A stretch of 58,497 nt of DNA from Pseudomonadota bacterium. GTDB taxonomy: Bacteria; UBA10199; 2-02-FULL-44-16; JBDRGF01. Numbering within the stretch: position 1 is the first letter of the stretch; each line of letters begins with the position of its first letter. Positions 1 through 58,497 of the stretch are shown here, piece by piece. Below the pieces are notes generated by a model. The model saw nothing but the letters and a program-made list of their open reading frames with translations. It had not been told where the DNA came from and did not search any database. Location of the stretch: the NCBI GenBank assembly GCA_043818055.1, contig JBDRGF010000002.1:1-58497 (forward strand), read 5' to 3'. A program made the position numbers and the translations under genes.

Positions 1-132
1 ACTGCTGCTGCCTTCTTTTGTCGCATTCGCGGTTACATTTCTACTGCTAGAAAAAATGGATTAGGTGCGCTCGAAGCCATTCAACTCGCTTTTGCCGAAA
101 CTCCTTTTACCCCTCCTCAAACTGCCAGCTGA
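1..132 (+). CDS. IS66-family (ISBst12 group) transposase, 3' end (partial, runs off window)
   Basis: Frame +1 reads TAAAFFCRIRGYISTARKNGLGALEAIQLAFAETPFTPPQTAS*, matching the FCRIRxYISTARKxG...AF...PF C-terminus of ISBst12-type IS66 transposases; not in the ORF track. Confidence 0.85.
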   Translation, partial: TAAAFFCRIRGYISTARKNGLGALEAIQLAFAETPFTPPQTAS

Positions 133-140
133 ATGGTTAC
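1..140 (+). mobile_element. Right end of IS66-family insertion sequence; IRR gctgaatggttac at 128-140
   Basis: Transposase stop overlaps GCTGAATGGTTAC (reverse complement GTAACCATTCAGC, typical IS66 GTAA terminus); expected 8-bp TSD would be aatataaa (141-148). Confidence 0.8.
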
Positions 141-1091
141 AATATAAATACCAATTCCTTTGTCATCCTCCACAACATCACAGTAAACCAATCTAAAAAA
201 GGTATCGAACTCAACTGTCGAAATGGATGCATGGTTGCAAATTCAACACTGACAGGAGTTCCAGCTAACGGGAAGGATGTTTCAAGGGGACTCGATATTC
301 AAGCCATAAGCAAAGATGTGACTATAATAAAAGCAACTATCACAAACTTCGACATCGGTATCGATGCTCAAGGCGAAAACATCATTGTCGAAGAAAGCAG
401 CATCACTAAAAACAAAATGTACGGCATTCGTGCTGATTCGAAGGTCAAAAACCTTTCAATGTCGAAGATGATTTCCCTCTCAGAAAATGGAGATGGAATA
501 GAAGCCTCGGACGCCTTTATGCTCGAAGAGGGTGCGAACTCTGGAATTAAATTGATCGATGCTGATCAGAAAAAAGCAACATTTTATATTCCTATGAATT
601 CGGAAAAAGATCAAAGTGTAAAATTTATCGATTTTTACGAACCTACGAAGCAGGATAAAGTACAACCACAAAAATTTCTTTTGAAAAGGCATATCAAACC
701 AACCGAATTCACCAAAAAAGATGACTCAATTACGATCACCGATCCTGCTCTTCGTGGCAAATACATCATGGTCACATGCGGCAACACAATCTCCACCAAA
801 GCCCTTTGGGTTCAGGACGAAGTCATCATCGCAACCATTCCTCAGACAGAGCTTCCATCGGGTGGTGCTGGTATGACAGGAGACCCTGCTTCTCCGGAGA
901 GTCAGGAGGGAGATAGAAGTTTTGGCGGAGGTTCGGAATTTGCTTTCGCTGGAGGTAAAGCAGGATGCTCGCTGATGATGATTTCGACTCAAAAAAGCAG
1001 CACCACATTCTTTCAACTATTGTTTCTTATAATCCCAGCGCTGATTTTGATTTGCTGTCGTATTAAGATCCTTCGCCAAAGCTCAGAATGA
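141..1091 (+). pseudogene. 3' remnant of a right-handed beta-helix surface protein with C-terminal sorting signal, interrupted by IS66
   Basis: Frame of ORF 231..1091 stays open and protein-like (NINTNSFVILHNITVNQSKKGIELNC) up to the IS junction; beta-helix-like repeats (ITNFDIGIDAQG, ITKNKMYGIRA); ends GGKAGCSL + TM helix + basic tail; no RBS or signal peptide at 231. Confidence 0.7.
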
Positions 1092-1148
1092 CAACAAAAA
1101 TAATTTCGATACAACCTCTTAAAAAAAGGGGGGGGCGTAGCGGCAACA

Positions 1149-4100
1149 TCACCCTGAAATCTTACGAAGCTCTTTTAAAAAGTATGGATTGTTGTCTGCG
1201 TATTTTTTTAAAGCAGGTAACAAAAGGAGAGCTTCATCCTTCTTTTTTTCACGGACAAGAACTTTGTATTTAAGCAGGTTGTTGATGAATCTATAGTCGT
1301 CTGGGATTGTGGGGAATCTTGTCAGCATCGAATCCACTTCGCTTAACTCGAATTTTGAAGTGCCCGGTTTTTTGAGGTAAAGCGATGCCTCAGCCAATCC
1401 TTGTTTTGCACGCACCCGGATTAAATTGTCATTTTCGTGTTCCAATACTGCTTCGAAATATTTTGGAGATTTTTTCCATTCCTGCATTTCGTTATAGCAA
1501 TTGCCGATAGTCGTCCATACAAAGTCAGTGATTTCATCATGCTCTTTTTTATCGCTGAGGCAGGTTGCGGCCATAAGACAATGTTGATTTTCTTCGATCG
1601 ATTTATCGTATTTTTTCCAGTCGAAGTAGCAGCCAGCCAGAATTCTATGAGCATGCACCAACCAGCGGTCATGGCTGATCTTCTTCGCAAGGGCAAGAGC
1701 CCTTGTTGCGTATTTAATAGACTGTGAGAACTTGCGGGTTAATCTTAAACATTCGGCAAGTTCCAGATTGGCCAGCATTATTTTTATTACATTCTTGCCG
1801 GCTTCGCATTTTTTCAACTCATGTTTTATTTCGTCGATGGCTTCAGCTGTTTTACCCATCGCCAATAGGACATATCCAAGTTCGTTATTGGTCGTCAGTG
1901 AAAGATTGGTCTTTTTTACCTTTCTTTCAAATTTTTTGCTCTTCAAATACAACTTTTTAGCCTGTAGTAGGGTTCTTTTGTCTTCCAACCTTCGTTTGAA
2001 ATTTATTTTACCTTCGCTATTCAGAAAATAGATGTAATAGGAAATAAATTTTGCAGGTTCCGCGATTTTATATCCTATTGAGATGATATCCATCGCTTTA
2101 TCAAATTCTTTGAGTTCGATGAACGATGGCAATACTGAAGCGAAGAGGTGCAATTTTAAAATCGGTGGAATTTTATAACCGTAATTTAACATTTTCCAGG
2201 TTTTGTCATAAAGATCAGTTGCTCTTGGAAATTTGCCAGCATAGTACCATGTGTGGATTAAAAGGGAATGATTGTATATTCTGAAAGATAGCATTTCAGG
2301 GGAAATTCTGTTTAAAGCATTGGCTAGTAAATCTTGTGCCAAATGGATGTTTCCATCGAGGATGAGTCTTTTTGATAATCTTACGAGGCTTGAAATGGCG
2401 TTTGCTTTGGAACTGCTAAGGCCGTGATGAAAGAGCATGGCATTTTCATAATCAGTCAGTTTTTTTAGATGTTTAGCGATACTGTTGTGATAGTTGAATC
2501 TATCCTTTTCATCGAGCTTTTTGTAGATCAGCTCAGGCATATATGGGTTGACGAAGGTAAAGTTGTTCCCTTCTTCCGATTGGGTAAATATCTCCTTTCT
2601 GCATAAGCTGTGAATATGCTGATTTAGTGATGTAGTTGGAAAAAATTGTTGCAGGTCATCAATCGTCAAGGGAGGTGAGATCCATTTGTAATACCATGCC
2701 GAGATGAAATCCGCTAAGAGTTTTTCGTTTGGTGAGAGGTCGTTGTACAATTTTAGAATGCGGTTTTTTGTTGATTTTGGAATTGCCTGTTGAACTTTAG
2801 ATGTGACTGTTTCAGCCAGATGTACGTTGCCATCCAGATCGAACAGCAAACCTTTGCTGTCAAGCTCTACCAGATGCTCGTAAATCTCCTTTGGAATTCC
2901 GTTTGTCTGACGCGACAGCCCGACTATCCAATCTCTGGAAATTTTCTTGTTTCTGAATGCTATGGTGGATTTTAGATATGCTTGTATGTCTTTCTCTGTA
3001 AACGGTTTGAGCTCTATCGTTTTTTGTGGAATATGTCTGATGGAAGGGATTGTGTCTTTTGACGTGAAACAGAGCATGACTGGTTTAACTTTGCCAAATA
3101 GTTGTGGATTGGCAATCCTCTGCCTGATATTGTGAACGAAATTGAGAATCGTTTTATAAATTGCGTGTGTGCTTTTCAATTGATCCGTGTCATCGATGAG
3201 AAGGAGAAGAGGTAGCTTATTTTCTTCCAATGTCTTCGTGAGTTCGTTTGTCCAGAGAAGAGCCCAATCATCATCGACTGGAAATTTGATGGAATGTAGT
3301 GATATTTTTCCAGCTTCTTTTTCCGTCGATTTTCGTATCTCGCTAAGAAAATGAGTTTTGCCAAGGCCGCCTCTCCCCGTCACGTAGAAAATAGCCGTCT
3401 GCGGTTGTTTACCTCTCTTCAGCAGATTTAAACACTTGTTTATCTCTTTCATCTGGGCATCATGGCCGATGAGATGATCCGGTATCAGATATGAAGATTT
3501 GACCTCTGGATTTTCTTTGAAGTCATTAGGGCATCTCGTCTTTAGTGCGTTGATCACTGCCCGTGCGCTTCCATAGAAACGATCGTCAGGGTTTCTCTCT
3601 AATAATCTCATGACGATTGTGTCGAGATATTCCGGAATCTGTTCGATTTGTTCTCTTGGCCTCGGAGGATTTGTTTCCTCTTTTATGACCTTTTTGAGTT
3701 TTTGTATGTCTTTATCCCATCCGTGGCGGTCTAAAAACGGATGTTCGGAAACAAGACAATAATACATAAGCACTGCGGCTGAAAACAAATCGCTTGCAAC
3801 GCCGGTTTTTTGATCAGATGCCAATATGACTTCGGGAGCGATATACATCGGTGTGCCCGCCAACTTTTTCTTTTTATTTGATATTTCTGATGCAATGCCG
3901 AAATCGATGATCTTGACGACTGCTTTTCCATTTTCTTCATGCACGAGGACATTTTCCGGTTTGATGTCGCCATGAAGGAGATTGTTGTCATGTATGAATT
4001 GAAGACCTTCGAGCATCTGGATGAAGAAAGGTACCTTCTGGTCAGGGGACATGGAGGCTAATGCCCTGAATATGGTTTTTCCTTCTATGTATTCCGATGT

Positions 4101-4442
4101 AAAAAAATAATAGTCTTCGAAATGGTCGAATTGATAAACTTTAGCGATATTGGGATGATGAGCGCCTGTCAGTTGCTTTTGATATTCCATTTTGAAGCGA
4201 TTTGCGATGGATTCGTATCTGTCAGTAACTTTTTTCTCAACTTCCTCCTGCGAGAGTTCAGGTGGGAGTTGTGAGCTATATTTGTCTCCCAACATTTCTT
4301 TGTTCAGGAATTTTAGAGCGACTTTTCTTTTTGATTCAAGATCGGTGGCCAGATAAACTACACCCGAACCGCCGCTGCCGATTTTTTGTTCGATCCTATT
4401 GCGGCTGATAATGGTTCCTGGTGCTATTTCGTTAATATCCAT
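1149..4442 (-). CDS. Hanks-type Ser/Thr protein kinase fused to P-loop NTPase (STAND/AAA-like) and TPR repeats
   Basis: GSGGSG loop, VALK, HGDIKPEN, DFG, GTPMYIAPE; Walker A GRGGLGKT, Walker B LLLLIDD; C-terminal helical TPR-like region; start placed at ATG 4442 (MDINEI) to avoid overlap with the upstream gene. Confidence 0.9.
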   Translation of the reverse strand: MDINEIAPGTIISRNRIEQKIGSGGSGVVYLATDLESKRKVALKFLNKEMLGDKYSSQLPPELSQEEVEKKVTDRYESIANRFKMEYQKQLTGAHHPNIAKVYQFDHFEDYYFFTSEYIEGKTIFRALASMSPDQKVPFFIQMLEGLQFIHDNNLLHGDIKPENVLVHEENGKAVVKIIDFGIASEISNKKKKLAGTPMYIAPEVILASDQKTGVASDLFSAAVLMYYCLVSEHPFLDRHGWDKDIQKLKKVIKEETNPPRPREQIEQIPEYLDTIVMRLLERNPDDRFYGSARAVINALKTRCPNDFKENPEVKSSYLIPDHLIGHDAQMKEINKCLNLLKRGKQPQTAIFYVTGRGGLGKTHFLSEIRKSTEKEAGKISLHSIKFPVDDDWALLWTNELTKTLEENKLPLLLLIDDTDQLKSTHAIYKTILNFVHNIRQRIANPQLFGKVKPVMLCFTSKDTIPSIRHIPQKTIELKPFTEKDIQAYLKSTIAFRNKKISRDWIVGLSRQTNGIPKEIYEHLVELDSKGLLFDLDGNVHLAETVTSKVQQAIPKSTKNRILKLYNDLSPNEKLLADFISAWYYKWISPPLTIDDLQQFFPTTSLNQHIHSLCRKEIFTQSEEGNNFTFVNPYMPELIYKKLDEKDRFNYHNSIAKHLKKLTDYENAMLFHHGLSSSKANAISSLVRLSKRLILDGNIHLAQDLLANALNRISPEMLSFRIYNHSLLIHTWYYAGKFPRATDLYDKTWKMLNYGYKIPPILKLHLFASVLPSFIELKEFDKAMDIISIGYKIAEPAKFISYYIYFLNSEGKINFKRRLEDKRTLLQAKKLYLKSKKFERKVKKTNLSLTTNNELGYVLLAMGKTAEAIDEIKHELKKCEAGKNVIKIMLANLELAECLRLTRKFSQSIKYATRALALAKKISHDRWLVHAHRILAGCYFDWKKYDKSIEENQHCLMAATCLSDKKEHDEITDFVWTTIGNCYNEMQEWKKSPKYFEAVLEHENDNLIRVRAKQGLAEASLYLKKPGTSKFELSEVDSMLTRFPTIPDDYRFINNLLKYKVLVREKKKDEALLLLPALKKYADNNPYFLKELRKISG

Positions 4443-4470
4443 ATCGATAGCGAATGAAATATCATAATTT

Positions 4471-5535
4471 CTACGCTGTGCCAACTGTAAGTGTCCTGTC
4501 GCCAACAGGTTTTTTGTCCAGCGCCTCGGGGAACAGCTGTTTTATTTTTTCCCTGAATGCAGCAGCTGTTTTAAAAGGTCGATCGTTTGGATTTGGCTTT
4601 AGCTGTTGTACGATCAACTCCTCGAACATCTTTATGTTGTCGATCGTCAGCGGGTTGGCGATGCCTTCAAAGAGTTTGTGGTTCTGCTCGGAAGGCAGCA
4701 TCGGCACTGATTCGTTGAAAACTTTTTCCTTCAACTCAGCAGCGTTCTTTGCAGTTTTTCGGTGATTGAAAGGGAAGTTTCTGGCCATGCAGGCGTAGAT
4801 CAGGACTGCAAGCGAATAAAGGTCGGATGACTCTCCTATTTTCTCCTTCACCATCAGGATGACCTCGGGGGCTGCATATAAGGCGGTGCCGATGATGTTC
4901 TCGGGTATATTCATTTTATCGGCGGCAAAGCCATAGTCGGTGAGCTTGACGATAAAAACATCGCCTGCATAGACAAGTATGTGCTGCGATTTGATGTTCA
5001 GGTGCAGGATGCCCTTGCGATGCATGAACGAAAGCGCGTCCAGCACGGATAAGAATATCGACATCATATTTACCACGCTCATGCCTTCGGTGATCTGGTA
5101 AACAGGTTTGCCTTCGACATATTCGATGATGACAATCGGTTCCCCGGTTTTATTATCTTTTCCTACTTTCAGAACCTGAGCGATATTCGGGTGGGAGAAG
5201 CCAGCTACCTTCTTTCTGGAGTCGACAAAATTTTTCATCTTATCTTCATATTTTTTCGCGACTTCATTTTGATATGTATCGATTTTTTCTTCGGAGTAAG
5301 CGGAAAGACCATAGAAAGCCGTATATTTGGTCCTGTTGAGCTTTGATATGAGAACCTTTTCCCCGCTCTTTTGATCGATGGCCAGTGTTGATTCAGTCCA
5401 GGAACTTGGTTCCTCTTTTTCACCGAGCCTTCGAATGATATTGTAGTCCCTTGAAATGTCTTTGCTTGAATCTCCCGCTCCAGAATCTTTTTTTGCAGTT
5501 CTTCCGGCACTTTTTGTAGTCTTATCATGTGTCAT
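4471..5535 (-). CDS. Ser/Thr kinase-like protein, probable pseudokinase
   Basis: Kinase fold motifs HPNIAQV, GTALYAAPE, SDLYSL present, but catalytic loop is HLNIKSQH (no Asp), DFG is DYG and the Gly-rich loop is absent; RBS ggagg upstream. Confidence 0.85.
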   Translation of the reverse strand: MTHDKTTKSAGRTAKKDSGAGDSSKDISRDYNIIRRLGEKEEPSSWTESTLAIDQKSGEKVLISKLNRTKYTAFYGLSAYSEEKIDTYQNEVAKKYEDKMKNFVDSRKKVAGFSHPNIAQVLKVGKDNKTGEPIVIIEYVEGKPVYQITEGMSVVNMMSIFLSVLDALSFMHRKGILHLNIKSQHILVYAGDVFIVKLTDYGFAADKMNIPENIIGTALYAAPEVILMVKEKIGESSDLYSLAVLIYACMARNFPFNHRKTAKNAAELKEKVFNESVPMLPSEQNHKLFEGIANPLTIDNIKMFEELIVQQLKPNPNDRPFKTAAAFREKIKQLFPEALDKKPVGDRTLTVGTA

Positions 5536-5682
5536 GATTTTTCCTCCTCCATTATCTGATTTTCAGGCATTTTATACTAGCAAGCACGTACTGTCATCTG
5601 GAATTTAGGATGATGTTGTTTTTTTTCTTGGCCACAACTCATAATTGTAGTAGTTTTCGTTAATCTATTGAGGGGAGGGATT

Positions 5683-6558
5683 ATGAATAAGCCTGTCATT
5701 ACTCATTACGCTGCCACAGAACAGATGGAGAGAAAGGAAAATCAGGACTTCTTCTTTGCTGATCCCAAATCACTTTTGTATTTGGTTGCGGATGGAATGG
5801 GCGGCTATGAAGGAGGAGCTTTTGCCAGCCGGTTTGCATCGCATCTGACAGGTGAGATGGTAAAGTTGCTCGGCGCAATTACCGATCCCGACCCTGAAGA
5901 TACCATGCTTTCCGATGAAGAAAGACATTTTACGGATGATTACACAGCGCTTTTGCACTCTATTGTTCGCATGGTCAACAAGGAACTCAACGACGAGGGC
6001 AAAAGATTGGCTTATAAAGGGATGGGCACTACTCTGGTATTTATCTTTTTTAGAAAGAACAATGCATACATCCTCAATCTGGGAGATTCGCCCTGCTATC
6101 GGTACAGCGAGGGTTCTTTGGTACAGATAACACGATCTCATTCGAAAGTGGATGATATGGTCAGAGAAGGTGTTATTTCAAAAGAGGAAGCCATGGATCA
6201 CCCTGAAAGCAATATTGTGAGAATCTGGTTGGGCGGAAAGAAGGATGGAGCATGGGCGGATATCAATATAATTCCGATTTATAAGAATGACCGGTTTTTA
6301 TTGTGCACCGATGGTGTGAGCAAGATGCTCACAGATAAAAAGATCGAATCGTTTTTAAAGCTGAAGAAGCCGAAAGAGGCGATCGACGGAATACTTGATG
6401 CTGTTAAGAATGCCCCACATAAACATCGTTCCCATGGAAAAACCGTTTTAAAGGACAACGCTACAGCGATGATCGTAGATGTCGTAGGCATTCCTGAAAA
6501 AGATGTGGAAAAAGGTTTTTCAAGGAATGTGCAGGGAGATGATACGATACTTCCTTAG
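5683..6558 (+). CDS. PP2C/Stp1-family Ser/Thr phosphatase
   Basis: RKENQD, VADGMGG, GMGTT, NLGDS, LCTDG, DNAT motifs; RBS ggaggga before ATG 5683. Confidence 0.92.
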   Translation: MNKPVITHYAATEQMERKENQDFFFADPKSLLYLVADGMGGYEGGAFASRFASHLTGEMVKLLGAITDPDPEDTMLSDEERHFTDDYTALLHSIVRMVNKELNDEGKRLAYKGMGTTLVFIFFRKNNAYILNLGDSPCYRYSEGSLVQITRSHSKVDDMVREGVISKEEAMDHPESNIVRIWLGGKKDGAWADINIIPIYKNDRFLLCTDGVSKMLTDKKIESFLKLKKPKEAIDGILDAVKNAPHKHRSHGKTVLKDNATAMIVDVVGIPEKDVEKGFSRNVQGDDTILP

Positions 6559-6624
6559 AACCGGATTTCTAACTGTTCTTGTTAGAAATTCCACCTAAAA
6601 GCCTACAGCCTATCTACCTGGTTT

Positions 6625-6819
6625 TCATCTTCCCTTTACGATCTGATATTTCTGACGATAGTGTTTTTCCAGCGTCTTATTCCTCTTGTCATTTCTCATC
6701 TGCATCCTGTTTGCGAGTTCCTTTGGATCGGCTTTCATTTCCCTATGGTCATGGAAGTAGCGCGGCCCATGATGCATGCTCTTGTTTTGCCCTGTCGGGT
6801 TTACCCTGCCTTTTGACAT
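6625..6819 (-). CDS. small basic hypothetical protein (~64 aa)
   Basis: RBS-like aagggggt upstream of ATG 6819; Lys/Arg/His-rich; fills an otherwise empty intergenic space. Confidence 0.55.
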   Translation of the reverse strand: MSKGRVNPTGQNKSMHHGPRYFHDHREMKADPKELANRMQMRNDKRNKTLEKHYRQKYQIVKGR

Positions 6820-6995
6820 AAACACCCCCTTTTCATTATTTACAACGACAGATTATCTGCAACATTTTTGCCAATTTTTAAGGTGGTGAGTTCCTTGAGT
6901 CTTATTTCGATTTCTGAGGAGTTCTCTCCCCAAGAACCTCATTTGGTAATTACCAAAAACTTATAAATATTAGTTATTTAGGCTCTTGATCGCCA

Positions 6996-7011
6996 TGGCA
7001 TGGGATGTGCA
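6996..7011 (+). promoter_or_regulatory. putative sigma54 (-24/-12) promoter
   Basis: TGGCATGGGATGTGCA fits TGGCACG-N4-TTGC (GG-N10-GC), preceded by an AT-rich IHF-like tract at ~6955-6980. Confidence 0.55.
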
Positions 7012-7024
7012 ATCAATACATCTC

Positions 7025-7246
7025 ATGAAGAAAATGATAATTCAGTTGATGGTGATGATGGCGATAATAGGTACGGCATTTTTGGCGAATACTGCCTGCG
7101 CAGACTCGAATAAAGTCAAAAAAGAGTTAACTTTTAAGGAGTTGAGTGAAATCGTCATGAAACTAACAGAGACCCAGGAATTTGACAGTTTGAAATATTA
7201 TCTCAGACTCGATTTTACGGAGGTGAAACTCTCCCTGTATTTTTAA
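7025..7246 (+). CDS. small secreted hypothetical protein
   Basis: MKKMIIQLMVMMAIIGTAFLANTACA signal peptide; C-terminus VKLSLYF; followed by a terminator. Confidence 0.6.
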   Translation: MKKMIIQLMVMMAIIGTAFLANTACADSNKVKKELTFKELSEIVMKLTETQEFDSLKYYLRLDFTEVKLSLYF

Positions 7247-7281
7247 AACGAAAAAAAGAAAATAACTTCTTTCTCTATATA

Positions 7282-7308
7282 AAAATGGTCTCATAGTGAG
7301 GCCATTTT
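7282..7308. terminator. bidirectional intrinsic terminator
   Basis: aaaatggtctca-tag-tgaggccatttt hairpin between convergent genes. Confidence 0.7.
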
Positions 7309-7320
7309 CTTTATGAAAAA

Positions 7321-8634
7321 TTACAAATATTTTTTCAACACGGTCTTGAATGTCGGCTCTTCGATTTCTTCGATCTCATATGTCACCCGCATTGATGGCT
7401 TGTCGATTTCAATGACGCGCCGGATATCTATCGGACTCCCGACCAAAACAAGATCGCAATCCGTTGCCTTAATAGATTTTTCAAGATCTTCAAGCTGATC
7501 TTTATAATAGCCGAGCGCTGGGATAAGTTTTCCCAGTTGTGGATATTTTATGTACGCGTCTTTGATGGAGCCGATTGCATATGGCTTTGGATCGACTATC
7601 TCTTTGGCTCCGAATTCCTTTGCGGCCACTATTCCAGCGCCATAAGACATGCCGCCGTGTGTGAGTGTGGGACCATCTTCAATGACTAGTACCCTCTTTC
7701 CCTTCACCCCCTTGGGATCATCGACAGTAATTCTGGATGCCCCCTTTATAACTAAAGCTTTTGGATTGTAATGATGAATATTTTCCATGAGCATATCGAT
7801 TTGATCTCTCGACGCCTGTTGGTATTTGTTGATCACAAGGACATCCGCTGTGATGAAGTTGAGCTCTCCCGGATGATATTTTCTCTCATGTCCTGCGCGC
7901 AGAGGATCTAATACAGTGATGGAGAGATCGGGCTTTAAGAAGGAGCCGTCGTTGTTGCCGCCATCCCAGATGATGATATCTGCTTCCTCCTGGGCCTTCT
8001 CGGTGATCGCCTGATAATCGACGCCTGCATAAACTGTCAGACCGTGGTCGATATAAGGCTCGTACTCCTCTCTCTCCTCGATCGTGCACTCGTGTTTGTC
8101 GAGGTCATCATATGACGCGAATCTCTGGACGGCCTGTTTTTCAAGGTCTCCATAGGGCATAGGATGCCTTATCGCGACAACCTTTTTACCCGCGTCCTTC
8201 AATATCTGGACTATCTTTCTCGAAGTCTGACTTTTGCCACATCCGGTTCTGACAGCTGTGACAGATATCACAGGACACTTCGCTTTGATCTGAGTCATCT
8301 TCGGTGAGAGGAGAATGAAATTCGCTCCCGCGCTCATCACAAGGGAAGCCTGTTGTATCACAAACTCATGTGAGATGTCGCTGTACGAAAAAACAACGAG
8401 GTCTATATTAAATTTTTTGATCAGCTCTGTCAGATCTTTTTCAGGAAAGATAGGAATCCCCTCGGGATATCTTTTTCCTGATAAACTCGGGGGATATCTT
8501 CTGTCCTGGATATTTGGAATCTGGGTTGCAGTAAAACATTTAACATCATAATCAGGGCTGTTCTTAAAAAAGGTATTGAAATTGTGAAAATCACGACCTG
8601 CAGCACCCATTATAAGAACGCGTTGAACTGTCAT
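7321..8634 (-). CDS. cyclic 2,3-diphosphoglycerate synthetase-like P-loop protein (COG2403), probable arginine synthetase ArcE type
   Basis: N-terminal MGAAGRDFHNFN, AVRTGCGKSQ P-loop, RHPMPYG, TIEEREEYE, WDGGNND, EDGPTLTHGG motifs. Confidence 0.8.
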   Translation of the reverse strand: MTVQRVLIMGAAGRDFHNFNTFFKNSPDYDVKCFTATQIPNIQDRRYPPSLSGKRYPEGIPIFPEKDLTELIKKFNIDLVVFSYSDISHEFVIQQASLVMSAGANFILLSPKMTQIKAKCPVISVTAVRTGCGKSQTSRKIVQILKDAGKKVVAIRHPMPYGDLEKQAVQRFASYDDLDKHECTIEEREEYEPYIDHGLTVYAGVDYQAITEKAQEEADIIIWDGGNNDGSFLKPDLSITVLDPLRAGHERKYHPGELNFITADVLVINKYQQASRDQIDMLMENIHHYNPKALVIKGASRITVDDPKGVKGKRVLVIEDGPTLTHGGMSYGAGIVAAKEFGAKEIVDPKPYAIGSIKDAYIKYPQLGKLIPALGYYKDQLEDLEKSIKATDCDLVLVGSPIDIRRVIEIDKPSMRVTYEIEEIEEPTFKTVLKKYL

Positions 8635-8785
8635 AAAAAAATCCTCCTTAAGCGTACGGCGATTGCATCACATGGTTTGCAGCACGCCGTACTGAATTTG
8701 AATAGCAGACTAAACATAGAAGTCAAGTTGCTCAAATTTTAAACAACCGTTGACCAGACATGCAGGTTGATATAGCTAAGTTCAA

Positions 8786-9721
8786 ATGAATTCTATTATA
8801 CTAAGAGCCCCTGCGAAGGTTAATACTTTTTTGAAGGTCGTAGGCAGGCGCGATGATGGATACCATGAACTTGAGATGGTCATGGTTCCGCTATCTCTTC
8901 ATGATACTGTAATTTTAGAAAAGAGTTCAGGAGAGATCAGTTTTTCGCAGGAAGGGCTCTCCGATGAAGGAATGAAAGGTGAGAAAAATCTCTGTTCAAA
9001 AATTGCATCCCTTTTTAAACATGAATCGGGAACAACTTTTGGTGTAAAAATTCATCTAATAAAAAGAATTCCTTTGGCTGCGGGGTTAGGTGGTGGTTCG
9101 AGCGATGCGGCAAGTGTTCTCATGGGGTTGAATCTGCTTTGGGATGTGAAGTGGGATAGAGATAGGCTTTCTCAACTCGGATGCAGGCTTGGTGCTGATA
9201 TTCCATTTTTCTGTTATGGCAAACCCTCCTTCGTTCATGGTATCGGTGATAAAGTGGAGCCTGTGGAAAACTTTCCTAACCTTTCAATTTTACTTATAAA
9301 TCCCGGCATCAGCCTCTCTACACGCACGGTCTATGAAAACTTCGATTTACGGTTGACAGCGACAGATGGGGATGCTAGCGTCCGCCGGATTTGCGATCCT
9401 AATTTTGGGCGCGTTTTCAAAGGGTTAGAAGATGTTTGTTCATCTTTAACCAACGATTTAGAAAGTGTGGCTATAAAATTTTATCCCGAGATTCAGGAGA
9501 TAAAAGATTATCTCGTAAATTCAGGAGCCAAAGGGGTTATGATGTCAGGCAGCGGCTCTACGGTCTTTGGAATTTTTGATAACATGGAGGAGGTAAGTGC
9601 TGCAAATGAAGCGCTTCCTCGTCTTCATTGGACAGGTTATGCAGTGAAGTATGATCCATCATTAAATTTTTTGGGGGGAAATTATGGAGATCACAGAAGT
9701 GAAAGTTTTTCCAGTGAGTGA
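8786..9721 (+). CDS. ispE: 4-diphosphocytidyl-2-C-methyl-D-erythritol kinase
   Basis: APAKVN, DGYHEL, KRIPLAAGLGGGSSDAA, GADIPFF, MSGSGS motifs; conserved ispE-spoVG-prs context. Confidence 0.96.
   Translation: MNSIILRAPAKVNTFLKVVGRRDDGYHELEMVMVPLSLHDTVILEKSSGEISFSQEGLSDEGMKGEKNLCSKIASLFKHESGTTFGVKIHLIKRIPLAAGLGGGSSDAASVLMGLNLLWDVKWDRDRLSQLGCRLGADIPFFCYGKPSFVHGIGDKVEPVENFPNLSILLINPGISLSTRTVYENFDLRLTATDGDASVRRICDPNFGRVFKGLEDVCSSLTNDLESVAIKFYPEIQEIKDYLVNSGAKGVMMSGSGSTVFGIFDNMEEVSAANEALPRLHWTGYAVKYDPSLNFLGGNYGDHRSESFSSE
9353..9381 (+). promoter_or_regulatory. putative internal sigma70 promoter within ispE, for spoVG-tRNA-prs
   Basis: TTGACA (9353-9358), 17 bp spacer, TGc-TAGCGT extended -10. 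Confidence 0.45.
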
Positions 9722-9956
9722 AGAGAAATTGAAAGCATATGCCACGATTACTCTCGACAAGTGTTTTGTAATACGTGATTTGAGAGTGATCGAGGGCAAA
9801 AAGGGGTTGTTTATCGCGATGCCTTCGAAACGTCTGAAAGACGGAAGCTATAGGGATATCGCCCATCCGCTTGATAGTGATACCAGGCAGGAGATTGAGG
9901 ATAGAGTAATTGCAACGTACAGAGACTGTCTCTCTCTATCCCCAGTGACTGCTTAA
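9684..9956 (+). CDS. spoVG: septation regulator SpoVG
   Basis: MEITEVKV, KLKAYATI, GLFIAMPS, YRDIAHP. Confidence 0.95.
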   Translation: MEITEVKVFPVSEEKLKAYATITLDKCFVIRDLRVIEGKKGLFIAMPSKRLKDGSYRDIAHPLDSDTRQEIEDRVIATYRDCLSLSPVTA

Positions 9957-9983
9957 ACTTAATCACTTGATTAAAAAGAGTTT

Positions 9984-10058
9984 TGGGGCGTCGACAAGCG
10001 GTAAGTCACCAGATTTTGGATCTGGCATTCGGAGGTTCGAATCCTCCCGCCCCAGCCA
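9984..10058 (+). tRNA. tRNA-Gln(TTG)
   Basis: Cloverleaf tggggcg...cgcccca-gcca, anticodon arm ccaga-ttTTGga-tctgg, T-arm ggaggttcgaatcctcc, encoded CCA. Confidence 0.95.
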
Positions 10059-10073
10059 TTTTTAGAGGATTTC

Positions 10074-11021
10074 ATGGTAGGTAATTCCAGTTTGAAAATC
10101 TTTAGTGGAAATGCGAACCGGTCGCTCGCAGAGGCGATCGCCCGTGAGTATGGAACTAACTTAAGTCCTGCGAACGTTGCACGTTTTTCAGATGGCGAGA
10201 CTTGGATTGAAATACAGGATAGCGTGCGCGGTTCGGATGTTTTTGTGATTCAACCTACAAGTCATCCGACGAACGAACACCTTGTCGAACTTCTGTTGAT
10301 GATAGATGCTCTAAAAAGGGCATCAGCTGAGCGTATCACGGCTGTGATTCCATATTACGGATATGCAAGGCAGGATCGGAAGGTGAGCGCAAGGACTCCG
10401 ATCAGTTCGAAGTTGGTTGCAAATTTGATTACGACTTCCGGAGCGGATCGTGTGCTCACGATGGATCTTCATGCCGGACAGATTCAGGGTTTTTTTGATA
10501 TTCCGGTTGATCATCTGTATGCGAAGCCGATATTGCTCGACTATTTGAAAAATGAATTGAATGATCATCTGGTAGTGGTTTCACCAGATATGGGTGGCGC
10601 TGAGATGGCCCGCTCATACGCGAAACAGCTGGGTTCCCCGATGGCATTGATAGATAAACGAAGGCCCAAACCCAATGTCTCTGAGGTTATGCATCTTGTC
10701 GGTGAGGTTGAAGGGATGAGGGCTGTGATAATCGATGACCTTGTCGATACTGCGGGAACTTTGGTCCAGTGTGCAAACGCTTTAAAAAAGCATGGAGCTA
10801 CTGAGGTCTTTGCATGTTGTACGCATCCTGTTCTCTCAGGCCCTGCGATTGAAAGAATTTTGCAATCCGGAATTAAAGAGATGATTGTTACAGATACGAT
10901 ACAATTAAAAGAAGCAGCAGCCAATTCCGGAAAATTTAAAGTGATATCGGTTGCTAAAATTTTAGCAGAGGCGATCCGGAGGATCCACAGCTTCGATTCG
11001 GTATCGTCGCTGTTTGTATAG
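10074..11021 (+). CDS. prs: ribose-phosphate pyrophosphokinase
   Basis: FSDGE, PYYGYARQDRK, DLHAGQIQGFF, IDDLVDTAGT. Confidence 0.97.
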   Translation: MVGNSSLKIFSGNANRSLAEAIAREYGTNLSPANVARFSDGETWIEIQDSVRGSDVFVIQPTSHPTNEHLVELLLMIDALKRASAERITAVIPYYGYARQDRKVSARTPISSKLVANLITTSGADRVLTMDLHAGQIQGFFDIPVDHLYAKPILLDYLKNELNDHLVVVSPDMGGAEMARSYAKQLGSPMALIDKRRPKPNVSEVMHLVGEVEGMRAVIIDDLVDTAGTLVQCANALKKHGATEVFACCTHPVLSGPAIERILQSGIKEMIVTDTIQLKEAAANSGKFKVISVAKILAEAIRRIHSFDSVSSLFV

Positions 11022-11028
11022 AAAAAAA

Positions 11029-11105
11029 AAGTGCTTAAATGCTTGAGTTTCTAAGTGCTTAAGTTTTTGACTTACGCACTTAAGCACTTAGACACTTAAG
11101 CACTT
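11029..11105. repeat. palindrome built from tandem 8-mers (AAGTGCTT x4 ... AAGCACTT x4)
   Basis: aagtgctt aaatgctt gagtttct aagtgctt aag...ctt acgcactt aagcactt agacactt aagcactt. Confidence 0.8.
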
Positions 11106-11122
11106 ATTCAAGGAGGATTAAA

Positions 11123-11827
11123 ATGTTACGCATGGATTTGACAGCACAAAACAGAGAGAAGGGAAAAGGCAAATGTAGAAGGCTTAGGAATAGTGGATTT
11201 GTTCCAGCCGTTCTTTATGGAGCCGACACGACTCCCAAGAACTTATTCGTCAATGCTAGAGAGATCGAAGCTTTGGAGAAGAAGGCTGAAGGTTTTAACT
11301 TTCTGATCGATCTTAAAGTCGAGGGAGGAGAGGATACTTTGGCTATGGTTAGGGATTATCAGGCAGATCCGATCAAAAGATTTCTCACTCATCTCGATTT
11401 GCAGAAGATCGATATAAATAAAAAACTCGAGGTCGAAGTTCCGGTTATTCTCACCGGTATTCCGATTGGTGTGAAGGACGAGGGTGGAGTTATTGATCAG
11501 AGCAGAAGGTCTTTGCATATCCGTGCTCTGCCGACAAACATCCCCGCACATATTGAGATCGATGTTTCCGCGATGTCCATTGGCGATAACGTCCATGCTA
11601 ATCAGGTAGCTCTTCCAGAGGGAGTTGAATTTCCTCATGATACGAACTTCACAATTGTCACCATCGTTCCTCCGACCAAGATTGAGGCTGCTGTGGTAGC
11701 GGTTCCTGTCGAGGGTGAAGAGGGTGCAGTTGTTGAAGGTGTTGAAGGCGCAGCGCCTGCTGAAGGTGAAGAGCCAAAGACCGATGTTAAAGCTGATGCT
11801 ACTAAAGCTAAGGGTAAGAAGGAATAG
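11123..11827 (+). CDS. rplY: 50S ribosomal protein bL25 / Ctc (long form)
   Basis: RRLRNSGFVPAVLYG, QADPIKRFLTHLD, PIGVKDEGG, acidic tail; prs-ctc-pth context. Confidence 0.95.
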   Translation: MLRMDLTAQNREKGKGKCRRLRNSGFVPAVLYGADTTPKNLFVNAREIEALEKKAEGFNFLIDLKVEGGEDTLAMVRDYQADPIKRFLTHLDLQKIDINKKLEVEVPVILTGIPIGVKDEGGVIDQSRRSLHIRALPTNIPAHIEIDVSAMSIGDNVHANQVALPEGVEFPHDTNFTIVTIVPPTKIEAAVVAVPVEGEEGAVVEGVEGAAPAEGEEPKTDVKADATKAKGKKE

Positions 11828-11859
11828 TAGCGTACTTCTGAAAGGAGTTGTGTTTTAGC

Positions 11860-12414
11860 GTGAAATTAATAGTCGGTTTGGGAAATCCCGGGAAACGCTA
11901 TAAATTTCAAAGGCACAACATAGGTTTTGAAATTGTAGAAGAGCTGGCAAGCCGCAACTCAATATCGCTGGCTAAACGTTCTTTTAAAGCAATAATAGGA
12001 GTTGGTTCAATAGAGGGTGAGGCTGTAATTTTGGCAAACCCGCAGACCTATATGAATCTTTCAGGAGAATCGGTCTCATCCCTTATGGGTTATTACCGCA
12101 TAATTCCTGAAGATCTTCTGGTCGTTCATGACGATCTCGACTTCGACCTTGGCAGAATGAAGCTCGTTTTTTCAGCGGGTGGAGCAGGTCACAGGGGAGT
12201 CGGTTCGATTATGGAGTCTTTGGGCACGAAGGCTTTTTATCGTTTGAGGGTAGGAATTGGCAGACCCCCTGAGAGGATGGATCCGGCGGATTTCGTCCTT
12301 CAGAAATTTCCTTCAGGTTCAGAAGATTTAGTAAAAGGTTTGATCGACTCCGCAGTGGATAAAATTAAAGAATTTCTCCTTGGTTCCCGGATAGGCCGGA
12401 AACCTGAAGAGTAA
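11860..12414 (+). CDS. pth: peptidyl-tRNA hydrolase
   Basis: LIVGLGNPG, RHNIGF, PQTYMNLSG, VHDDLD, GHRG, RLRVGIGRP. Confidence 0.96.
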   Translation: MKLIVGLGNPGKRYKFQRHNIGFEIVEELASRNSISLAKRSFKAIIGVGSIEGEAVILANPQTYMNLSGESVSSLMGYYRIIPEDLLVVHDDLDFDLGRMKLVFSAGGAGHRGVGSIMESLGTKAFYRLRVGIGRPPERMDPADFVLQKFPSGSEDLVKGLIDSAVDKIKEFLLGSRIGRKPEE

Positions 12415-12452
12415 GCCGATCGATCGGTTTATAATTTTTAACCGTAAGGAGG
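12376..12452 (+). promoter_or_regulatory. putative bS6:bS18 ribosomal protein leader (autoregulatory RNA)
   Basis: ctccttggtt (12376-12385) can pair with aaccgtaaggag, which covers the rpsF SD; an adjacent ccc tract; position immediately 5' of rpsF-rpsR. Confidence 0.55.
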
Positions 12453-12457
12453 TTATT

Positions 12458-12886
12458 GTGAATGAGTACGAGACTCTCTATATCTTAAGGCCGGAGCTCT
12501 CCGAGGCCGATCAGGATGATCTTGGAAATCGTTTTTCAGAGATTATCAAAAAGCACAAAGGCGGTGTTCTTTTTAACCTGCCGATGGGGCGAAAAAGTTT
12601 TGCCTATCCCATCAAAAAACTGAAACAGGGATACTATTATTGCCTTGATTACGCGGCTAACGGCAGCGTAGTTAAGGAGCTCGAGCGTTCGATGCGCCTC
12701 GATGAAAAGGTATTGCGTTATTTAACTGTTCAGCGTGCTCCAGATGTTGATTTTGAAAAAAGGCTGGCTGAAGTTAAAGCTAAGGGTGAGGACAAGCTTA
12801 AGGAACTTTCTAAGGAGGGTTCTGAAACAAAGCTTGATTCCAACAAAAATAAAAACGATGACAATACAGAAACGATGGAGGAATAG
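12458..12886 (+). CDS. rpsF: 30S ribosomal protein bS6
   Basis: [36 protein letters not shown]. Confidence 0.96.
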
Positions 12887-12888
12887 AT

Positions 12889-13239
12889 ATGAGAGAAGAA
12901 AGACGAAGAGATGACAGGAATTTCAGGGACAGGGACGACAGAGATGGTGGCGATTATAGGGATAACAGGGACAACTTTAGAGAAGGTGGCAGAGATAGAA
13001 GGCCTTCGAATTCCTACAATAAGAAAAAATTTTGCAGGCTCTGCATGGATAAAGTAGAATTTATCGACTATAAAGAGACCAGAATGCTTTTTCCTTTTAC
13101 ATCTGAGAGGGGAAAGATCACAGGCAAAAGGATCAGCGGATTGTGCGCGAAACATCAGAGGGATATAACAACCGCTATTAAAAGGGCCAGAATTATGGCT
13201 TTGCTGCCTTTTACAGCAACACAGGTTCCATTGAAATAA
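12889..13239 (+). CDS. rpsR: 30S ribosomal protein bS18 (Zn-binding form) with Arg/Asp-rich N-terminal extension
   Basis: [35 protein letters not shown]. Confidence 0.95.
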
Positions 13240-14141
13240 TGAAGATTAAGAGCATAATCATAGGTGCGACTCTTTCATGCCTGCTTTATTTGAGCGGCTT
13301 TTTGTCGATGTTTGCCCCGCTTCCGATTATGGTTCTCTCGGGCAGAAAAAATGTGAGCTACGGCTTGTATGCGGCGCTCACGGCTTTTACCTTGTTCTTT
13401 TTGGTATTTAATTTCTTCCCGGCATATCTAGGAGGTCAAGGAAGCTTTGCGACTATCGGGCTGATTAATTTTTTATTTATGCTCTTTTTAGGCGTGCTCT
13501 GGTCTGAAGGCATTGCAAGAAGATGGGACATAGTTAGGCTTGGGAGTGCGACGCTCGGTATCTCTCTCTTTCTTGGTGCTGGGCTTTTATTGTTTTTCAA
13601 TGTCGAGGCCAGAGATGCAATTTCAGGAATTGTGATGAAGAGCCTGGAATTTCAAAATAGCGCTGATTCAGCGCTTATCAAAAAGGAAGTTGTGAATGTG
13701 ATTTTGAATTTCCTTCCGGCATTTGCTGTCTTATCAGCCCTAGTCGGTTTGGCCCTGAATATGTGGCTGGGAAAGCGTTTTAGCAAAGATATATTGCTGT
13801 ATAGATTTGATTCTTTAAAAGTGCCGGAATGGCTGGTCTGGACGTTGATTCTTTTTGGCGGCCTGTATTTCGTTCAAACATATCTTTTAAAGAATGAATA
13901 TATAAAGTTGCTGGCCATTAACGGTATTTTTATATCGATTGCCATCTATTTTTTTCAGGGACTGGCTGTGGCGAGCTCTTACGTTAAAAAGGCTAAAGGT
14001 CTTTTTTTACGATGGATATTTTGGCTTTCGGTAGTTTTTTTCTTTCAGTTTGTAAGTTTGATTCTTGTAGGATTAGGTGTGGCAGATGTCTGGTTTGACT
14101 TTAGAAACAGAAAGTTGAATTTGGCAGATCGAGCCTCTTAG
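13239..14141 (+). CDS. DUF2232/YybS-family membrane protein
   Basis: Multi-TM protein between rpsR and rplI; YFFQGLAV and GVADVWFDFR motifs. Confidence 0.85.
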   Translation: MKIKSIIIGATLSCLLYLSGFLSMFAPLPIMVLSGRKNVSYGLYAALTAFTLFFLVFNFFPAYLGGQGSFATIGLINFLFMLFLGVLWSEGIARRWDIVRLGSATLGISLFLGAGLLLFFNVEARDAISGIVMKSLEFQNSADSALIKKEVVNVILNFLPAFAVLSALVGLALNMWLGKRFSKDILLYRFDSLKVPEWLVWTLILFGGLYFVQTYLLKNEYIKLLAINGIFISIAIYFFQGLAVASSYVKKAKGLFLRWIFWLSVVFFFQFVSLILVGLGVADVWFDFRNRKLNLADRAS

Positions 14142-14193
14142 GTGATTAGTTTATTATTTTATCAATTTTCGATGTCTAAGAAGGAGGTTTTAA

Positions 14194-14637
14194 ATGCGAC
14201 TCATATTACAGGACAATGTTGAACATCTGGGAAGTGTCGGAGATGTTGTCAATGTTAAGGATGGTTTCGGAAGAAATTATCTTTTACCCAGAGGGCTTGC
14301 GGTTATCGCAAACGAAAAAAATGTCAAAGAGCTGGAGCATCAGAAGAGGGTGGTCGAAATTAAAAAGACCAGGGCGAAAAAGAAATTTGAAGATATGGCC
14401 ACAAAACTTTCAGAGGTATCCATAACTATCGAGCGGGAGACCAGCGAAGAGGAGAAACTGTTCGGCTCAGTTACAACGATGGATATAACGGCCGAGCTGA
14501 GTCAGAGAGGCTTTGCCATCGATCGCCATAATATCAAACTTGCTGAGCCTATCAAGCGCATCGGCGAGTATGAGGTAGAAATAAAGTTGCCTATGCAGGT
14601 GACAGGTAAAATCAAGGTTTGGGTTGTTAAAAAATGA
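14194..14637 (+). CDS. rplI: 50S ribosomal protein bL9
   Basis: LGSVGDVVNVKDGFGRNYLLPRG, KLFGSVT, PIKRIG. Confidence 0.97.
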   Translation: MRLILQDNVEHLGSVGDVVNVKDGFGRNYLLPRGLAVIANEKNVKELEHQKRVVEIKKTRAKKKFEDMATKLSEVSITIERETSEEEKLFGSVTTMDITAELSQRGFAIDRHNIKLAEPIKRIGEYEVEIKLPMQVTGKIKVWVVKK

Positions 14638-16028
14638 ATGTGAGAAAACTTCCTCCACAGGAGCTCGAAGCTGAGAGATCAGTTTTGGGAGCGCTATTGA
14701 TAGACAACGAGGCAATCGCTAAAATTGTCGACATTGTGCAGCCTGAAGATTTTTATCGCAATGCCCATGGGAAGATTTTAGATGCGATGCTCGGTCTCTT
14801 TCAGGCTAACGAACCTATCGATCTCGTAACAGTTGCCGATTCGCTAAAAAAAAGAGGAGACCTTGAAAGCATCGGTGGTGCCGCGTATCTCTCCGAGCTC
14901 ATCGATCAGATTCCGACTGCGGCAAATGTTGCGGCGTATGCCAGAATCGTTCGTGACAAATCCGTGCTGAGAGTCCTGATAGAAAAATCGACTGATATCG
15001 TTACGCGCGGTTATGAGGAGCAGGGCAACGTCGACGATTTTCTCGACACTGCCGAGCAGATGATATTTGATGTAGCTCAGAGGCGCGTGAAGAAGGGCTT
15101 TGTTGCTGTTAAGGATATCGTGAAGGACAGCTTCAAGGCTATCGAAAAATTGTATGAGCAGAAGAGCCTCGTTACAGGTGTTCCGACAGGGTATAAAGAT
15201 CTCGATCGGATGACATGCGGTTTGCAGCCCTCGGATCTTATCATCATCGCAGGGCGCCCTTCGATGGGAAAAACGAGCTTTGCAGTCAATATCGCTGAAA
15301 ATGCCTCGATCGATCACAACTTAGTCACAGCAATTTTTTCTCTCGAAATGTCCAAAGAACAGCTCGTGCAGCGCATGCTCTGTTCCCGCGCAGAGGTCGA
15401 TGCGAGTAAATTAAGGGGTGGCTTCCTCTCCGAGAGTGACTGGCCAAAACTTACGCGTGCTGCGGGATTGCTCTCCGAAGCATCTATATATATTGATGAC
15501 ACTCCTGCTATCAATGTGCTCGAGGTAAGGGCAAAGGCCAGGAGATTGCAGAAGAACAGAGGCCTCAACCTTATAGTGATAGACTATATGCAATTGATGA
15601 GGGGTGTGGGAAGGATCGAAAGTCGTGAAAGAGAGATATCTGAAATTTCAAGATCTTTGAAGGCTTTAGCCAAGGAGCTCACCGTTCCTGTCATTGCCCT
15701 TTCCCAGCTCAACCGTGGTGTGGAATCAAGGCAGGACAAACGCCCGCAGTTGTCGGATTTGAGGGAATCTGGAGCTATTGAGCAGGACGCAGATGTGATA
15801 GCATTTGTATATCGTGATGAGATGTATAATCCGCAGAGCCCCGATGTTGGAATGGCAGAGATCATCGTCAGCAAACAGAGAAATGGTCCGACAGGCAACG
15901 TGAAGCTCGCTTTCAGAAAACAGTTTACAAAATTTGACGACCTAGCACGTGGTGGCGATGGTCCCCCACCGGAATTTACCCCATCCTTTGTAGCTGAGCC
16001 AGATGCAGACGAGACGGTAATCTCTTAA
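14634..16028 (+). CDS. dnaB: replicative DNA helicase
   Basis: EAERSVLG, AGRPSMGKT, FSLEM, IDYMQL, LSQLNR, SDLRESGAIEQDAD, KQRNGP; no intein. Confidence 0.98.
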   Translation: MNVRKLPPQELEAERSVLGALLIDNEAIAKIVDIVQPEDFYRNAHGKILDAMLGLFQANEPIDLVTVADSLKKRGDLESIGGAAYLSELIDQIPTAANVAAYARIVRDKSVLRVLIEKSTDIVTRGYEEQGNVDDFLDTAEQMIFDVAQRRVKKGFVAVKDIVKDSFKAIEKLYEQKSLVTGVPTGYKDLDRMTCGLQPSDLIIIAGRPSMGKTSFAVNIAENASIDHNLVTAIFSLEMSKEQLVQRMLCSRAEVDASKLRGGFLSESDWPKLTRAAGLLSEASIYIDDTPAINVLEVRAKARRLQKNRGLNLIVIDYMQLMRGVGRIESREREISEISRSLKALAKELTVPVIALSQLNRGVESRQDKRPQLSDLRESGAIEQDADVIAFVYRDEMYNPQSPDVGMAEIIVSKQRNGPTGNVKLAFRKQFTKFDDLARGGDGPPPEFTPSFVAEPDADETVIS

Positions 16029-16051
16029 ATTTTCAGGAAGGGATTGAAACC

Positions 16052-16879
16052 GTGAAAGTCTCAGTGATAATCCCGACATATAATCGTTCAGCACAAGTTC
16101 TGAAAGCGATCGAATCAGTTCTGAATCAGGAATTTGAGTGTTTTGAGCTGATAGTCGTCGATGACGGTTCAGATGATTTGACGATCGAAGAACTTGCAAA
16201 AATAGATGATCCAAAATTCTCGTTCATAGCAGCGCCTCATAAGGGGGTTTCAGCGGCGAGAAATCTCGGTATAAAAAAATCAAAACACGAGCTCATCGCC
16301 TTTTTGGACTCAGATGATCTCTGGCTTCCGGGAAAAATATCCGCACAGGTAAAATATTTTCAGTCGCACCCCGACGTATTCATCGCACAGACAGAGGAGC
16401 TTTGGGTTCGAAATGGAAAAAGGGTTAACCCATGTAAGAAACATGAGAAGCGCTCCGGCTGGATCTTTCTGGCATCGCTCCCCCTCTGTATAGTTTCTCC
16501 ATCGGCTGTGATGCTCAAACGAGAGGTCTTTGAGAGGGTTGGGTTATTTGATGAAGAACTTTTGTCAGCCGAGGACTACGACCTGTGGCTTAGGTGTTCG
16601 CTTCATTATGAAATTCACACAATCGATGAACCTCTGATAATAAAAAATGGAGGCCATTCGGACCAACTCTCGGCCGCTTGGGGACTCGATATATGGAGAG
16701 TGCGTTCCCTTCTGAAGTTGCTCGAAAACGCTGCACTGCCGATACTCTATCGCCCTCACGTAAAATCGGAAATTAAAAGAAGATCGCACATAGTCTGTGA
16801 AGGTGCAAAGAAGCGAGGAAATGAAAAAATCTATAACGAGTTTAAATCGATAATAGCGATGATAGCGGATAGCGCTTAG
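16052..16879 (+). CDS. glycosyltransferase family 2
   Basis: VSVIIPTYNR, VVDDGS, GVSAARN, FLDSDD, EDYDLW. Confidence 0.93.
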   Translation: MKVSVIIPTYNRSAQVLKAIESVLNQEFECFELIVVDDGSDDLTIEELAKIDDPKFSFIAAPHKGVSAARNLGIKKSKHELIAFLDSDDLWLPGKISAQVKYFQSHPDVFIAQTEELWVRNGKRVNPCKKHEKRSGWIFLASLPLCIVSPSAVMLKREVFERVGLFDEELLSAEDYDLWLRCSLHYEIHTIDEPLIIKNGGHSDQLSAAWGLDIWRVRSLLKLLENAALPILYRPHVKSEIKRRSHIVCEGAKKRGNEKIYNEFKSIIAMIADSA

Positions 16880-16931
16880 CGTAGAGCGTATAGTTAGAGG
16901 ATGTTTTCTATCCGCTATACGCTCCACGCTA
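16863..16931. repeat. palindrome built from tandem 7-mers (TAGCGnn / nnCGCTA) between convergent genes
   Basis: tagcgga tagcgct tagcgta gagcgta tag ... cta tccgcta tacgctc cacgcta. Confidence 0.75.
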
Positions 16932-17588
16932 ATAATGTACTCCCAGCGTGATCCCCGCTCCAAGCGAATTATGCCATCCGCCCCTGTATATTAAAGCTCC
17001 GATAACCGGAGGAGCTGCATTGTCCAAGTTCTGGCGGACATCCTCGTAATTTAAGATGTCATATCTGACGATGATCCCTAAGAATACATATTTGTTTATC
17101 AAAAAATCGACACCTGCGCCGAAGGATGGCCCGTATCCAAATTGCGTTATTTTTTTGTCGCTTGAGAGATCGTTTCCCGGCAGCACAGCGACTCTGAAAT
17201 TCATGCCGCCTTTAATATAAGGGAGTATGAAGGTTTCGGGATTGAATACATTGAATTGATAGAAGTTGTACTTCACGCTGAATCCCGGAGCTGCAATATG
17301 CTCGCTGCGGCCGCTGTTGATATTTGTGGAATATCTTCCGTCGAATTCAAGTGCCAGCTCATCCAGTATATTCCAACCGAATATCAGTCCGAACGATGGC
17401 TCGTAGTTGCGTCCCAATCTGATCCCAGTTTGTTGATCCCTGTCGTCATCAAACTGCATGACACCCAGCTGCAACTGGATATAAGGGCCGGTAAAAAAGC
17501 CCTCAGGCACCTTTGCCAAGCTTTTCAGAGGCAAAAGGGTGGATATAACTATTAAAGGGAGTATCCAATATGATATTCTCAAGCGCAT
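16929..17588 (-). CDS. outer-membrane beta-barrel protein (OmpA-like/porin family)
   Basis: Signal peptide, amphipathic strands (PYIKGG, FGAGVDF), C-terminal LGVHY aromatic beta-signal. Confidence 0.75.
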   Translation of the reverse strand: MRLRISYWILPLIVISTLLPLKSLAKVPEGFFTGPYIQLQLGVMQFDDDRDQQTGIRLGRNYEPSFGLIFGWNILDELALEFDGRYSTNINSGRSEHIAAPGFSVKYNFYQFNVFNPETFILPYIKGGMNFRVAVLPGNDLSSDKKITQFGYGPSFGAGVDFLINKYVFLGIIVRYDILNYEDVRQNLDNAAPPVIGALIYRGGWHNSLGAGITLGVHY

Positions 17589-17724
17589 CGGGTGATTTTT
17601 TCATAAATGGCTTCGAATGGCAAAATAATAATAGAAAGTTGACACAGTGTTTTAAAAATGCGATCAAGCACAAAATCAGTTTACAGTGCGTAGTGTTTTC
17701 ATTACTCACTGTAAACTGATTTTT

Positions 17725-17799
17725 CGGGGTGTAGCTCAGCTTGGTTAGAGTGCTTGCTTTGGGAGCAAGATGTCGGAGGTTCGAATCCTCTCACCCCGA
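17725..17799 (+). tRNA. tRNA-Pro(TGG)
   Basis: cggggtg acceptor stem, cttgc-ttTGGga-gcaag anticodon arm, ggaggttcgaatcctct T-arm; CCA not encoded. Confidence 0.95.
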
Positions 17800-17860
17800 C
17801 AATAAGGGCAGTTGTTAGTGAGTAGTGTTTTCACTATGCACTAAATATAAACTGTTCTTT

Positions 17861-17935
17861 CGGGGTGTAGCTCAGCTTGGCTAGAGTGCTACGTTCGGGA
17901 CGTAGAAGTCGGAGGTTCAAATCCTCTCACCCCGA
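17861..17935 (+). tRNA. tRNA-Pro(CGG)
   Basis: cggggtg acceptor stem, ctacg-ttCGGga-cgtag anticodon arm; CCA not encoded. Confidence 0.95.
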
Positions 17936-17974
17936 CAATAAAGGCAGTTTTAAGTGTGTAGGCCGTATTAGAAT

Positions 17975-18048
17975 GCGCCCATAGCTCAGTTGGATAGAGC
18001 ATCTGCCTTCTAAGCAGAGGGTCGCACGTTCGAGTCGTGCTGGGCGCG
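17975..18048 (+). tRNA. tRNA-Arg(TCT)
   Basis: gcgccca/tgggcgc acceptor stem, tctgc-ctTCTaa-gcaga anticodon arm, gcacgttcgagtcgtgc T-arm. Confidence 0.95.
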
Positions 18049-18055
18049 CAAAAAA

Positions 18056-18085
18056 GCCGATCACCGAGAGGTGGTCGGTTTTTTT
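18056..18085 (+). terminator. intrinsic terminator of tRNA operon
   Basis: gccgatcacc-gaga-ggtggtcggt hairpin followed by a T run. Confidence 0.85.
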
Positions 18086-18091
18086 GTGTGA

Positions 18092-18210
18092 CCAGCACGA
18101 CGAGAACAAGCTGCCGAAGGCAGCTAAGTTCGATGACCAACCGACAGTATGGTTTACCCAATGCAGAAATGTCGGCGAGAGCAACGAGCCGACGCCGTGC
18201 TGGGCGCGCA
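18092..18210. repeat. tRNA-Arg 3'-end-derived element (inverted T-arm copy plus 15-bp direct repeat)
   Basis: 18092-18107 is the reverse complement of tRNA 18028-18043 (14/16); cgtgctgggcgcgca at 18196-18210 repeats 18036-18050. Confidence 0.75.
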
Positions 18211-18489
18211 CAAATTTTGCGCCAGGAAAATTTGTCCCGATACCCGATAATTTCGGGGTACATATGGAATGATGCTGGCGCAAAATTTCGTATATCGTTT
18301 TTCGAGTATCGTGTATTGGGTAAAGGAATAAATCATTCAATGTTCGAGAGGCTGAAGACCTTTCGGTCATCAGTTTTTTTGTGTCCAGGGCGACGAGGAG
18401 AGCCGCCATGTGGTGAATAGCAGTTTCCTCATAGACCAAAGCTTGATATTATTTCAATTTCCATTATAATGCCTAAAATTCAGGGGGTG

Positions 18490-19446
18490 ATGATGAAAAA
18501 GACGAGGGTTTTTACTGCCGGAAGTCTGAAAAAGGGTGTTCAAAAACTCTTTCAAAGCGATATCTGTGATCTTCAGACGATAAAAACAGACGAACTTCTA
18601 AAAAATGTTCAAAATCTCAATGCCGAAGACTATATATTCATAAACGCCAGGGATTTTTCGTGGATTTGTGACAAAATAGAGGGGGATAAGACAGCTCTTT
18701 CCAAAAAAGAGGTTAAGTTTGAGGGAGTTGAGGATGCATTCTTTCACAAACTCATCACTGGGGATAAATTGCTCTTTATGGGGCAGATGATGGGCGAGCT
18801 CACGCACGAGATGAACAACTACTTTGCCACGATGCGGATATGTACAGAGGATATCCTTAGCGGGTTAGAGAAGGATAGTATCGACCGTGAAGCTGTGAAA
18901 AAAACGATGAAGATCTATCAGACATATGTGGATAAATTTTCCAATTTTATTCATATTTTAGGTGCCTTTTCAAATCCGCATCTTCAAAAGGGTGATCGCA
19001 TCGATTTAAACCAGACGCTCAAGAATTCCCTGAAGATGTTGGAGTGGTTTTTCGAAAAGAAGCGCATTAAGATAAATCAAAAGCTCTATGATGGCGAGTT
19101 TTCCTATTTTGCCGACTATGCTGAGTTTGAACAGCTTTTCTTAAGCCTTCTCACATTTGCCAAAGATTCAGTTCTTTTGAAGGAAGAGACGGGAAAGGAG
19201 ATCTCTCTGGAGTCGGGTTACGATAAAAACACCCTCTACGTTAAGATCAGAGACAACGGCCCGGGGGTTTTGAACGATGTTACGAGAGGTCTTTTAAATC
19301 CGATGTCAGGTGATGATGAACAGGATCCGGCCTATTCGATCGGGCTCTCTTTGGTGAATTATGTAGTGCATAAATATAAAGGGCATCTCGATGTCGAGTC
19401 AGGCAAGAGTGGAAGTGCTTTTACAGTCTGTTTTCCGAAAAAGTGA
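18490..19446 (+). CDS. sensor histidine kinase-like protein (degenerate HATPase boxes)
   Basis: H-box GELTHEMNN, G1 DNGPG; N-box reads QLFLSLLTFAKD; adjacent to a response regulator. Confidence 0.85.
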   Translation: MMKKTRVFTAGSLKKGVQKLFQSDICDLQTIKTDELLKNVQNLNAEDYIFINARDFSWICDKIEGDKTALSKKEVKFEGVEDAFFHKLITGDKLLFMGQMMGELTHEMNNYFATMRICTEDILSGLEKDSIDREAVKKTMKIYQTYVDKFSNFIHILGAFSNPHLQKGDRIDLNQTLKNSLKMLEWFFEKKRIKINQKLYDGEFSYFADYAEFEQLFLSLLTFAKDSVLLKEETGKEISLESGYDKNTLYVKIRDNGPGVLNDVTRGLLNPMSGDDEQDPAYSIGLSLVNYVVHKYKGHLDVESGKSGSAFTVCFPKK

Positions 19447-19493
19447 ATTTTGTTTGCGACATGAGATTAAGATAAAGAACACAAGGAGAAAAT

Positions 19494-20858
19494 ATGAATA
19501 ATATTTTGCTGGTGGATGACGACAAGGATTTTTGTGAATTGCTATCAGGCATGCTCGATGGAGGAGAATACAAAGTTGATGTATCTTTTGATGCAAAGGA
19601 TGCTCTGGAGCATGTGAAAAAGAGTGTTTACGATGTTGTCCTCACCGATCTCAAAATGCCCGATATGGATGGGTTAGATCTTTTGGCAAAGGTGAAGTTG
19701 GCCTCCCCTTCTACGATTGTGATAATAATGACGGCATATGGAACAGTTCAAAATGCGGTCGAAGCGATGAAGCAGGGGGCATTCGATTATATCCTGAAAC
19801 CCTTCTCCACAGAAGAAGTGAAGGTAAAGATCTCGAAGGCTTTTGCTCAGCAAAAGCAGATCCTGAAAAACGAAATAATGGAGGAGACGATCCAGACTCA
19901 GTTTGGTCCGATGATAGGAAGCTCATCCCAGATGAAGCAGGTCTATAATCTCATTTCAAAAGTTGCATCGACTAATACTAGCGTGCTGATAACAGGCCCG
20001 AGCGGGACTGGAAAGGAACTTGCCGCGCACGAACTCTATAAAAGAAGCAGCAGAGCTAACGCTCCATTTGTAGATGTAAAATGCGTTGCCTTCGCGAGCG
20101 AAGAGCTGCAGAGAGAACTGTTTGGCTATGAGAATGGAGTCCACACAGATGGATCTGAGAGAAAGCGGGGGAGATTAGAGCTCGCGAATGGTGGTACGCT
20201 CTTTCTCGATGAGATTGGCGACCTGAATTCGGAGATTCAGGCAAAGCTCATGGGCTTTCTTGAGGAGGGGAATTTTCACAGGCAGGGAGGAAAAGAGAAT
20301 GTTAAAGTCGATGTCAGAATAATATCTTCTACGACAAAAGATGTTCGGAAGTTGATAACTGAGGGGAAGTTCAGAGAGGATCTTTTTTTTAAACTCAACA
20401 CCTTTTCGATAGAAATCCCGTCGCTTAAGGAACGGGGTGAAGATCTCTATGAGCTGATCAATCATTATCTTTTCAAATATAATAAAGAACAAAATAAAAA
20501 GGTGAGGCCATCTTCGGATGTGATAGATATCTTAAGTAGATATAACTGGCCGGGAAATATCCGGGAACTCGACAATGTTATCAGCCAGTCCATCATTCTT
20601 GCAGATGGTGAGTTCATAGAAGCTGAGCATCTGCCGATAGCGGTGCTTACGGCTGTTGGATATGATATTAATAATAATATGAAGAAGAAGTTGACCCTCG
20701 CTTCTCAAATGAACGCGATCGAAGCTCAGGTGATAAGGGAGGCGCTGGAGGAGACTGGATGGAACCAGGTCAGAGCTGCCAAAAAGCTGGGATATAAGAG
20801 AACGTCACTACAATACAAGATGAAAAAATATGGTCTGCTCCAGTCAAAATCTAAGTGA
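19494..20858 (+). CDS. NtrC/AtoC-family response regulator (REC-AAA+-Fis HTH), atypical GAFTGA loop
   Basis: LLVDDD, TDLKMP, GPSGTGKE, LFLDEIG, FREDLFFKL, WPGNIREL, AAKKLG-HTH; GAFTGA position reads GVHTDG. Confidence 0.93.
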   Translation: MNNILLVDDDKDFCELLSGMLDGGEYKVDVSFDAKDALEHVKKSVYDVVLTDLKMPDMDGLDLLAKVKLASPSTIVIIMTAYGTVQNAVEAMKQGAFDYILKPFSTEEVKVKISKAFAQQKQILKNEIMEETIQTQFGPMIGSSSQMKQVYNLISKVASTNTSVLITGPSGTGKELAAHELYKRSSRANAPFVDVKCVAFASEELQRELFGYENGVHTDGSERKRGRLELANGGTLFLDEIGDLNSEIQAKLMGFLEEGNFHRQGGKENVKVDVRIISSTTKDVRKLITEGKFREDLFFKLNTFSIEIPSLKERGEDLYELINHYLFKYNKEQNKKVRPSSDVIDILSRYNWPGNIRELDNVISQSIILADGEFIEAEHLPIAVLTAVGYDINNNMKKKLTLASQMNAIEAQVIREALEETGWNQVRAAKKLGYKRTSLQYKMKKYGLLQSKSK

Positions 20859-21156
20859 TATGTGGGGCACTAAAATTATTTGTATATAAATCAGGTATTT
20901 TTTACCGTCAAAAAAATCTCGTCCTGAGTACAATCAAACCCATTTTGAGTGAATTTCTAAAAAAACTGCCTGGAACCTGGCAAATCTGATGTTTTATTTT
21001 TCTTATTAACATCAATAATATCTTTCGATTTCATATGGATAGAATAGAAATTTTTTAAAACCGTTTTTAACACTTGCCAAGTTTTGGTCATAATTTTGGC
21101 ATGTTAACATTTTGAAATCCTTAGAGATTTTTTGTAAGATTTTGTATTGTAAAATG

Positions 21157-21172
21157 TGGAACGAATATTGCT
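21157..21172 (+). promoter_or_regulatory. putative sigma54 (-24/-12) promoter with upstream activator-site-like inverted repeats at 21075-21101
   Basis: TGGAACGAATATTGCT = GG-N10-GC, one mismatch to TGGCACG-N4-TTGCW; tgccaa...ttggca repeat ~80-110 bp upstream of the predicted +1. Confidence 0.65.
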
Positions 21173-21182
21173 TTACAAATGG

Positions 21183-21243
21183 GTAACATATCCCTTCCTT
21201 CTTTCTCCTACCCCATCTCTTAAACAAGATGGGGTATTTTTTT
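21183..21243 (+). ncRNA. candidate sigma54-dependent small RNA (~60 nt)
   Basis: Between the sigma54 motif and a + strand terminator; no ORF; CU-rich anti-SD-like tract cccttccttctttctcct. Confidence 0.5.
21209..21243 (+). terminator. intrinsic terminator
   Basis: taccccatct-cttaaaca-agatggggta followed by T7. Confidence 0.85.
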
Positions 21244-21264
21244 ACCCAAAATACAAAAAGCCAT

Positions 21265-22143
21265 TCAATTTGCAGTTCGATAAAATATTCCCCATCTCAC
21301 CCCCAGATCGCTGATAGTAACTTCACTTTTTTTCATCCGTTTCATTATTCCTTCGAGGATGAGAAGGCCGGCCAAAATTACATCCGCACGCTCAGGCATG
21401 AGGCCCTTGATCGATTTGCGTTCTCTTATAGAAAGGCTTGTCAGCTTATCGACGATATCCTTTATCTCTTTTGAAGTGACTTTCATTTTGTGAATTTTTT
21501 CTCTGTCATATTCTATCAGACCAAGTTTTATTGAGCCGAGCGTCGTCGCTGTCCCGGCGTTTGCAATCAGAGGATAGTCGGTTGTGATATCCGGCAGCTC
21601 TTTTGAGATGGCCTCTCTTGCCTTTGTGACTTCAGAAGTAGTTACCGGATCGCTCAAGAGACATTCTTCAGTGAGTTTCACACAACCGAGCGGTAGGCTG
21701 ATCGGTTTTTGGTTTGATATTGCTATCTCTGTCGATCCCCCTCCGATATCGATCACAGCTATCTTTTCTCCGAAGTCCCGCACTGAAGCATCGAACGTGA
21801 GGGTGGCTTCATCCTCTTCTGATAATACTTCGATATCCATTCCAAATCTTTCCTTGATCAAGTCGATGAACTCAGAACTGTTCTTTGAAACCCTCAATGC
21901 CGCTGTGCCGATCAGCTTTGTGATATCGACACTGTGGTCCTTTGCGATTTCAAGATATGTCCCAATTGCTTGAGAGGTTCTTTCGATGGCCAACTTTTTT
22001 AATGATTTATTTTCGCTCAGTCCCTCACCAAGGCGGGTCACCTGAATCAGATCCTCGAGGATCTGTGGCTTTTTGTCCTTCTCGACTTTCGCGATCAGGA
22101 GGAGCGTCGAATTCGTCCCTATGTCAATCACTGCAATTTTCAT
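21265..22143 (-). CDS. ppx: Ppx/GppA-family phosphatase (short form)
   Basis: IDIGTNS, TRLGEG, GTAALR, DIGGGSTE, RADVILAG, DLGVRWG. Confidence 0.92.
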   Translation of the reverse strand: MKIAVIDIGTNSTLLLIAKVEKDKKPQILEDLIQVTRLGEGLSENKSLKKLAIERTSQAIGTYLEIAKDHSVDITKLIGTAALRVSKNSSEFIDLIKERFGMDIEVLSEEDEATLTFDASVRDFGEKIAVIDIGGGSTEIAISNQKPISLPLGCVKLTEECLLSDPVTTSEVTKAREAISKELPDITTDYPLIANAGTATTLGSIKLGLIEYDREKIHKMKVTSKEIKDIVDKLTSLSIRERKSIKGLMPERADVILAGLLILEGIMKRMKKSEVTISDLGVRWGIFYRTAN

Positions 22144-22170
22144 AAATTTTTACATTGAACGCCGTAGGCA

Positions 22171-23442
22171 TTACTGCCTTTTTGGTCCCCAATCCGGCAA
22201 TATGCCTCCACCCTTTGAAACTCTCACCTGATTTGAACCGTCAGCCCTCATGATATATATAGCAGATCCCCCCTCCCTCGTTGATGAGAAGGCGATCCAT
22301 CTGCCATCCGGCGACCATGTCGGGTTTTCATTGTTGCCTGAGCCGATTGTCAGGCGTTGGATATTTGACCCATCTGGATTCATGATGAATATGTCGAACG
22401 CTCCCATATCGCGTCCTGCGAAGGCGATCTTATCGCCGACAGGAGACCACGCGGGCATGTCGTTTTGGTAGCCGACGAATGTGAGCCTCAAGGGGAAGCT
22501 TCCCGAGAGGTTCATACTGTAGAGATGCAGCTTTCCCGTCCTGTCGGAGGCGAAGACGAATTCCTGCCCGCCTGGAGACCAACTGGGCGATATGTCGATG
22601 CCGAATGAATTTGTAATCTGTTTGACGCCCTTTCCTCTGGGGCTTGCTAGATATAGCTCTGTGTCGGATGTGCGCGAGGAGGCGAAGAGAATTTTATCTC
22701 CAGTGGGTGAGAATGCAGGGGTCAGGTTCGCCCCTTCGCTCGATGTGACTCGGGTCATATTGTTTCCACCCAATTTTTTCAGATATAGCTCAGGCGTTCC
22801 ATTTGCGTAGGAGGTGAATGCCAGGCTACCTCCATCGGGTGACCACGCAGGGCTTATGTTTATGCTCTTGTTCTTCGTGACGAGCCACGATCCATAGCCA
22901 TCCATGTCCATCACGGCGATCTCTTTCCTGTTTTTCTTTTCTGGCGCGACATAGGCGATCTTCGTGTTGAAAACACCGCTAATGCCTGTGAGAGCGAGCA
23001 TTATCTCATCCGAAAAACGATGAGCGACCTCCCTGATTTGATCCTTCCCCGCCTGATATTCTTTTCCAACGAGCATTTCCCCTGCTAAAGAATCGTAGAG
23101 CCTGAGCGAGACCGTGAGTTTTCCCTGTGATTCCTTGACTATTTTGCCTTTGACGAGTGCCAGCGCGTCGATCTGGCGCCACTTGTCGAAGTTGATCTGA
23201 TCCGAATCTTTCCCCTCAGATTTTTCCACCTCTTTTGTTGACTCCGGGGAGAAAACATTGAAGTACCCTGAGAGCATCATATCATTTCTTATCACCTCGG
23301 CTATGTTCTTTCCATCAGAGTAATTGAGATCGCAAATGGCGATCGGAAATTTTTCATCTGATGGCTGATTGACAGGGATGTAGATCTTTGCAAAAGATGT
23401 TGCTGGAATTAAAAGAGCGATGATAAAAAGTAACCGTTTCAT
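22171..23442 (-). CDS. tolB: Tol-Pal beta-propeller protein TolB
   Basis: Signal peptide MKRLLF, AHRFSDEI, repeated PAWSPDG (PD40) motifs; aggag RBS before ATG 23442. Confidence 0.95.
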   Translation of the reverse strand: MKRLLFIIALLIPATSFAKIYIPVNQPSDEKFPIAICDLNYSDGKNIAEVIRNDMMLSGYFNVFSPESTKEVEKSEGKDSDQINFDKWRQIDALALVKGKIVKESQGKLTVSLRLYDSLAGEMLVGKEYQAGKDQIREVAHRFSDEIMLALTGISGVFNTKIAYVAPEKKNRKEIAVMDMDGYGSWLVTKNKSINISPAWSPDGGSLAFTSYANGTPELYLKKLGGNNMTRVTSSEGANLTPAFSPTGDKILFASSRTSDTELYLASPRGKGVKQITNSFGIDISPSWSPGGQEFVFASDRTGKLHLYSMNLSGSFPLRLTFVGYQNDMPAWSPVGDKIAFAGRDMGAFDIFIMNPDGSNIQRLTIGSGNNENPTWSPDGRWIAFSSTREGGSAIYIMRADGSNQVRVSKGGGILPDWGPKRQ

Positions 23443-23460
23443 ATTTGTTCTCCTGAAAAG

Positions 23461-23549
23461 GCGCATGTGGCATGTAGTATGTAGCATGTAGTAAAAACCT
23501 TTTCAAATGAGTTTTTCACTACATGCTACATGCCACATGCTACATACGC
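23461..23549. repeat. palindrome built from tandem 7-mers (CATGTAG / CTACATG)
   Basis: gcatgtg gcatgta gtatgta gcatgta gt ... ac tacatgc tacatgc cacatgc tacatac gc, between tolA and tolB. Confidence 0.8.
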
Positions 23550-23558
23550 TTTTATCTT

Positions 23559-24293
23559 TCAATATTTATCCCTCAAACTCGGATCGAATTCAACGAGGAA
23601 TCCTTCATTGTAAGCCTCCCAGGCCAGCTTATCAGGCGGCTTTGGAAGGGGACTCGCTTTTTTGATAGCCCTGACACACGAGGCGTCGAAGGAATTATTT
23701 CCGGATGGATCCACCCAGCGAATCGAAGTCACTTCACCCTCTTCGTTGATCGATACTTCGATGCTCGCTGTTATATGTATGTTCTCATTTGCAGTACTTC
23801 GTATCATGCTGAACCACTCCTGGGAAATCTTTGCCCTGACCTTTGCCTGATATTGCAGATAAACGAGATCATCCGGGGATACCTTGATCGGCTTATCTCC
23901 CGTCCCCTCCTCAAATCCACCCTTCTCCTCTTTAACCTGTGCCGTTTCTGGTTCGTATTGTTCCTTGACCAGATCCTTGTCGATCTTGGAGAGGGCTTTC
24001 CTTATCATTCTTTCTTCTTTTGTGAGCTTTTTCTTTTGTTTTACCGGTTTTTTTTGTGCTGCTGTCATAGTTTTACGGCCGGGCTTTTTCTTCGACTGTT
24101 CAATCGTCACACGGGGAAGCCTCGTGAGTTTTTTATGTTCAGGAAAAAGTGTTTCTCCTGTTCCTCTCGGAAGGACTATGAGATTTACCATGATCGGATG
24201 ATATTCCTTTCCGAACCTGAGAGAGGGTATGGAGGAGATTATCAATATCACAGCAATATGAAACACAAATGAGATAAGGAACGCTTTTCGCAT
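23559..24293 (-). CDS. tolA: TolA/TonB-family protein
   Basis: N-terminal TM with SxxxH motif (SFVFH), Lys-rich linker, C-terminal SGNNSFDASCVRAI..ASPLPKPP; position in tolQRAB. Confidence 0.85.
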   Translation of the reverse strand: MRKAFLISFVFHIAVILIISSIPSLRFGKEYHPIMVNLIVLPRGTGETLFPEHKKLTRLPRVTIEQSKKKPGRKTMTAAQKKPVKQKKKLTKEERMIRKALSKIDKDLVKEQYEPETAQVKEEKGGFEEGTGDKPIKVSPDDLVYLQYQAKVRAKISQEWFSMIRSTANENIHITASIEVSINEEGEVTSIRWVDPSGNNSFDASCVRAIKKASPLPKPPDKLAWEAYNEGFLVEFDPSLRDKY

Positions 24294-24302
24294 CTTAAAG
24301 CT

Positions 24303-24719
24303 CTACTCCGGTTGGGTGAGCATGCCGATTCTATCCACCCCTGCTTTTTTGGCTATGGACATAACCTGCACGATAGTTTTGTAACGCAGCTGTTCATCGG
24401 CCTTGATAAAGAGATCCTTTCTGAGTTTTGTCGCATAGATTGTCTTAAGTTTTTCTTCGAGCTGTGGTAGAGGAACAGGTTGTGATTCATCGTCGATGTA
24501 AATCCTTTCGTTTTCCTGTATCGTCACAATTACATCGCTCTGGGTTCTTTTGAGCGCTGGCGATTCAGCCTTTGGAAGATTTACAGGCATTCCCTGTTGG
24601 AGAAAGGGGGCTGTCAGAATAAAAATTATCAAAAGCGTCAGCGCGACATCGACGAGCGGTGTGACGTTTATCTGTGATAAAATCTGTTCATGTTTTCTGA
24701 TCGGTCTTTTTAATTTCAT
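24303..24719 (-). CDS. tolR: TolR/ExbD
   Basis: INVTPLVDVALTLLIIF, IKAD, AGVDRIG. Confidence 0.92.
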   Translation of the reverse strand: MKLKRPIRKHEQILSQINVTPLVDVALTLLIIFILTAPFLQQGMPVNLPKAESPALKRTQSDVIVTIQENERIYIDDESQPVPLPQLEEKLKTIYATKLRKDLFIKADEQLRYKTIVQVMSIAKKAGVDRIGMLTQPE

Positions 24720-25432
24720 GAAAAATATTCCTTTTCAACTCTGTTCAGGAGATCTTCGGAAAAATCATTTAAGTCTTTGGCCTGTATCCTGATCTTATTG
24801 ATAAAGCGGTTGTAAAAGAAGACGGCCGGGATTGCGGCACAGAGGCCAAATACAGTTGTGATCAAGGCTTCAGCGATATGCGGACCTACGACTGTGAGGC
24901 TTGAAACACCGGTTTTTCCGATCTTCCAGAAGACATATAATATTCCCCAGACGGTTCCCAGAAGTCCGATGAATGGGGCAATAGTCGAAGTGGTCGCTAA
25001 GAAGGGTATGTTTTCTTCCATCAGTTCGACCTCATCATCCGTTGAACGTCTTATCTCTCTTTCAACCTGCTCGATGCTGTTTTTACTCTTTTTTACCTTT
25101 CTGACCGCTTCGATGGTGTTTTTGAAAATATTAAAGGCGGGGCTCTTGCTGAACTTGTGTTCCTCTATGAGCTCATCGATGTTTTCCGCATTCAAAAATT
25201 CGGTGAAGAATTTTTTATCCTTGCGCTGGTTTCTTTTCAGCGATCGTGATTTCTGCCCAATTATAGCCCAGCAGAAGACAGACATGAGCAGCAGGATGAG
25301 TATCGTGAACTGGATGAAGACGCTGGAAGAGAACATCATGGCCAATAGACCGCTGTTCTGTCCAGTTACAGTCGCTGTCTCGACGGTGGGTTCTGCTGCC
25401 TGGGCGATAGAGATTAACATTGTCAGAATCAT
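24716..25432 (-). CDS. tolQ: TolQ/ExbB
   Basis: LATTSTIAPFIGLLGTVWGI, VGPHIAEALITT, AIPAVFFYN. Confidence 0.92.
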   Translation of the reverse strand: MILTMLISIAQAAEPTVETATVTGQNSGLLAMMFSSSVFIQFTILILLLMSVFCWAIIGQKSRSLKRNQRKDKKFFTEFLNAENIDELIEEHKFSKSPAFNIFKNTIEAVRKVKKSKNSIEQVEREIRRSTDDEVELMEENIPFLATTSTIAPFIGLLGTVWGILYVFWKIGKTGVSSLTVVGPHIAEALITTVFGLCAAIPAVFFYNRFINKIRIQAKDLNDFSEDLLNRVEKEYFS

Positions 25433-25487
25433 AATAGATCTCCTTAAATTGTTGGAAATTCGATTTGATTAGTAATTATTTTGGCTG

Positions 25488-25517
25488 ATAATACTTGTTC
25501 GGTAATTTGATTGTCAA
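25488..25517 (-). promoter_or_regulatory. putative sigma70 promoter of tolQRAB
   Basis: Minus strand TTGACA (25517-25512), 18 bp spacer, TATTAT (25493-25488). Confidence 0.5.
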
Positions 25518-25718
25518 CATAACAATCAGTTTTTTGAAAAAGGGGCTTTATTAGGGGATTGACAAAAACTTCGAATTTGCACATAAAAGGGAGCACTTTG
25601 ATAATTGCTATGAAAATAGTGCTACTCAGAAGATGATGAATTTCTAAGTCTCAACACTCATACATCCAGTTTTTGTTTTATCTGAAAAAACATTTGTCGT
25701 AGTTGTAGTTAAAGCTAA

Positions 25719-25750
25719 GGGCCGGGTTCATCCCCCCAGATGCCCGGCCC
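25719..25750 (-). terminator. GC-rich hairpin, probable terminator
   Basis: gggccggg...cccggccc 20 nt downstream of the 25771..26109 gene. Confidence 0.55.
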
Positions 25751-25770
25751 CGACGCTTTGATTCTGATTC

Positions 25771-26109
25771 TCAGTTGTACAACCAGTCCGATATTTGGTG
25801 GAAGTCGCCTCCCTTTGGCTTCTCCAGCGCGAATATCTCTTTATTAAAAGATGTGGCATGATTCATTCCATCGATGAGGGTCTTGTCTAAATGTCCTTCC
25901 GGATTTACGAGAAACACAAGGTCACATTCCTTGATTTTTTCATCCAAATTGTTGTAATTTTCCATACCTGTATCTAGAGCCCCGGAAGAAGATGGGAATA
26001 TTACCTTGCATCCCTTGTTTTCGAAAAAAGTTGTGAAGTTATCCATCGTTCCTATTGAAGCCTGAGCGTTGGATCCCAGAATAACAATTTTCATATCCTG
26101 CTCAAACAT
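25771..26109 (-). CDS. hypothetical protein, nucleoside 2-deoxyribosyltransferase-like fold
   Basis: KIVILGS...GCKVIFP...KIKECDLVFLVNPEGHL...NKEIFALE pattern. Confidence 0.55.
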   Translation of the reverse strand: MFEQDMKIVILGSNAQASIGTMDNFTTFFENKGCKVIFPSSSGALDTGMENYNNLDEKIKECDLVFLVNPEGHLDKTLIDGMNHATSFNKEIFALEKPKGGDFHQISDWLYN

Positions 26110-26196
26110 GGATACTCTATATGTTGTGAATGATGAAAAGGGAAATTAATATTATTAATGTGTAGTATTAGAGCCGCTAAAGGTATTTAATGGCAT

Positions 26197-26964
26197 CTAA
26201 CCATTCACCACTTTATCAGTTGGTGAGGAGGCTAAAGTTGGTTTAGATATGCTGGTTCTAAGTGAGTTAAAAACAGTGACCAATTCACCTTCAATTTCAG
26301 TCAGATTTTCTATTGATACGGAATAATCGATTGAAACAAAAGGTATTGGTATGCCACGAATGAATATGTCTCCTTGCGGTCTTCCATTGGTCAAAGTATG
26401 CCAATCGCTTTCATCAAAAAATGCCTGAAAATTCTCAGTCGGAAGTTGACGTTCTCTGGTCAGATTTCTACGCTTTGCCTCTTCCTCTGTAACGCTCAAA
26501 TACAGTATTGCAGCCCCATTGAGAATCAGATCCTCAAACAGGGCTAGAGTTTTGCTATAAGGGCTTACAGATCCTCTGCAGAGTTCGACAAAAACTGTAT
26601 TATGCTGGAAAAAAGCATGCTGTTTAGCAATGCGGAATGAAATCTCTTCAGATATAAGCACAGAAGTCATATCAAGCAATGTATCTAGATTTCTTGTGAT
26701 ATATCCTGTATGGTCAGCGTTTCTATCTGAGAAAAGGCGCAACTTTGATACTTTGAATAATGCATTATCAATTCTGAAAGCTTGTTCCATAAATGCATAA
26801 TCTGTTAACAGGCTCGGTTCTTTAATCCCGAAGTTATCAAGTCGGGTTTTTTGCGGAAGTTCCATTAAATGATTGATTAGTGTGGTTTTACCAGCCGCAG
26901 GATAGCCTAAAACGAAAACAGTGTTAAAAGTAGGCATCTTAAATTTGGTACCATTCAATATCAT
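26197..26964 (-). CDS. P-loop nucleoside/nucleotide kinase-like protein
   Basis: N-terminal Walker A GYPAAGKT, LYLSVTEEEAKRRNLTR lid-like motif. Confidence 0.65.
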   Translation of the reverse strand: MILNGTKFKMPTFNTVFVLGYPAAGKTTLINHLMELPQKTRLDNFGIKEPSLLTDYAFMEQAFRIDNALFKVSKLRLFSDRNADHTGYITRNLDTLLDMTSVLISEEISFRIAKQHAFFQHNTVFVELCRGSVSPYSKTLALFEDLILNGAAILYLSVTEEEAKRRNLTRERQLPTENFQAFFDESDWHTLTNGRPQGDIFIRGIPIPFVSIDYSVSIENLTEIEGELVTVFNSLRTSISKPTLASSPTDKVVNG

Positions 26965-27117
26965 AATTAACCTCTCAACTGGTCATTTGTTTCCTCCCTT
27001 CATCATTTCACTATTACAATAAATCTGTACTGTCCAGCCAAATAAGCATAATACACTTGACATTTAAACTTACATGATTGTAAGTTCATTTATCCTAAAG
27101 GTAATAATAAGCAAAAA

Positions 27118-28008
27118 ATGATTGACTTAAATCTCATAACTACATTTTTAGAAGTGACTAAGCAAAAAAAGCTTAATTTGGCTGCTCAAAAGTTGTTTTT
27201 GACACAATCTGCCCTGAGTCAACGGATTAAGTCTTTAGAAGTGCAAATTGGTTCCACGTTGTTTTACAGAAAACGTTCTGGGATGGAACTGAACCAATTT
27301 GGAAAGGAATTTTACGAGATTTGTGCGGATTTAGATAGAAATGTTGATTTGCTTAATAGTTGGCTGGATGGTCGAAAAAACCATATTGGTGGGCAGATTA
27401 GGATTGCCACTGTTTCGGGCTTTATGTCTTGTGTCTCTCCTGTATTTTTAAGAAAATTTTTGAAAAAATATCCAGAAGTTCGGGTAAATATATCTGATAA
27501 ATCCAGCGAAGAGGTAGAAAATGAAGTTTTAAGAGGGGCTTATGATGTTGGAATAATCGTAGGACAGTGTAAAAAGCAATCTTTAAAAACTCAAAAATTG
27601 TGTGATAATCATGTATATATGGTGTGCAGTCCTGATTATTTTTTAGCCAAGAAGAAAGATGATATTTCTCCAAATGACTTTGATAAATCCAGGTTTGTTT
27701 GGAAAATTAGCCGTTCTCTAAAATCCATTATGGAGATTCTTAAAATAAATTATCACGATCGCAATGTTGATATTTTTGTTTCGGATATGGACGCTTGTAA
27801 AAAATATGTACTTGCTGGGATTGGTGTTGCTCTTGTTGCCAAAATGTTTATCGATGAAGAATTGAAAAATGGAAAGCTTGTTATATTAGGAAATTATAAA
27901 ATAAATTGGCCAGCCTATCTCATCTCCCGAAGTGAAAAGTATGAACCGCCGGTAATTTCAATCTTCAAAAAGGAGTTTGTGAAATTCTGTGCGGGCAAAG
28001 ACTATTAA
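27118..28008 (+). CDS. LysR-family transcriptional regulator
   Basis: AAQKLFLTQSALSQRIKSLE HTH, 296 aa, divergent from the kinase-like gene. Confidence 0.95.
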   Translation: MIDLNLITTFLEVTKQKKLNLAAQKLFLTQSALSQRIKSLEVQIGSTLFYRKRSGMELNQFGKEFYEICADLDRNVDLLNSWLDGRKNHIGGQIRIATVSGFMSCVSPVFLRKFLKKYPEVRVNISDKSSEEVENEVLRGAYDVGIIVGQCKKQSLKTQKLCDNHVYMVCSPDYFLAKKKDDISPNDFDKSRFVWKISRSLKSIMEILKINYHDRNVDIFVSDMDACKKYVLAGIGVALVAKMFIDEELKNGKLVILGNYKINWPAYLISRSEKYEPPVISIFKKEFVKFCAGKDY

Positions 28009-28027
28009 AGCGTAAAGAAAAACGAAT

Positions 28028-28828
28028 ATGCAATCTGACAATCGTCCCATAGGTATTTTCGATTCTGGCATCGGTGGACTTACTGTCTTCAAAGCTATAA
28101 GGGAGGCATTGCCCAAAGAGTCGCTGATTTATCTGGGAGATACTGCGAGGCTTCCCTACGGAACAAAGAGCGAAGAGACAGTCACGCGCTATGCCATTCA
28201 AAATGCAAACTTTCTGATAAAAAGAGATGTCAAAGCGATAGTCGTCGCGTGCAATACCGCCTCCGCGTATGCCCTCTCGAAATTGCGAAGCACAGTCGGT
28301 GTTCCGGTGCTGGGCGTTGTTGAGCCGGGTTCAAAAGAGGGTACAAAAGCGACGAAGAACAAGAGGATCGGCGTGATAGCCACGGCGGCAACTGTGGAGA
28401 GCCGGGCATATCATGTTGCAATACAGAATATCGATCCGGAAATTGTTGTGCAGAGCAAGTCGTGTGGCCTTTTCGTCCCCATAGTTGAAGAGGGGATGGA
28501 AGAGAGTCACATTGCAAGGCTCGCCGTTGAAGAGTATTTGAGGGAGCTGTGCGATTCAGGCATCGACACATTGGTGCTCGGCTGTACTCATTACCCCCTT
28601 CTCAAGGGGATGATCTCTGAGATGTTCGGAGAAAAGATAATGCTTGTGGATTCTGCTTTTGCAACGGCCCGTGAGCTAAATGAGATGTTCGTGAGCGGAA
28701 AACTTCTCTCTTCGGAGTGTGAAACTTCAGATGTCATATGTGTTACCGATCTGACAACTCATTTTGAAATGGTCGCAAAACGCCTTCTTGGAAAACCCCA
28801 CCAAAAGCTTACCAAAGTTGATCTGTAG
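28028..28828 (+). CDS. murI: glutamate racemase
   Basis: FDSGIGG, GDTARLPYG, VACNTAS, LGCTHYP. Confidence 0.97.
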   Translation: MQSDNRPIGIFDSGIGGLTVFKAIREALPKESLIYLGDTARLPYGTKSEETVTRYAIQNANFLIKRDVKAIVVACNTASAYALSKLRSTVGVPVLGVVEPGSKEGTKATKNKRIGVIATAATVESRAYHVAIQNIDPEIVVQSKSCGLFVPIVEEGMEESHIARLAVEEYLRELCDSGIDTLVLGCTHYPLLKGMISEMFGEKIMLVDSAFATARELNEMFVSGKLLSSECETSDVICVTDLTTHFEMVAKRLLGKPHQKLTKVDL

Positions 28829-28912
28829 CGTTTTAAAATCATCAAACTTGTCCACTTGCATTTTGAATGAGTTGGGATATAGTCGCCCACCTATAAGAAA
28901 TTATCCAATGAT

Positions 28913-29037
28913 TAACGCTGTGTGCGGGTTTTTCTCGTAACATATTGATTTTTGTAGGGGCGAACCCATGTGTTCGCCCGCAATCTTTCCGGGCAGACAC
29001 GTGGGTCTGCCCCTACAAAAACTCGCACGCAGCGTTA
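28913..29037. repeat. GTAG-type REP doublet (REPIN, 28954-29016) nested inside a longer inverted repeat
   Basis: GTAGGGGCGAACCCATGTGTTCGCCC ... GGGCAGACACGTGGGTCTGCCCCTAC; outer arms taacgctgtgtgcgggttttt / aaaaactcgcacgcagcgtta. Confidence 0.85.
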
Positions 29038-29063
29038 GATATACTTAGTTAAGAGGAGCCTTA

Positions 29064-30365
29064 ATGAAGATAACAAAAATGTTGGCATTAGGAATTTCTG
29101 TGTTTTGCTTTTTAATATCACAGAGTGCTTTCAGCCTCACGGACAAAGGGTTCGAGAAACTCTATCTCTTCACCAAGTCTTTAAAGTATCTGGAAGATCA
29201 TTACGTTGAAGAGGTCGATGAGGAGGCTCTTGTGGAGGGGGCGATATCCGGGATGCTTGATACGCTGGATCCCCATTCCTCTTATTTAAGCCCCGAGGTT
29301 TACAAGGAGCTAAAGGCAGGTACTGGAGGAAAGTTCGATGGCATAGGTGTTGAGGTAGCCGTTCGCAATAAACAGCTCACGGTGATCGCTCCTTTGAAGG
29401 GTTCTCCAGCAGAGAAAGCCGGTTTGAAGACGGGGGATATAATCCTGCGCATCGATAATGAGAATACGAGGAATATGAGTCTGCAGGAATCGGCTAGGAT
29501 GATGCGTGGAAAGAGGGGAACAAATCTAAAATTAACCATCGCGCGCGAGGGGGTAAAAAAGCCTTTTGATGTGAACGTCACAAGGCAGAAGATAGTCGTC
29601 GAAAGCGTGACTTGGGAGAGAATTGATGATTATGGGATTATCACAGTTGCGAGTTTTCAGGATGGCACCTCTCAGGATGTGAGAAAGGCCCTGAAGAGTT
29701 TGCAGAAGGATAAACCGATAAAGGGTTTGATACTTGATCTCAGGCGAAATCCGGGTGGACTGTTGCAGGAGTCTGTTAAGGTTTCGGGTATATTTTTAAA
29801 TAGCGGCGTTATTGTGACGAGCTCCGCACGTGGAAAGGAGATCGACAAAAGGGTCGCAACCCCCGAAAATACCGAGCCCGATTATCCCATGATAATTTTG
29901 ATCGATGGTGGATCCGCTTCTGCCTCGGAGATTGTGGCAGGCGCCCTTCAGGATAATAAGAGGGCTGTGATTTTGGGTGAGAGATCTTTTGGAAAGGGGT
30001 CTTTGCAGACGGTCTTCGATCTCGATGATGGTTCCGCGCTCAAAATAACTGTTGCGAAATACTATACCCCCTCCGGTCGCTCTATTCAGGCCCTTGGGAT
30101 AGAGCCTGATATCGATGTTCCTGCTTATTCGCCCGAGACGATAAAGCGGAGGCATCTGAGGGAGAGCGATCTCTCCCAACATCTGGATGCTGAAGCGGGT
30201 GAGGCTCACACGAAGAAAATCGAATTGACAGATCATCAAAAAGAGGTAGCACTCGCCTATCTGAAGAGCTGGGGTGTTTTTATGAAGGACCAAAAGGCGC
30301 AGAAAAAAGATAAAAATACCAAAAACAACAATAAAAAAATGAAACAGTCCGATGCAATAAAATAG
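29064..30365 (+). CDS. ctpA: carboxyl-terminal processing protease (S41A, PDZ)
   Basis: LDPHS, GIG, PDZ, LDLRRNPGGLL, SASASEIVAGALQD, FGKGS, KYYTPSG. Confidence 0.95.
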   Translation: MKITKMLALGISVFCFLISQSAFSLTDKGFEKLYLFTKSLKYLEDHYVEEVDEEALVEGAISGMLDTLDPHSSYLSPEVYKELKAGTGGKFDGIGVEVAVRNKQLTVIAPLKGSPAEKAGLKTGDIILRIDNENTRNMSLQESARMMRGKRGTNLKLTIAREGVKKPFDVNVTRQKIVVESVTWERIDDYGIITVASFQDGTSQDVRKALKSLQKDKPIKGLILDLRRNPGGLLQESVKVSGIFLNSGVIVTSSARGKEIDKRVATPENTEPDYPMIILIDGGSASASEIVAGALQDNKRAVILGERSFGKGSLQTVFDLDDGSALKITVAKYYTPSGRSIQALGIEPDIDVPAYSPETIKRRHLRESDLSQHLDAEAGEAHTKKIELTDHQKEVALAYLKSWGVFMKDQKAQKKDKNTKNNNKKMKQSDAIK

Positions 30366-30388
30366 ATTTTTCGAAAGGAGATAGTCTT

Positions 30389-31444
30389 ATGAGTGAAGCT
30401 TTGAAAAGGGTCGGCGTGTTAACAGGTGGTGGAGATTGTCCGGGGCTAAACGCTGTAATTCGTGCGGTTGTCAGAAGGGCGATCAAACATGGTGGATATG
30501 AAATCGTCGGCATCAGGCACGGATGGAGAGGCGTTTTAGAAATGGACACCATGCCTCTGACAAGGGCAGATGTGCGGGGAATACTTCATAGGGGAGGAAC
30601 CATCATCGGAACGAGCCGGACTAATCTTTTTAAAGATGAGGAATCCAAGAAGAAGGCGCTTTCCAATCTCAATAATCTCAATTTGCACGGATTGATAGCA
30701 ATCGGTGGTGAGGATACGCTCGGCGTGGCAAAGCAGCTCTATGATAACAAGATCAATATCGTCGGTATTCCCAAGACGATCGATAACGATCTTCTAGGTA
30801 CCGACTATACATTCGGTTTCGATACAGCTGTCCAAATCGCAACCGATGCGGTCGACAGGCTTCACACGACCGCGGAATCACATAACCGAGTTCTGGTCTG
30901 CGAGGTTATGGGAAGGCACGCGGGTTGGATAGCCACATTTTCCGGCATCGCAGGTGGCGCCGATGTTATTCTGATTCCGGAAAAGCCGATCGATATCGAT
31001 GAAGTCTGCGAAGTTATTTGGAGCCGTCATAATAAGGGTGTGTATTTCAGCATAGTTGTTGTGGCTGAAGGTGCTAAGATTGCGGTGAAGGGTGAAGAGA
31101 AGGAAGTTCTCTCTTCAGATAAGAAGGATGAATTCGGACATGTGCAGTTAGGTGGCATTGGAGACATTTTGGCAAAGATGATACGCGATAAGACAGGGTA
31201 TGATACACGAGTAACTGTGCTCGGGCATGTACAGCGCGGTGGAACACCTACTGCGCATGACAGGGTGTTGGCAACACGCTATGGCGTAGCGGCTATGGAC
31301 GCTGTTCACGAAGGGAATTTTGGTAAGATGGTGGCGCTGCATGGCAATGATATCGTCTGCGTTCCGCTCTCCACTGTTTCCAAAGGTACAAAGGATGTGG
31401 ATGAAGGGATATACGAAATGAGCAAAACTTTTTGGGCATATTAA
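30389..31444 (+). CDS. pfkA: 6-phosphofructokinase (group III-like, GGEDT)
   Basis: TGGGDCPGLN, GGEDT, PKTIDND, EVMGRHAGWIA, LGHVQRGG. Confidence 0.95.
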   Translation: MSEALKRVGVLTGGGDCPGLNAVIRAVVRRAIKHGGYEIVGIRHGWRGVLEMDTMPLTRADVRGILHRGGTIIGTSRTNLFKDEESKKKALSNLNNLNLHGLIAIGGEDTLGVAKQLYDNKINIVGIPKTIDNDLLGTDYTFGFDTAVQIATDAVDRLHTTAESHNRVLVCEVMGRHAGWIATFSGIAGGADVILIPEKPIDIDEVCEVIWSRHNKGVYFSIVVVAEGAKIAVKGEEKEVLSSDKKDEFGHVQLGGIGDILAKMIRDKTGYDTRVTVLGHVQRGGTPTAHDRVLATRYGVAAMDAVHEGNFGKMVALHGNDIVCVPLSTVSKGTKDVDEGIYEMSKTFWAY

Positions 31445-31496
31445 ACAAGTTATAAGTTATAAGCTGTAAGTTTTAAGTTAAAGCAAAGGCGAAAAG

Positions 31497-32534
31497 ATGA
31501 AGGCCGTTAGGAAAGTTGAAGCGGGATTTGGGGCGAAGGTTGTTGATGTCGACATTCCCAAACTCTCATCCCATCAGGTGTTAGTGAAGGTCAGGGCTGC
31601 GTCGATCTGCGGGACGGATGGTCACATCTATCGCTGGAATGAATGGGCAGCGGGGAGAATCAAACCGCCACTAACTTTCGGCCATGAATTTTCAGGTGAG
31701 GTAGTAGAAGTGGGAAATCAGGTCGAGCGAATCAAAGTAGGTGATAACGCCTCGGCGGAAACCCATATTCCCTGTATGGGTTGCAAACAGTGTCGCACAG
31801 GTAGGATGCATATTTGCCAGAACGTCTCAATCTTGGGTGTGGATAGGGATGGATGTTTTGCGGAATATGTTGCTCTTCCCGAGATATGCTGTCTTGTGAA
31901 TAATAAAGTTTTATCGTGGGAAGTCGCGTCGCTGCAGGAGCCTCTTGGCAATGCCGTCTATTCTGTAAGAACAGCCGATGTCTCCGCGAAGAGCGTAGTT
32001 ATCTTCGGTGATGGCCCGATTGGAATATTTGCCACAGCTATATCGCGTCTTTTCGGTGCTACAAAAATTATAGTAGTTGGAATGCAGCAGTACAGGCTTG
32101 AGATTATTAAAAAGTACAATCCTGATCTTGTCATCAATGCAAGAGATGAAAATCCAATTGAGATTATAGAGCAGGCGACAAAAGGTGAAGGAGTCGATGT
32201 AGTTTTGGAGATGAGTGGAGCTGAAGATGCCTTTCATCAGGGGTTGAAAGTCTTGTCGAGGGGTGGAAAATTCATAGCCTTTGGCATCCCCTCAAAGCCG
32301 ATACATCTAAATGTCGCAGATGAACTCATTTTTAAAGGTGTCGACATGATAGCCATCAACGGTCGGAAGATGTTCGAGACATGGTACGAAGTTGCGAATC
32401 TTTTGAACTCCGACAGGCTCGATATCAAGCCGGTCATCACACATACTTTCAAACTCGATGAAATCGACGAAGCGATGAAGCTTTTGACGGGAAAAGAGAT
32501 AAAGGCGGGAAAAATCATTCTTAAAACATCGTGA
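31497..32534 (+). CDS. tdh: L-threonine 3-dehydrogenase
   Basis: [31 protein letters not shown]; adjacent to kbl. Confidence 0.93.
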
Positions 32535-32592
32535 AGCGTCCCACGTGAAACGTGAAGCGAAAGAATTAAAATACGCTTTGCGAGAGGTTACA

Positions 32593-33783
32593 ATGTATTT
32601 TGATCTCCAAAAAATATTGAAATCTGAACTTGAAGAGATTAAGTCTGCCGGGCTTTTCAAGGAGGAGTGGGAGATTCTTTCCCCCCAGAGTTCTGAGATA
32701 AAGGTGAAGCAGGGCACCGTCATAAATTTCTGCGCTAACAATTATCTTGGTTTGGCCAACAACAAAGAAATCATCGAAGCAGTCAAACAGTCGCTTCATG
32801 ATTACGGTTTTGGAACTGCTTCAGTCCGTTTTATCTGCGGGACATTCGACATCCATCGAAAGACCGAGGAGGCGATCAGCCGCTTTTTGAATAAAGAGGC
32901 TGCGATACTCTATTCCTCCTGCTATGAAGCCAACGAGGGATTGTTTGAGACGATTCTCACAGATAAGGATGCAATAATCTCCGATCAGCTCAATCACGCC
33001 TCTATCATCGATGGTGTCAGACTGTGCAAGGCGATGCGTTTTCGTTACGCAAATTCCGATATGAACGATCTCGAAGCGAAGTTGAAGGAGGCCGACTCAA
33101 AAGGCTCAAGGCTAAAATTGATCGCGACTGATGGTGTATTTTCCATGGATGGCTATATAGCAAAGCTTGATTCGATCTGCGATCTCGCTGAAAAATACAA
33201 CGCGCTCGTGATGGTTGATGATTCTCACGCGACGGGATTTGTTGGAAAAACCGGGCGTGGAACACCTGAGCTGTGCGGAGTCATGGATAGAGTTGATATA
33301 ATAACGAGTACCATGGGAAAGGCGCTAGGTGGAGCTGCTGGAGGATTCACAGCTGGTCGCAAAGAGTTGATAGATTTTCTCCGCCAGAGATCTCGGCCAT
33401 ATCTTTTTTCCAATGCCCTTCCTCCACTCATCTGCGCAGCCACATCGAAGGTGCTGGATCTTCTGGAAAAGGATACATCATTGAGAGATCGCCTGGAGGA
33501 GAATACCATCTATTTCAGGGATTCACTGCAAGCTTCCGGTTTGAAAATATTAAGTGGGACACATCCCATCGTTCCTATAATGTTTGGTGATGCGAAGCTC
33601 GCTGCCGATATAGCCTCTGACATGCTCAAAGAGGGTGTCTACGTTAAAGGTTTTTCTTTTCCTGTTGTCCCCAAAGGAGAAGCGAGAATTCGTTGTCAGG
33701 TGAGCGCGGCTCATACAAAAAAACAGCTGGACAAGACGCTGGAATCATTTGTAAAGGTCTCAAAAAAGCATGGAGTGATTTGA
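32593..33783 (+). CDS. kbl: glycine C-acetyltransferase (2-amino-3-ketobutyrate CoA ligase)
   Basis: [50 protein letters not shown]; start at ATG 32593. Confidence 0.96.
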
Positions 33784-33784
33784 A

Positions 33785-34813
33785 ATGAGTTCAAAATACT
33801 TACGTCGCGCCCTTCAGTTAGTCTTTGTGTCCTTGGGCGCTTTTATTTTTATATCCCTCGTGAAGAAGATCGGCTGGCAGGATATTCTTAATAACCTCCT
33901 GCGCCTCAACTGGTGGTTCTTGCCGGTGTTTGTTTTGAGCTTCACATGGTACTGGTTGTACACGAAGGGCTGGGAGCAGCTCTTAAAGCCATTTAGCGGG
34001 ACTCTCTCCACATTCGCGCTCTTCAGGGCAAAGGTTGCGGGGGAGTCGATAAACTCTCTAAACCCTGTGAATTTCATGGTAGGCGATCCTTTCAGGGTTT
34101 ATCTCCTCAAACGCAATTTCCCCGTCAAAGAGGGGGCAGCCTCGGTGATCGTCGACAGGACGATTCACAGCATGTCGATTCTCTTCGTAATCCTCATCGG
34201 CATCGCAGTCGGTTTTCCTGTATTAGATTTTTTGCCTCATAATATTCAGAGGGGAGTGCCAGTTTTTATAATAGCAATGACAATCTTGCTTGCCCTCGTC
34301 CTGATCTTTCTTCGGAGAGGCCTTTTTGTTTTGCCATTTAAGTTGATGCTCAAATTGAATATCAAAATTGAATTTGCCCACAAGACGTTGTTGCATATGG
34401 AAGAGCTCGACGAGAAGATCAAAAGCTTTTACAACATCAATAAGGGTGGTTTCTTTATTGCTCTCATTTATCATTTTGTGGGGAGATTTTTGGGGATATT
34501 TGAGATCTTCATCTTCGGCCATGCTATAACCGCAGAGTTTACATTGCGGATGGCCATCCTTCTTGGAGCTCTCGGTCCGATAGTGAACGCATGCTTCGCT
34601 TTTCTTCCCGGCGCATTGGGTGCTATGGAAGGGGCTTACGGAGGACTGCTCTATATATTAGGCCTCGATCCGGCAGTGGGAGTCGCTATACAGATCGGAA
34701 GAAGGATAAGGGCGGCCTTTTGGACTTTGGTCGGAATCATATTTATCAAAATGCATCGCCATGCGGTGAAAGTCTTGAATCATTCCTGTGCAGAGGTCAA
34801 AAGTGAAAGATAA
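33785..34813 (+). CDS. lysylphosphatidylglycerol synthase TM-domain / UPF0104 flippase-like membrane protein
   Basis: Multi-TM; GDPFRVYLL, ASVIVDR, PGALGAMEG, RRIR motifs. Confidence 0.85.
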   Translation: MSSKYLRRALQLVFVSLGAFIFISLVKKIGWQDILNNLLRLNWWFLPVFVLSFTWYWLYTKGWEQLLKPFSGTLSTFALFRAKVAGESINSLNPVNFMVGDPFRVYLLKRNFPVKEGAASVIVDRTIHSMSILFVILIGIAVGFPVLDFLPHNIQRGVPVFIIAMTILLALVLIFLRRGLFVLPFKLMLKLNIKIEFAHKTLLHMEELDEKIKSFYNINKGGFFIALIYHFVGRFLGIFEIFIFGHAITAEFTLRMAILLGALGPIVNACFAFLPGALGAMEGAYGGLLYILGLDPAVGVAIQIGRRIRAAFWTLVGIIFIKMHRHAVKVLNHSCAEVKSER

Positions 34814-35882
34814 CACGAAGAAAAAGGGGCGTTTTGAAATTGTGAGCAAGATGCTGATGAGATTCGTGTGTGCAAAGCCTCTTCTCTTTAATCTCAACGT
34901 GAATGTGACGACGCGCTGCAATCAGGCATGTCCCATGTGCAACGCGGTTCTGGAAGAGCAGCAGGGCGACACTCTCACGCTTGATAAATTTAAAGAACTA
35001 TTAAAGGCTTTTGAAGGCGTTCCAATTCCAAGTGTGACACTCTCAGGTGGAGAGCCGACTTTAGCACCTGAATTTCCAAAGATAGTTGAATTCTGTGCTC
35101 AAAATTTTCCGTTCGGCGTTGGGATGGTGTCGAACTTTTACATGAGGGGTGAGAAATTTAAAACTGCGCTCGATGCTGCACTAAAGAATGATATTCGCGT
35201 AGCGTGCTCGTTTGACGGTTTTGGCGAAGTGGCAAAAAAACAGAGGGGTGTGAAAAATTCAGAGGTCTCTCTTGTCGAAAATATTGAATGGGTGACGAAT
35301 AGAAAAAAGGAGTTGAAATCAAAATCCAAACTCGTCATCAATACAGTGGTCAGCGATCAGAATGTCCAACAGGTTCACGATATCTTAAACGTTGCCAGGA
35401 AATTTGGATGGATTTCACGCCTCTCCTGCGCGAATCAGTTTTTCTATCAAGGGGATAATCCTGATCTGCCTACGTTGTCTGATACGCAAAATTTAGCCGA
35501 TTTGATAAAAAGTGTTTTGGATGAGCAGACGATAGAACAAAACAGGGATTACCTGCGCGGCATTCCTGTTTTTTCCAAAAGGGCTACGCCGAAGCTATGT
35601 CCCTATTTGAGATTTCCATTCAAATCAGCAAAGGTATTTTTAAATCCCAACGGCGACATACTCTTGTGCGACAGGACTCCAATAGGAAACGTTGCAAGAG
35701 AACACTTTGATCGCATCATGAGATCTCCAAAATATTATGAACATATAAGACGCTTTAAAGAATGCAAAGGCTGCTGGCTTCCATGCTTTGTGGAATCGAT
35801 TATACCGTTATCTCTTAGCGGACAGCTGAAGTTGAAGAGGATGTTCCGAAATCTTATTAAAACTCAATCAGGGAACACTTGA
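34788..35882 (+). CDS. radical SAM protein with SPASM/twitch domain
   Basis: CNQACPMC, SGGEP, SFDG, C-terminal C...C...CKGCWLPC; start uncertain (34788 or 34851). Confidence 0.88.
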   Translation: MQRSKVKDNTKKKGRFEIVSKMLMRFVCAKPLLFNLNVNVTTRCNQACPMCNAVLEEQQGDTLTLDKFKELLKAFEGVPIPSVTLSGGEPTLAPEFPKIVEFCAQNFPFGVGMVSNFYMRGEKFKTALDAALKNDIRVACSFDGFGEVAKKQRGVKNSEVSLVENIEWVTNRKKELKSKSKLVINTVVSDQNVQQVHDILNVARKFGWISRLSCANQFFYQGDNPDLPTLSDTQNLADLIKSVLDEQTIEQNRDYLRGIPVFSKRATPKLCPYLRFPFKSAKVFLNPNGDILLCDRTPIGNVAREHFDRIMRSPKYYEHIRRFKECKGCWLPCFVESIIPLSLSGQLKLKRMFRNLIKTQSGNT

Positions 35883-36302
35883 TTGTAGCCTTACTTCTAC
35901 AGGAATTTTTGAGACTTCCTTCCATTTATTATTTAATTTTACTTCAGTGATGAAGTAAAAATAACCGGAGCTTTGTTTCTTGATGGGGAGACCATTTAAT
36001 TTTATACGTGTTCTATAGCGTTGAGTGTTAGTCAAATCAACTTCCATATCTTTTTTTGAAATTATATCATCTGACGGAGATTTAATTTTCAATCTGGCGC
36101 TGTATTTTTTTCCCTTCGTGTTTAGGCCTTTATACCAAAGGCTGACAATTTCAATCTGGATAGGGAAAATTATTCCTTTTGCATCAGCGGGGATAGATGG
36201 CATCTGTATTGAAAGCTGTTCAAGGATGTCCAATGAAATATTGTTACTGTCTTTGTCGATAATGCTTTTTTGGCAGACGGTAGTCCATGCGTGTTCTATC
36301 AT
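35868..36302 (-). CDS. DUF6941-like hypothetical protein
   Basis: HAWTTVCQKSIIDKDSNNISL N-terminus and beta-rich ~140-aa body resemble DUF6941 (from recall). Confidence 0.6.
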   Translation of the reverse strand: MIEHAWTTVCQKSIIDKDSNNISLDILEQLSIQMPSIPADAKGIIFPIQIEIVSLWYKGLNTKGKKYSARLKIKSPSDDIISKKDMEVDLTNTQRYRTRIKLNGLPIKKQSSGYFYFITEVKLNNKWKEVSKIPVEVRLQSSVP

Positions 36303-36637
36303 CGATATTTCCCCCCTAATAATAGATTATTGCCAGTATTTTTTGTATTGTAACTGACATCAGATTTTAAATCGATATATCCAAGGTTGTTTTTTCTTGC
36401 TGTATTAAAAAACAGGATTAATGGAGCGCTGTTCTCTACTCCCGGAGAATTATCCTGTTCAATATCAATTTCCTTCCACTGTTTTCTTTTTATGCCTCGC
36501 GTTTTTAAAATAGAACTGCTGATTTTTTGGATTTGAAGCAATATGTCAAACTTTTCATAAACTGGTAATTGTGCTAGCATTTTGCGTCTTTTTCTTTTGA
36601 GAGATAAAATACTTTCTATTTGTTTATCGTGCTTCAT
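36299..36637 (-). CDS. small basic hypothetical protein
   Basis: Overlaps both neighbours (coupled operon); KRKRRKMLAQLPVYEK motif. Confidence 0.65.
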   Translation of the reverse strand: MKHDKQIESILSLKRKRRKMLAQLPVYEKFDILLQIQKISSSILKTRGIKRKQWKEIDIEQDNSPGVENSAPLILFFNTARKNNLGYIDLKSDVSYNTKNTGNNLLLGGKYR

Positions 36638-37133
36638 TGGTTATGTGTTTCCATTGTTTTGTGAGATTATATTTATTTAAAATACGTTTAAGCTCATCAA
36701 GATCAAATTCAATATTTTCTTCCAGCAGCTTTCCAATTCTCTCCCTGTCCTTAGGCCGATTGGTTTGAAGCATTATTGCTATCAGGTGTTCGAGGCTCAT
36801 AACCCTTATTTTTATATCTTCATATTTTTTCTCTAAAGCATTTTTGACCCCTTCTTCAACAAGTTCGTTGGAAGTTGAAAGGAATTGCACGGGAATTCCG
36901 TCAAAAACAATATGTTCTCGTTCAGGTTTCCATCCTTTTTTCTGGAGAAAATCATAGATAGGGCCTAAATCTATTAAATCAGTCTGTTTTGCGGTAAAAA
37001 GAATAAAAATATCAATATCGTATGTTGCAGCAGGTTCGGCGTAGAAAAGCAGGGCAGTGGCTCCTCCCAACGCATAGTTCTTGATAATTCCGGACTTTTT
37101 TAGATCGTTTACTGCTATAAATACGTTTCGCAT
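36624..37133 (-). CDS. nucleotidyltransferase (pol-beta superfamily, DUF6036/AbiEii-like)
   Basis: YALGGATA...TYDIDI (GG + DxD), C-terminal RPKD. Confidence 0.8.
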   Translation of the reverse strand: MRNVFIAVNDLKKSGIIKNYALGGATALLFYAEPAATYDIDIFILFTAKQTDLIDLGPIYDFLQKKGWKPEREHIVFDGIPVQFLSTSNELVEEGVKNALEKKYEDIKIRVMSLEHLIAIMLQTNRPKDRERIGKLLEENIEFDLDELKRILNKYNLTKQWKHITNEAR

Positions 37134-37180
37134 GGCCGAATCATCATAGGTCAGTACATGGTGGAAAACAATACAAAAAT

Positions 37181-38080
37181 TTAGGATAAAATAAGCTTTC
37201 TCACTGCCATCCCGCAGTTTGAACCAATCTCGTTTTCCCTCAGATCTCCAATAGAAACGATTACATCAAATCCATTGCTGATAAGTTTTCTGGAAATTTT
37301 CTCAACCCGATCTGATATCACATCATTCATTTCACTTGTCATGCAGTTTATTTGTGAATTCGAGGTTGGATTGACAGGTGTGATCTTGATGCAGAACTTT
37401 TTGGGGCTGAATGTATTACATAAAATTTCAGAATCCATTTTTGAATCCTTTGTCAGCGCGAAGTTGAGTGAAGCCTTTCTTTTATCTCCGCTGATAAATT
37501 TAGTTCCATATTCAGATATCTCTTTCAGGTTCCATTTCGGCGTTGGCATCAGATAGTCGCGCTCAACATCTGAAGTTGAATGAACTGAAAATTGCAGCTG
37601 AAATTCGTCAGAATAATACTCTCTTTTGATCTCTAAAAGCTTTTCAAACCAGTTGTTGCTTGCCTTAGGTGCGATTGTGGAGATGCAGGGAATTAAGTTT
37701 TTTGTGTCATAGAGAGTTGGCAGTTTTTTGAGAACTTCCAGAACAGCGGGGTTTAATGCCGGCTCGCCCATCCTTGCGAACTGTATTTTGAATTTTTTGC
37801 ATTTCTCAGGTTTTGTCGTTGAATTCTGAACGATAAAATCGATTTGTTTGAGCATTTCGTCGGCTGTTAAGTTACCATGGAACTCACTTCCCGCATCGCA
37901 GATGGGGCATTTTACAGGGCATCCAAATTGTGTCGATATGATGATGACCCACTTTTCAGTCAGCGGAAGATTTACATCCTTAGCAGAGACAAACTCCGCC
38001 ATGTAGCGTTCATCATCCCTGAATTTCGCCACAAAAACTTGAGCTAAATCCGCATCACCTTGTCGATGTAATATTTTCAT
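37181..38080 (-). CDS. RlmN/Cfr-like radical SAM enzyme (short, divergent)
   Basis: STQFGCPVKCPIC, RMGEP, LQFSVHS, C-terminal GSNCG; lacks RlmN N-terminal domain. Confidence 0.85.
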   Translation of the reverse strand: MKILHRQGDADLAQVFVAKFRDDERYMAEFVSAKDVNLPLTEKWVIIISTQFGCPVKCPICDAGSEFHGNLTADEMLKQIDFIVQNSTTKPEKCKKFKIQFARMGEPALNPAVLEVLKKLPTLYDTKNLIPCISTIAPKASNNWFEKLLEIKREYYSDEFQLQFSVHSTSDVERDYLMPTPKWNLKEISEYGTKFISGDKRKASLNFALTKDSKMDSEILCNTFSPKKFCIKITPVNPTSNSQINCMTSEMNDVISDRVEKISRKLISNGFDVIVSIGDLRENEIGSNCGMAVRKLILS

Positions 38081-38140
38081 GTTTCTAAGTGTTTGAGTGT
38101 AGAAGTGTTTAAGTAATTGAAAAAAAACTTAAACACTGGT

Positions 38141-40969
38141 TTAATATTCCGGCATAGTGCCAAATTCGTTTTCAAGGGCTTTTAGCTGGATGCGGATTTG
38201 TTTGTCAATTTCTTTAAAGAGATGATTGTCATTTTCGGTTTTCTTAAGTTTAGCTACGATCTCTTCACTTGAACAGGCTTTGAGCAGGGCGAGTTGAACC
38301 AGGTTTGGATCCTCTTTGGACTGGATATCAGGGTTATAGACATTGTTGATGATGTTGTGAATTTTTGGAATCGATAGGAGCTCGGAAAAATCTTCGCTTT
38401 GAATTGCAGTCGCCCAAACACCAATTTCATTCTCCCCATCTTTTTGAGCGGTTGAGATCTGTTTTCTTATAACCTCTATCTGATCAGTAATTCTCAATGT
38501 CTGAGTCGGTGCTGGAGCTGAAAAATTGATGTAGTCAAGAATCTGTTTTAGATAGTTGGTGTGGTGCTCAAAGTCAGCCAATACGTTTTGAATAGAATCT
38601 AATTCCGATGTGGAGATTGGAGCGTTGGCTTCAACGAATTTCTTAGCCTGATCGGTCCCATCTTGCCATTGCCTTGCCTCTGCTTCGAGCAGTGTGATGC
38701 CAAATCTAAATTTCTGCCGGTCTTTAGCAGAGTTGAATAATGTAGGTAGATGAGAATATATCTCAAGGCACTTCGGATCTTTGTGTAATAGGGTGTTGAT
38801 GTCGTCAATGGAAAGGGATTCTTTTGCTTCAACTGATTGGTTAAATTGTTTGCTTGCTTCTCCAGCTGAGCTGTGTTCAAGCAATGTCTTTTTATCCCAA
38901 CTTATTAGCCACCTCCAGCTGTTGCGGTTTTCACGGACGAGAATTGGAGGAAGCCCGTTTCGTTTTAGAGTGGAGTTGATTTTTGTTGCAGCGATTTTAA
39001 AGAGGTGATTGGGCGAAGATTTTAACTGTTTAGAGTCCCAACTAAAAAGTGGATAGCCTATAATGCAGTGGACGGAGCGAATACCTTTTGTTGCACATCG
39101 GGTGATGTGTTCGATAAGCCTTTTAGCCTGCTTGTTGTTTTCGAATTCTAGCTTTTTGCTTTTCACGAAAACAGTTCCATCCCAGTGTATGTTGAGATCA
39201 TCGAATGATTGGAATGTCAGTTTTAATTGCTGTGAACGTAATTGAGCGATAGTTGAATTCAGATTTGTCTCTTTTTGAGTTAAGGTCGTGATTTTTCGTT
39301 CAAGATTATTGAGTTTATCCTTTTGGGAATTCCCCCATTTTATCAATGCCGCACGCTTTGCTTTTAGAATTTTATGTTCACCAAGGATGTTTTCCATTTG
39401 AAGCATGTTTTGTACATATCTCTCCTGTAAAGATCTGTAGCGGCGCTTTGTTTTGATAAATATTAAGCTGCCTACGCTCAATAGACCAATCAGAACACCT
39501 CCAAAATAGAAAGACGATTTGTCTATTGCTGTAATAATTATTTTTTTTCTCAACGAATTTGCCGCGTTTATGGTGGTTTGATGTACGATTTCAAGTGGCT
39601 TTCGCTGAGCGATCTGTTCCCAGATTTGCCAAATGTGATCTCTGATCAGTTCGTTTTCTACGAGCTCACCCCACTCAGGAATCGATGGGTAACTTTTTCC
39701 TTTATTGAGTGCTTCTTGAAATACGCGCATACCTGGTTTTCTAAAATAGTGTTCCATTTCACTATTTCTTGCTGGGAGAAATGATGTGGCATCAGAATAG
39801 CGACTTTGCGATGAAGAAGATGTAAGAAATTTTACTAGCTCAATAGCACGTTTAAAATTGCCTCTTTCTTTTGTTGCGTGCCATATTCCGAGGTTTGATC
39901 CACCAATGAATGGGTGGCTTCCGTGGCTTCCTGCTGGTAGAAGGGATACTCCAATTTTTTTATACCATCCCTTTTTGAGCCGGCTAATAAACCATGGCCC
40001 TGTAATGATTGAAGCGTAATGTCCTTTTATAAATTCGGTTTCCAAAGTTTCCAGGTTGATCGAAGGCACTAAAGCGGATCCATTTTGGGAAAGGTTATGT
40101 AGATAAGTAATTGCTTTAAGCGATTCTCTACTATCCAGCTTTACGGAATGAAATGGAATTCCACCCAAGGATTTTACCTCCAATATATCTCCTCCCTCAC
40201 CCCACAGCCAAGGGGAAAGATTGTGTAACAAATCCCATTTGCTCCCTATTGGAAAAGCTATCACAGCATCAATTTCAGGATGTTCTTTAAGAATCTCAGG
40301 ACAGTTTTTTATAAAGCTATGAGTGTTTTGAAAAATCGAATTGCCATTTTTAACTTTATCTTTGTGGTAAAAAACTATGCGCGTTTCTACAAACCATGGT
40401 GCGGCGAAAACACCTCCCATTTTGTGAGGTTTTACACTTTTAAGTGCATGATCAAAAAAAGCATTTTCATCAATTTCACCCTTGATGTTAAGTAATGCAC
40501 CCTTGTTTGCAAAGTAAGCTGTCCAGGTTGTTCCGATCTGGACGATATCTGGCAGTTTATCGATCTCTTTTTGTTCAATTGCTGATGTCAGTCTGTTGAA
40601 AGCGTTTTGCCAGCGAATGATTTCAATTACTATGGTTTCATTTGTTTTTGATTCTTTTTGAAATCTTTTGAGTTCGTCTATGAATTGGCTTTGCCAAATG
40701 ACGTGATTTCCCAATGGAAAATCCCCACCTTGTTGACTAGGAAGCAAAAAGTCGTAAGGATTATTTTCAATTACAATGCCCGACTCATTTTTTAATTTCG
40801 AAATGAAAGATGTTACATTTTTTTGAGTGAGATTATTTTCTAGATGTTTGGGCTCATTTGGCATGACCCAAATACGGAGAGGATGAGCATAAGCAACTGA
40901 AAAGTTTGAAATCAGCAACAGAAGTCCGAGGATTGTAGCTATTAGACATTCTCTAAGGCTTATGTTCAT
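38141..40969 (-). CDS. extracellular solute-binding domain - TM - coiled coil - putative winged-HTH regulator fusion
   Basis: Signal peptide; PDIVQIGTTW, PWFVETR, FIGGSNL, AIELVKFLTS (family-1 SBP); TM FYFGGVLIGLLSVGSLIFI; coiled coil; OmpR/SARP-like segment. Confidence 0.75.
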   Translation of the reverse strand: MNISLRECLIATILGLLLLISNFSVAYAHPLRIWVMPNEPKHLENNLTQKNVTSFISKLKNESGIVIENNPYDFLLPSQQGGDFPLGNHVIWQSQFIDELKRFQKESKTNETIVIEIIRWQNAFNRLTSAIEQKEIDKLPDIVQIGTTWTAYFANKGALLNIKGEIDENAFFDHALKSVKPHKMGGVFAAPWFVETRIVFYHKDKVKNGNSIFQNTHSFIKNCPEILKEHPEIDAVIAFPIGSKWDLLHNLSPWLWGEGGDILEVKSLGGIPFHSVKLDSRESLKAITYLHNLSQNGSALVPSINLETLETEFIKGHYASIITGPWFISRLKKGWYKKIGVSLLPAGSHGSHPFIGGSNLGIWHATKERGNFKRAIELVKFLTSSSSQSRYSDATSFLPARNSEMEHYFRKPGMRVFQEALNKGKSYPSIPEWGELVENELIRDHIWQIWEQIAQRKPLEIVHQTTINAANSLRKKIIITAIDKSSFYFGGVLIGLLSVGSLIFIKTKRRYRSLQERYVQNMLQMENILGEHKILKAKRAALIKWGNSQKDKLNNLERKITTLTQKETNLNSTIAQLRSQQLKLTFQSFDDLNIHWDGTVFVKSKKLEFENNKQAKRLIEHITRCATKGIRSVHCIIGYPLFSWDSKQLKSSPNHLFKIAATKINSTLKRNGLPPILVRENRNSWRWLISWDKKTLLEHSSAGEASKQFNQSVEAKESLSIDDINTLLHKDPKCLEIYSHLPTLFNSAKDRQKFRFGITLLEAEARQWQDGTDQAKKFVEANAPISTSELDSIQNVLADFEHHTNYLKQILDYINFSAPAPTQTLRITDQIEVIRKQISTAQKDGENEIGVWATAIQSEDFSELLSIPKIHNIINNVYNPDIQSKEDPNLVQLALLKACSSEEIVAKLKKTENDNHLFKEIDKQIRIQLKALENEFGTMPEY

Positions 40970-41133
40970 ACATTTTCGTATATCCCATATGGCATATTAA
41001 TCAAGCTCTTTTAAAACAGGGGTTTATGTCGTTTTGTTAAACCTTTCCTCAATTTATCTGAAACGTTTCATTATATATAATTGTAATTGGAACAATAGAG
41101 TGCATATCATCTCATCAATACGGGGGTGTGTTT

Positions 41134-44100
41134 ATGGATAAAAGAAATATTTTTACTTCTACGATATTCTTATTTTTCATTTTTGCCTTATGTCTTGGGA
41201 GTTGTGTTGCCCCGCCTGAAACAGCCACAGACGCAACTTATGATACAGACTATGCCCCGCCTAAAAAAGAATATCCCACGATATTTGTTCACGGACATGG
41301 CAACGATGTATGGGCGTGGCAGCCGATGATCGAGAGGGTCAAAGGCAGTCGTCAGGTATATCGCAATGGAGAGGCTTTCTATGCTGGGGATGAAATCAAA
41401 GGGACTTATGATAAAAATTCAATATGGAATTTTGGTTATTACAAAGAACGTTATTATGAGAGGGATCAGTATCCGTATTATGGCAGAATTGGGGGAATAC
41501 CAATTAAGCGGACAAATAAGATGTATAATGTTCTCGGGGATGTTTACGTAAGAAAGGCAGATTGTACAACGTTGTACTATATCGGGGGAGCGTGTGATCC
41601 AAATCAAACTCCTATAACGGTTGAAGACACCGAATATGAAAGCAGGGTGAGCTATGCAGATCAGCTACGACGGGCTGTAGATAAAATACTGGCTGCGACT
41701 GGGGCAGAGAAGGTCAATATTGTTGCACATTCCATGGGTGGTCTTGTCGCACGCTCGTATATCAAATGGCTCGGTGGGAATGATAAAGTATATAGAATTC
41801 TGACTGTTGGAACTCCAAATCATGGAGTTTCAGATCTGGGCGAGCATATCATGCAATTCGGTCTTATAGTAGGTATCTTCGGAGGAATGAACCCCGACCC
41901 CGACTGGCAAAAAATTGGCGAAGACATTGAGATGTATCCCAAAGCTGTAGATGATTATCACTTCGATAAAACACCTAATGATATTCCCTTGTATGATGGC
42001 AAGAGCTTTATTCAACAATTGAATGATGGAGGAATGATCGTTTCTCCTGTGCAATATGCTACAATAGCAGGAGATTATCACGATATCGTTTTATCATCAT
42101 TTGAACTGTTGGGAATCGATCATCTTAAAAGAAATGGGGTGCCGGCAGATCCTCAAGATGATGTTGTCGTAAATATCAGGGAAGTGCAGATTGAGGGAGC
42201 TGAGTTCAATACGATAGTTCATGCTGCTCACGGCAGGCCCGAAAAGGATAAGGATTTAAAGGGAATAAATGATCCAGACCTTCTTTTAACCGAATCGGGT
42301 GCGACTGCCTCAATCATCGGACGCTGGATATTGGGAGACGTAGGTGAAGAACTTGCACCCGATATCGATTACGATGGCGATGGAATTTCAAATCTGGATG
42401 ACAACTGCCCCGCAGTCGCGAATCCGGATCAGGCAAACCGGGACGGAGATTATAATGGTGATGCGTGTGATCCGGATCCTGACATACCTTATGATGCAAT
42501 CTCTGCATCTCCCCTTTCTCACGACATCGGTGAGGATGATGATCAGGATGGCATTGTGTGGTCTGTCGATAACTGTCTTTACGTGTATAATCCGGATCAG
42601 GTTAACACCGACAGCGACTATCGTGGAGACGCGTGCGATCCTGATGATGATAATGACGGCGTAAAAGATATAAATGATTTATTTCCCCTCGATCCAAAGG
42701 AGTGGATTGATACTGACAAGGATGGAACGGGTGACAATGCTGATCTCGATGACGATGGCGATGGACTATCTGATCAGATAGAGGCGAGTTTAGGAAGCAA
42801 TCCGCTTGATCCAAGTTCAAAACCGATTGATACAGACGACGATGGCCTGCCGGATCTGCTGGATCCCGATGATGATAATGACGGTGTGCTTGATCAAAAT
42901 GATGCGTTTCCGCTTGATCCAAGCGAATCGATCGACACTGATGGTGATAAAATTGGAAACAATGTGGACACTGATGATGACGGTGATGGTTATTCGGATG
43001 AATTGGAGGATATGGAAAATACAGATCCACTCAATCCGCTATCAAAACCTTCGGATATCGATAAGGATGGTATTCCCGACAGCACCGATACGGATATCGA
43101 TGGCGACAGCTATGAGAATACAAAAGATATCTTTCCCCTCAATCCAAGGGAATGGCTCGATACGGATGGCGATGGGATAGGAAATAATGCCGATACGGAT
43201 GACGATGGTGATCTTTATACGGATGCTGTGGAGATACAGGTTGGATCGGATCCTCTCGACCTGAATTCAAAACCGGCAGATCATGATGGTGACTTCATCC
43301 CGGACAGCATGGATCCCGACGATGACAACGATGGTGTATTGGATGTGGACGATCCGAGTCCCTTTGATCCAGCAGTATCCGTTGATACAGATGGTGATGG
43401 CATCGATGACAGGATTGATACGGATGATGACAACGATGGATATAGCGATGTGATGGAGATAAGCTGTGGTGCCAATCATCTGGACGCAAACTCAAAGCCG
43501 GCAGATAACGATAAAGATGGGACACCGGACATCCTGGATTCAGATGATGACAACGATGGTGTTCCCGATCTGAACGACGCCTTTCCATTTGATCCGGGCG
43601 AGTCGCTGGATAGTGATGGTGATGGAATAGGAAATAATGCCGATACGGATGATGATGGCGATGGTTACGTTGATGTGTTGGAAATTCAATTTGGAACGGA
43701 TCCTCTGAATTCAGCGTCGAAGCCAAAGGATTTCGACAAAGATGGCAATCCTGATTCGACTGATTCGGATGATGATAACGATACATATGTCGATTCGAAT
43801 GATCTCTTCCCCTACGATAAAACGGAATGGGCGGATTTCGACAGGGACGGTATCGGTGATAACCGGGATCTGGACGACGACAACGATGGATATCCGGACA
43901 GCGTTGAGATAGATGAGGGGACAAATCCTTTCGATGCCAATTCAAAGCCAAACGATCTGGATAAGGATCTGATTCCTGATAGCATAGATGATGATATCGA
44001 TGGTGATGGTTATCTCAATCAAAATGATGTCTTCCCAAGGGATCCAAGTGAGTGGAGCGACTTCGATCGGGACGGCGTAGGAGATAATGCCGATCCGGAC

Positions 44101-44829
44101 GATGACAACGATGAAATGCCTGATTGGTGGGAGTTGCAATACGGTCTGAATCCAAAATATGCTGAGGATGCGTCTATGGATAAAGATGGTGATGGCATTC
44201 GGAACGATTCAGAATATGCGCACGACACCGACCCGACAAACCATTGCGATCCGATTCAATACGATTTTTGTTACTATTACGACATTCCGGATGCAGGGAC
44301 AGATGCGGGACAGTGTCGTTTAAATCCATCTGAGGCATTAGGTGAAAGATGTGTTCCGCTAGGCAGCTGGTCGCAAAAGGCGATTGTGGATACAGATGGT
44401 CGTCCGGGCTGGTGTGAACAGCGATTTATAATCCGAACGAAATTCGAATGTCCGAGCAATTTGGAAGTGTGTATGGATTTTATGCCTGTCGGTTGGGAAT
44501 GTTCGATGGATATTGGTCTATGCACTATTGGAAGGTTCTCACAGTGTAGAAATCCGGGCACACATTGTGCAAAAGCCAATACATGGACCAGCACAATAGG
44601 TTTAGACATGGATGATGATAGGGGTTGGTGTGAGCAACAATTTTTTATAAATGGCCCACCTCAATTTTTCCTTGAGATGGAGTTTTCCGGCAGCACTAAC
44701 GGCCAATGCAAAAACATGGGAACATCGACAGCGAATACATATGGCGGGAAAACGGCGAATATCGGTCTGAATACAAACAGTCAGCCCGGCGGATGTGATG
44801 TGAGATGGAGATTGGGGAAAGAGAATTAA
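41134..44829 (+). CDS. lipoprotein: alpha/beta-hydrolase (lipase-like) + Asp-rich Ca-binding (thrombospondin type 3-like) repeats + Cys-rich C-terminal domain
   Basis: Lipobox LGSC; FVHG, AHSMGG, GTPNHG; DNCP and DxDxDG repeats; three C-terminal GQC...DTDxRxGxC-type repeats. Confidence 0.85.
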   Translation: MDKRNIFTSTIFLFFIFALCLGSCVAPPETATDATYDTDYAPPKKEYPTIFVHGHGNDVWAWQPMIERVKGSRQVYRNGEAFYAGDEIKGTYDKNSIWNFGYYKERYYERDQYPYYGRIGGIPIKRTNKMYNVLGDVYVRKADCTTLYYIGGACDPNQTPITVEDTEYESRVSYADQLRRAVDKILAATGAEKVNIVAHSMGGLVARSYIKWLGGNDKVYRILTVGTPNHGVSDLGEHIMQFGLIVGIFGGMNPDPDWQKIGEDIEMYPKAVDDYHFDKTPNDIPLYDGKSFIQQLNDGGMIVSPVQYATIAGDYHDIVLSSFELLGIDHLKRNGVPADPQDDVVVNIREVQIEGAEFNTIVHAAHGRPEKDKDLKGINDPDLLLTESGATASIIGRWILGDVGEELAPDIDYDGDGISNLDDNCPAVANPDQANRDGDYNGDACDPDPDIPYDAISASPLSHDIGEDDDQDGIVWSVDNCLYVYNPDQVNTDSDYRGDACDPDDDNDGVKDINDLFPLDPKEWIDTDKDGTGDNADLDDDGDGLSDQIEASLGSNPLDPSSKPIDTDDDGLPDLLDPDDDNDGVLDQNDAFPLDPSESIDTDGDKIGNNVDTDDDGDGYSDELEDMENTDPLNPLSKPSDIDKDGIPDSTDTDIDGDSYENTKDIFPLNPREWLDTDGDGIGNNADTDDDGDLYTDAVEIQVGSDPLDLNSKPADHDGDFIPDSMDPDDDNDGVLDVDDPSPFDPAVSVDTDGDGIDDRIDTDDDNDGYSDVMEISCGANHLDANSKPADNDKDGTPDILDSDDDNDGVPDLNDAFPFDPGESLDSDGDGIGNNADTDDDGDGYVDVLEIQFGTDPLNSASKPKDFDKDGNPDSTDSDDDNDTYVDSNDLFPYDKTEWADFDRDGIGDNRDLDDDNDGYPDSVEIDEGTNPFDANSKPNDLDKDLIPDSIDDDIDGDGYLNQNDVFPRDPSEWSDFDRDGVGDNADPDDDNDEMPDWWELQYGLNPKYAEDASMDKDGDGIRNDSEYAHDTDPTNHCDPIQYDFCYYYDIPDAGTDAGQCRLNPSEALGERCVPLGSWSQKAIVDTDGRPGWCEQRFIIRTKFECPSNLEVCMDFMPVGWECSMDIGLCTIGRFSQCRNPGTHCAKANTWTSTIGLDMDDDRGWCEQQFFINGPPQFFLEMEFSGSTNGQCKNMGTSTANTYGGKTANIGLNTNSQPGGCDVRWRLGKEN
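42637..44112 (+). repeat. 75-aa (225-nt) period Asp-rich repeat stalk, copy 1
   Basis: Alternating 35-aa (..FPLDPxE..) and 40-aa (..GSDPLD..) units; colinear with 46874-48349. Confidence 0.9.
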
Positions 44830-44898
44830 AGGGAATTACATATAAATGAACACCAGTTTTTATTTTTGGTGGGGTATCGAAAATAGCAAGGAGGTTGT

Positions 44899-45657
44899 AT
44901 GCAATATTTAGCCATCTTAATCTTATGTTTAACTGTGCTAATTTCATGTGGCGGCAATTCATCTGATGTTGAATCTTCAACTGATCCATCGGTTGTAACA
45001 GAGAATTCGGAATTAGAGACGCTCACCTACTGGACAGATCCAAACACCGGTGACACAGTCCTTGGAGTACAACCCAACATAAATTCGAAGGGAGAACTCT
45101 TAGCTTATAGAGAACAGAAAATCGAAGAAGCTGAGCAAATTTTAGCACTGACAAGGAATAAAAGCGTCGAAAAGCCTTATTATCCGGTAGTCATCACCAT
45201 GAACAAACCGATTTCGCTGGCCGAGGTACGCCAGATGCTTGGCAGATATAATCCATCTGTTGCGAAAGTTTTGAAGTCTGTAGGTTCAATAAATTATCTC
45301 CCAAAGGCAGAATTAGTAAAAAACGAAGATGCTCTGATCATTGGTTCGGTCAAATTTGTTTCAACGGAGGGTGGCGGACAATTATCTTATGACACGCTGA
45401 CCAGGGAAAAAGAGATGTCTAAATTGGAAAAGCAGATCGCATTTAAAGAAAAAGAACTCAATGGCGTTGAAAATTATCGGGTGGTGAAAGGAATCACCAG
45501 CGTAACCGGCGGCATTCATCGCGATAGCATCATGTCGATTCAAGAGGATGCCAATGTTTTTCTGGCAGATATCGGCCCGATTGATATGTACAAGACCAAG
45601 CCCGAAACTGTTTTGTGGAACGATATTTATAGGGATGTCGAAAAATATTCAAAGTAA
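44899..45657 (+). CDS. hypothetical lipoprotein
   Basis: Lipobox LISC, RBS aggagg, between two giant secreted proteins. Confidence 0.8.
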   Translation: MQYLAILILCLTVLISCGGNSSDVESSTDPSVVTENSELETLTYWTDPNTGDTVLGVQPNINSKGELLAYREQKIEEAEQILALTRNKSVEKPYYPVVITMNKPISLAEVRQMLGRYNPSVAKVLKSVGSINYLPKAELVKNEDALIIGSVKFVSTEGGGQLSYDTLTREKEMSKLEKQIAFKEKELNGVENYRVVKGITSVTGGIHRDSIMSIQEDANVFLADIGPIDMYKTKPETVLWNDIYRDVEKYSK

Positions 45658-45685
45658 GTGAAACAAAACTCCTTTTGGAGGACAT

Positions 45686-48600
45686 ATGAATTGTTTAAAA
45701 TTTTCCAAGATGATATTTCTGGTCGCATTTCTAAGCATATTTTTTGCTGTTACGACCTTTGCCGGAGACGAAAGAAGTTATTGTTCACAAGGAGGAGCCG
45801 AAAGGATTCTTTGGGCACCTAATGATCGAATTGGACCGTCTGTTCTGGATGTAGGAAAAGAACGCTGGGATGGTTTTGAAAATTACGACGGTTATTTTTG
45901 GACATTTCATGCCTTCAAGTGGAACAAGGCGCTGTTGGATAATCTTAACAACTCTAATTGTGCTAAGATGGGTGAATTGGACGAGGGTGTTTATGAATTT
46001 CGGCGTGGTCCGGATGAGGGGGCAGCATGGGAATATTGGGATGGCGTTTGGTCCAGGGTCGAAGTTGAATGGTTTTTAATTTTTCCTCGTACAGAGCGGC
46101 GCGTATATTCTGAATATATCACTTCCCTGCCGGGCGCCGGCAACAAAGGAACAGAGGAAACGGATGAGTGGTTTGCAAGTGATGTGCATGCAGGGTATGA
46201 TGTTCTTGGTGGAATTATTGGCTATGCCGTTGGAGGATGGTTAGGTGCCGCGCTTGGCGGTGTTAAGGTCTATCCTCCTGTAGCATTTGATTTTGATAAT
46301 TGCGGCCTAGCAGAACCGCGTGCAGATCCACCTAGTAAATGCGACGAGGAATATGAAATTGGCTTTGATTGGAAAAGATTGGAACCCGATCGTTACTATT
46401 ATACCTCTATTAAATTCAGAACAGATGCCGGAGAGGAAAAAACGCCGGTTGATTGGTACGTTAACTTTCAGACAGAAGAAAGGTATGGCGTTTATATTAA
46501 GAGAATTTATATTCCGCCAGGCTTTGGGTCTTATGACAATCATTATAATTGTTCCACTGATACAGGGACATGGTCATTTGATTATGATTCTTCCCCTCGA
46601 CTGAAAGATAATAAACTGTCTAAACTTGGGACATGCGTTGACTCCGATCGTGATGGAACGGCCGATGATGACGACAACTGCCCTAGCATTTCCAATCCAG
46701 GTCAGGAAAATTATGATAAGGATAATGAAACTATAAAGATTGGCGACGCGTGTGACAGCGATGATGATAACGATCAATACTCCGATGAACTGGAAATTGC
46801 CCTTGGCACAGATCCTCTTGACTCTACCTCAATGCCTGCCGATCAGGATAGAGATCTTATTCCTGATTCTTATGATCCAGACAGCGATAACGATGGTATT
46901 CCCAACGAAAAGGATGCGTTTCCACTTGATCCTAAAGAGTGTGTAGACACTGACAAGGATGGAGTGGGCAACAATACCGACTTGGACGATGATGGTGATG
47001 GATTTGCGGATCAGCTAGAGGCAAGCCTTGGAAGCAATCCGCTTGATCCAGGATCGAGCCCTGTAGATACAGATGATGATGGTCAGCCGGATCTGCTCGA
47101 TCCGGATGACGACAATGACGGTGTGATGGATGAAAATGATGTATTCCCAATAGATGCAAGCGAATCGATTGACACTGATGGGGATAAAATAGGAAACAAT
47201 GCGGATCTTGATGACGATGGAGATGGTTATTCGGATGAACTAGAGGATATAGAAAATACAGACCCACTCAATCCGTTTTCCAAACCTTCGGATATCGATA
47301 AGGATGGCGTTCCCGACAGCACGGATTTGGACATTGATGGCGATGGTTATGAAAACACGAAAGACGCCTTTCCCCGCAATCCAAGGGAATGGCTCGATAC
47401 GGATAGCGATGGGATAGGAGATAATGCCGATCTGGATGATGATAGCGATTTTTATACAGACGTCATCGAAATACATCTGGGTTCCGATCCCCTTGACCTG
47501 AATTCAAAGCCGGCAGATCATGATGACGACTTCATTCCTGATGCACTCGATCCTGATGATGACAACGATGGTGTCTTGGATGTGAACGATCCAAACCCAC
47601 TCGATCCAGCCGTGTCAGTTGATACGGATGGTGACGGCATCGATGACAGGATTGATACGGATGATGACAACGATGGATATGGCGATATGTTGGAGATAAG
47701 TTGTGGCACTGATCATCTGGATGCAAACTCGAAACCCGCAGATAACGATAAGGATGGGACGCCGGACATTCTTGATTCAGATGATGATAACGATGGCGTT
47801 TTCGATCTGAATGATGCATTCCCATTTGATCCGGGCGAGTCGCTGGATAGTGATGGTGATGGGATAGGAAATAATGCCGATACGGATGATGACAACGACG
47901 GTTACGTTGATGTGTTGGAAATTCAGTTTGGAACGGATCCTCTGAATTCAGCGTCGAGCCCAAAGGATTTTGATAAGGATGGCGATCCCGATTCGACAGA
48001 TGCGGATGACGACAATGATACATATCTCGATTCGAATGACCTGTTCCCTTATAATAAAACTGAATGGTCAGATTGTGACAGTGATGGCGTTGGCGATAAC
48101 AGGGATCTTGATGATGATAACGACGGTTATCCGGACAGTGTTGAGATTGATGAGGGAACGAATCCTTTCGATGCCAGTTCGAAGCCTAGTGATTTGGATA
48201 GGGATCTGATTCCTGACAGCATAGATGATGATATCGATGGTGATGGATATCTGAATGGAAATGAGGTCTTTCCAAGGGATCCAAAGGAATGGAGCGATTT
48301 TGATAGGGATGGTCTGGGTGATAATTCAGATCCGGACGACGACAACGACGGATATCCTGACCTGATGGAACTTGATTGTAGCAACTCAGATCCCAAAAAT
48401 TCCCTTTCGATCCCTGATGATTTCGATCGTGACCTCATTCCGGATTGTCAGGATTTAGACAAGGATGGAGATGGATATAATGCCGGTTCATCGACGGATG
48501 ACTGTGACTATGACAAAGAGAGCTGGGGTCCTGATACTGACAATGATTCTCTTTGTAATGAAGGAGGCGCAAATGCAGATAGCGACGATGATAACGATGG

Positions 48601-48823
48601 GTTTAGCGATTTAACAGAGGTGATGTGTGGATTAGACCCTTATAGAAAAGACTCTCAGTCAGGTGACAATGACGGGGATACGCTTCCTAACCGGTGTGAG
48701 TGCCATTATGGTGTAAATGCTAATGATAAGAATTCTCCGTCCTGGATTTATTGGTACACTAAAGAGATTGTGTTTTTTAGACCGATACCGGCAGGTGGAA
48801 ATGGGAAGTGTGCCGTTTTTTAG
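45686..48823 (+). CDS. secreted protein: uncharacterised N-terminal domain with glycine zipper + Asp-rich Ca-binding repeats
   Basis: Signal peptide (TTFA-G); VLGGIIGYAVGGWLGAALGG; DDNCP and DxDxDG repeats. Confidence 0.82.
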   Translation: MNCLKFSKMIFLVAFLSIFFAVTTFAGDERSYCSQGGAERILWAPNDRIGPSVLDVGKERWDGFENYDGYFWTFHAFKWNKALLDNLNNSNCAKMGELDEGVYEFRRGPDEGAAWEYWDGVWSRVEVEWFLIFPRTERRVYSEYITSLPGAGNKGTEETDEWFASDVHAGYDVLGGIIGYAVGGWLGAALGGVKVYPPVAFDFDNCGLAEPRADPPSKCDEEYEIGFDWKRLEPDRYYYTSIKFRTDAGEEKTPVDWYVNFQTEERYGVYIKRIYIPPGFGSYDNHYNCSTDTGTWSFDYDSSPRLKDNKLSKLGTCVDSDRDGTADDDDNCPSISNPGQENYDKDNETIKIGDACDSDDDNDQYSDELEIALGTDPLDSTSMPADQDRDLIPDSYDPDSDNDGIPNEKDAFPLDPKECVDTDKDGVGNNTDLDDDGDGFADQLEASLGSNPLDPGSSPVDTDDDGQPDLLDPDDDNDGVMDENDVFPIDASESIDTDGDKIGNNADLDDDGDGYSDELEDIENTDPLNPFSKPSDIDKDGVPDSTDLDIDGDGYENTKDAFPRNPREWLDTDSDGIGDNADLDDDSDFYTDVIEIHLGSDPLDLNSKPADHDDDFIPDALDPDDDNDGVLDVNDPNPLDPAVSVDTDGDGIDDRIDTDDDNDGYGDMLEISCGTDHLDANSKPADNDKDGTPDILDSDDDNDGVFDLNDAFPFDPGESLDSDGDGIGNNADTDDDNDGYVDVLEIQFGTDPLNSASSPKDFDKDGDPDSTDADDDNDTYLDSNDLFPYNKTEWSDCDSDGVGDNRDLDDDNDGYPDSVEIDEGTNPFDASSKPSDLDRDLIPDSIDDDIDGDGYLNGNEVFPRDPKEWSDFDRDGLGDNSDPDDDNDGYPDLMELDCSNSDPKNSLSIPDDFDRDLIPDCQDLDKDGDGYNAGSSTDDCDYDKESWGPDTDNDSLCNEGGANADSDDDNDGFSDLTEVMCGLDPYRKDSQSGDNDGDTLPNRCECHYGVNANDKNSPSWIYWYTKEIVFFRPIPAGGNGKCAVF
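46874..48349 (+). repeat. 75-aa period Asp-rich repeat stalk, copy 2
   Basis: Same length and unit order as 42637-44112, offset 4237 bp. Confidence 0.9.
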
Positions 48824-48866
48824 GAAGCAGAGAAATTTAGTCTAAAATAATTGCTGAGAGGAAACA

Positions 48867-51743
48867 ATGATGAAAAAATATTTGCTATCATTTTTTTTAA
48901 TTCTTCTATTCAGTTCATTCTCTATGCCGGCACTTGCCATCGATACCGACGGGGATAAATACGATGACAGCGTTGAGATATCTGAAGGTAGCGATTGGAG
49001 GGATCCTGCTTCAAGGCCGGCCGATTGCGATGGCGATTTCAATCCCGACAGCACCGATGCAGATGATGATAACGATGGCGCTTCCGATGTGAACGATGCA
49101 TTTCGATGCGATCCAAATGAGTGGCTCGATACTGATAATGATAGTATTGGCAACAACGCTGATTTCGATGATGATGGTGACGGATTTAGTGATTCGATCG
49201 AAATAAGAGAGGGAACTGATCCGCTGAACAAGGTCTCCAAACCGAAGGACTTTGATAAGGATGGCGATCCCGATTCGACAGATCCAGACGATGATAACGA
49301 CGGCTATGCCGATAACAATGACGCTTTCACATTCAATAAAGCAGAATGGCTTGATACAGACGGAGATGGGATAGGCAACAACGCTGATCCCGATGATGAT
49401 AACGATGGTTACCTTGACAATGACGAGATCGTCTGTGGAACCGATCCGTTGGATAAAAATTCAATCCCGCCCGACAACGATCACGATTATAAACCAGACG
49501 CGCTCGATCCCGACGATGACAACGATGGTGTCCTCGACGTGAATGATGCCTTTCCTCTCGATTCAAGGGATTTTCGGGATACCGATGGAGACGGGATTGG
49601 CGATAGAACTGACGATGATGATGATGGCGACGGGTATAGCGATATCCTTGAGATTAACGAAGGAAGCGATCCGCTGGATAAAAATTCAAAGCCAAAGGAC
49701 AACGATGACGATCTTATCCCTGATAGCATTGATACGGATGACGACAACGACGGCATCTTAGATGAGAGTGATGCTTTGCCATTTGACCCGACTGAGTTTG
49801 AAGACACAGATAGCGATGGAATAGGAAATAACGCCGATACGGATGATGATGGCGATGGATATTGTGACGATATTGAAAAGACCGAGGGGACAGATTCTTT
49901 AAACAGCGCTTCACAGCCGTCGGATACAGATAAGGATTTTATCCCGGACAGCATAGATCCCGATGATGATAACGACGGTTACAACGACGATGTCGATCTC
50001 TTTCCAAAGGATCGCAACAACTGGATCGACACGGATGAAGACGGTCTGGGCGACAACACCGACTTGGATGATGACAGCGATAACACGTCAGATGTAAACG
50101 ATGCGTTTCCACTGGACAAGAATGAAAGCATTGATACGGACGGCGATAAAATAGGTGATAACGCCGATCCTGATGACGATAATGACGGCGTGGTCGATTC
50201 CAGGGATGAATTTCCAAAGGATGCCGGAAAGTGGAGCGATATCGATGGGGACGACATCGATGATAACCTAGACGTCGACAGTTGGATGGATGGATTTGAA
50301 TCGGCGGATTTTTCGAGATGGGATGAAAGTGAAGGATCATTCAATGACAAAATGCTGAACGGCTTTGTGGCCTATAATCAAAATTTCGGTTGCGAAGTTA
50401 TTGGAAAAGGGAGTCTGATTAAGCGCTTTGGTTCATTTGCACACAGGGTAATAATCAGGGCATGGGTAGAACTTAAAAATCCAAAGAATCTCTCTTTTAT
50501 TTTGAAGACAGCAGATGGATTTGTTGTAGGTAAATTTGAGTTTGTTTCTGATGGGGTCTTGCAATATTCATCTCTGCTTTCAGAGAGGTTTGCATATAGT
50601 GTCCCGCTCGATCGATGGCTCAAATTAAAATTGATCAGGGATACATCTGATGGGACAATCCGAATCTATATCGATGACAGGATTATTTATTCGAGGATCG
50701 GTGATCGAAGAAATATTTTAATCGATAGTTTCGAAATATCTGCTGGCTCTAAAACAGAGTTCTATCTCGATGATGTAGGTTATTGGGTTGACGATGATTT
50801 GGATGACGATGGAATCAGGAATATGGATGATCCGGATGACGACAACGACGGAATCATTGATTCAGAAGATATGTTCCCTCTGGATGAGAGCGAATGGGTC
50901 GATACCGATCTCGACGGCATAGGTAATAATGAGGATGCAGACGACGATGGCGATTTTATCGCTGATGAAAATGACGAATTTCCTTTGAACAGGGATGAAT
51001 GGTCAGACTCTGATCATGATGGCATCGGAAACAATGCCGAAACGGATGATGACAACGATGGTGTGTTAGACCAATTCGATGTCTTTCCGTCAGATTCGGA
51101 GGAGACGCTCGATGCCGATAGTGACGGTATTGGCGACAACGAGGATCCCGATGACGATAACGATGGGGTTTTGGATTCAATAGAAATTCTGTATGGATTG
51201 AACAGCAATTCTGTCGATAGCGATGGCGACGGTGTCATGGATGGCGATGAGATAGCGCCTTTTGAGGATACCGATGGGGATGGTTTGATCAACGTGCTTG
51301 ATCCCGACAGCGACAATGATGGTTTGACTGATGGTGTTGAGATGGGTGTGACCTCTCCGATCCTGGGAAAGGCTTTTATTTTGGGAACGCTATTTCCTCC
51401 CCTTTCTAAGGGGAGGTTAGGAGGGGTGGTTTCTTTCGATGCCATCATCGATCACGATCCCTCTACTACAACCGATCCGCTCAATCCAGACTCAGATGGT
51501 GCAGGTTTGATGGATGGCGAGGAGGATCTGAATAAGAACGGAAGGGTTGATCCAGGAGAACGCGATCCGCTTAATTCAGATGATGACACATATCCAAACG
51601 AACTAACAGGTTCTGCGTCTGCCGGTTGCCAGCTTTTGAGTGGAGTCGGCACGGGTTCAAATAATATCTTAGTGATGATGTTCCTGTTGATAACATCTGT
51701 GGGTGTTTTACAAGGTATTAAAGGAGAGGGAGATGCAGCTTAG
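48867..51743 (+). CDS. surface protein with Asp-rich Ca-binding repeats, central beta-sandwich (lectin/LamG-like) domain and C-terminal Cys+TM sorting signal
   Basis: Signal peptide (PALA-I); repeats start immediately; WMDGFES...FYLDDV domain; ends SAGCQL + hydrophobic helix; overlaps the ompA start. Confidence 0.82.
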   Translation: MMKKYLLSFFLILLFSSFSMPALAIDTDGDKYDDSVEISEGSDWRDPASRPADCDGDFNPDSTDADDDNDGASDVNDAFRCDPNEWLDTDNDSIGNNADFDDDGDGFSDSIEIREGTDPLNKVSKPKDFDKDGDPDSTDPDDDNDGYADNNDAFTFNKAEWLDTDGDGIGNNADPDDDNDGYLDNDEIVCGTDPLDKNSIPPDNDHDYKPDALDPDDDNDGVLDVNDAFPLDSRDFRDTDGDGIGDRTDDDDDGDGYSDILEINEGSDPLDKNSKPKDNDDDLIPDSIDTDDDNDGILDESDALPFDPTEFEDTDSDGIGNNADTDDDGDGYCDDIEKTEGTDSLNSASQPSDTDKDFIPDSIDPDDDNDGYNDDVDLFPKDRNNWIDTDEDGLGDNTDLDDDSDNTSDVNDAFPLDKNESIDTDGDKIGDNADPDDDNDGVVDSRDEFPKDAGKWSDIDGDDIDDNLDVDSWMDGFESADFSRWDESEGSFNDKMLNGFVAYNQNFGCEVIGKGSLIKRFGSFAHRVIIRAWVELKNPKNLSFILKTADGFVVGKFEFVSDGVLQYSSLLSERFAYSVPLDRWLKLKLIRDTSDGTIRIYIDDRIIYSRIGDRRNILIDSFEISAGSKTEFYLDDVGYWVDDDLDDDGIRNMDDPDDDNDGIIDSEDMFPLDESEWVDTDLDGIGNNEDADDDGDFIADENDEFPLNRDEWSDSDHDGIGNNAETDDDNDGVLDQFDVFPSDSEETLDADSDGIGDNEDPDDDNDGVLDSIEILYGLNSNSVDSDGDGVMDGDEIAPFEDTDGDGLINVLDPDSDNDGLTDGVEMGVTSPILGKAFILGTLFPPLSKGRLGGVVSFDAIIDHDPSTTTDPLNPDSDGAGLMDGEEDLNKNGRVDPGERDPLNSDDDTYPNELTGSASAGCQLLSGVGTGSNNILVMMFLLITSVGVLQGIKGEGDAA

Positions 51744-53001
51744 ATTGTTGTACCCGGCTTTAATCATTATTATTATTCCAGTTTTAGCGTTTGCCCAAAA
51801 TACAAACCTTGCCGGATACAATATCCAGAACTTCCGGCCGGCCTCCGACAACAGAAGGCTTTTGCAGCTTTCTGAATCCGCTACTCTTGGTCATCTGAAT
51901 ATTCAGACCGGAGTCTGTTTCAACGGCAGCCATGGACTGCTCTCCGCAGGCAATCCAGTGAACAATAGCACTGTTGATATTATCGACACTATGATCACGG
52001 GCGATTTTCTCTTTGGGATTGGAATTTCAGATTATGTCGATTTGGGAATTGATCTCCCAATCTATTTTTTTGAACGAGGCAGGGATTTCAATAATGCAAA
52101 GCCGTTTGATACGATGGGTGTGGGAGATGTCAGGCTCGATGCGAAATTCAGATTGGTAAAAGACAGGGACTCTATCCCGGGTGTGGCGATTAGTTCATCA
52201 TTATATTTGCCGACCGGTTCAAGGAGCAAATTCACAGGATATAAAAATGTCGCATTTGAGGGAAGCCTAGTTGTCGATAAGAAGATCAGGGATTTCTATA
52301 TTTCGGCAAACACTGGCTATCGGGTTTTGCCACGCCACACATTTGCAAACATGGTAATAGATGATGAGATGACTTTTGGCCTGGGTGCTGCCTACACGCT
52401 CCCCATTTGGAACAAGACGCTAGATCTCACAGCCGAAGTATTTGGCTCCGCTGTGGTAAGAAAGTTTCAGGAGATCACAACCCCACTGGAAATATTGGCA
52501 GGTGTGAAAAAGAGATTCGTGTTCGACAGGCTGGCTATGACTCTGGCAGGGGGAAGGGGAATAACAAAGGCAAACGGTTCTCCCGATTATAGAGCAGTCT
52601 TTGGCATCAACTATCTGTTTGAACATGTTGAGAAAAAAAGAGTGGGTGATTCTACAAGAAAGCCAAAGATGCTAAAGATTACGATCTATTTCGATTTCGA
52701 TAGCGCAAACTTAAATCCAAGGTATCGCGCAATATTGGATGAACTGATGCAGAACTTCGAAGATGATGAGTTCGAACAAATACAGATAGAAGGATACGCC
52801 GACAATATTGGAACAAAGAATTACAATCTTGAGCTCTCAAAAAGACGTGCCTTTGCTGTACAAAAATTCTTCGCTGAAAAAGGGATCAAAGATAAAGCGA
52901 TGACGGTAAAATATTACGGCGAAGAACATCCGGCGACATCAAACTCGACAAAAGATGGCCGCGCTCAAAACCGCCGGGTGGAGATTGACGGGGGTAGATG
53001 A
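51733..53001 (+). CDS. OmpA-family protein with N-terminal beta-barrel (TraB-like architecture)
   Basis: Signal peptide; NFRP, GVGDVRLDAK, LPTG, PDYRAVFGINY barrel; OmpA C-domain IYFDFDS, IEGYAD, NLELSKRRA, NRRVE; RBS aaggag. Confidence 0.9.
   Translation: MQLRLLYPALIIIIIPVLAFAQNTNLAGYNIQNFRPASDNRRLLQLSESATLGHLNIQTGVCFNGSHGLLSAGNPVNNSTVDIIDTMITGDFLFGIGISDYVDLGIDLPIYFFERGRDFNNAKPFDTMGVGDVRLDAKFRLVKDRDSIPGVAISSSLYLPTGSRSKFTGYKNVAFEGSLVVDKKIRDFYISANTGYRVLPRHTFANMVIDDEMTFGLGAAYTLPIWNKTLDLTAEVFGSAVVRKFQEITTPLEILAGVKKRFVFDRLAMTLAGGRGITKANGSPDYRAVFGINYLFEHVEKKRVGDSTRKPKMLKITIYFDFDSANLNPRYRAILDELMQNFEDDEFEQIQIEGYADNIGTKNYNLELSKRRAFAVQKFFAEKGIKDKAMTVKYYGEEHPATSNSTKDGRAQNRRVEIDGGR
52940..52986 (+). 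repeat. 47-bp direct repeat, copy 1 (ompA 3' end)
   Basis: caaactcgacaaaagatggccgcgctcaaaaccgccgggtggagatt; one mismatch to 58291-58337. Confidence 0.9.
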
Positions 53002-53037
53002 GGATTTTGAAAATAATAAAAAACTCAGGAGGTGTTT

Positions 53038-54510
53038 ATGTCAACGCTGCCAATTGGAAGAAGTTGCAATTTTAATAACTACAAAGGTGTTTTTTGTTGT
53101 ATTGGAGAGACTCAAAATATAAGAGTTTATTCTTCTCATGGAAAGTTTGTAAAAGGGATAAAACCTAAAGATTCCGTCAGATATGTTTCAGTTCGCCCAA
53201 CCTCTTGGTGTGCTGTTGATCAAAAGGGATATCAACTATTGCCTATTGTGAAAAAATTGGAACACAAAAATTGGAAAGTTAGAGAAAGGGCAATATTAGA
53301 GTTGGCCAAGCTTGGTAAAGCCGCTGCTCCGGTTATTCCCGTATTGAGAAAAATAATTTATGATCTGAGAAACAATTTGCCAAATCCATGTAAGATATCT
53401 GGAATTGAATATTTGCGGGATAGAGGTCACTTGCGGTGGATCACTGCAAAGGGTTTTAATTATCTTTTAATTGAAGGAGTGTTTTCCGTTTTAAAAAACA
53501 TCGGTCAAGGTGCTCTTCCTTTATTGGTGTCTCTGCTGAACGATCGCAATGCGAATATTCGTTTACTTGCTTCTGAATCTTTAAAGGAGATGAGGATAAA
53601 AACACATACAGTGCTTCGATCGTTAGCTAAAAATTTAAATGACCACAATGTTTGGGTGCGTTTATCAGTTGTTGATGCGCTATATAGTTGGGGTACTACA
53701 GCAGTGCCATATTTAAAGATTGCCCTAAAAGACGGCCATGGGTGGGTCCGCGATCGTGCGATACTTCAATTGCACCGTTTAGGGGAAAAATCAATTATCT
53801 GTGTGAGAGATCTGGTTATTTTATCAATATCAGATCCAATTCAAATGATTAGAAAAAAATCTGCACAAGCCGTGGCTGAGATTGCTCCAACCAAAGCAAT
53901 TGCACTTCTAAATTCCACTTTAAGAAATCGTCGTTGGAAAATTCGCAAAGCAGCTGTGGAAGCTTTACGGTATTTTAATTCACGTGCATTGCCTTTGCTT
54001 AAGATTGCATTGCGTGATTCAAGCTACAGAGTTCGCAAGGCAGTTGTATTTTCTGTTTATGATATTGACGCGTCCGGTGTTATTGCATTATTGAGGAGGG
54101 CGTTGAAAGATCGAAATTGGAGAGTTAGAAAAGCTGCTGTTGCTGTGCTTGCAAACAAAGTTGTTAGGTATTATCCAGATAATAGCTATCTTGAGCTGAT
54201 CTCTTTACTTAGAAGTGCCCTAAACGATCAAAACTTTAAGGTTAGGATGACTGTTGTTAAAGAATCGGAGCGTTTTATTGGATTGCCGTCAGAATCTAAA
54301 AGATTTATTAATGAACTAATCTATCTTATGAGGATCAGTTTGAAAGATCATGACTGGAGGATTAGGAAAGCTTCTGTGAAAAGGCTAGGTTCTCTTCATG
54401 GAAAGGCCAAGTTAGCTTTTTCTGAAATTAAAAAACTGCTTATAGATAGAAATGCCAGTGTTCGTATCGCTGCGGCAGATGCTTTATATAAAATCTGCTG
54501 TGTGAAATAA
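53038..54510 (+). CDS. HEAT-repeat (PBS lyase-like) protein
   Basis: About ten L.D.(N/D)W.VR..A repeats; RBS aggagg. Confidence 0.88.
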   Translation: MSTLPIGRSCNFNNYKGVFCCIGETQNIRVYSSHGKFVKGIKPKDSVRYVSVRPTSWCAVDQKGYQLLPIVKKLEHKNWKVRERAILELAKLGKAAAPVIPVLRKIIYDLRNNLPNPCKISGIEYLRDRGHLRWITAKGFNYLLIEGVFSVLKNIGQGALPLLVSLLNDRNANIRLLASESLKEMRIKTHTVLRSLAKNLNDHNVWVRLSVVDALYSWGTTAVPYLKIALKDGHGWVRDRAILQLHRLGEKSIICVRDLVILSISDPIQMIRKKSAQAVAEIAPTKAIALLNSTLRNRRWKIRKAAVEALRYFNSRALPLLKIALRDSSYRVRKAVVFSVYDIDASGVIALLRRALKDRNWRVRKAAVAVLANKVVRYYPDNSYLELISLLRSALNDQNFKVRMTVVKESERFIGLPSESKRFINELIYLMRISLKDHDWRIRKASVKRLGSLHGKAKLAFSEIKKLLIDRNASVRIAAADALYKICCVK

Positions 54511-54557
54511 AAAAAATAGATAAGACACCTAAATAATCTCATAATTAGGAGGAAAGC

Positions 54558-57500
54558 ATGTCAAAGACAACACCTATTCAAATCAAATACTCACCCCCAC
54601 AATTTCAACCATGTTTGAAACATGGAGATCGTAAAGGAAATAAAAATGGAATCGTAGATACAGTTGGTGAAGCAAAAGGTGCGTTAGGGAAGTGTTTTAA
54701 GTCGAAGCGTAGATATGACGGTTTAAGGCGGTTTTTAGGTTATTACGGATATAATATCCCAACCATGAAAATACTTCTGAGCTCATTTAATGCCAAAATT
54801 GAAAAGGCAAAGAGAGAAAAGAATATCTATCAGTTATGTTCAATTGCATTGGATATGTCCAAAGGTGGAGTTTCAAAAAACAAAATATTGAAAGTTTTCA
54901 TGACTGCCATACGATTTGTCGATATGGTTAATGACTCCGGTGCCGTAGATAAGTTCAACCATATAGCCTCCTGCATGGCTACTGTCGGAATGAATAAAAA
55001 ATTGGTAACAAGGTTGTTTGAACATGCTTTAAATCTTTTTATAAAACATCCGCTATATCCAGGTCTGAGGCCACAGGTATTGGGTTATATCATCATGGGT
55101 TTTGAAGGGGCAGGATTAAATAAATGGCAACTTTATAGATTATACAGAAAGGCAATAGTGGCAGATAGTTTAACTCCAACTGTAGGATGTAATAGATCTT
55201 ATGGATGTTATGGAATAGTTAAGTTTAGTGGGGTGTTTCACGGCATACATAAAGCCGGCTTTAGCAGAGCTATGCTGAATTCATTATTCAATTTAGCGCT
55301 CTCTTACGTGCGTAAGATGGATAAAAGATCAGACAGAGAAAGGACGATTAATTATTTAATTTCTAAGATGATTACTGTTGGACTCTATGATAGGGCGTTG
55401 AAAAAAATGAGGTTGCTGCCAAGGAGTGAAAGATGGGAGCTGATGCGCAAGATATGTTTTGGGTTGGCGAATAGAAAGAGGCTCAGAAAGGCACTCGTCA
55501 TAGCGCGCTCGATTGAAGATCATGCTGAGAAATCCAGATCAATTTCACATATTGCTTCGATGATGGCTAAAGCGAAACGAGGTAACAAGAAAAAGATTTT
55601 AGCACTATTTAATTTATCTATAAAATTAGCAAAAAAAATATCCTACCCAACTTATAAATATGAAATTCTGAGCAAAATAGCAATCAGCATGGCACGAGTT
55701 GGATTGTTTGATAAAGCAATCTCATTAACAGATGGACTTCAAGAATATAAGGAAGAGGCGTTGAGAGGGATAGTAGAGGCGTTTGTAAATTTTGGTTTGT
55801 TTGACAGAGCTTTTACATTTCTACTCTCGAAAAAGATTGTATCACAAACTTATCTAATCATATCTGAAAAAGCTATAGGAAAACTAAGTGCGATACAAGT
55901 AAGTCAATTATTTACTAAAGCACTCACATTTGTAGAAAAAAACGGAGATGATGAATGCAGAGGCGCATTGATAAAACAACTATTGCCATATTTTATTACG
56001 TCTCGCATCAATGTTGCGGATAGAAGAAAAATATTTTTTAAAATAGTTTCGTTGGTTAAAGTATTAGGCTCCCATTCAGTTAAAAGTAGTTTGATTAATA
56101 ATATCTCCACAACGTTGCTCGAAAAATTGAATTTATCAAAGAATAAATTAGGTGGACTATTCGGTGAAATGATGACCATTTCGCTTGGCCTTGGTGATTA
56201 TGAAAATAATAGGGCCGCAACCATTATTCATATCTTGTCATTATTTGCAGGAATGGGTTTGCAAAAGAGAGCTTTGTTTTCAAGGCTGCAAATTAAGATG
56301 GTATCCGGAGAGTATAATGTAAATAAGAAGTTTTTATGTAGTGTGATTGATGGATTGAGACCTTTGCGCTTTGAACAAAATGATAGAAATGCACTTATTA
56401 AGCTACTGCTCGAAAAAAATAACAGCTATTCAGAAAAAAATTATGCAATCATGGTACAGCTAGATGCAAAGCATGCAATAAGGATCGATTTAAATTTGAT
56501 TTCTACAATTAAAAAAATGATTGCAGCTAAAATTGAAAATAAAAATATTATTGTAATTTTGCAATATTCGACCTCTGACGTTTTACCAAATGTAATAAAA
56601 AAATTGTTGTCGTTGGGAGTAAAGATCGATAGCATCTTAACTATTTTAAGATCTATGTCCAAAAGCAATTCTGTTAATGAGGCCACACTAGAAACACTTC
56701 CAAAACTTATTAAAGCATCTTTTCCCGTATCAGATGTCGCTGATTTTTTAAATCAGTTAAATAAAGTTTCAGGATACGTAATTGGTGATGTATGTGATAA
56801 ATTATCCACATTTATTAAAATAGGTTTTTCGAAACATCAAATTCTTGTGCTGGTTAAGTTAATCTCAAAGAGAGATGCCATGGATAATAGGGAAGATGAA
56901 TTCAAAGCCCTGCTCAGGTGTGCGGAGAAGTTGAAGAGTGAGAAATTTCCAATCTCTAGAATTTATATTCTCGTTAGGGAAATGGCGAAACATAAGAATT
57001 TAAAGAATTATGATGAATTGACTAAGACTTTTGATTTTTTAAAAAAGGATCAGGTTGGTTTTGGCGAAATATATGGATTTCTGCTGCACATAATTGTTCA
57101 AGTCGGATATTCGTCATCGAATGTATTTAAAATATTACCGCAGGTGATTAGATCATTAAAACAACGTAGTATTAAAACTGAAAAACTATTTTCCAAACTC
57201 AAGTTAGTTGCAAGCATTGCTAAAGATAATACTGAAGAGGCATACAAAGTATTGCAGAAAGTGCCAGCGATCGACCTGGATATCTTCAGAATGATTCAAT
57301 CATTTCATGGTAATACAGAATACGTTTACAGGATATTGCCACAATTGCTCAAAGTTGGTTTTACAAAACAGATGATTCAACATCTTATGGGGACTACAGA
57401 ATATTACGAACCTTTATGTAAGTCGATACATTTTTTAATGAAATCAAATGTCAGTGCAGCCAAAATCTATAATTTTTTAATGTCTGTATCTAAAATTACT

Positions 57501-58208
57501 TTTAATAAATATATTATGAGTGGTGCTTATGAGATAATTCCAGATTTGTGCCATTTGGGCATAGGACAGGAGAAGATGCTTTCGTATATAAAAGTTATTG
57601 CCTTCCTGATAAAGCAAAAAGACCTATATATAACATTTTTTAAAATGCTTGCTCCTATGATAAAGGCTGGGTTATCTGAGAAGCAGGTTGGTAAATTAGC
57701 CGGCTCAATTGCAGACAATGGTGGGATTTACACGATTCGTGGTGTTGAATTTGTCAGAAAACCGATTAGTCATCTGAGATCAATAGGTCTCAATTCGGAA
57801 CAGATTTTTAATGTTCTTATGTCTGTTTCAAAAGTTGCAAATAAATTTAACGATATTGCATTTTTAGGGCTTATAAAATTTATAAAAAACAAGAAAATGC
57901 TCAGAAGTCATTTGCCAGGCTTTTTAAATGTTACGAAATGTTTCAAAAATGGCAATTATAATTTTTATTTACCTTTAGAGAAATTGGGAATTGATCTGAG
58001 AAAATGCACAAGTAAAATGTCTTTTGCGCGTGAATTCGTGCTTAAGGCGAATTCTGAATTTAGCAGAAGAAAGGCTCAGGGTGCGCTGGCTGCAATTTCT
58101 AATTTGAGAAATGTATTAGATTGCATTTCTGTAGCTGTCAAAAAAATTATTTGCAGAGGATTATCGCCTGAGCTCAAATCTTATCATAATTGCAATTGTG
58201 TTTTTTGA
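54558..58208 (+). CDS. large basic alpha-helical (TPR-like) repeat hypothetical protein
   Basis: 1216-aa ORF with RBS aggagg; IA..MA..GLFDKA repeats, then ~38-aa helical repeats; AT-rich. Confidence 0.75.
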   Translation: MSKTTPIQIKYSPPQFQPCLKHGDRKGNKNGIVDTVGEAKGALGKCFKSKRRYDGLRRFLGYYGYNIPTMKILLSSFNAKIEKAKREKNIYQLCSIALDMSKGGVSKNKILKVFMTAIRFVDMVNDSGAVDKFNHIASCMATVGMNKKLVTRLFEHALNLFIKHPLYPGLRPQVLGYIIMGFEGAGLNKWQLYRLYRKAIVADSLTPTVGCNRSYGCYGIVKFSGVFHGIHKAGFSRAMLNSLFNLALSYVRKMDKRSDRERTINYLISKMITVGLYDRALKKMRLLPRSERWELMRKICFGLANRKRLRKALVIARSIEDHAEKSRSISHIASMMAKAKRGNKKKILALFNLSIKLAKKISYPTYKYEILSKIAISMARVGLFDKAISLTDGLQEYKEEALRGIVEAFVNFGLFDRAFTFLLSKKIVSQTYLIISEKAIGKLSAIQVSQLFTKALTFVEKNGDDECRGALIKQLLPYFITSRINVADRRKIFFKIVSLVKVLGSHSVKSSLINNISTTLLEKLNLSKNKLGGLFGEMMTISLGLGDYENNRAATIIHILSLFAGMGLQKRALFSRLQIKMVSGEYNVNKKFLCSVIDGLRPLRFEQNDRNALIKLLLEKNNSYSEKNYAIMVQLDAKHAIRIDLNLISTIKKMIAAKIENKNIIVILQYSTSDVLPNVIKKLLSLGVKIDSILTILRSMSKSNSVNEATLETLPKLIKASFPVSDVADFLNQLNKVSGYVIGDVCDKLSTFIKIGFSKHQILVLVKLISKRDAMDNREDEFKALLRCAEKLKSEKFPISRIYILVREMAKHKNLKNYDELTKTFDFLKKDQVGFGEIYGFLLHIIVQVGYSSSNVFKILPQVIRSLKQRSIKTEKLFSKLKLVASIAKDNTEEAYKVLQKVPAIDLDIFRMIQSFHGNTEYVYRILPQLLKVGFTKQMIQHLMGTTEYYEPLCKSIHFLMKSNVSAAKIYNFLMSVSKITFNKYIMSGAYEIIPDLCHLGIGQEKMLSYIKVIAFLIKQKDLYITFFKMLAPMIKAGLSEKQVGKLAGSIADNGGIYTIRGVEFVRKPISHLRSIGLNSEQIFNVLMSVSKVANKFNDIAFLGLIKFIKNKKMLRSHLPGFLNVTKCFKNGNYNFYLPLEKLGIDLRKCTSKMSFAREFVLKANSEFSRRKAQGALAAISNLRNVLDCISVAVKKIICRGLSPELKSYHNCNCVF

Positions 58209-58247
58209 CCGCCATTTACTCAATTTGTGTAGTATTTCATTATTTAA

Positions 58248-58349
58248 AGAATAATTGTAAAAAGCTTTGGCGAGGAGCATCCCATAGAGCCAAACTCGAC
58301 AAAAGAGGGCCGCGCTCAAAACCGCCGGGTGGAGATTAACGGGAAATAA
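58248..58349 (+). pseudogene. orphan alternative 3' end of the ompA-family gene (contains direct-repeat copy 2 at 58291-58337)
   Basis: Translates RIIVKSFGEEHPIEPNSTKEGRAQNRRVEINGK* versus AMTVKYYGEEHPATSNSTKDGRAQNRRVEIDGGR* in the intact gene; no start codon. Confidence 0.85.
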
Positions 58350-58497
58350 AAAAATAAAAAAACTTAGCAATTAACCGGCCAATCGGGTCAGGGATTTTGT
58401 GTAGGGAGGATGGGGAAATTGGTTGGGAGATTGTTTTTTTGGATTTCGATGGCAAGCCTTGTCAACCTTCTGACGAGGTTTTTCTGATTAGAGGGTT

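Follow-up and report, generated by a model that had tools for sequence, protein, structure and literature searches.

A one-genome mosaic of surface-protein modules, with a TraB-family barrel and a predicted sugar sensor, in an uncultured groundwater bacterium

The window, which is the whole 58,497-nt stretch of DNA analysed here, comes from an uncultured groundwater bacterium that belongs to a separate one-class phylum of 93 genomes. Between positions 38,141 and 53,001 it carries a locus that we read as a mosaic of modules kept apart in relatives: a pair formed by a Cys-tailed protein and an outer-membrane barrel, the g2-g3 pair, a lipase placed on a duplicated g3 stalk, and a sugar-binding sensor. 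Such a mosaic would likely act as a sugar-responsive surface-display cassette for adhering to and digesting surfaces, not in kin recognition or membrane exchange, a reading to which we give a probability of about 0.5. The initial annotation had described five same-strand genes and a divergent sensor, and all six ORFs are real. Their features are as follows:

38141..40969, minus strand: sensor, predicted one-pass protein with signal/TM, oligosaccharide-binding SBP (about aa 100-455), TM helix 487-505, coiled coil, a further domain and one TPR-like repeat
41134..44829, plus strand: g1 (ORF from 41128, ATG at 41134), chimeric lipoprotein whose class-2 lipase head is followed by a stalk of 75-aa repeats and a Cys-rich C-terminal domain of three repeats
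41203..42357, plus strand: lipase head of g1, over the Pfam Lipase_2 cut-off, with elbow AHSMG
42682..44111, plus strand: repeat block, copy 1 (g1), duplicated between g1 and g3
44248..44826, plus strand: Cys-rich C-terminal domain of g1, the g3 end in relatives, of no family
44899..45657, plus strand: g2, lipoprotein without a named family, its model having a ferredoxin-like core
45686..48823, plus strand: g3, Sec-secreted, rare beta-sandwich head and 75-aa repeat stalk, short tail ending CAVF
45761..46645, plus strand: g3 head, modelled as a beta-sandwich carrying large insertions of low confidence, with one Cys pair and acidic/Trp motifs that are invariant
46202..46258, plus strand: Gly-rich hydrophobic helix in the g3 head, a variable insertion (mean hydropathy 1.54)
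46919..48348, plus strand: repeat block, copy 2 (g3), duplicated between g1 and g3
48867..51743, plus strand: g4, signal peptide followed directly by 75-aa repeats, a 175-aa globular insert, a pre-tail block and a Cys-TM tail
50277..50801, plus strand: g4 insert, 175 aa, initially annotated as lectin-like
51231..51596, plus strand: g4 pre-tail block, common to the C-termini of surface proteins of about 3000 aa ahead of related barrels
51621..51743, plus strand: g4 sorting tail, AGC with Cys921, TM 930-948, basic cluster almost lost
51733..53001, plus strand: g5, outer-membrane barrel of the TraB family that runs straight into a C-terminal OmpA domain

As can be read directly from the sequence, three of these proteins share an acidic stalk of 75-aa repeats and differ in their heads; the stalk is predicted to become stiffer when it binds calcium. 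The shared repeat had been proposed as a Ca-binding unit: its 75-aa periodicity is exact in g1, g3 and g4, while Ca binding is only suggested, by matches to thrombospondin/COMP. By Pfam, the repeats score as TSP3-type, as in the MtsC-type thrombospondin-repeat cohesion proteins (NF047638), with which g1, g3 and g4 also share a surface location; unlike those proteins, they remain at 88-158 bits, below the cut-off of 350, have other heads and arrange their repeats in a regular higher-order unit of 75 aa. In g1 and g3, the two copies of the duplicated block have 83.7% identity over 1431 nt (86% over 476 aa), their longest exact match is 45 nt, and their differences fall mostly at third codon positions (52/23/160); the block shows the signature of purifying selection. 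Because the two copies have diverged and near-identical contigs come from four studies, covering 22-30 of 30 bins, the locus is no assembly artefact.

The lipase head annotated on g1 withstood scrutiny. It reaches 33.1 bits against PF01674 (class-2 lipase; cut-off 20.3), matches structures of lipases from Streptomyces and Bacillus (E 3e-14 to 1e-9), and has AHSMG as the predicted alpha/beta-hydrolase nucleophile elbow, with a downstream Asp and His as candidate members of the triad. The head is 63% identical to a Cys-tailed lipase in genome G007. At the other end, the Cys-rich C-terminal domain has no match in Pfam, NCBIfam, PDB or Atlas and is 40-42% identical to the tails of g3 relatives, of which those in G016 and G017 unite g3 head, repeats and g1 tail in a single protein and have neither a lipase nor g4 or g5 as neighbours. 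The origin of g1 would thus be a lipase head grafted onto a duplicated g3 stalk and tail.

The conserved unit of the locus is g2-g3, the two genes being adjacent in all six distinct loci with downstream sequence (the window, G016, G017, L072, L074 and L075). Both g1 and g2 have the lipobox Cys of lipoproteins, as initially annotated; in g2 it is kept in 15 of 16 aligned rows, the remaining row being N-truncated, and none of the 14 g2 homologues is named. In protein P0022, g2 is naturally fused to a g3 head (hhalign 97.8%, E 7.7e-13, against 0.2% for the control P0021). Given this conserved pairing and the fusion, g2 probably serves the g3 head as a split pro-domain. The g2 model (pLDDT 75.6) finds its best structural matches in pro-subtilisin E (Z 6.3, rmsd 1.9, 63 aligned) and POIA1 (Z 5.8), and subtilisin propeptides and I9 inhibitors (3whi, 1v5i POIA1) resemble g2 both in their ferredoxin-like core and in occurring either fused ahead of a partner or free-standing. 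In contrast to them, g2 is a lipoprotein with large insertions, and the match is weak: the I9-like hits have Z 5-6.3, none at 8 and all under the level that the tool deems reliable, and Foldseek gave none. What counts against a pro-domain is this weak similarity together with the partner, since the g3 head is modelled as a beta-sandwich and not as the subtilase fold that I9 propeptides accompany.

The g3 head belongs to a family of only nine clusters among 1.84 billion representatives, and its model (pLDDT 65.5) lists no protease among its structural matches. It bears on a different explanation, in which a predator or epibiont would use the cassette to attack on contact: the g1 lipase and a membrane-inserting g3 head would harm a neighbour, g2 would be a cap or immunity protein and g4-g5 would hold the cells together. 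The g3 head model does tie with beta-pore-forming toxins of the leukocidin/haemolysin fold (gamma-haemolysin Z 8.1, rmsd 5.8, 151 aligned; alpha-haemolysin Z 7.2; CytK Z 7.1), but adhesin/pilin domains fit equally well or better, with Z 8.4-7 and a lower rmsd of 3.0-3.7, and Foldseek returned nothing at E<=0.001, the leukocidin/haemolysin matches having E 0.02. In the alignment, close homologues of the head keep a hydrophobic, often Cys-clamped segment, as a membrane-inserting protein might; the 'glycine zipper' of the initial annotation is indeed present here, but is an insertion found in only 2 of 11 aligned heads. Likewise, the strict g2-g3 pairing resembles that of effector and immunity protein, whereas the P0022 fusion is better explained by a pro-domain. 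The lipase elbow looks intact, a related giant-protein/barrel module adjoins RHS genes and genome size is low in most of the lineage (about 1-3.7 Mb), all of which would suit an attacker; on the other side, no immunity gene for the lipase is evident and the sensor is predicted to bind sugar-type ligands. We consider an attack function unlikely, although the g3 head may be membrane-active.

In the surface-display reading, the divergent membrane protein would sense periplasmic oligosaccharides and turn the cassette on. Its SBP (Pfam SBP_bac_8) has CbpB as best PDB match (7x0i, E 4e-48), followed by the sugar-binding 7c63 (E 1e-40), and its best structural relatives bind oligosaccharides. In its output domain, no helix-turn-helix was matched in Pfam or PDB, and hhalign against OmpR domains gave 0.2% (with one of the six template rows being a wrong-frame ORF). 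The proposal of a transmembrane sensor stands as to the sugar-binding SBP, the TM helix and a cytoplasmic part, but its association with the cluster genes holds only in some relatives. Homologues occur in 9 of 93 genomes, all within the same order, and are linked to cluster genes at three of nine other loci: the genes divergent from the sensor are g2-g3 in G016, barrel-g2-g3 in L072, and in G007 an lnt-like gene and the lipase. Its neighbours are unrelated at the other six (one a gapped fragment) and g2-g3 lies away from it in G017; the association may thus reflect old synteny around thiC and pyrE-pyrF-hpt.

These neighbourhoods also raise the question of an accidental pile-up, in which a variable insertion site upstream of the sensor would have collected functionally unconnected surface genes by repeat-driven recombination. 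No other genome had the order g1-g5, the site is occupied at other sensor loci by unrelated genes, HEAT-repeat genes among them, shared repeats ease recombination, and the g4 tail looks truncated at the g5 junction. A mere pile-up is nevertheless rather improbable: sensor, g5, g2 and g3 relatives are together again in L072 in another order, as are sensor, g2 and g3 in G016, and all five reading frames are intact, each with a ribosome-binding site, in addition to the selection on the duplicated block.

The claim at the centre of the initial annotation was that g4-g5 is a TraAB-like pair for kin recognition and outer-membrane exchange, passing on lipoprotein cargo. Several of its premises hold. 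The two genes overlap by 11 nt, with the g5 ribosome-binding site within the last g4 codons, and myxobacterial traAB is likewise a Cys-tail gene overlapping a downstream barrel/OmpA gene (NF033759, NF033763; PMC3325183, PMC6372800, PMC12045341). That g5 is a beta-barrel/OmpA protein is borne out by Pfam OmpA (PF00691, E 2.9e-24) and Phenol_MetA_deg. Its best full-length match is the TraB model NF033763, at 142 bits against a cut-off of 700; the barrel alone matches this model at positions 14-288 (E 1.6e-24) and is thus a TraB homologue. Unlike TraB, which has TSP3 repeats between barrel and OmpA domain (PMC6372800), g5 has no TSP3 match and no DxDxDG in this position, and the linker is absent from 39 of the 42 barrels examined. 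Unlike TraA, g4 has no TraA or PA14 match to indicate a PA14-like variable domain, its repeats beginning right after the signal peptide, and no Cys-rich stalk: the whole 958-aa protein has six Cys, against more than 70 in the TraA stalk, and SCNCCP is absent. The TraA model NF033759 matched nothing in the same genome and exceeded its cut-off in 0 of 93 (best E 7e-6, on short stretches), in a comparison whose control genomes lacked TraA. Barrel relatives occur in 61 of 61 genomes, in up to eight copies and with many unrelated partners. Although g1 and g2 are lipoproteins and g1, like SitA toxins, has a hydrolase domain, its enzyme is N-terminal and a lipase, with no escort domain, C-terminal nuclease or downstream cytoplasmic immunity gene of the kind described for SitA (PMC8546572); with no escort or nuclease domain in g1-g3 and no conserved glycine zipper, SitA-type cargo finds no counterpart. 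Taken together, we judge a true TraAB system highly improbable.

Rather, g5 would be tethered to the cell wall and dock such surface proteins at the outer membrane, and docking may be the general role of the barrel family, with myxobacterial TraB as one specialised case. A Cys-tail gene lies directly upstream of 19 of 42 barrels, compared with 24 of the 368 other ORFs in these loci (kin that are not independent), and three of the four barrels in the same genome follow one. The annotated adjacency thus recurs in relatives, and its frequency argues that the pair is, on sequence grounds, a general docking module, even though 23 of 42 barrels are without a tail gene directly upstream and many Cys-tailed proteins have no adjoining barrel. 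The neighbourhood survey supported the suggestion that the heads are modular, and went against an anchor pair that stays constant while the heads vary: conservation lies in g2-g3, no full-length relative of g4 was found, and the closest g5 relative (47%, in L072) is not preceded by a tail gene. Four g5 paralogues in the same genome have unrelated partners. The g4 pre-tail block has seven full-length matches at 50-54% identity, one of them on contig C3 of the same genome; six have a terminal Cys tail and are followed by a barrel, the seventh having neither. This would fit derivation of g4-g5 from a giant-protein/barrel module also present elsewhere in the genome. The g4 insert has no match, lectin or other, in Pfam, NCBIfam or PDB, and one weak relative among the 93 genomes (E 1e-5).

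The tail of g4 is very likely a Cys-type sorting signal, because about 12 such tails, on unrelated clients, and a myxosortase-family protease are found in the genome. As annotated, it has the Cys (Cys921) and TM helix (930-948) near the C-terminus of a protein with a signal at 7-25; the basic cluster, however, is reduced to one K/R in the last 16 residues, against three to seven in 11 other tails of the genome that were checked, and neither TIGR03901 nor other NCBIfam tag models score, where the control was silent too and lineage-specific models are needed according to the model's authors. Lacking both, it may be a decaying signal. Previously, the MYXO-CTERM/myxosortase system was placed only in Myxococcota and Bradymonadales (PMC11980579, bioRxiv 10.1101/2023.06.07.544157). 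The lineage shares with it (TIGR03901, NF040914) the invariant Cys, the membrane helix, many unrelated clients and a single Mrt_core protease (NF040914), which scores 118 against a cut-off of 100 in the genome of the window and is over cut-off in 80 of 93 genomes. It differs in that its tails do not score, g4 has no Arg-rich end, and the protease gene lies within an lspA-lgt-mrt operon carrying a second Lgt; the myxosortase stands directly behind this divergent Lgt in 26 of 30 loci. This second Lgt is a specific candidate for the acyltransferase that the Cys-tail pathway still lacks. Cys tails without a membrane helix also occur in relatives, and in the same genome GspD is split over two contig ends.

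For the phylum as a whole, we tentatively propose, with somewhat less than even confidence, a complete Cys-tail sorting system with the dedicated Lgt paralogue as acyltransferase, which would also accept bare CaaX-like, helix-free tails; TraB-family barrels would be general cell-wall-tethered docks, TraAB a specialised offshoot, and the locus a sugar-regulated, head-swapping output with a new pro-domain/head pair. In this view the TraB barrel belongs to a widespread docking family whose members outside myxobacteria have many different Cys-tailed partners, and these barrels offer an outgroup for the origin of kin recognition. The 2025 myxosortase paper leaves open which enzyme lipidates the tail Cys, and the specific, conserved second Lgt beside the myxosortase makes it testable by co-expression in E. 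coli. The g2/g3-head pair, in turn, is a new two-part protein family with fusion evidence and invariant residues to mutate. Overall, the five-gene cluster is a mosaic of one genome, and its modules matter more than the cluster itself.

The locus is a real, intact and shuffled surface-display cassette, in which a lipase and a new g2/g3 family are combined with a phylum-wide module of Cys-tailed protein plus barrel. All six ORFs placed by the initial annotation (the sensor and g1-g5) were found at the same positions, and they are listed here with other genes of the window:

231-1091 (+), further protein with a Cys-TM tail (motif AGC), probably truncated at the start of the contig
1149-6558, three genes judged from sequence, two like Ser/Thr kinases and a divergent one like a phosphatase
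37181-38080 (-), RlmN/Cfr-type radical-SAM protein, immediately downstream of the sensor
38141-40969 (-), sensor, a predicted membrane protein divergent from g1-g5
41134-44829 (+), g1, lipase-headed lipoprotein
44899-45657 (+), g2, lipoprotein
45686-48823 (+), g3, head followed by a stalk of 75-aa repeats
48867-51743 (+), g4, 75-aa repeats with a Cys-TM tail
51733-53001 (+), g5, barrel/OmpA protein
53032-58208 (+), after g5, HEAT-repeat protein and low-GC (32-36%) 1216-aa helical-repeat protein

Lipoprotein signals head g1 (ATG 41134) and g2, plain signal peptides head g3, g4 and g5, and a ribosome-binding site precedes each of the five genes, with the g5 start at 51733 falling within the final g4 codons. 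The 75-aa repeat, described earlier as common to g1, g3 and g4, indeed has an exact period; its units are built from TSP3-type motifs and, given structure matches to thrombospondin and COMP, would bind calcium. Assembly collapse of g1 and g3 is ruled out by a diverged block of 1431 bp common to both (83.7% identity); since its longest exact match is 45 nt and its differences at codon positions 1/2/3 number 52/23/160, we regard it as a real, selected duplication. Four studies with groundwater or biofilm labels contain near-identical contigs, which span 22-30 of the region's 30 bins. Contigs of an RNA library reach 28 of these 30 bins at a depth that is low and even; we do not take them as proof of expression because DNA carry-over is possible. 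Promoter and terminator scans stayed at chance level (57 vs 47.8; 12 vs 12.2). The radical-SAM protein stays far under both of its cut-offs, with 59 bits against 530 and 57 against 290, and HEAT genes also occur upstream of the sensor in the related genome G011.

Evidence for shuffling comes from a comparison set of 93 genomes of the organism's phylum, all in one class; its own genome is 2.93 Mb and 93.6% complete. The five-gene order was not found outside this genome. Relatives of g3 in two other genomes (G016 and G017) end with the Cys-rich domain that here closes g1, and have no lipase, g4 or g5 beside them. The g1 lipase head shares 63% identity with a G007 protein that starts with a plain signal peptide and ends in a Cys tail, which indicates independent swapping of head, stalk and anchor. 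In G007 (L043:6765-10699) an lnt-like gene directly precedes the Cys-tailed lipase, divergent from the sensor. Single-protein pattern scans found no relatives; PDB sequence searches gave no match for the g1 tail, the g4 insert or the barrel, and the ESM Atlas no usable match for the g1 tail or the g3 head.

The initial annotation had read g4-g5 as a TraAB-like pair, and part of this stands: the g5 barrel matches the TraB model (E 1.6e-24) and the two genes are built like traAB. The locus is nevertheless not TraAB, because g5 reaches only 142 bits on the full model against a cut-off of 700, no TraA scores over cut-off in any of the 93 genomes, and g4 has neither the variable domain nor the Cys-rich stalk of TraA. 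Moreover, g5 joins barrel to OmpA without the TSP3 linker that separates them in TraB, a feature described in PMC6372800 and PMC12045341. Nor was there any sign in the locus of SitA-type lipoprotein cargo (compared with TraAB and SitA as portrayed in PMC8546572 and PMC3325183).

Barrels of the g5 type are instead widespread, with 1-8 per genome in 61/61 genomes tested and four in the own genome. We surveyed 42, from 40 regions at the top-ranked of 177 matches plus the four own loci. By a home-made rule that admits some false positives, and counting relatives that are not independent, a Cys-tailed gene lies directly upstream of 19 of the 42 (the tail has a membrane helix in 13 cases and is short and helix-free in 6), against 24 of 368 other ORFs of these loci; 15 barrels have another upstream gene and 8 none. 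The DxDxDG motif is missing from 39 of the 42. When 41 barrels are placed in a tree, the sister of g5 is, with weak support (92/56), a metagenome barrel in locus L072 (47% identity), and both fall inside a clade containing barrels behind 3000-aa surface proteins. Several relatives (L010, L012, L015) have RHS genes next to the giant-protein/barrel module, and in the own genome a 4124-aa ORF (G000:C3:9414-37044), whose opening Lnt-like acyltransferase domain is continued by an RHS protein, lies upstream of a 3129-aa Cys-tailed protein and barrel. Contigs C10, C46 and C93 of the own genome carry three lipoproteins of 830-870 aa that are paralogues and contain TSP3 motifs; two adjoin small OmpA lipoproteins.

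The g4 C-terminus consists of AGC and a membrane helix with almost no basic residues. When checked against MYXO-CTERM-type models, as had been proposed, no NCBIfam tag model scores. Two findings argue against dismissing the tail: 12 own-genome proteins share a similar ending, and an own-genome protease exceeds the myxosortase core model cut-off (118 vs 100), as happens in 80/93 genomes. According to Haft (bioRxiv 10.1101/2023.06.07.544157), such tails require lineage-specific models and the system is reported from Myxococcota and Bradymonadales. A literature search on MYXO-CTERM and Bdellovibrionota, with most subscription papers outside its reach, found nothing. The block preceding the g4 tail has seven full-length matches, six followed by a Cys tail and then a barrel and the seventh by neither. 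As an obligate barrel-docking module it holds only partly: weaker relatives lie on tailed proteins with no adjoining barrel, so a neighbouring barrel is unnecessary for some clients. There are also CaaX-like short tails (GGC, 4-8 residues and stop, no membrane helix); related 3000-aa proteins carry either these or the long tail interchangeably. The g3 C-terminus is CAVF.

Short helix-free tails by locus
L015:6974-15985
L009:3-2213
L012:4305-14000
L053, three ORFs
L019:13771-15231
L055
L058:8472-11999
L070:8969-10537

On contig C32 (G000:C32:12790-19487) the operon for sorting has the gene order lgtA, lipoprotein, ileS, lspA, lgtB, mrt. While lspA next to lgt is by itself ordinary, 26 of the 30 loci that score best (L077-L106) have an lgtB-like gene directly in front of mrt; of the other four, two end <=60 nt from the gene and two have no lgtB-like gene. 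At least two Lgt genes occur in 38/41 genomes. LgtA and LgtB are 28% identical, and the 21 mrt-linked copies with a script-readable motif carry GGFV-S/G-x-GA where lgtA has GGLVFLGG. Its place beside mrt makes this divergent second Lgt a candidate Cys-tail acyltransferase. Guo, Haft and Wall (PMC11980579, 2025) regard the cognate acyltransferase as still to be identified, with Lgt the leading candidate; their E. coli result suggests that generic Lgt can serve, and their Figure 1B depicts an mrtX cluster of three genes. This was the only paper found on myxosortase and Lgt, and MYXO-CTERM with diacylglyceryl transferase returned only the unrelated PMC13616975, most subscription papers lying outside both searches.

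Both g2 and g3 occur in the same 3/93 genomes, and g2 adjoins g3 in 6/6 distinct loci with downstream sequence (L071, L073 and L076 duplicate G017, so these count as a single locus). Among 1.84 billion representatives, 9 clusters carry the g3 head. In one of these, protein P0022, a g2-like region is fused in front of the head (hhalign 97.8%, E 7.7e-13; control P0021 0.2%); a search for fused g2 forms of greater length came back empty although P0022 exists, and was therefore insensitive. P0021 and P0023 carry distant g3 heads behind other extracellular domains, with no g2-like region. With Foldseek, neither g2 nor the g3 head has a match at E<=0.001. The best matches of the g2 model (pLDDT 75.6) are subtilisin propeptides and I9 inhibitors (Z 5-6.3), a predicted resemblance that is only suggestive. 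The g3 head is modelled (pLDDT 65.5) as a beta-sandwich with poorly modelled insertions. Its structural matches tie between domains of adhesins or pilins (Z 8.4 over 135 aligned residues at rmsd 3.5; Z 8.1 over 121 at rmsd 3.0) and gamma-haemolysin (Z 8.1 over 151 at rmsd 5.8). A binding or catalytic site is suggested by invariant Glu, Asp and Trp residues and one Cys pair; the invariant acidic residues lie in YEFRR, EExD and CDEEYE motifs. We lean, at slightly better than even odds, towards an adhesin or ligand binder; an enzyme is an unlikely alternative and a membrane-active head slightly less probable still. As a trait of the family the glycine zipper is rejected, since this Gly-rich helix appears in 2 of 11 aligned rows.

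Sensor homologues occur in 9/93 genomes, all of the own order. Among nine other loci the sensor is divergent from g2-g3 (G016), barrel-g2-g3 (L072, which was found through g2 and is thus not a blind sample) and an lnt-like gene with lipase (G007), and has unrelated neighbours in six; thiC or pyrE-pyrF-hpt often lie near. The periplasmic part most closely resembles oligosaccharide-binding proteins, so nutrient or surface sensing suits it better than contact sensing; no DNA-binding domain was demonstrated in the sensor.

Taken together, the cassette would work in the manner of a MYXO-CTERM client that has a TraB-type barrel as its dock. The strongest new leads to emerge are g2 as a putative split pro-domain of the g3 head and the Lgt paralogue beside myxosortase.
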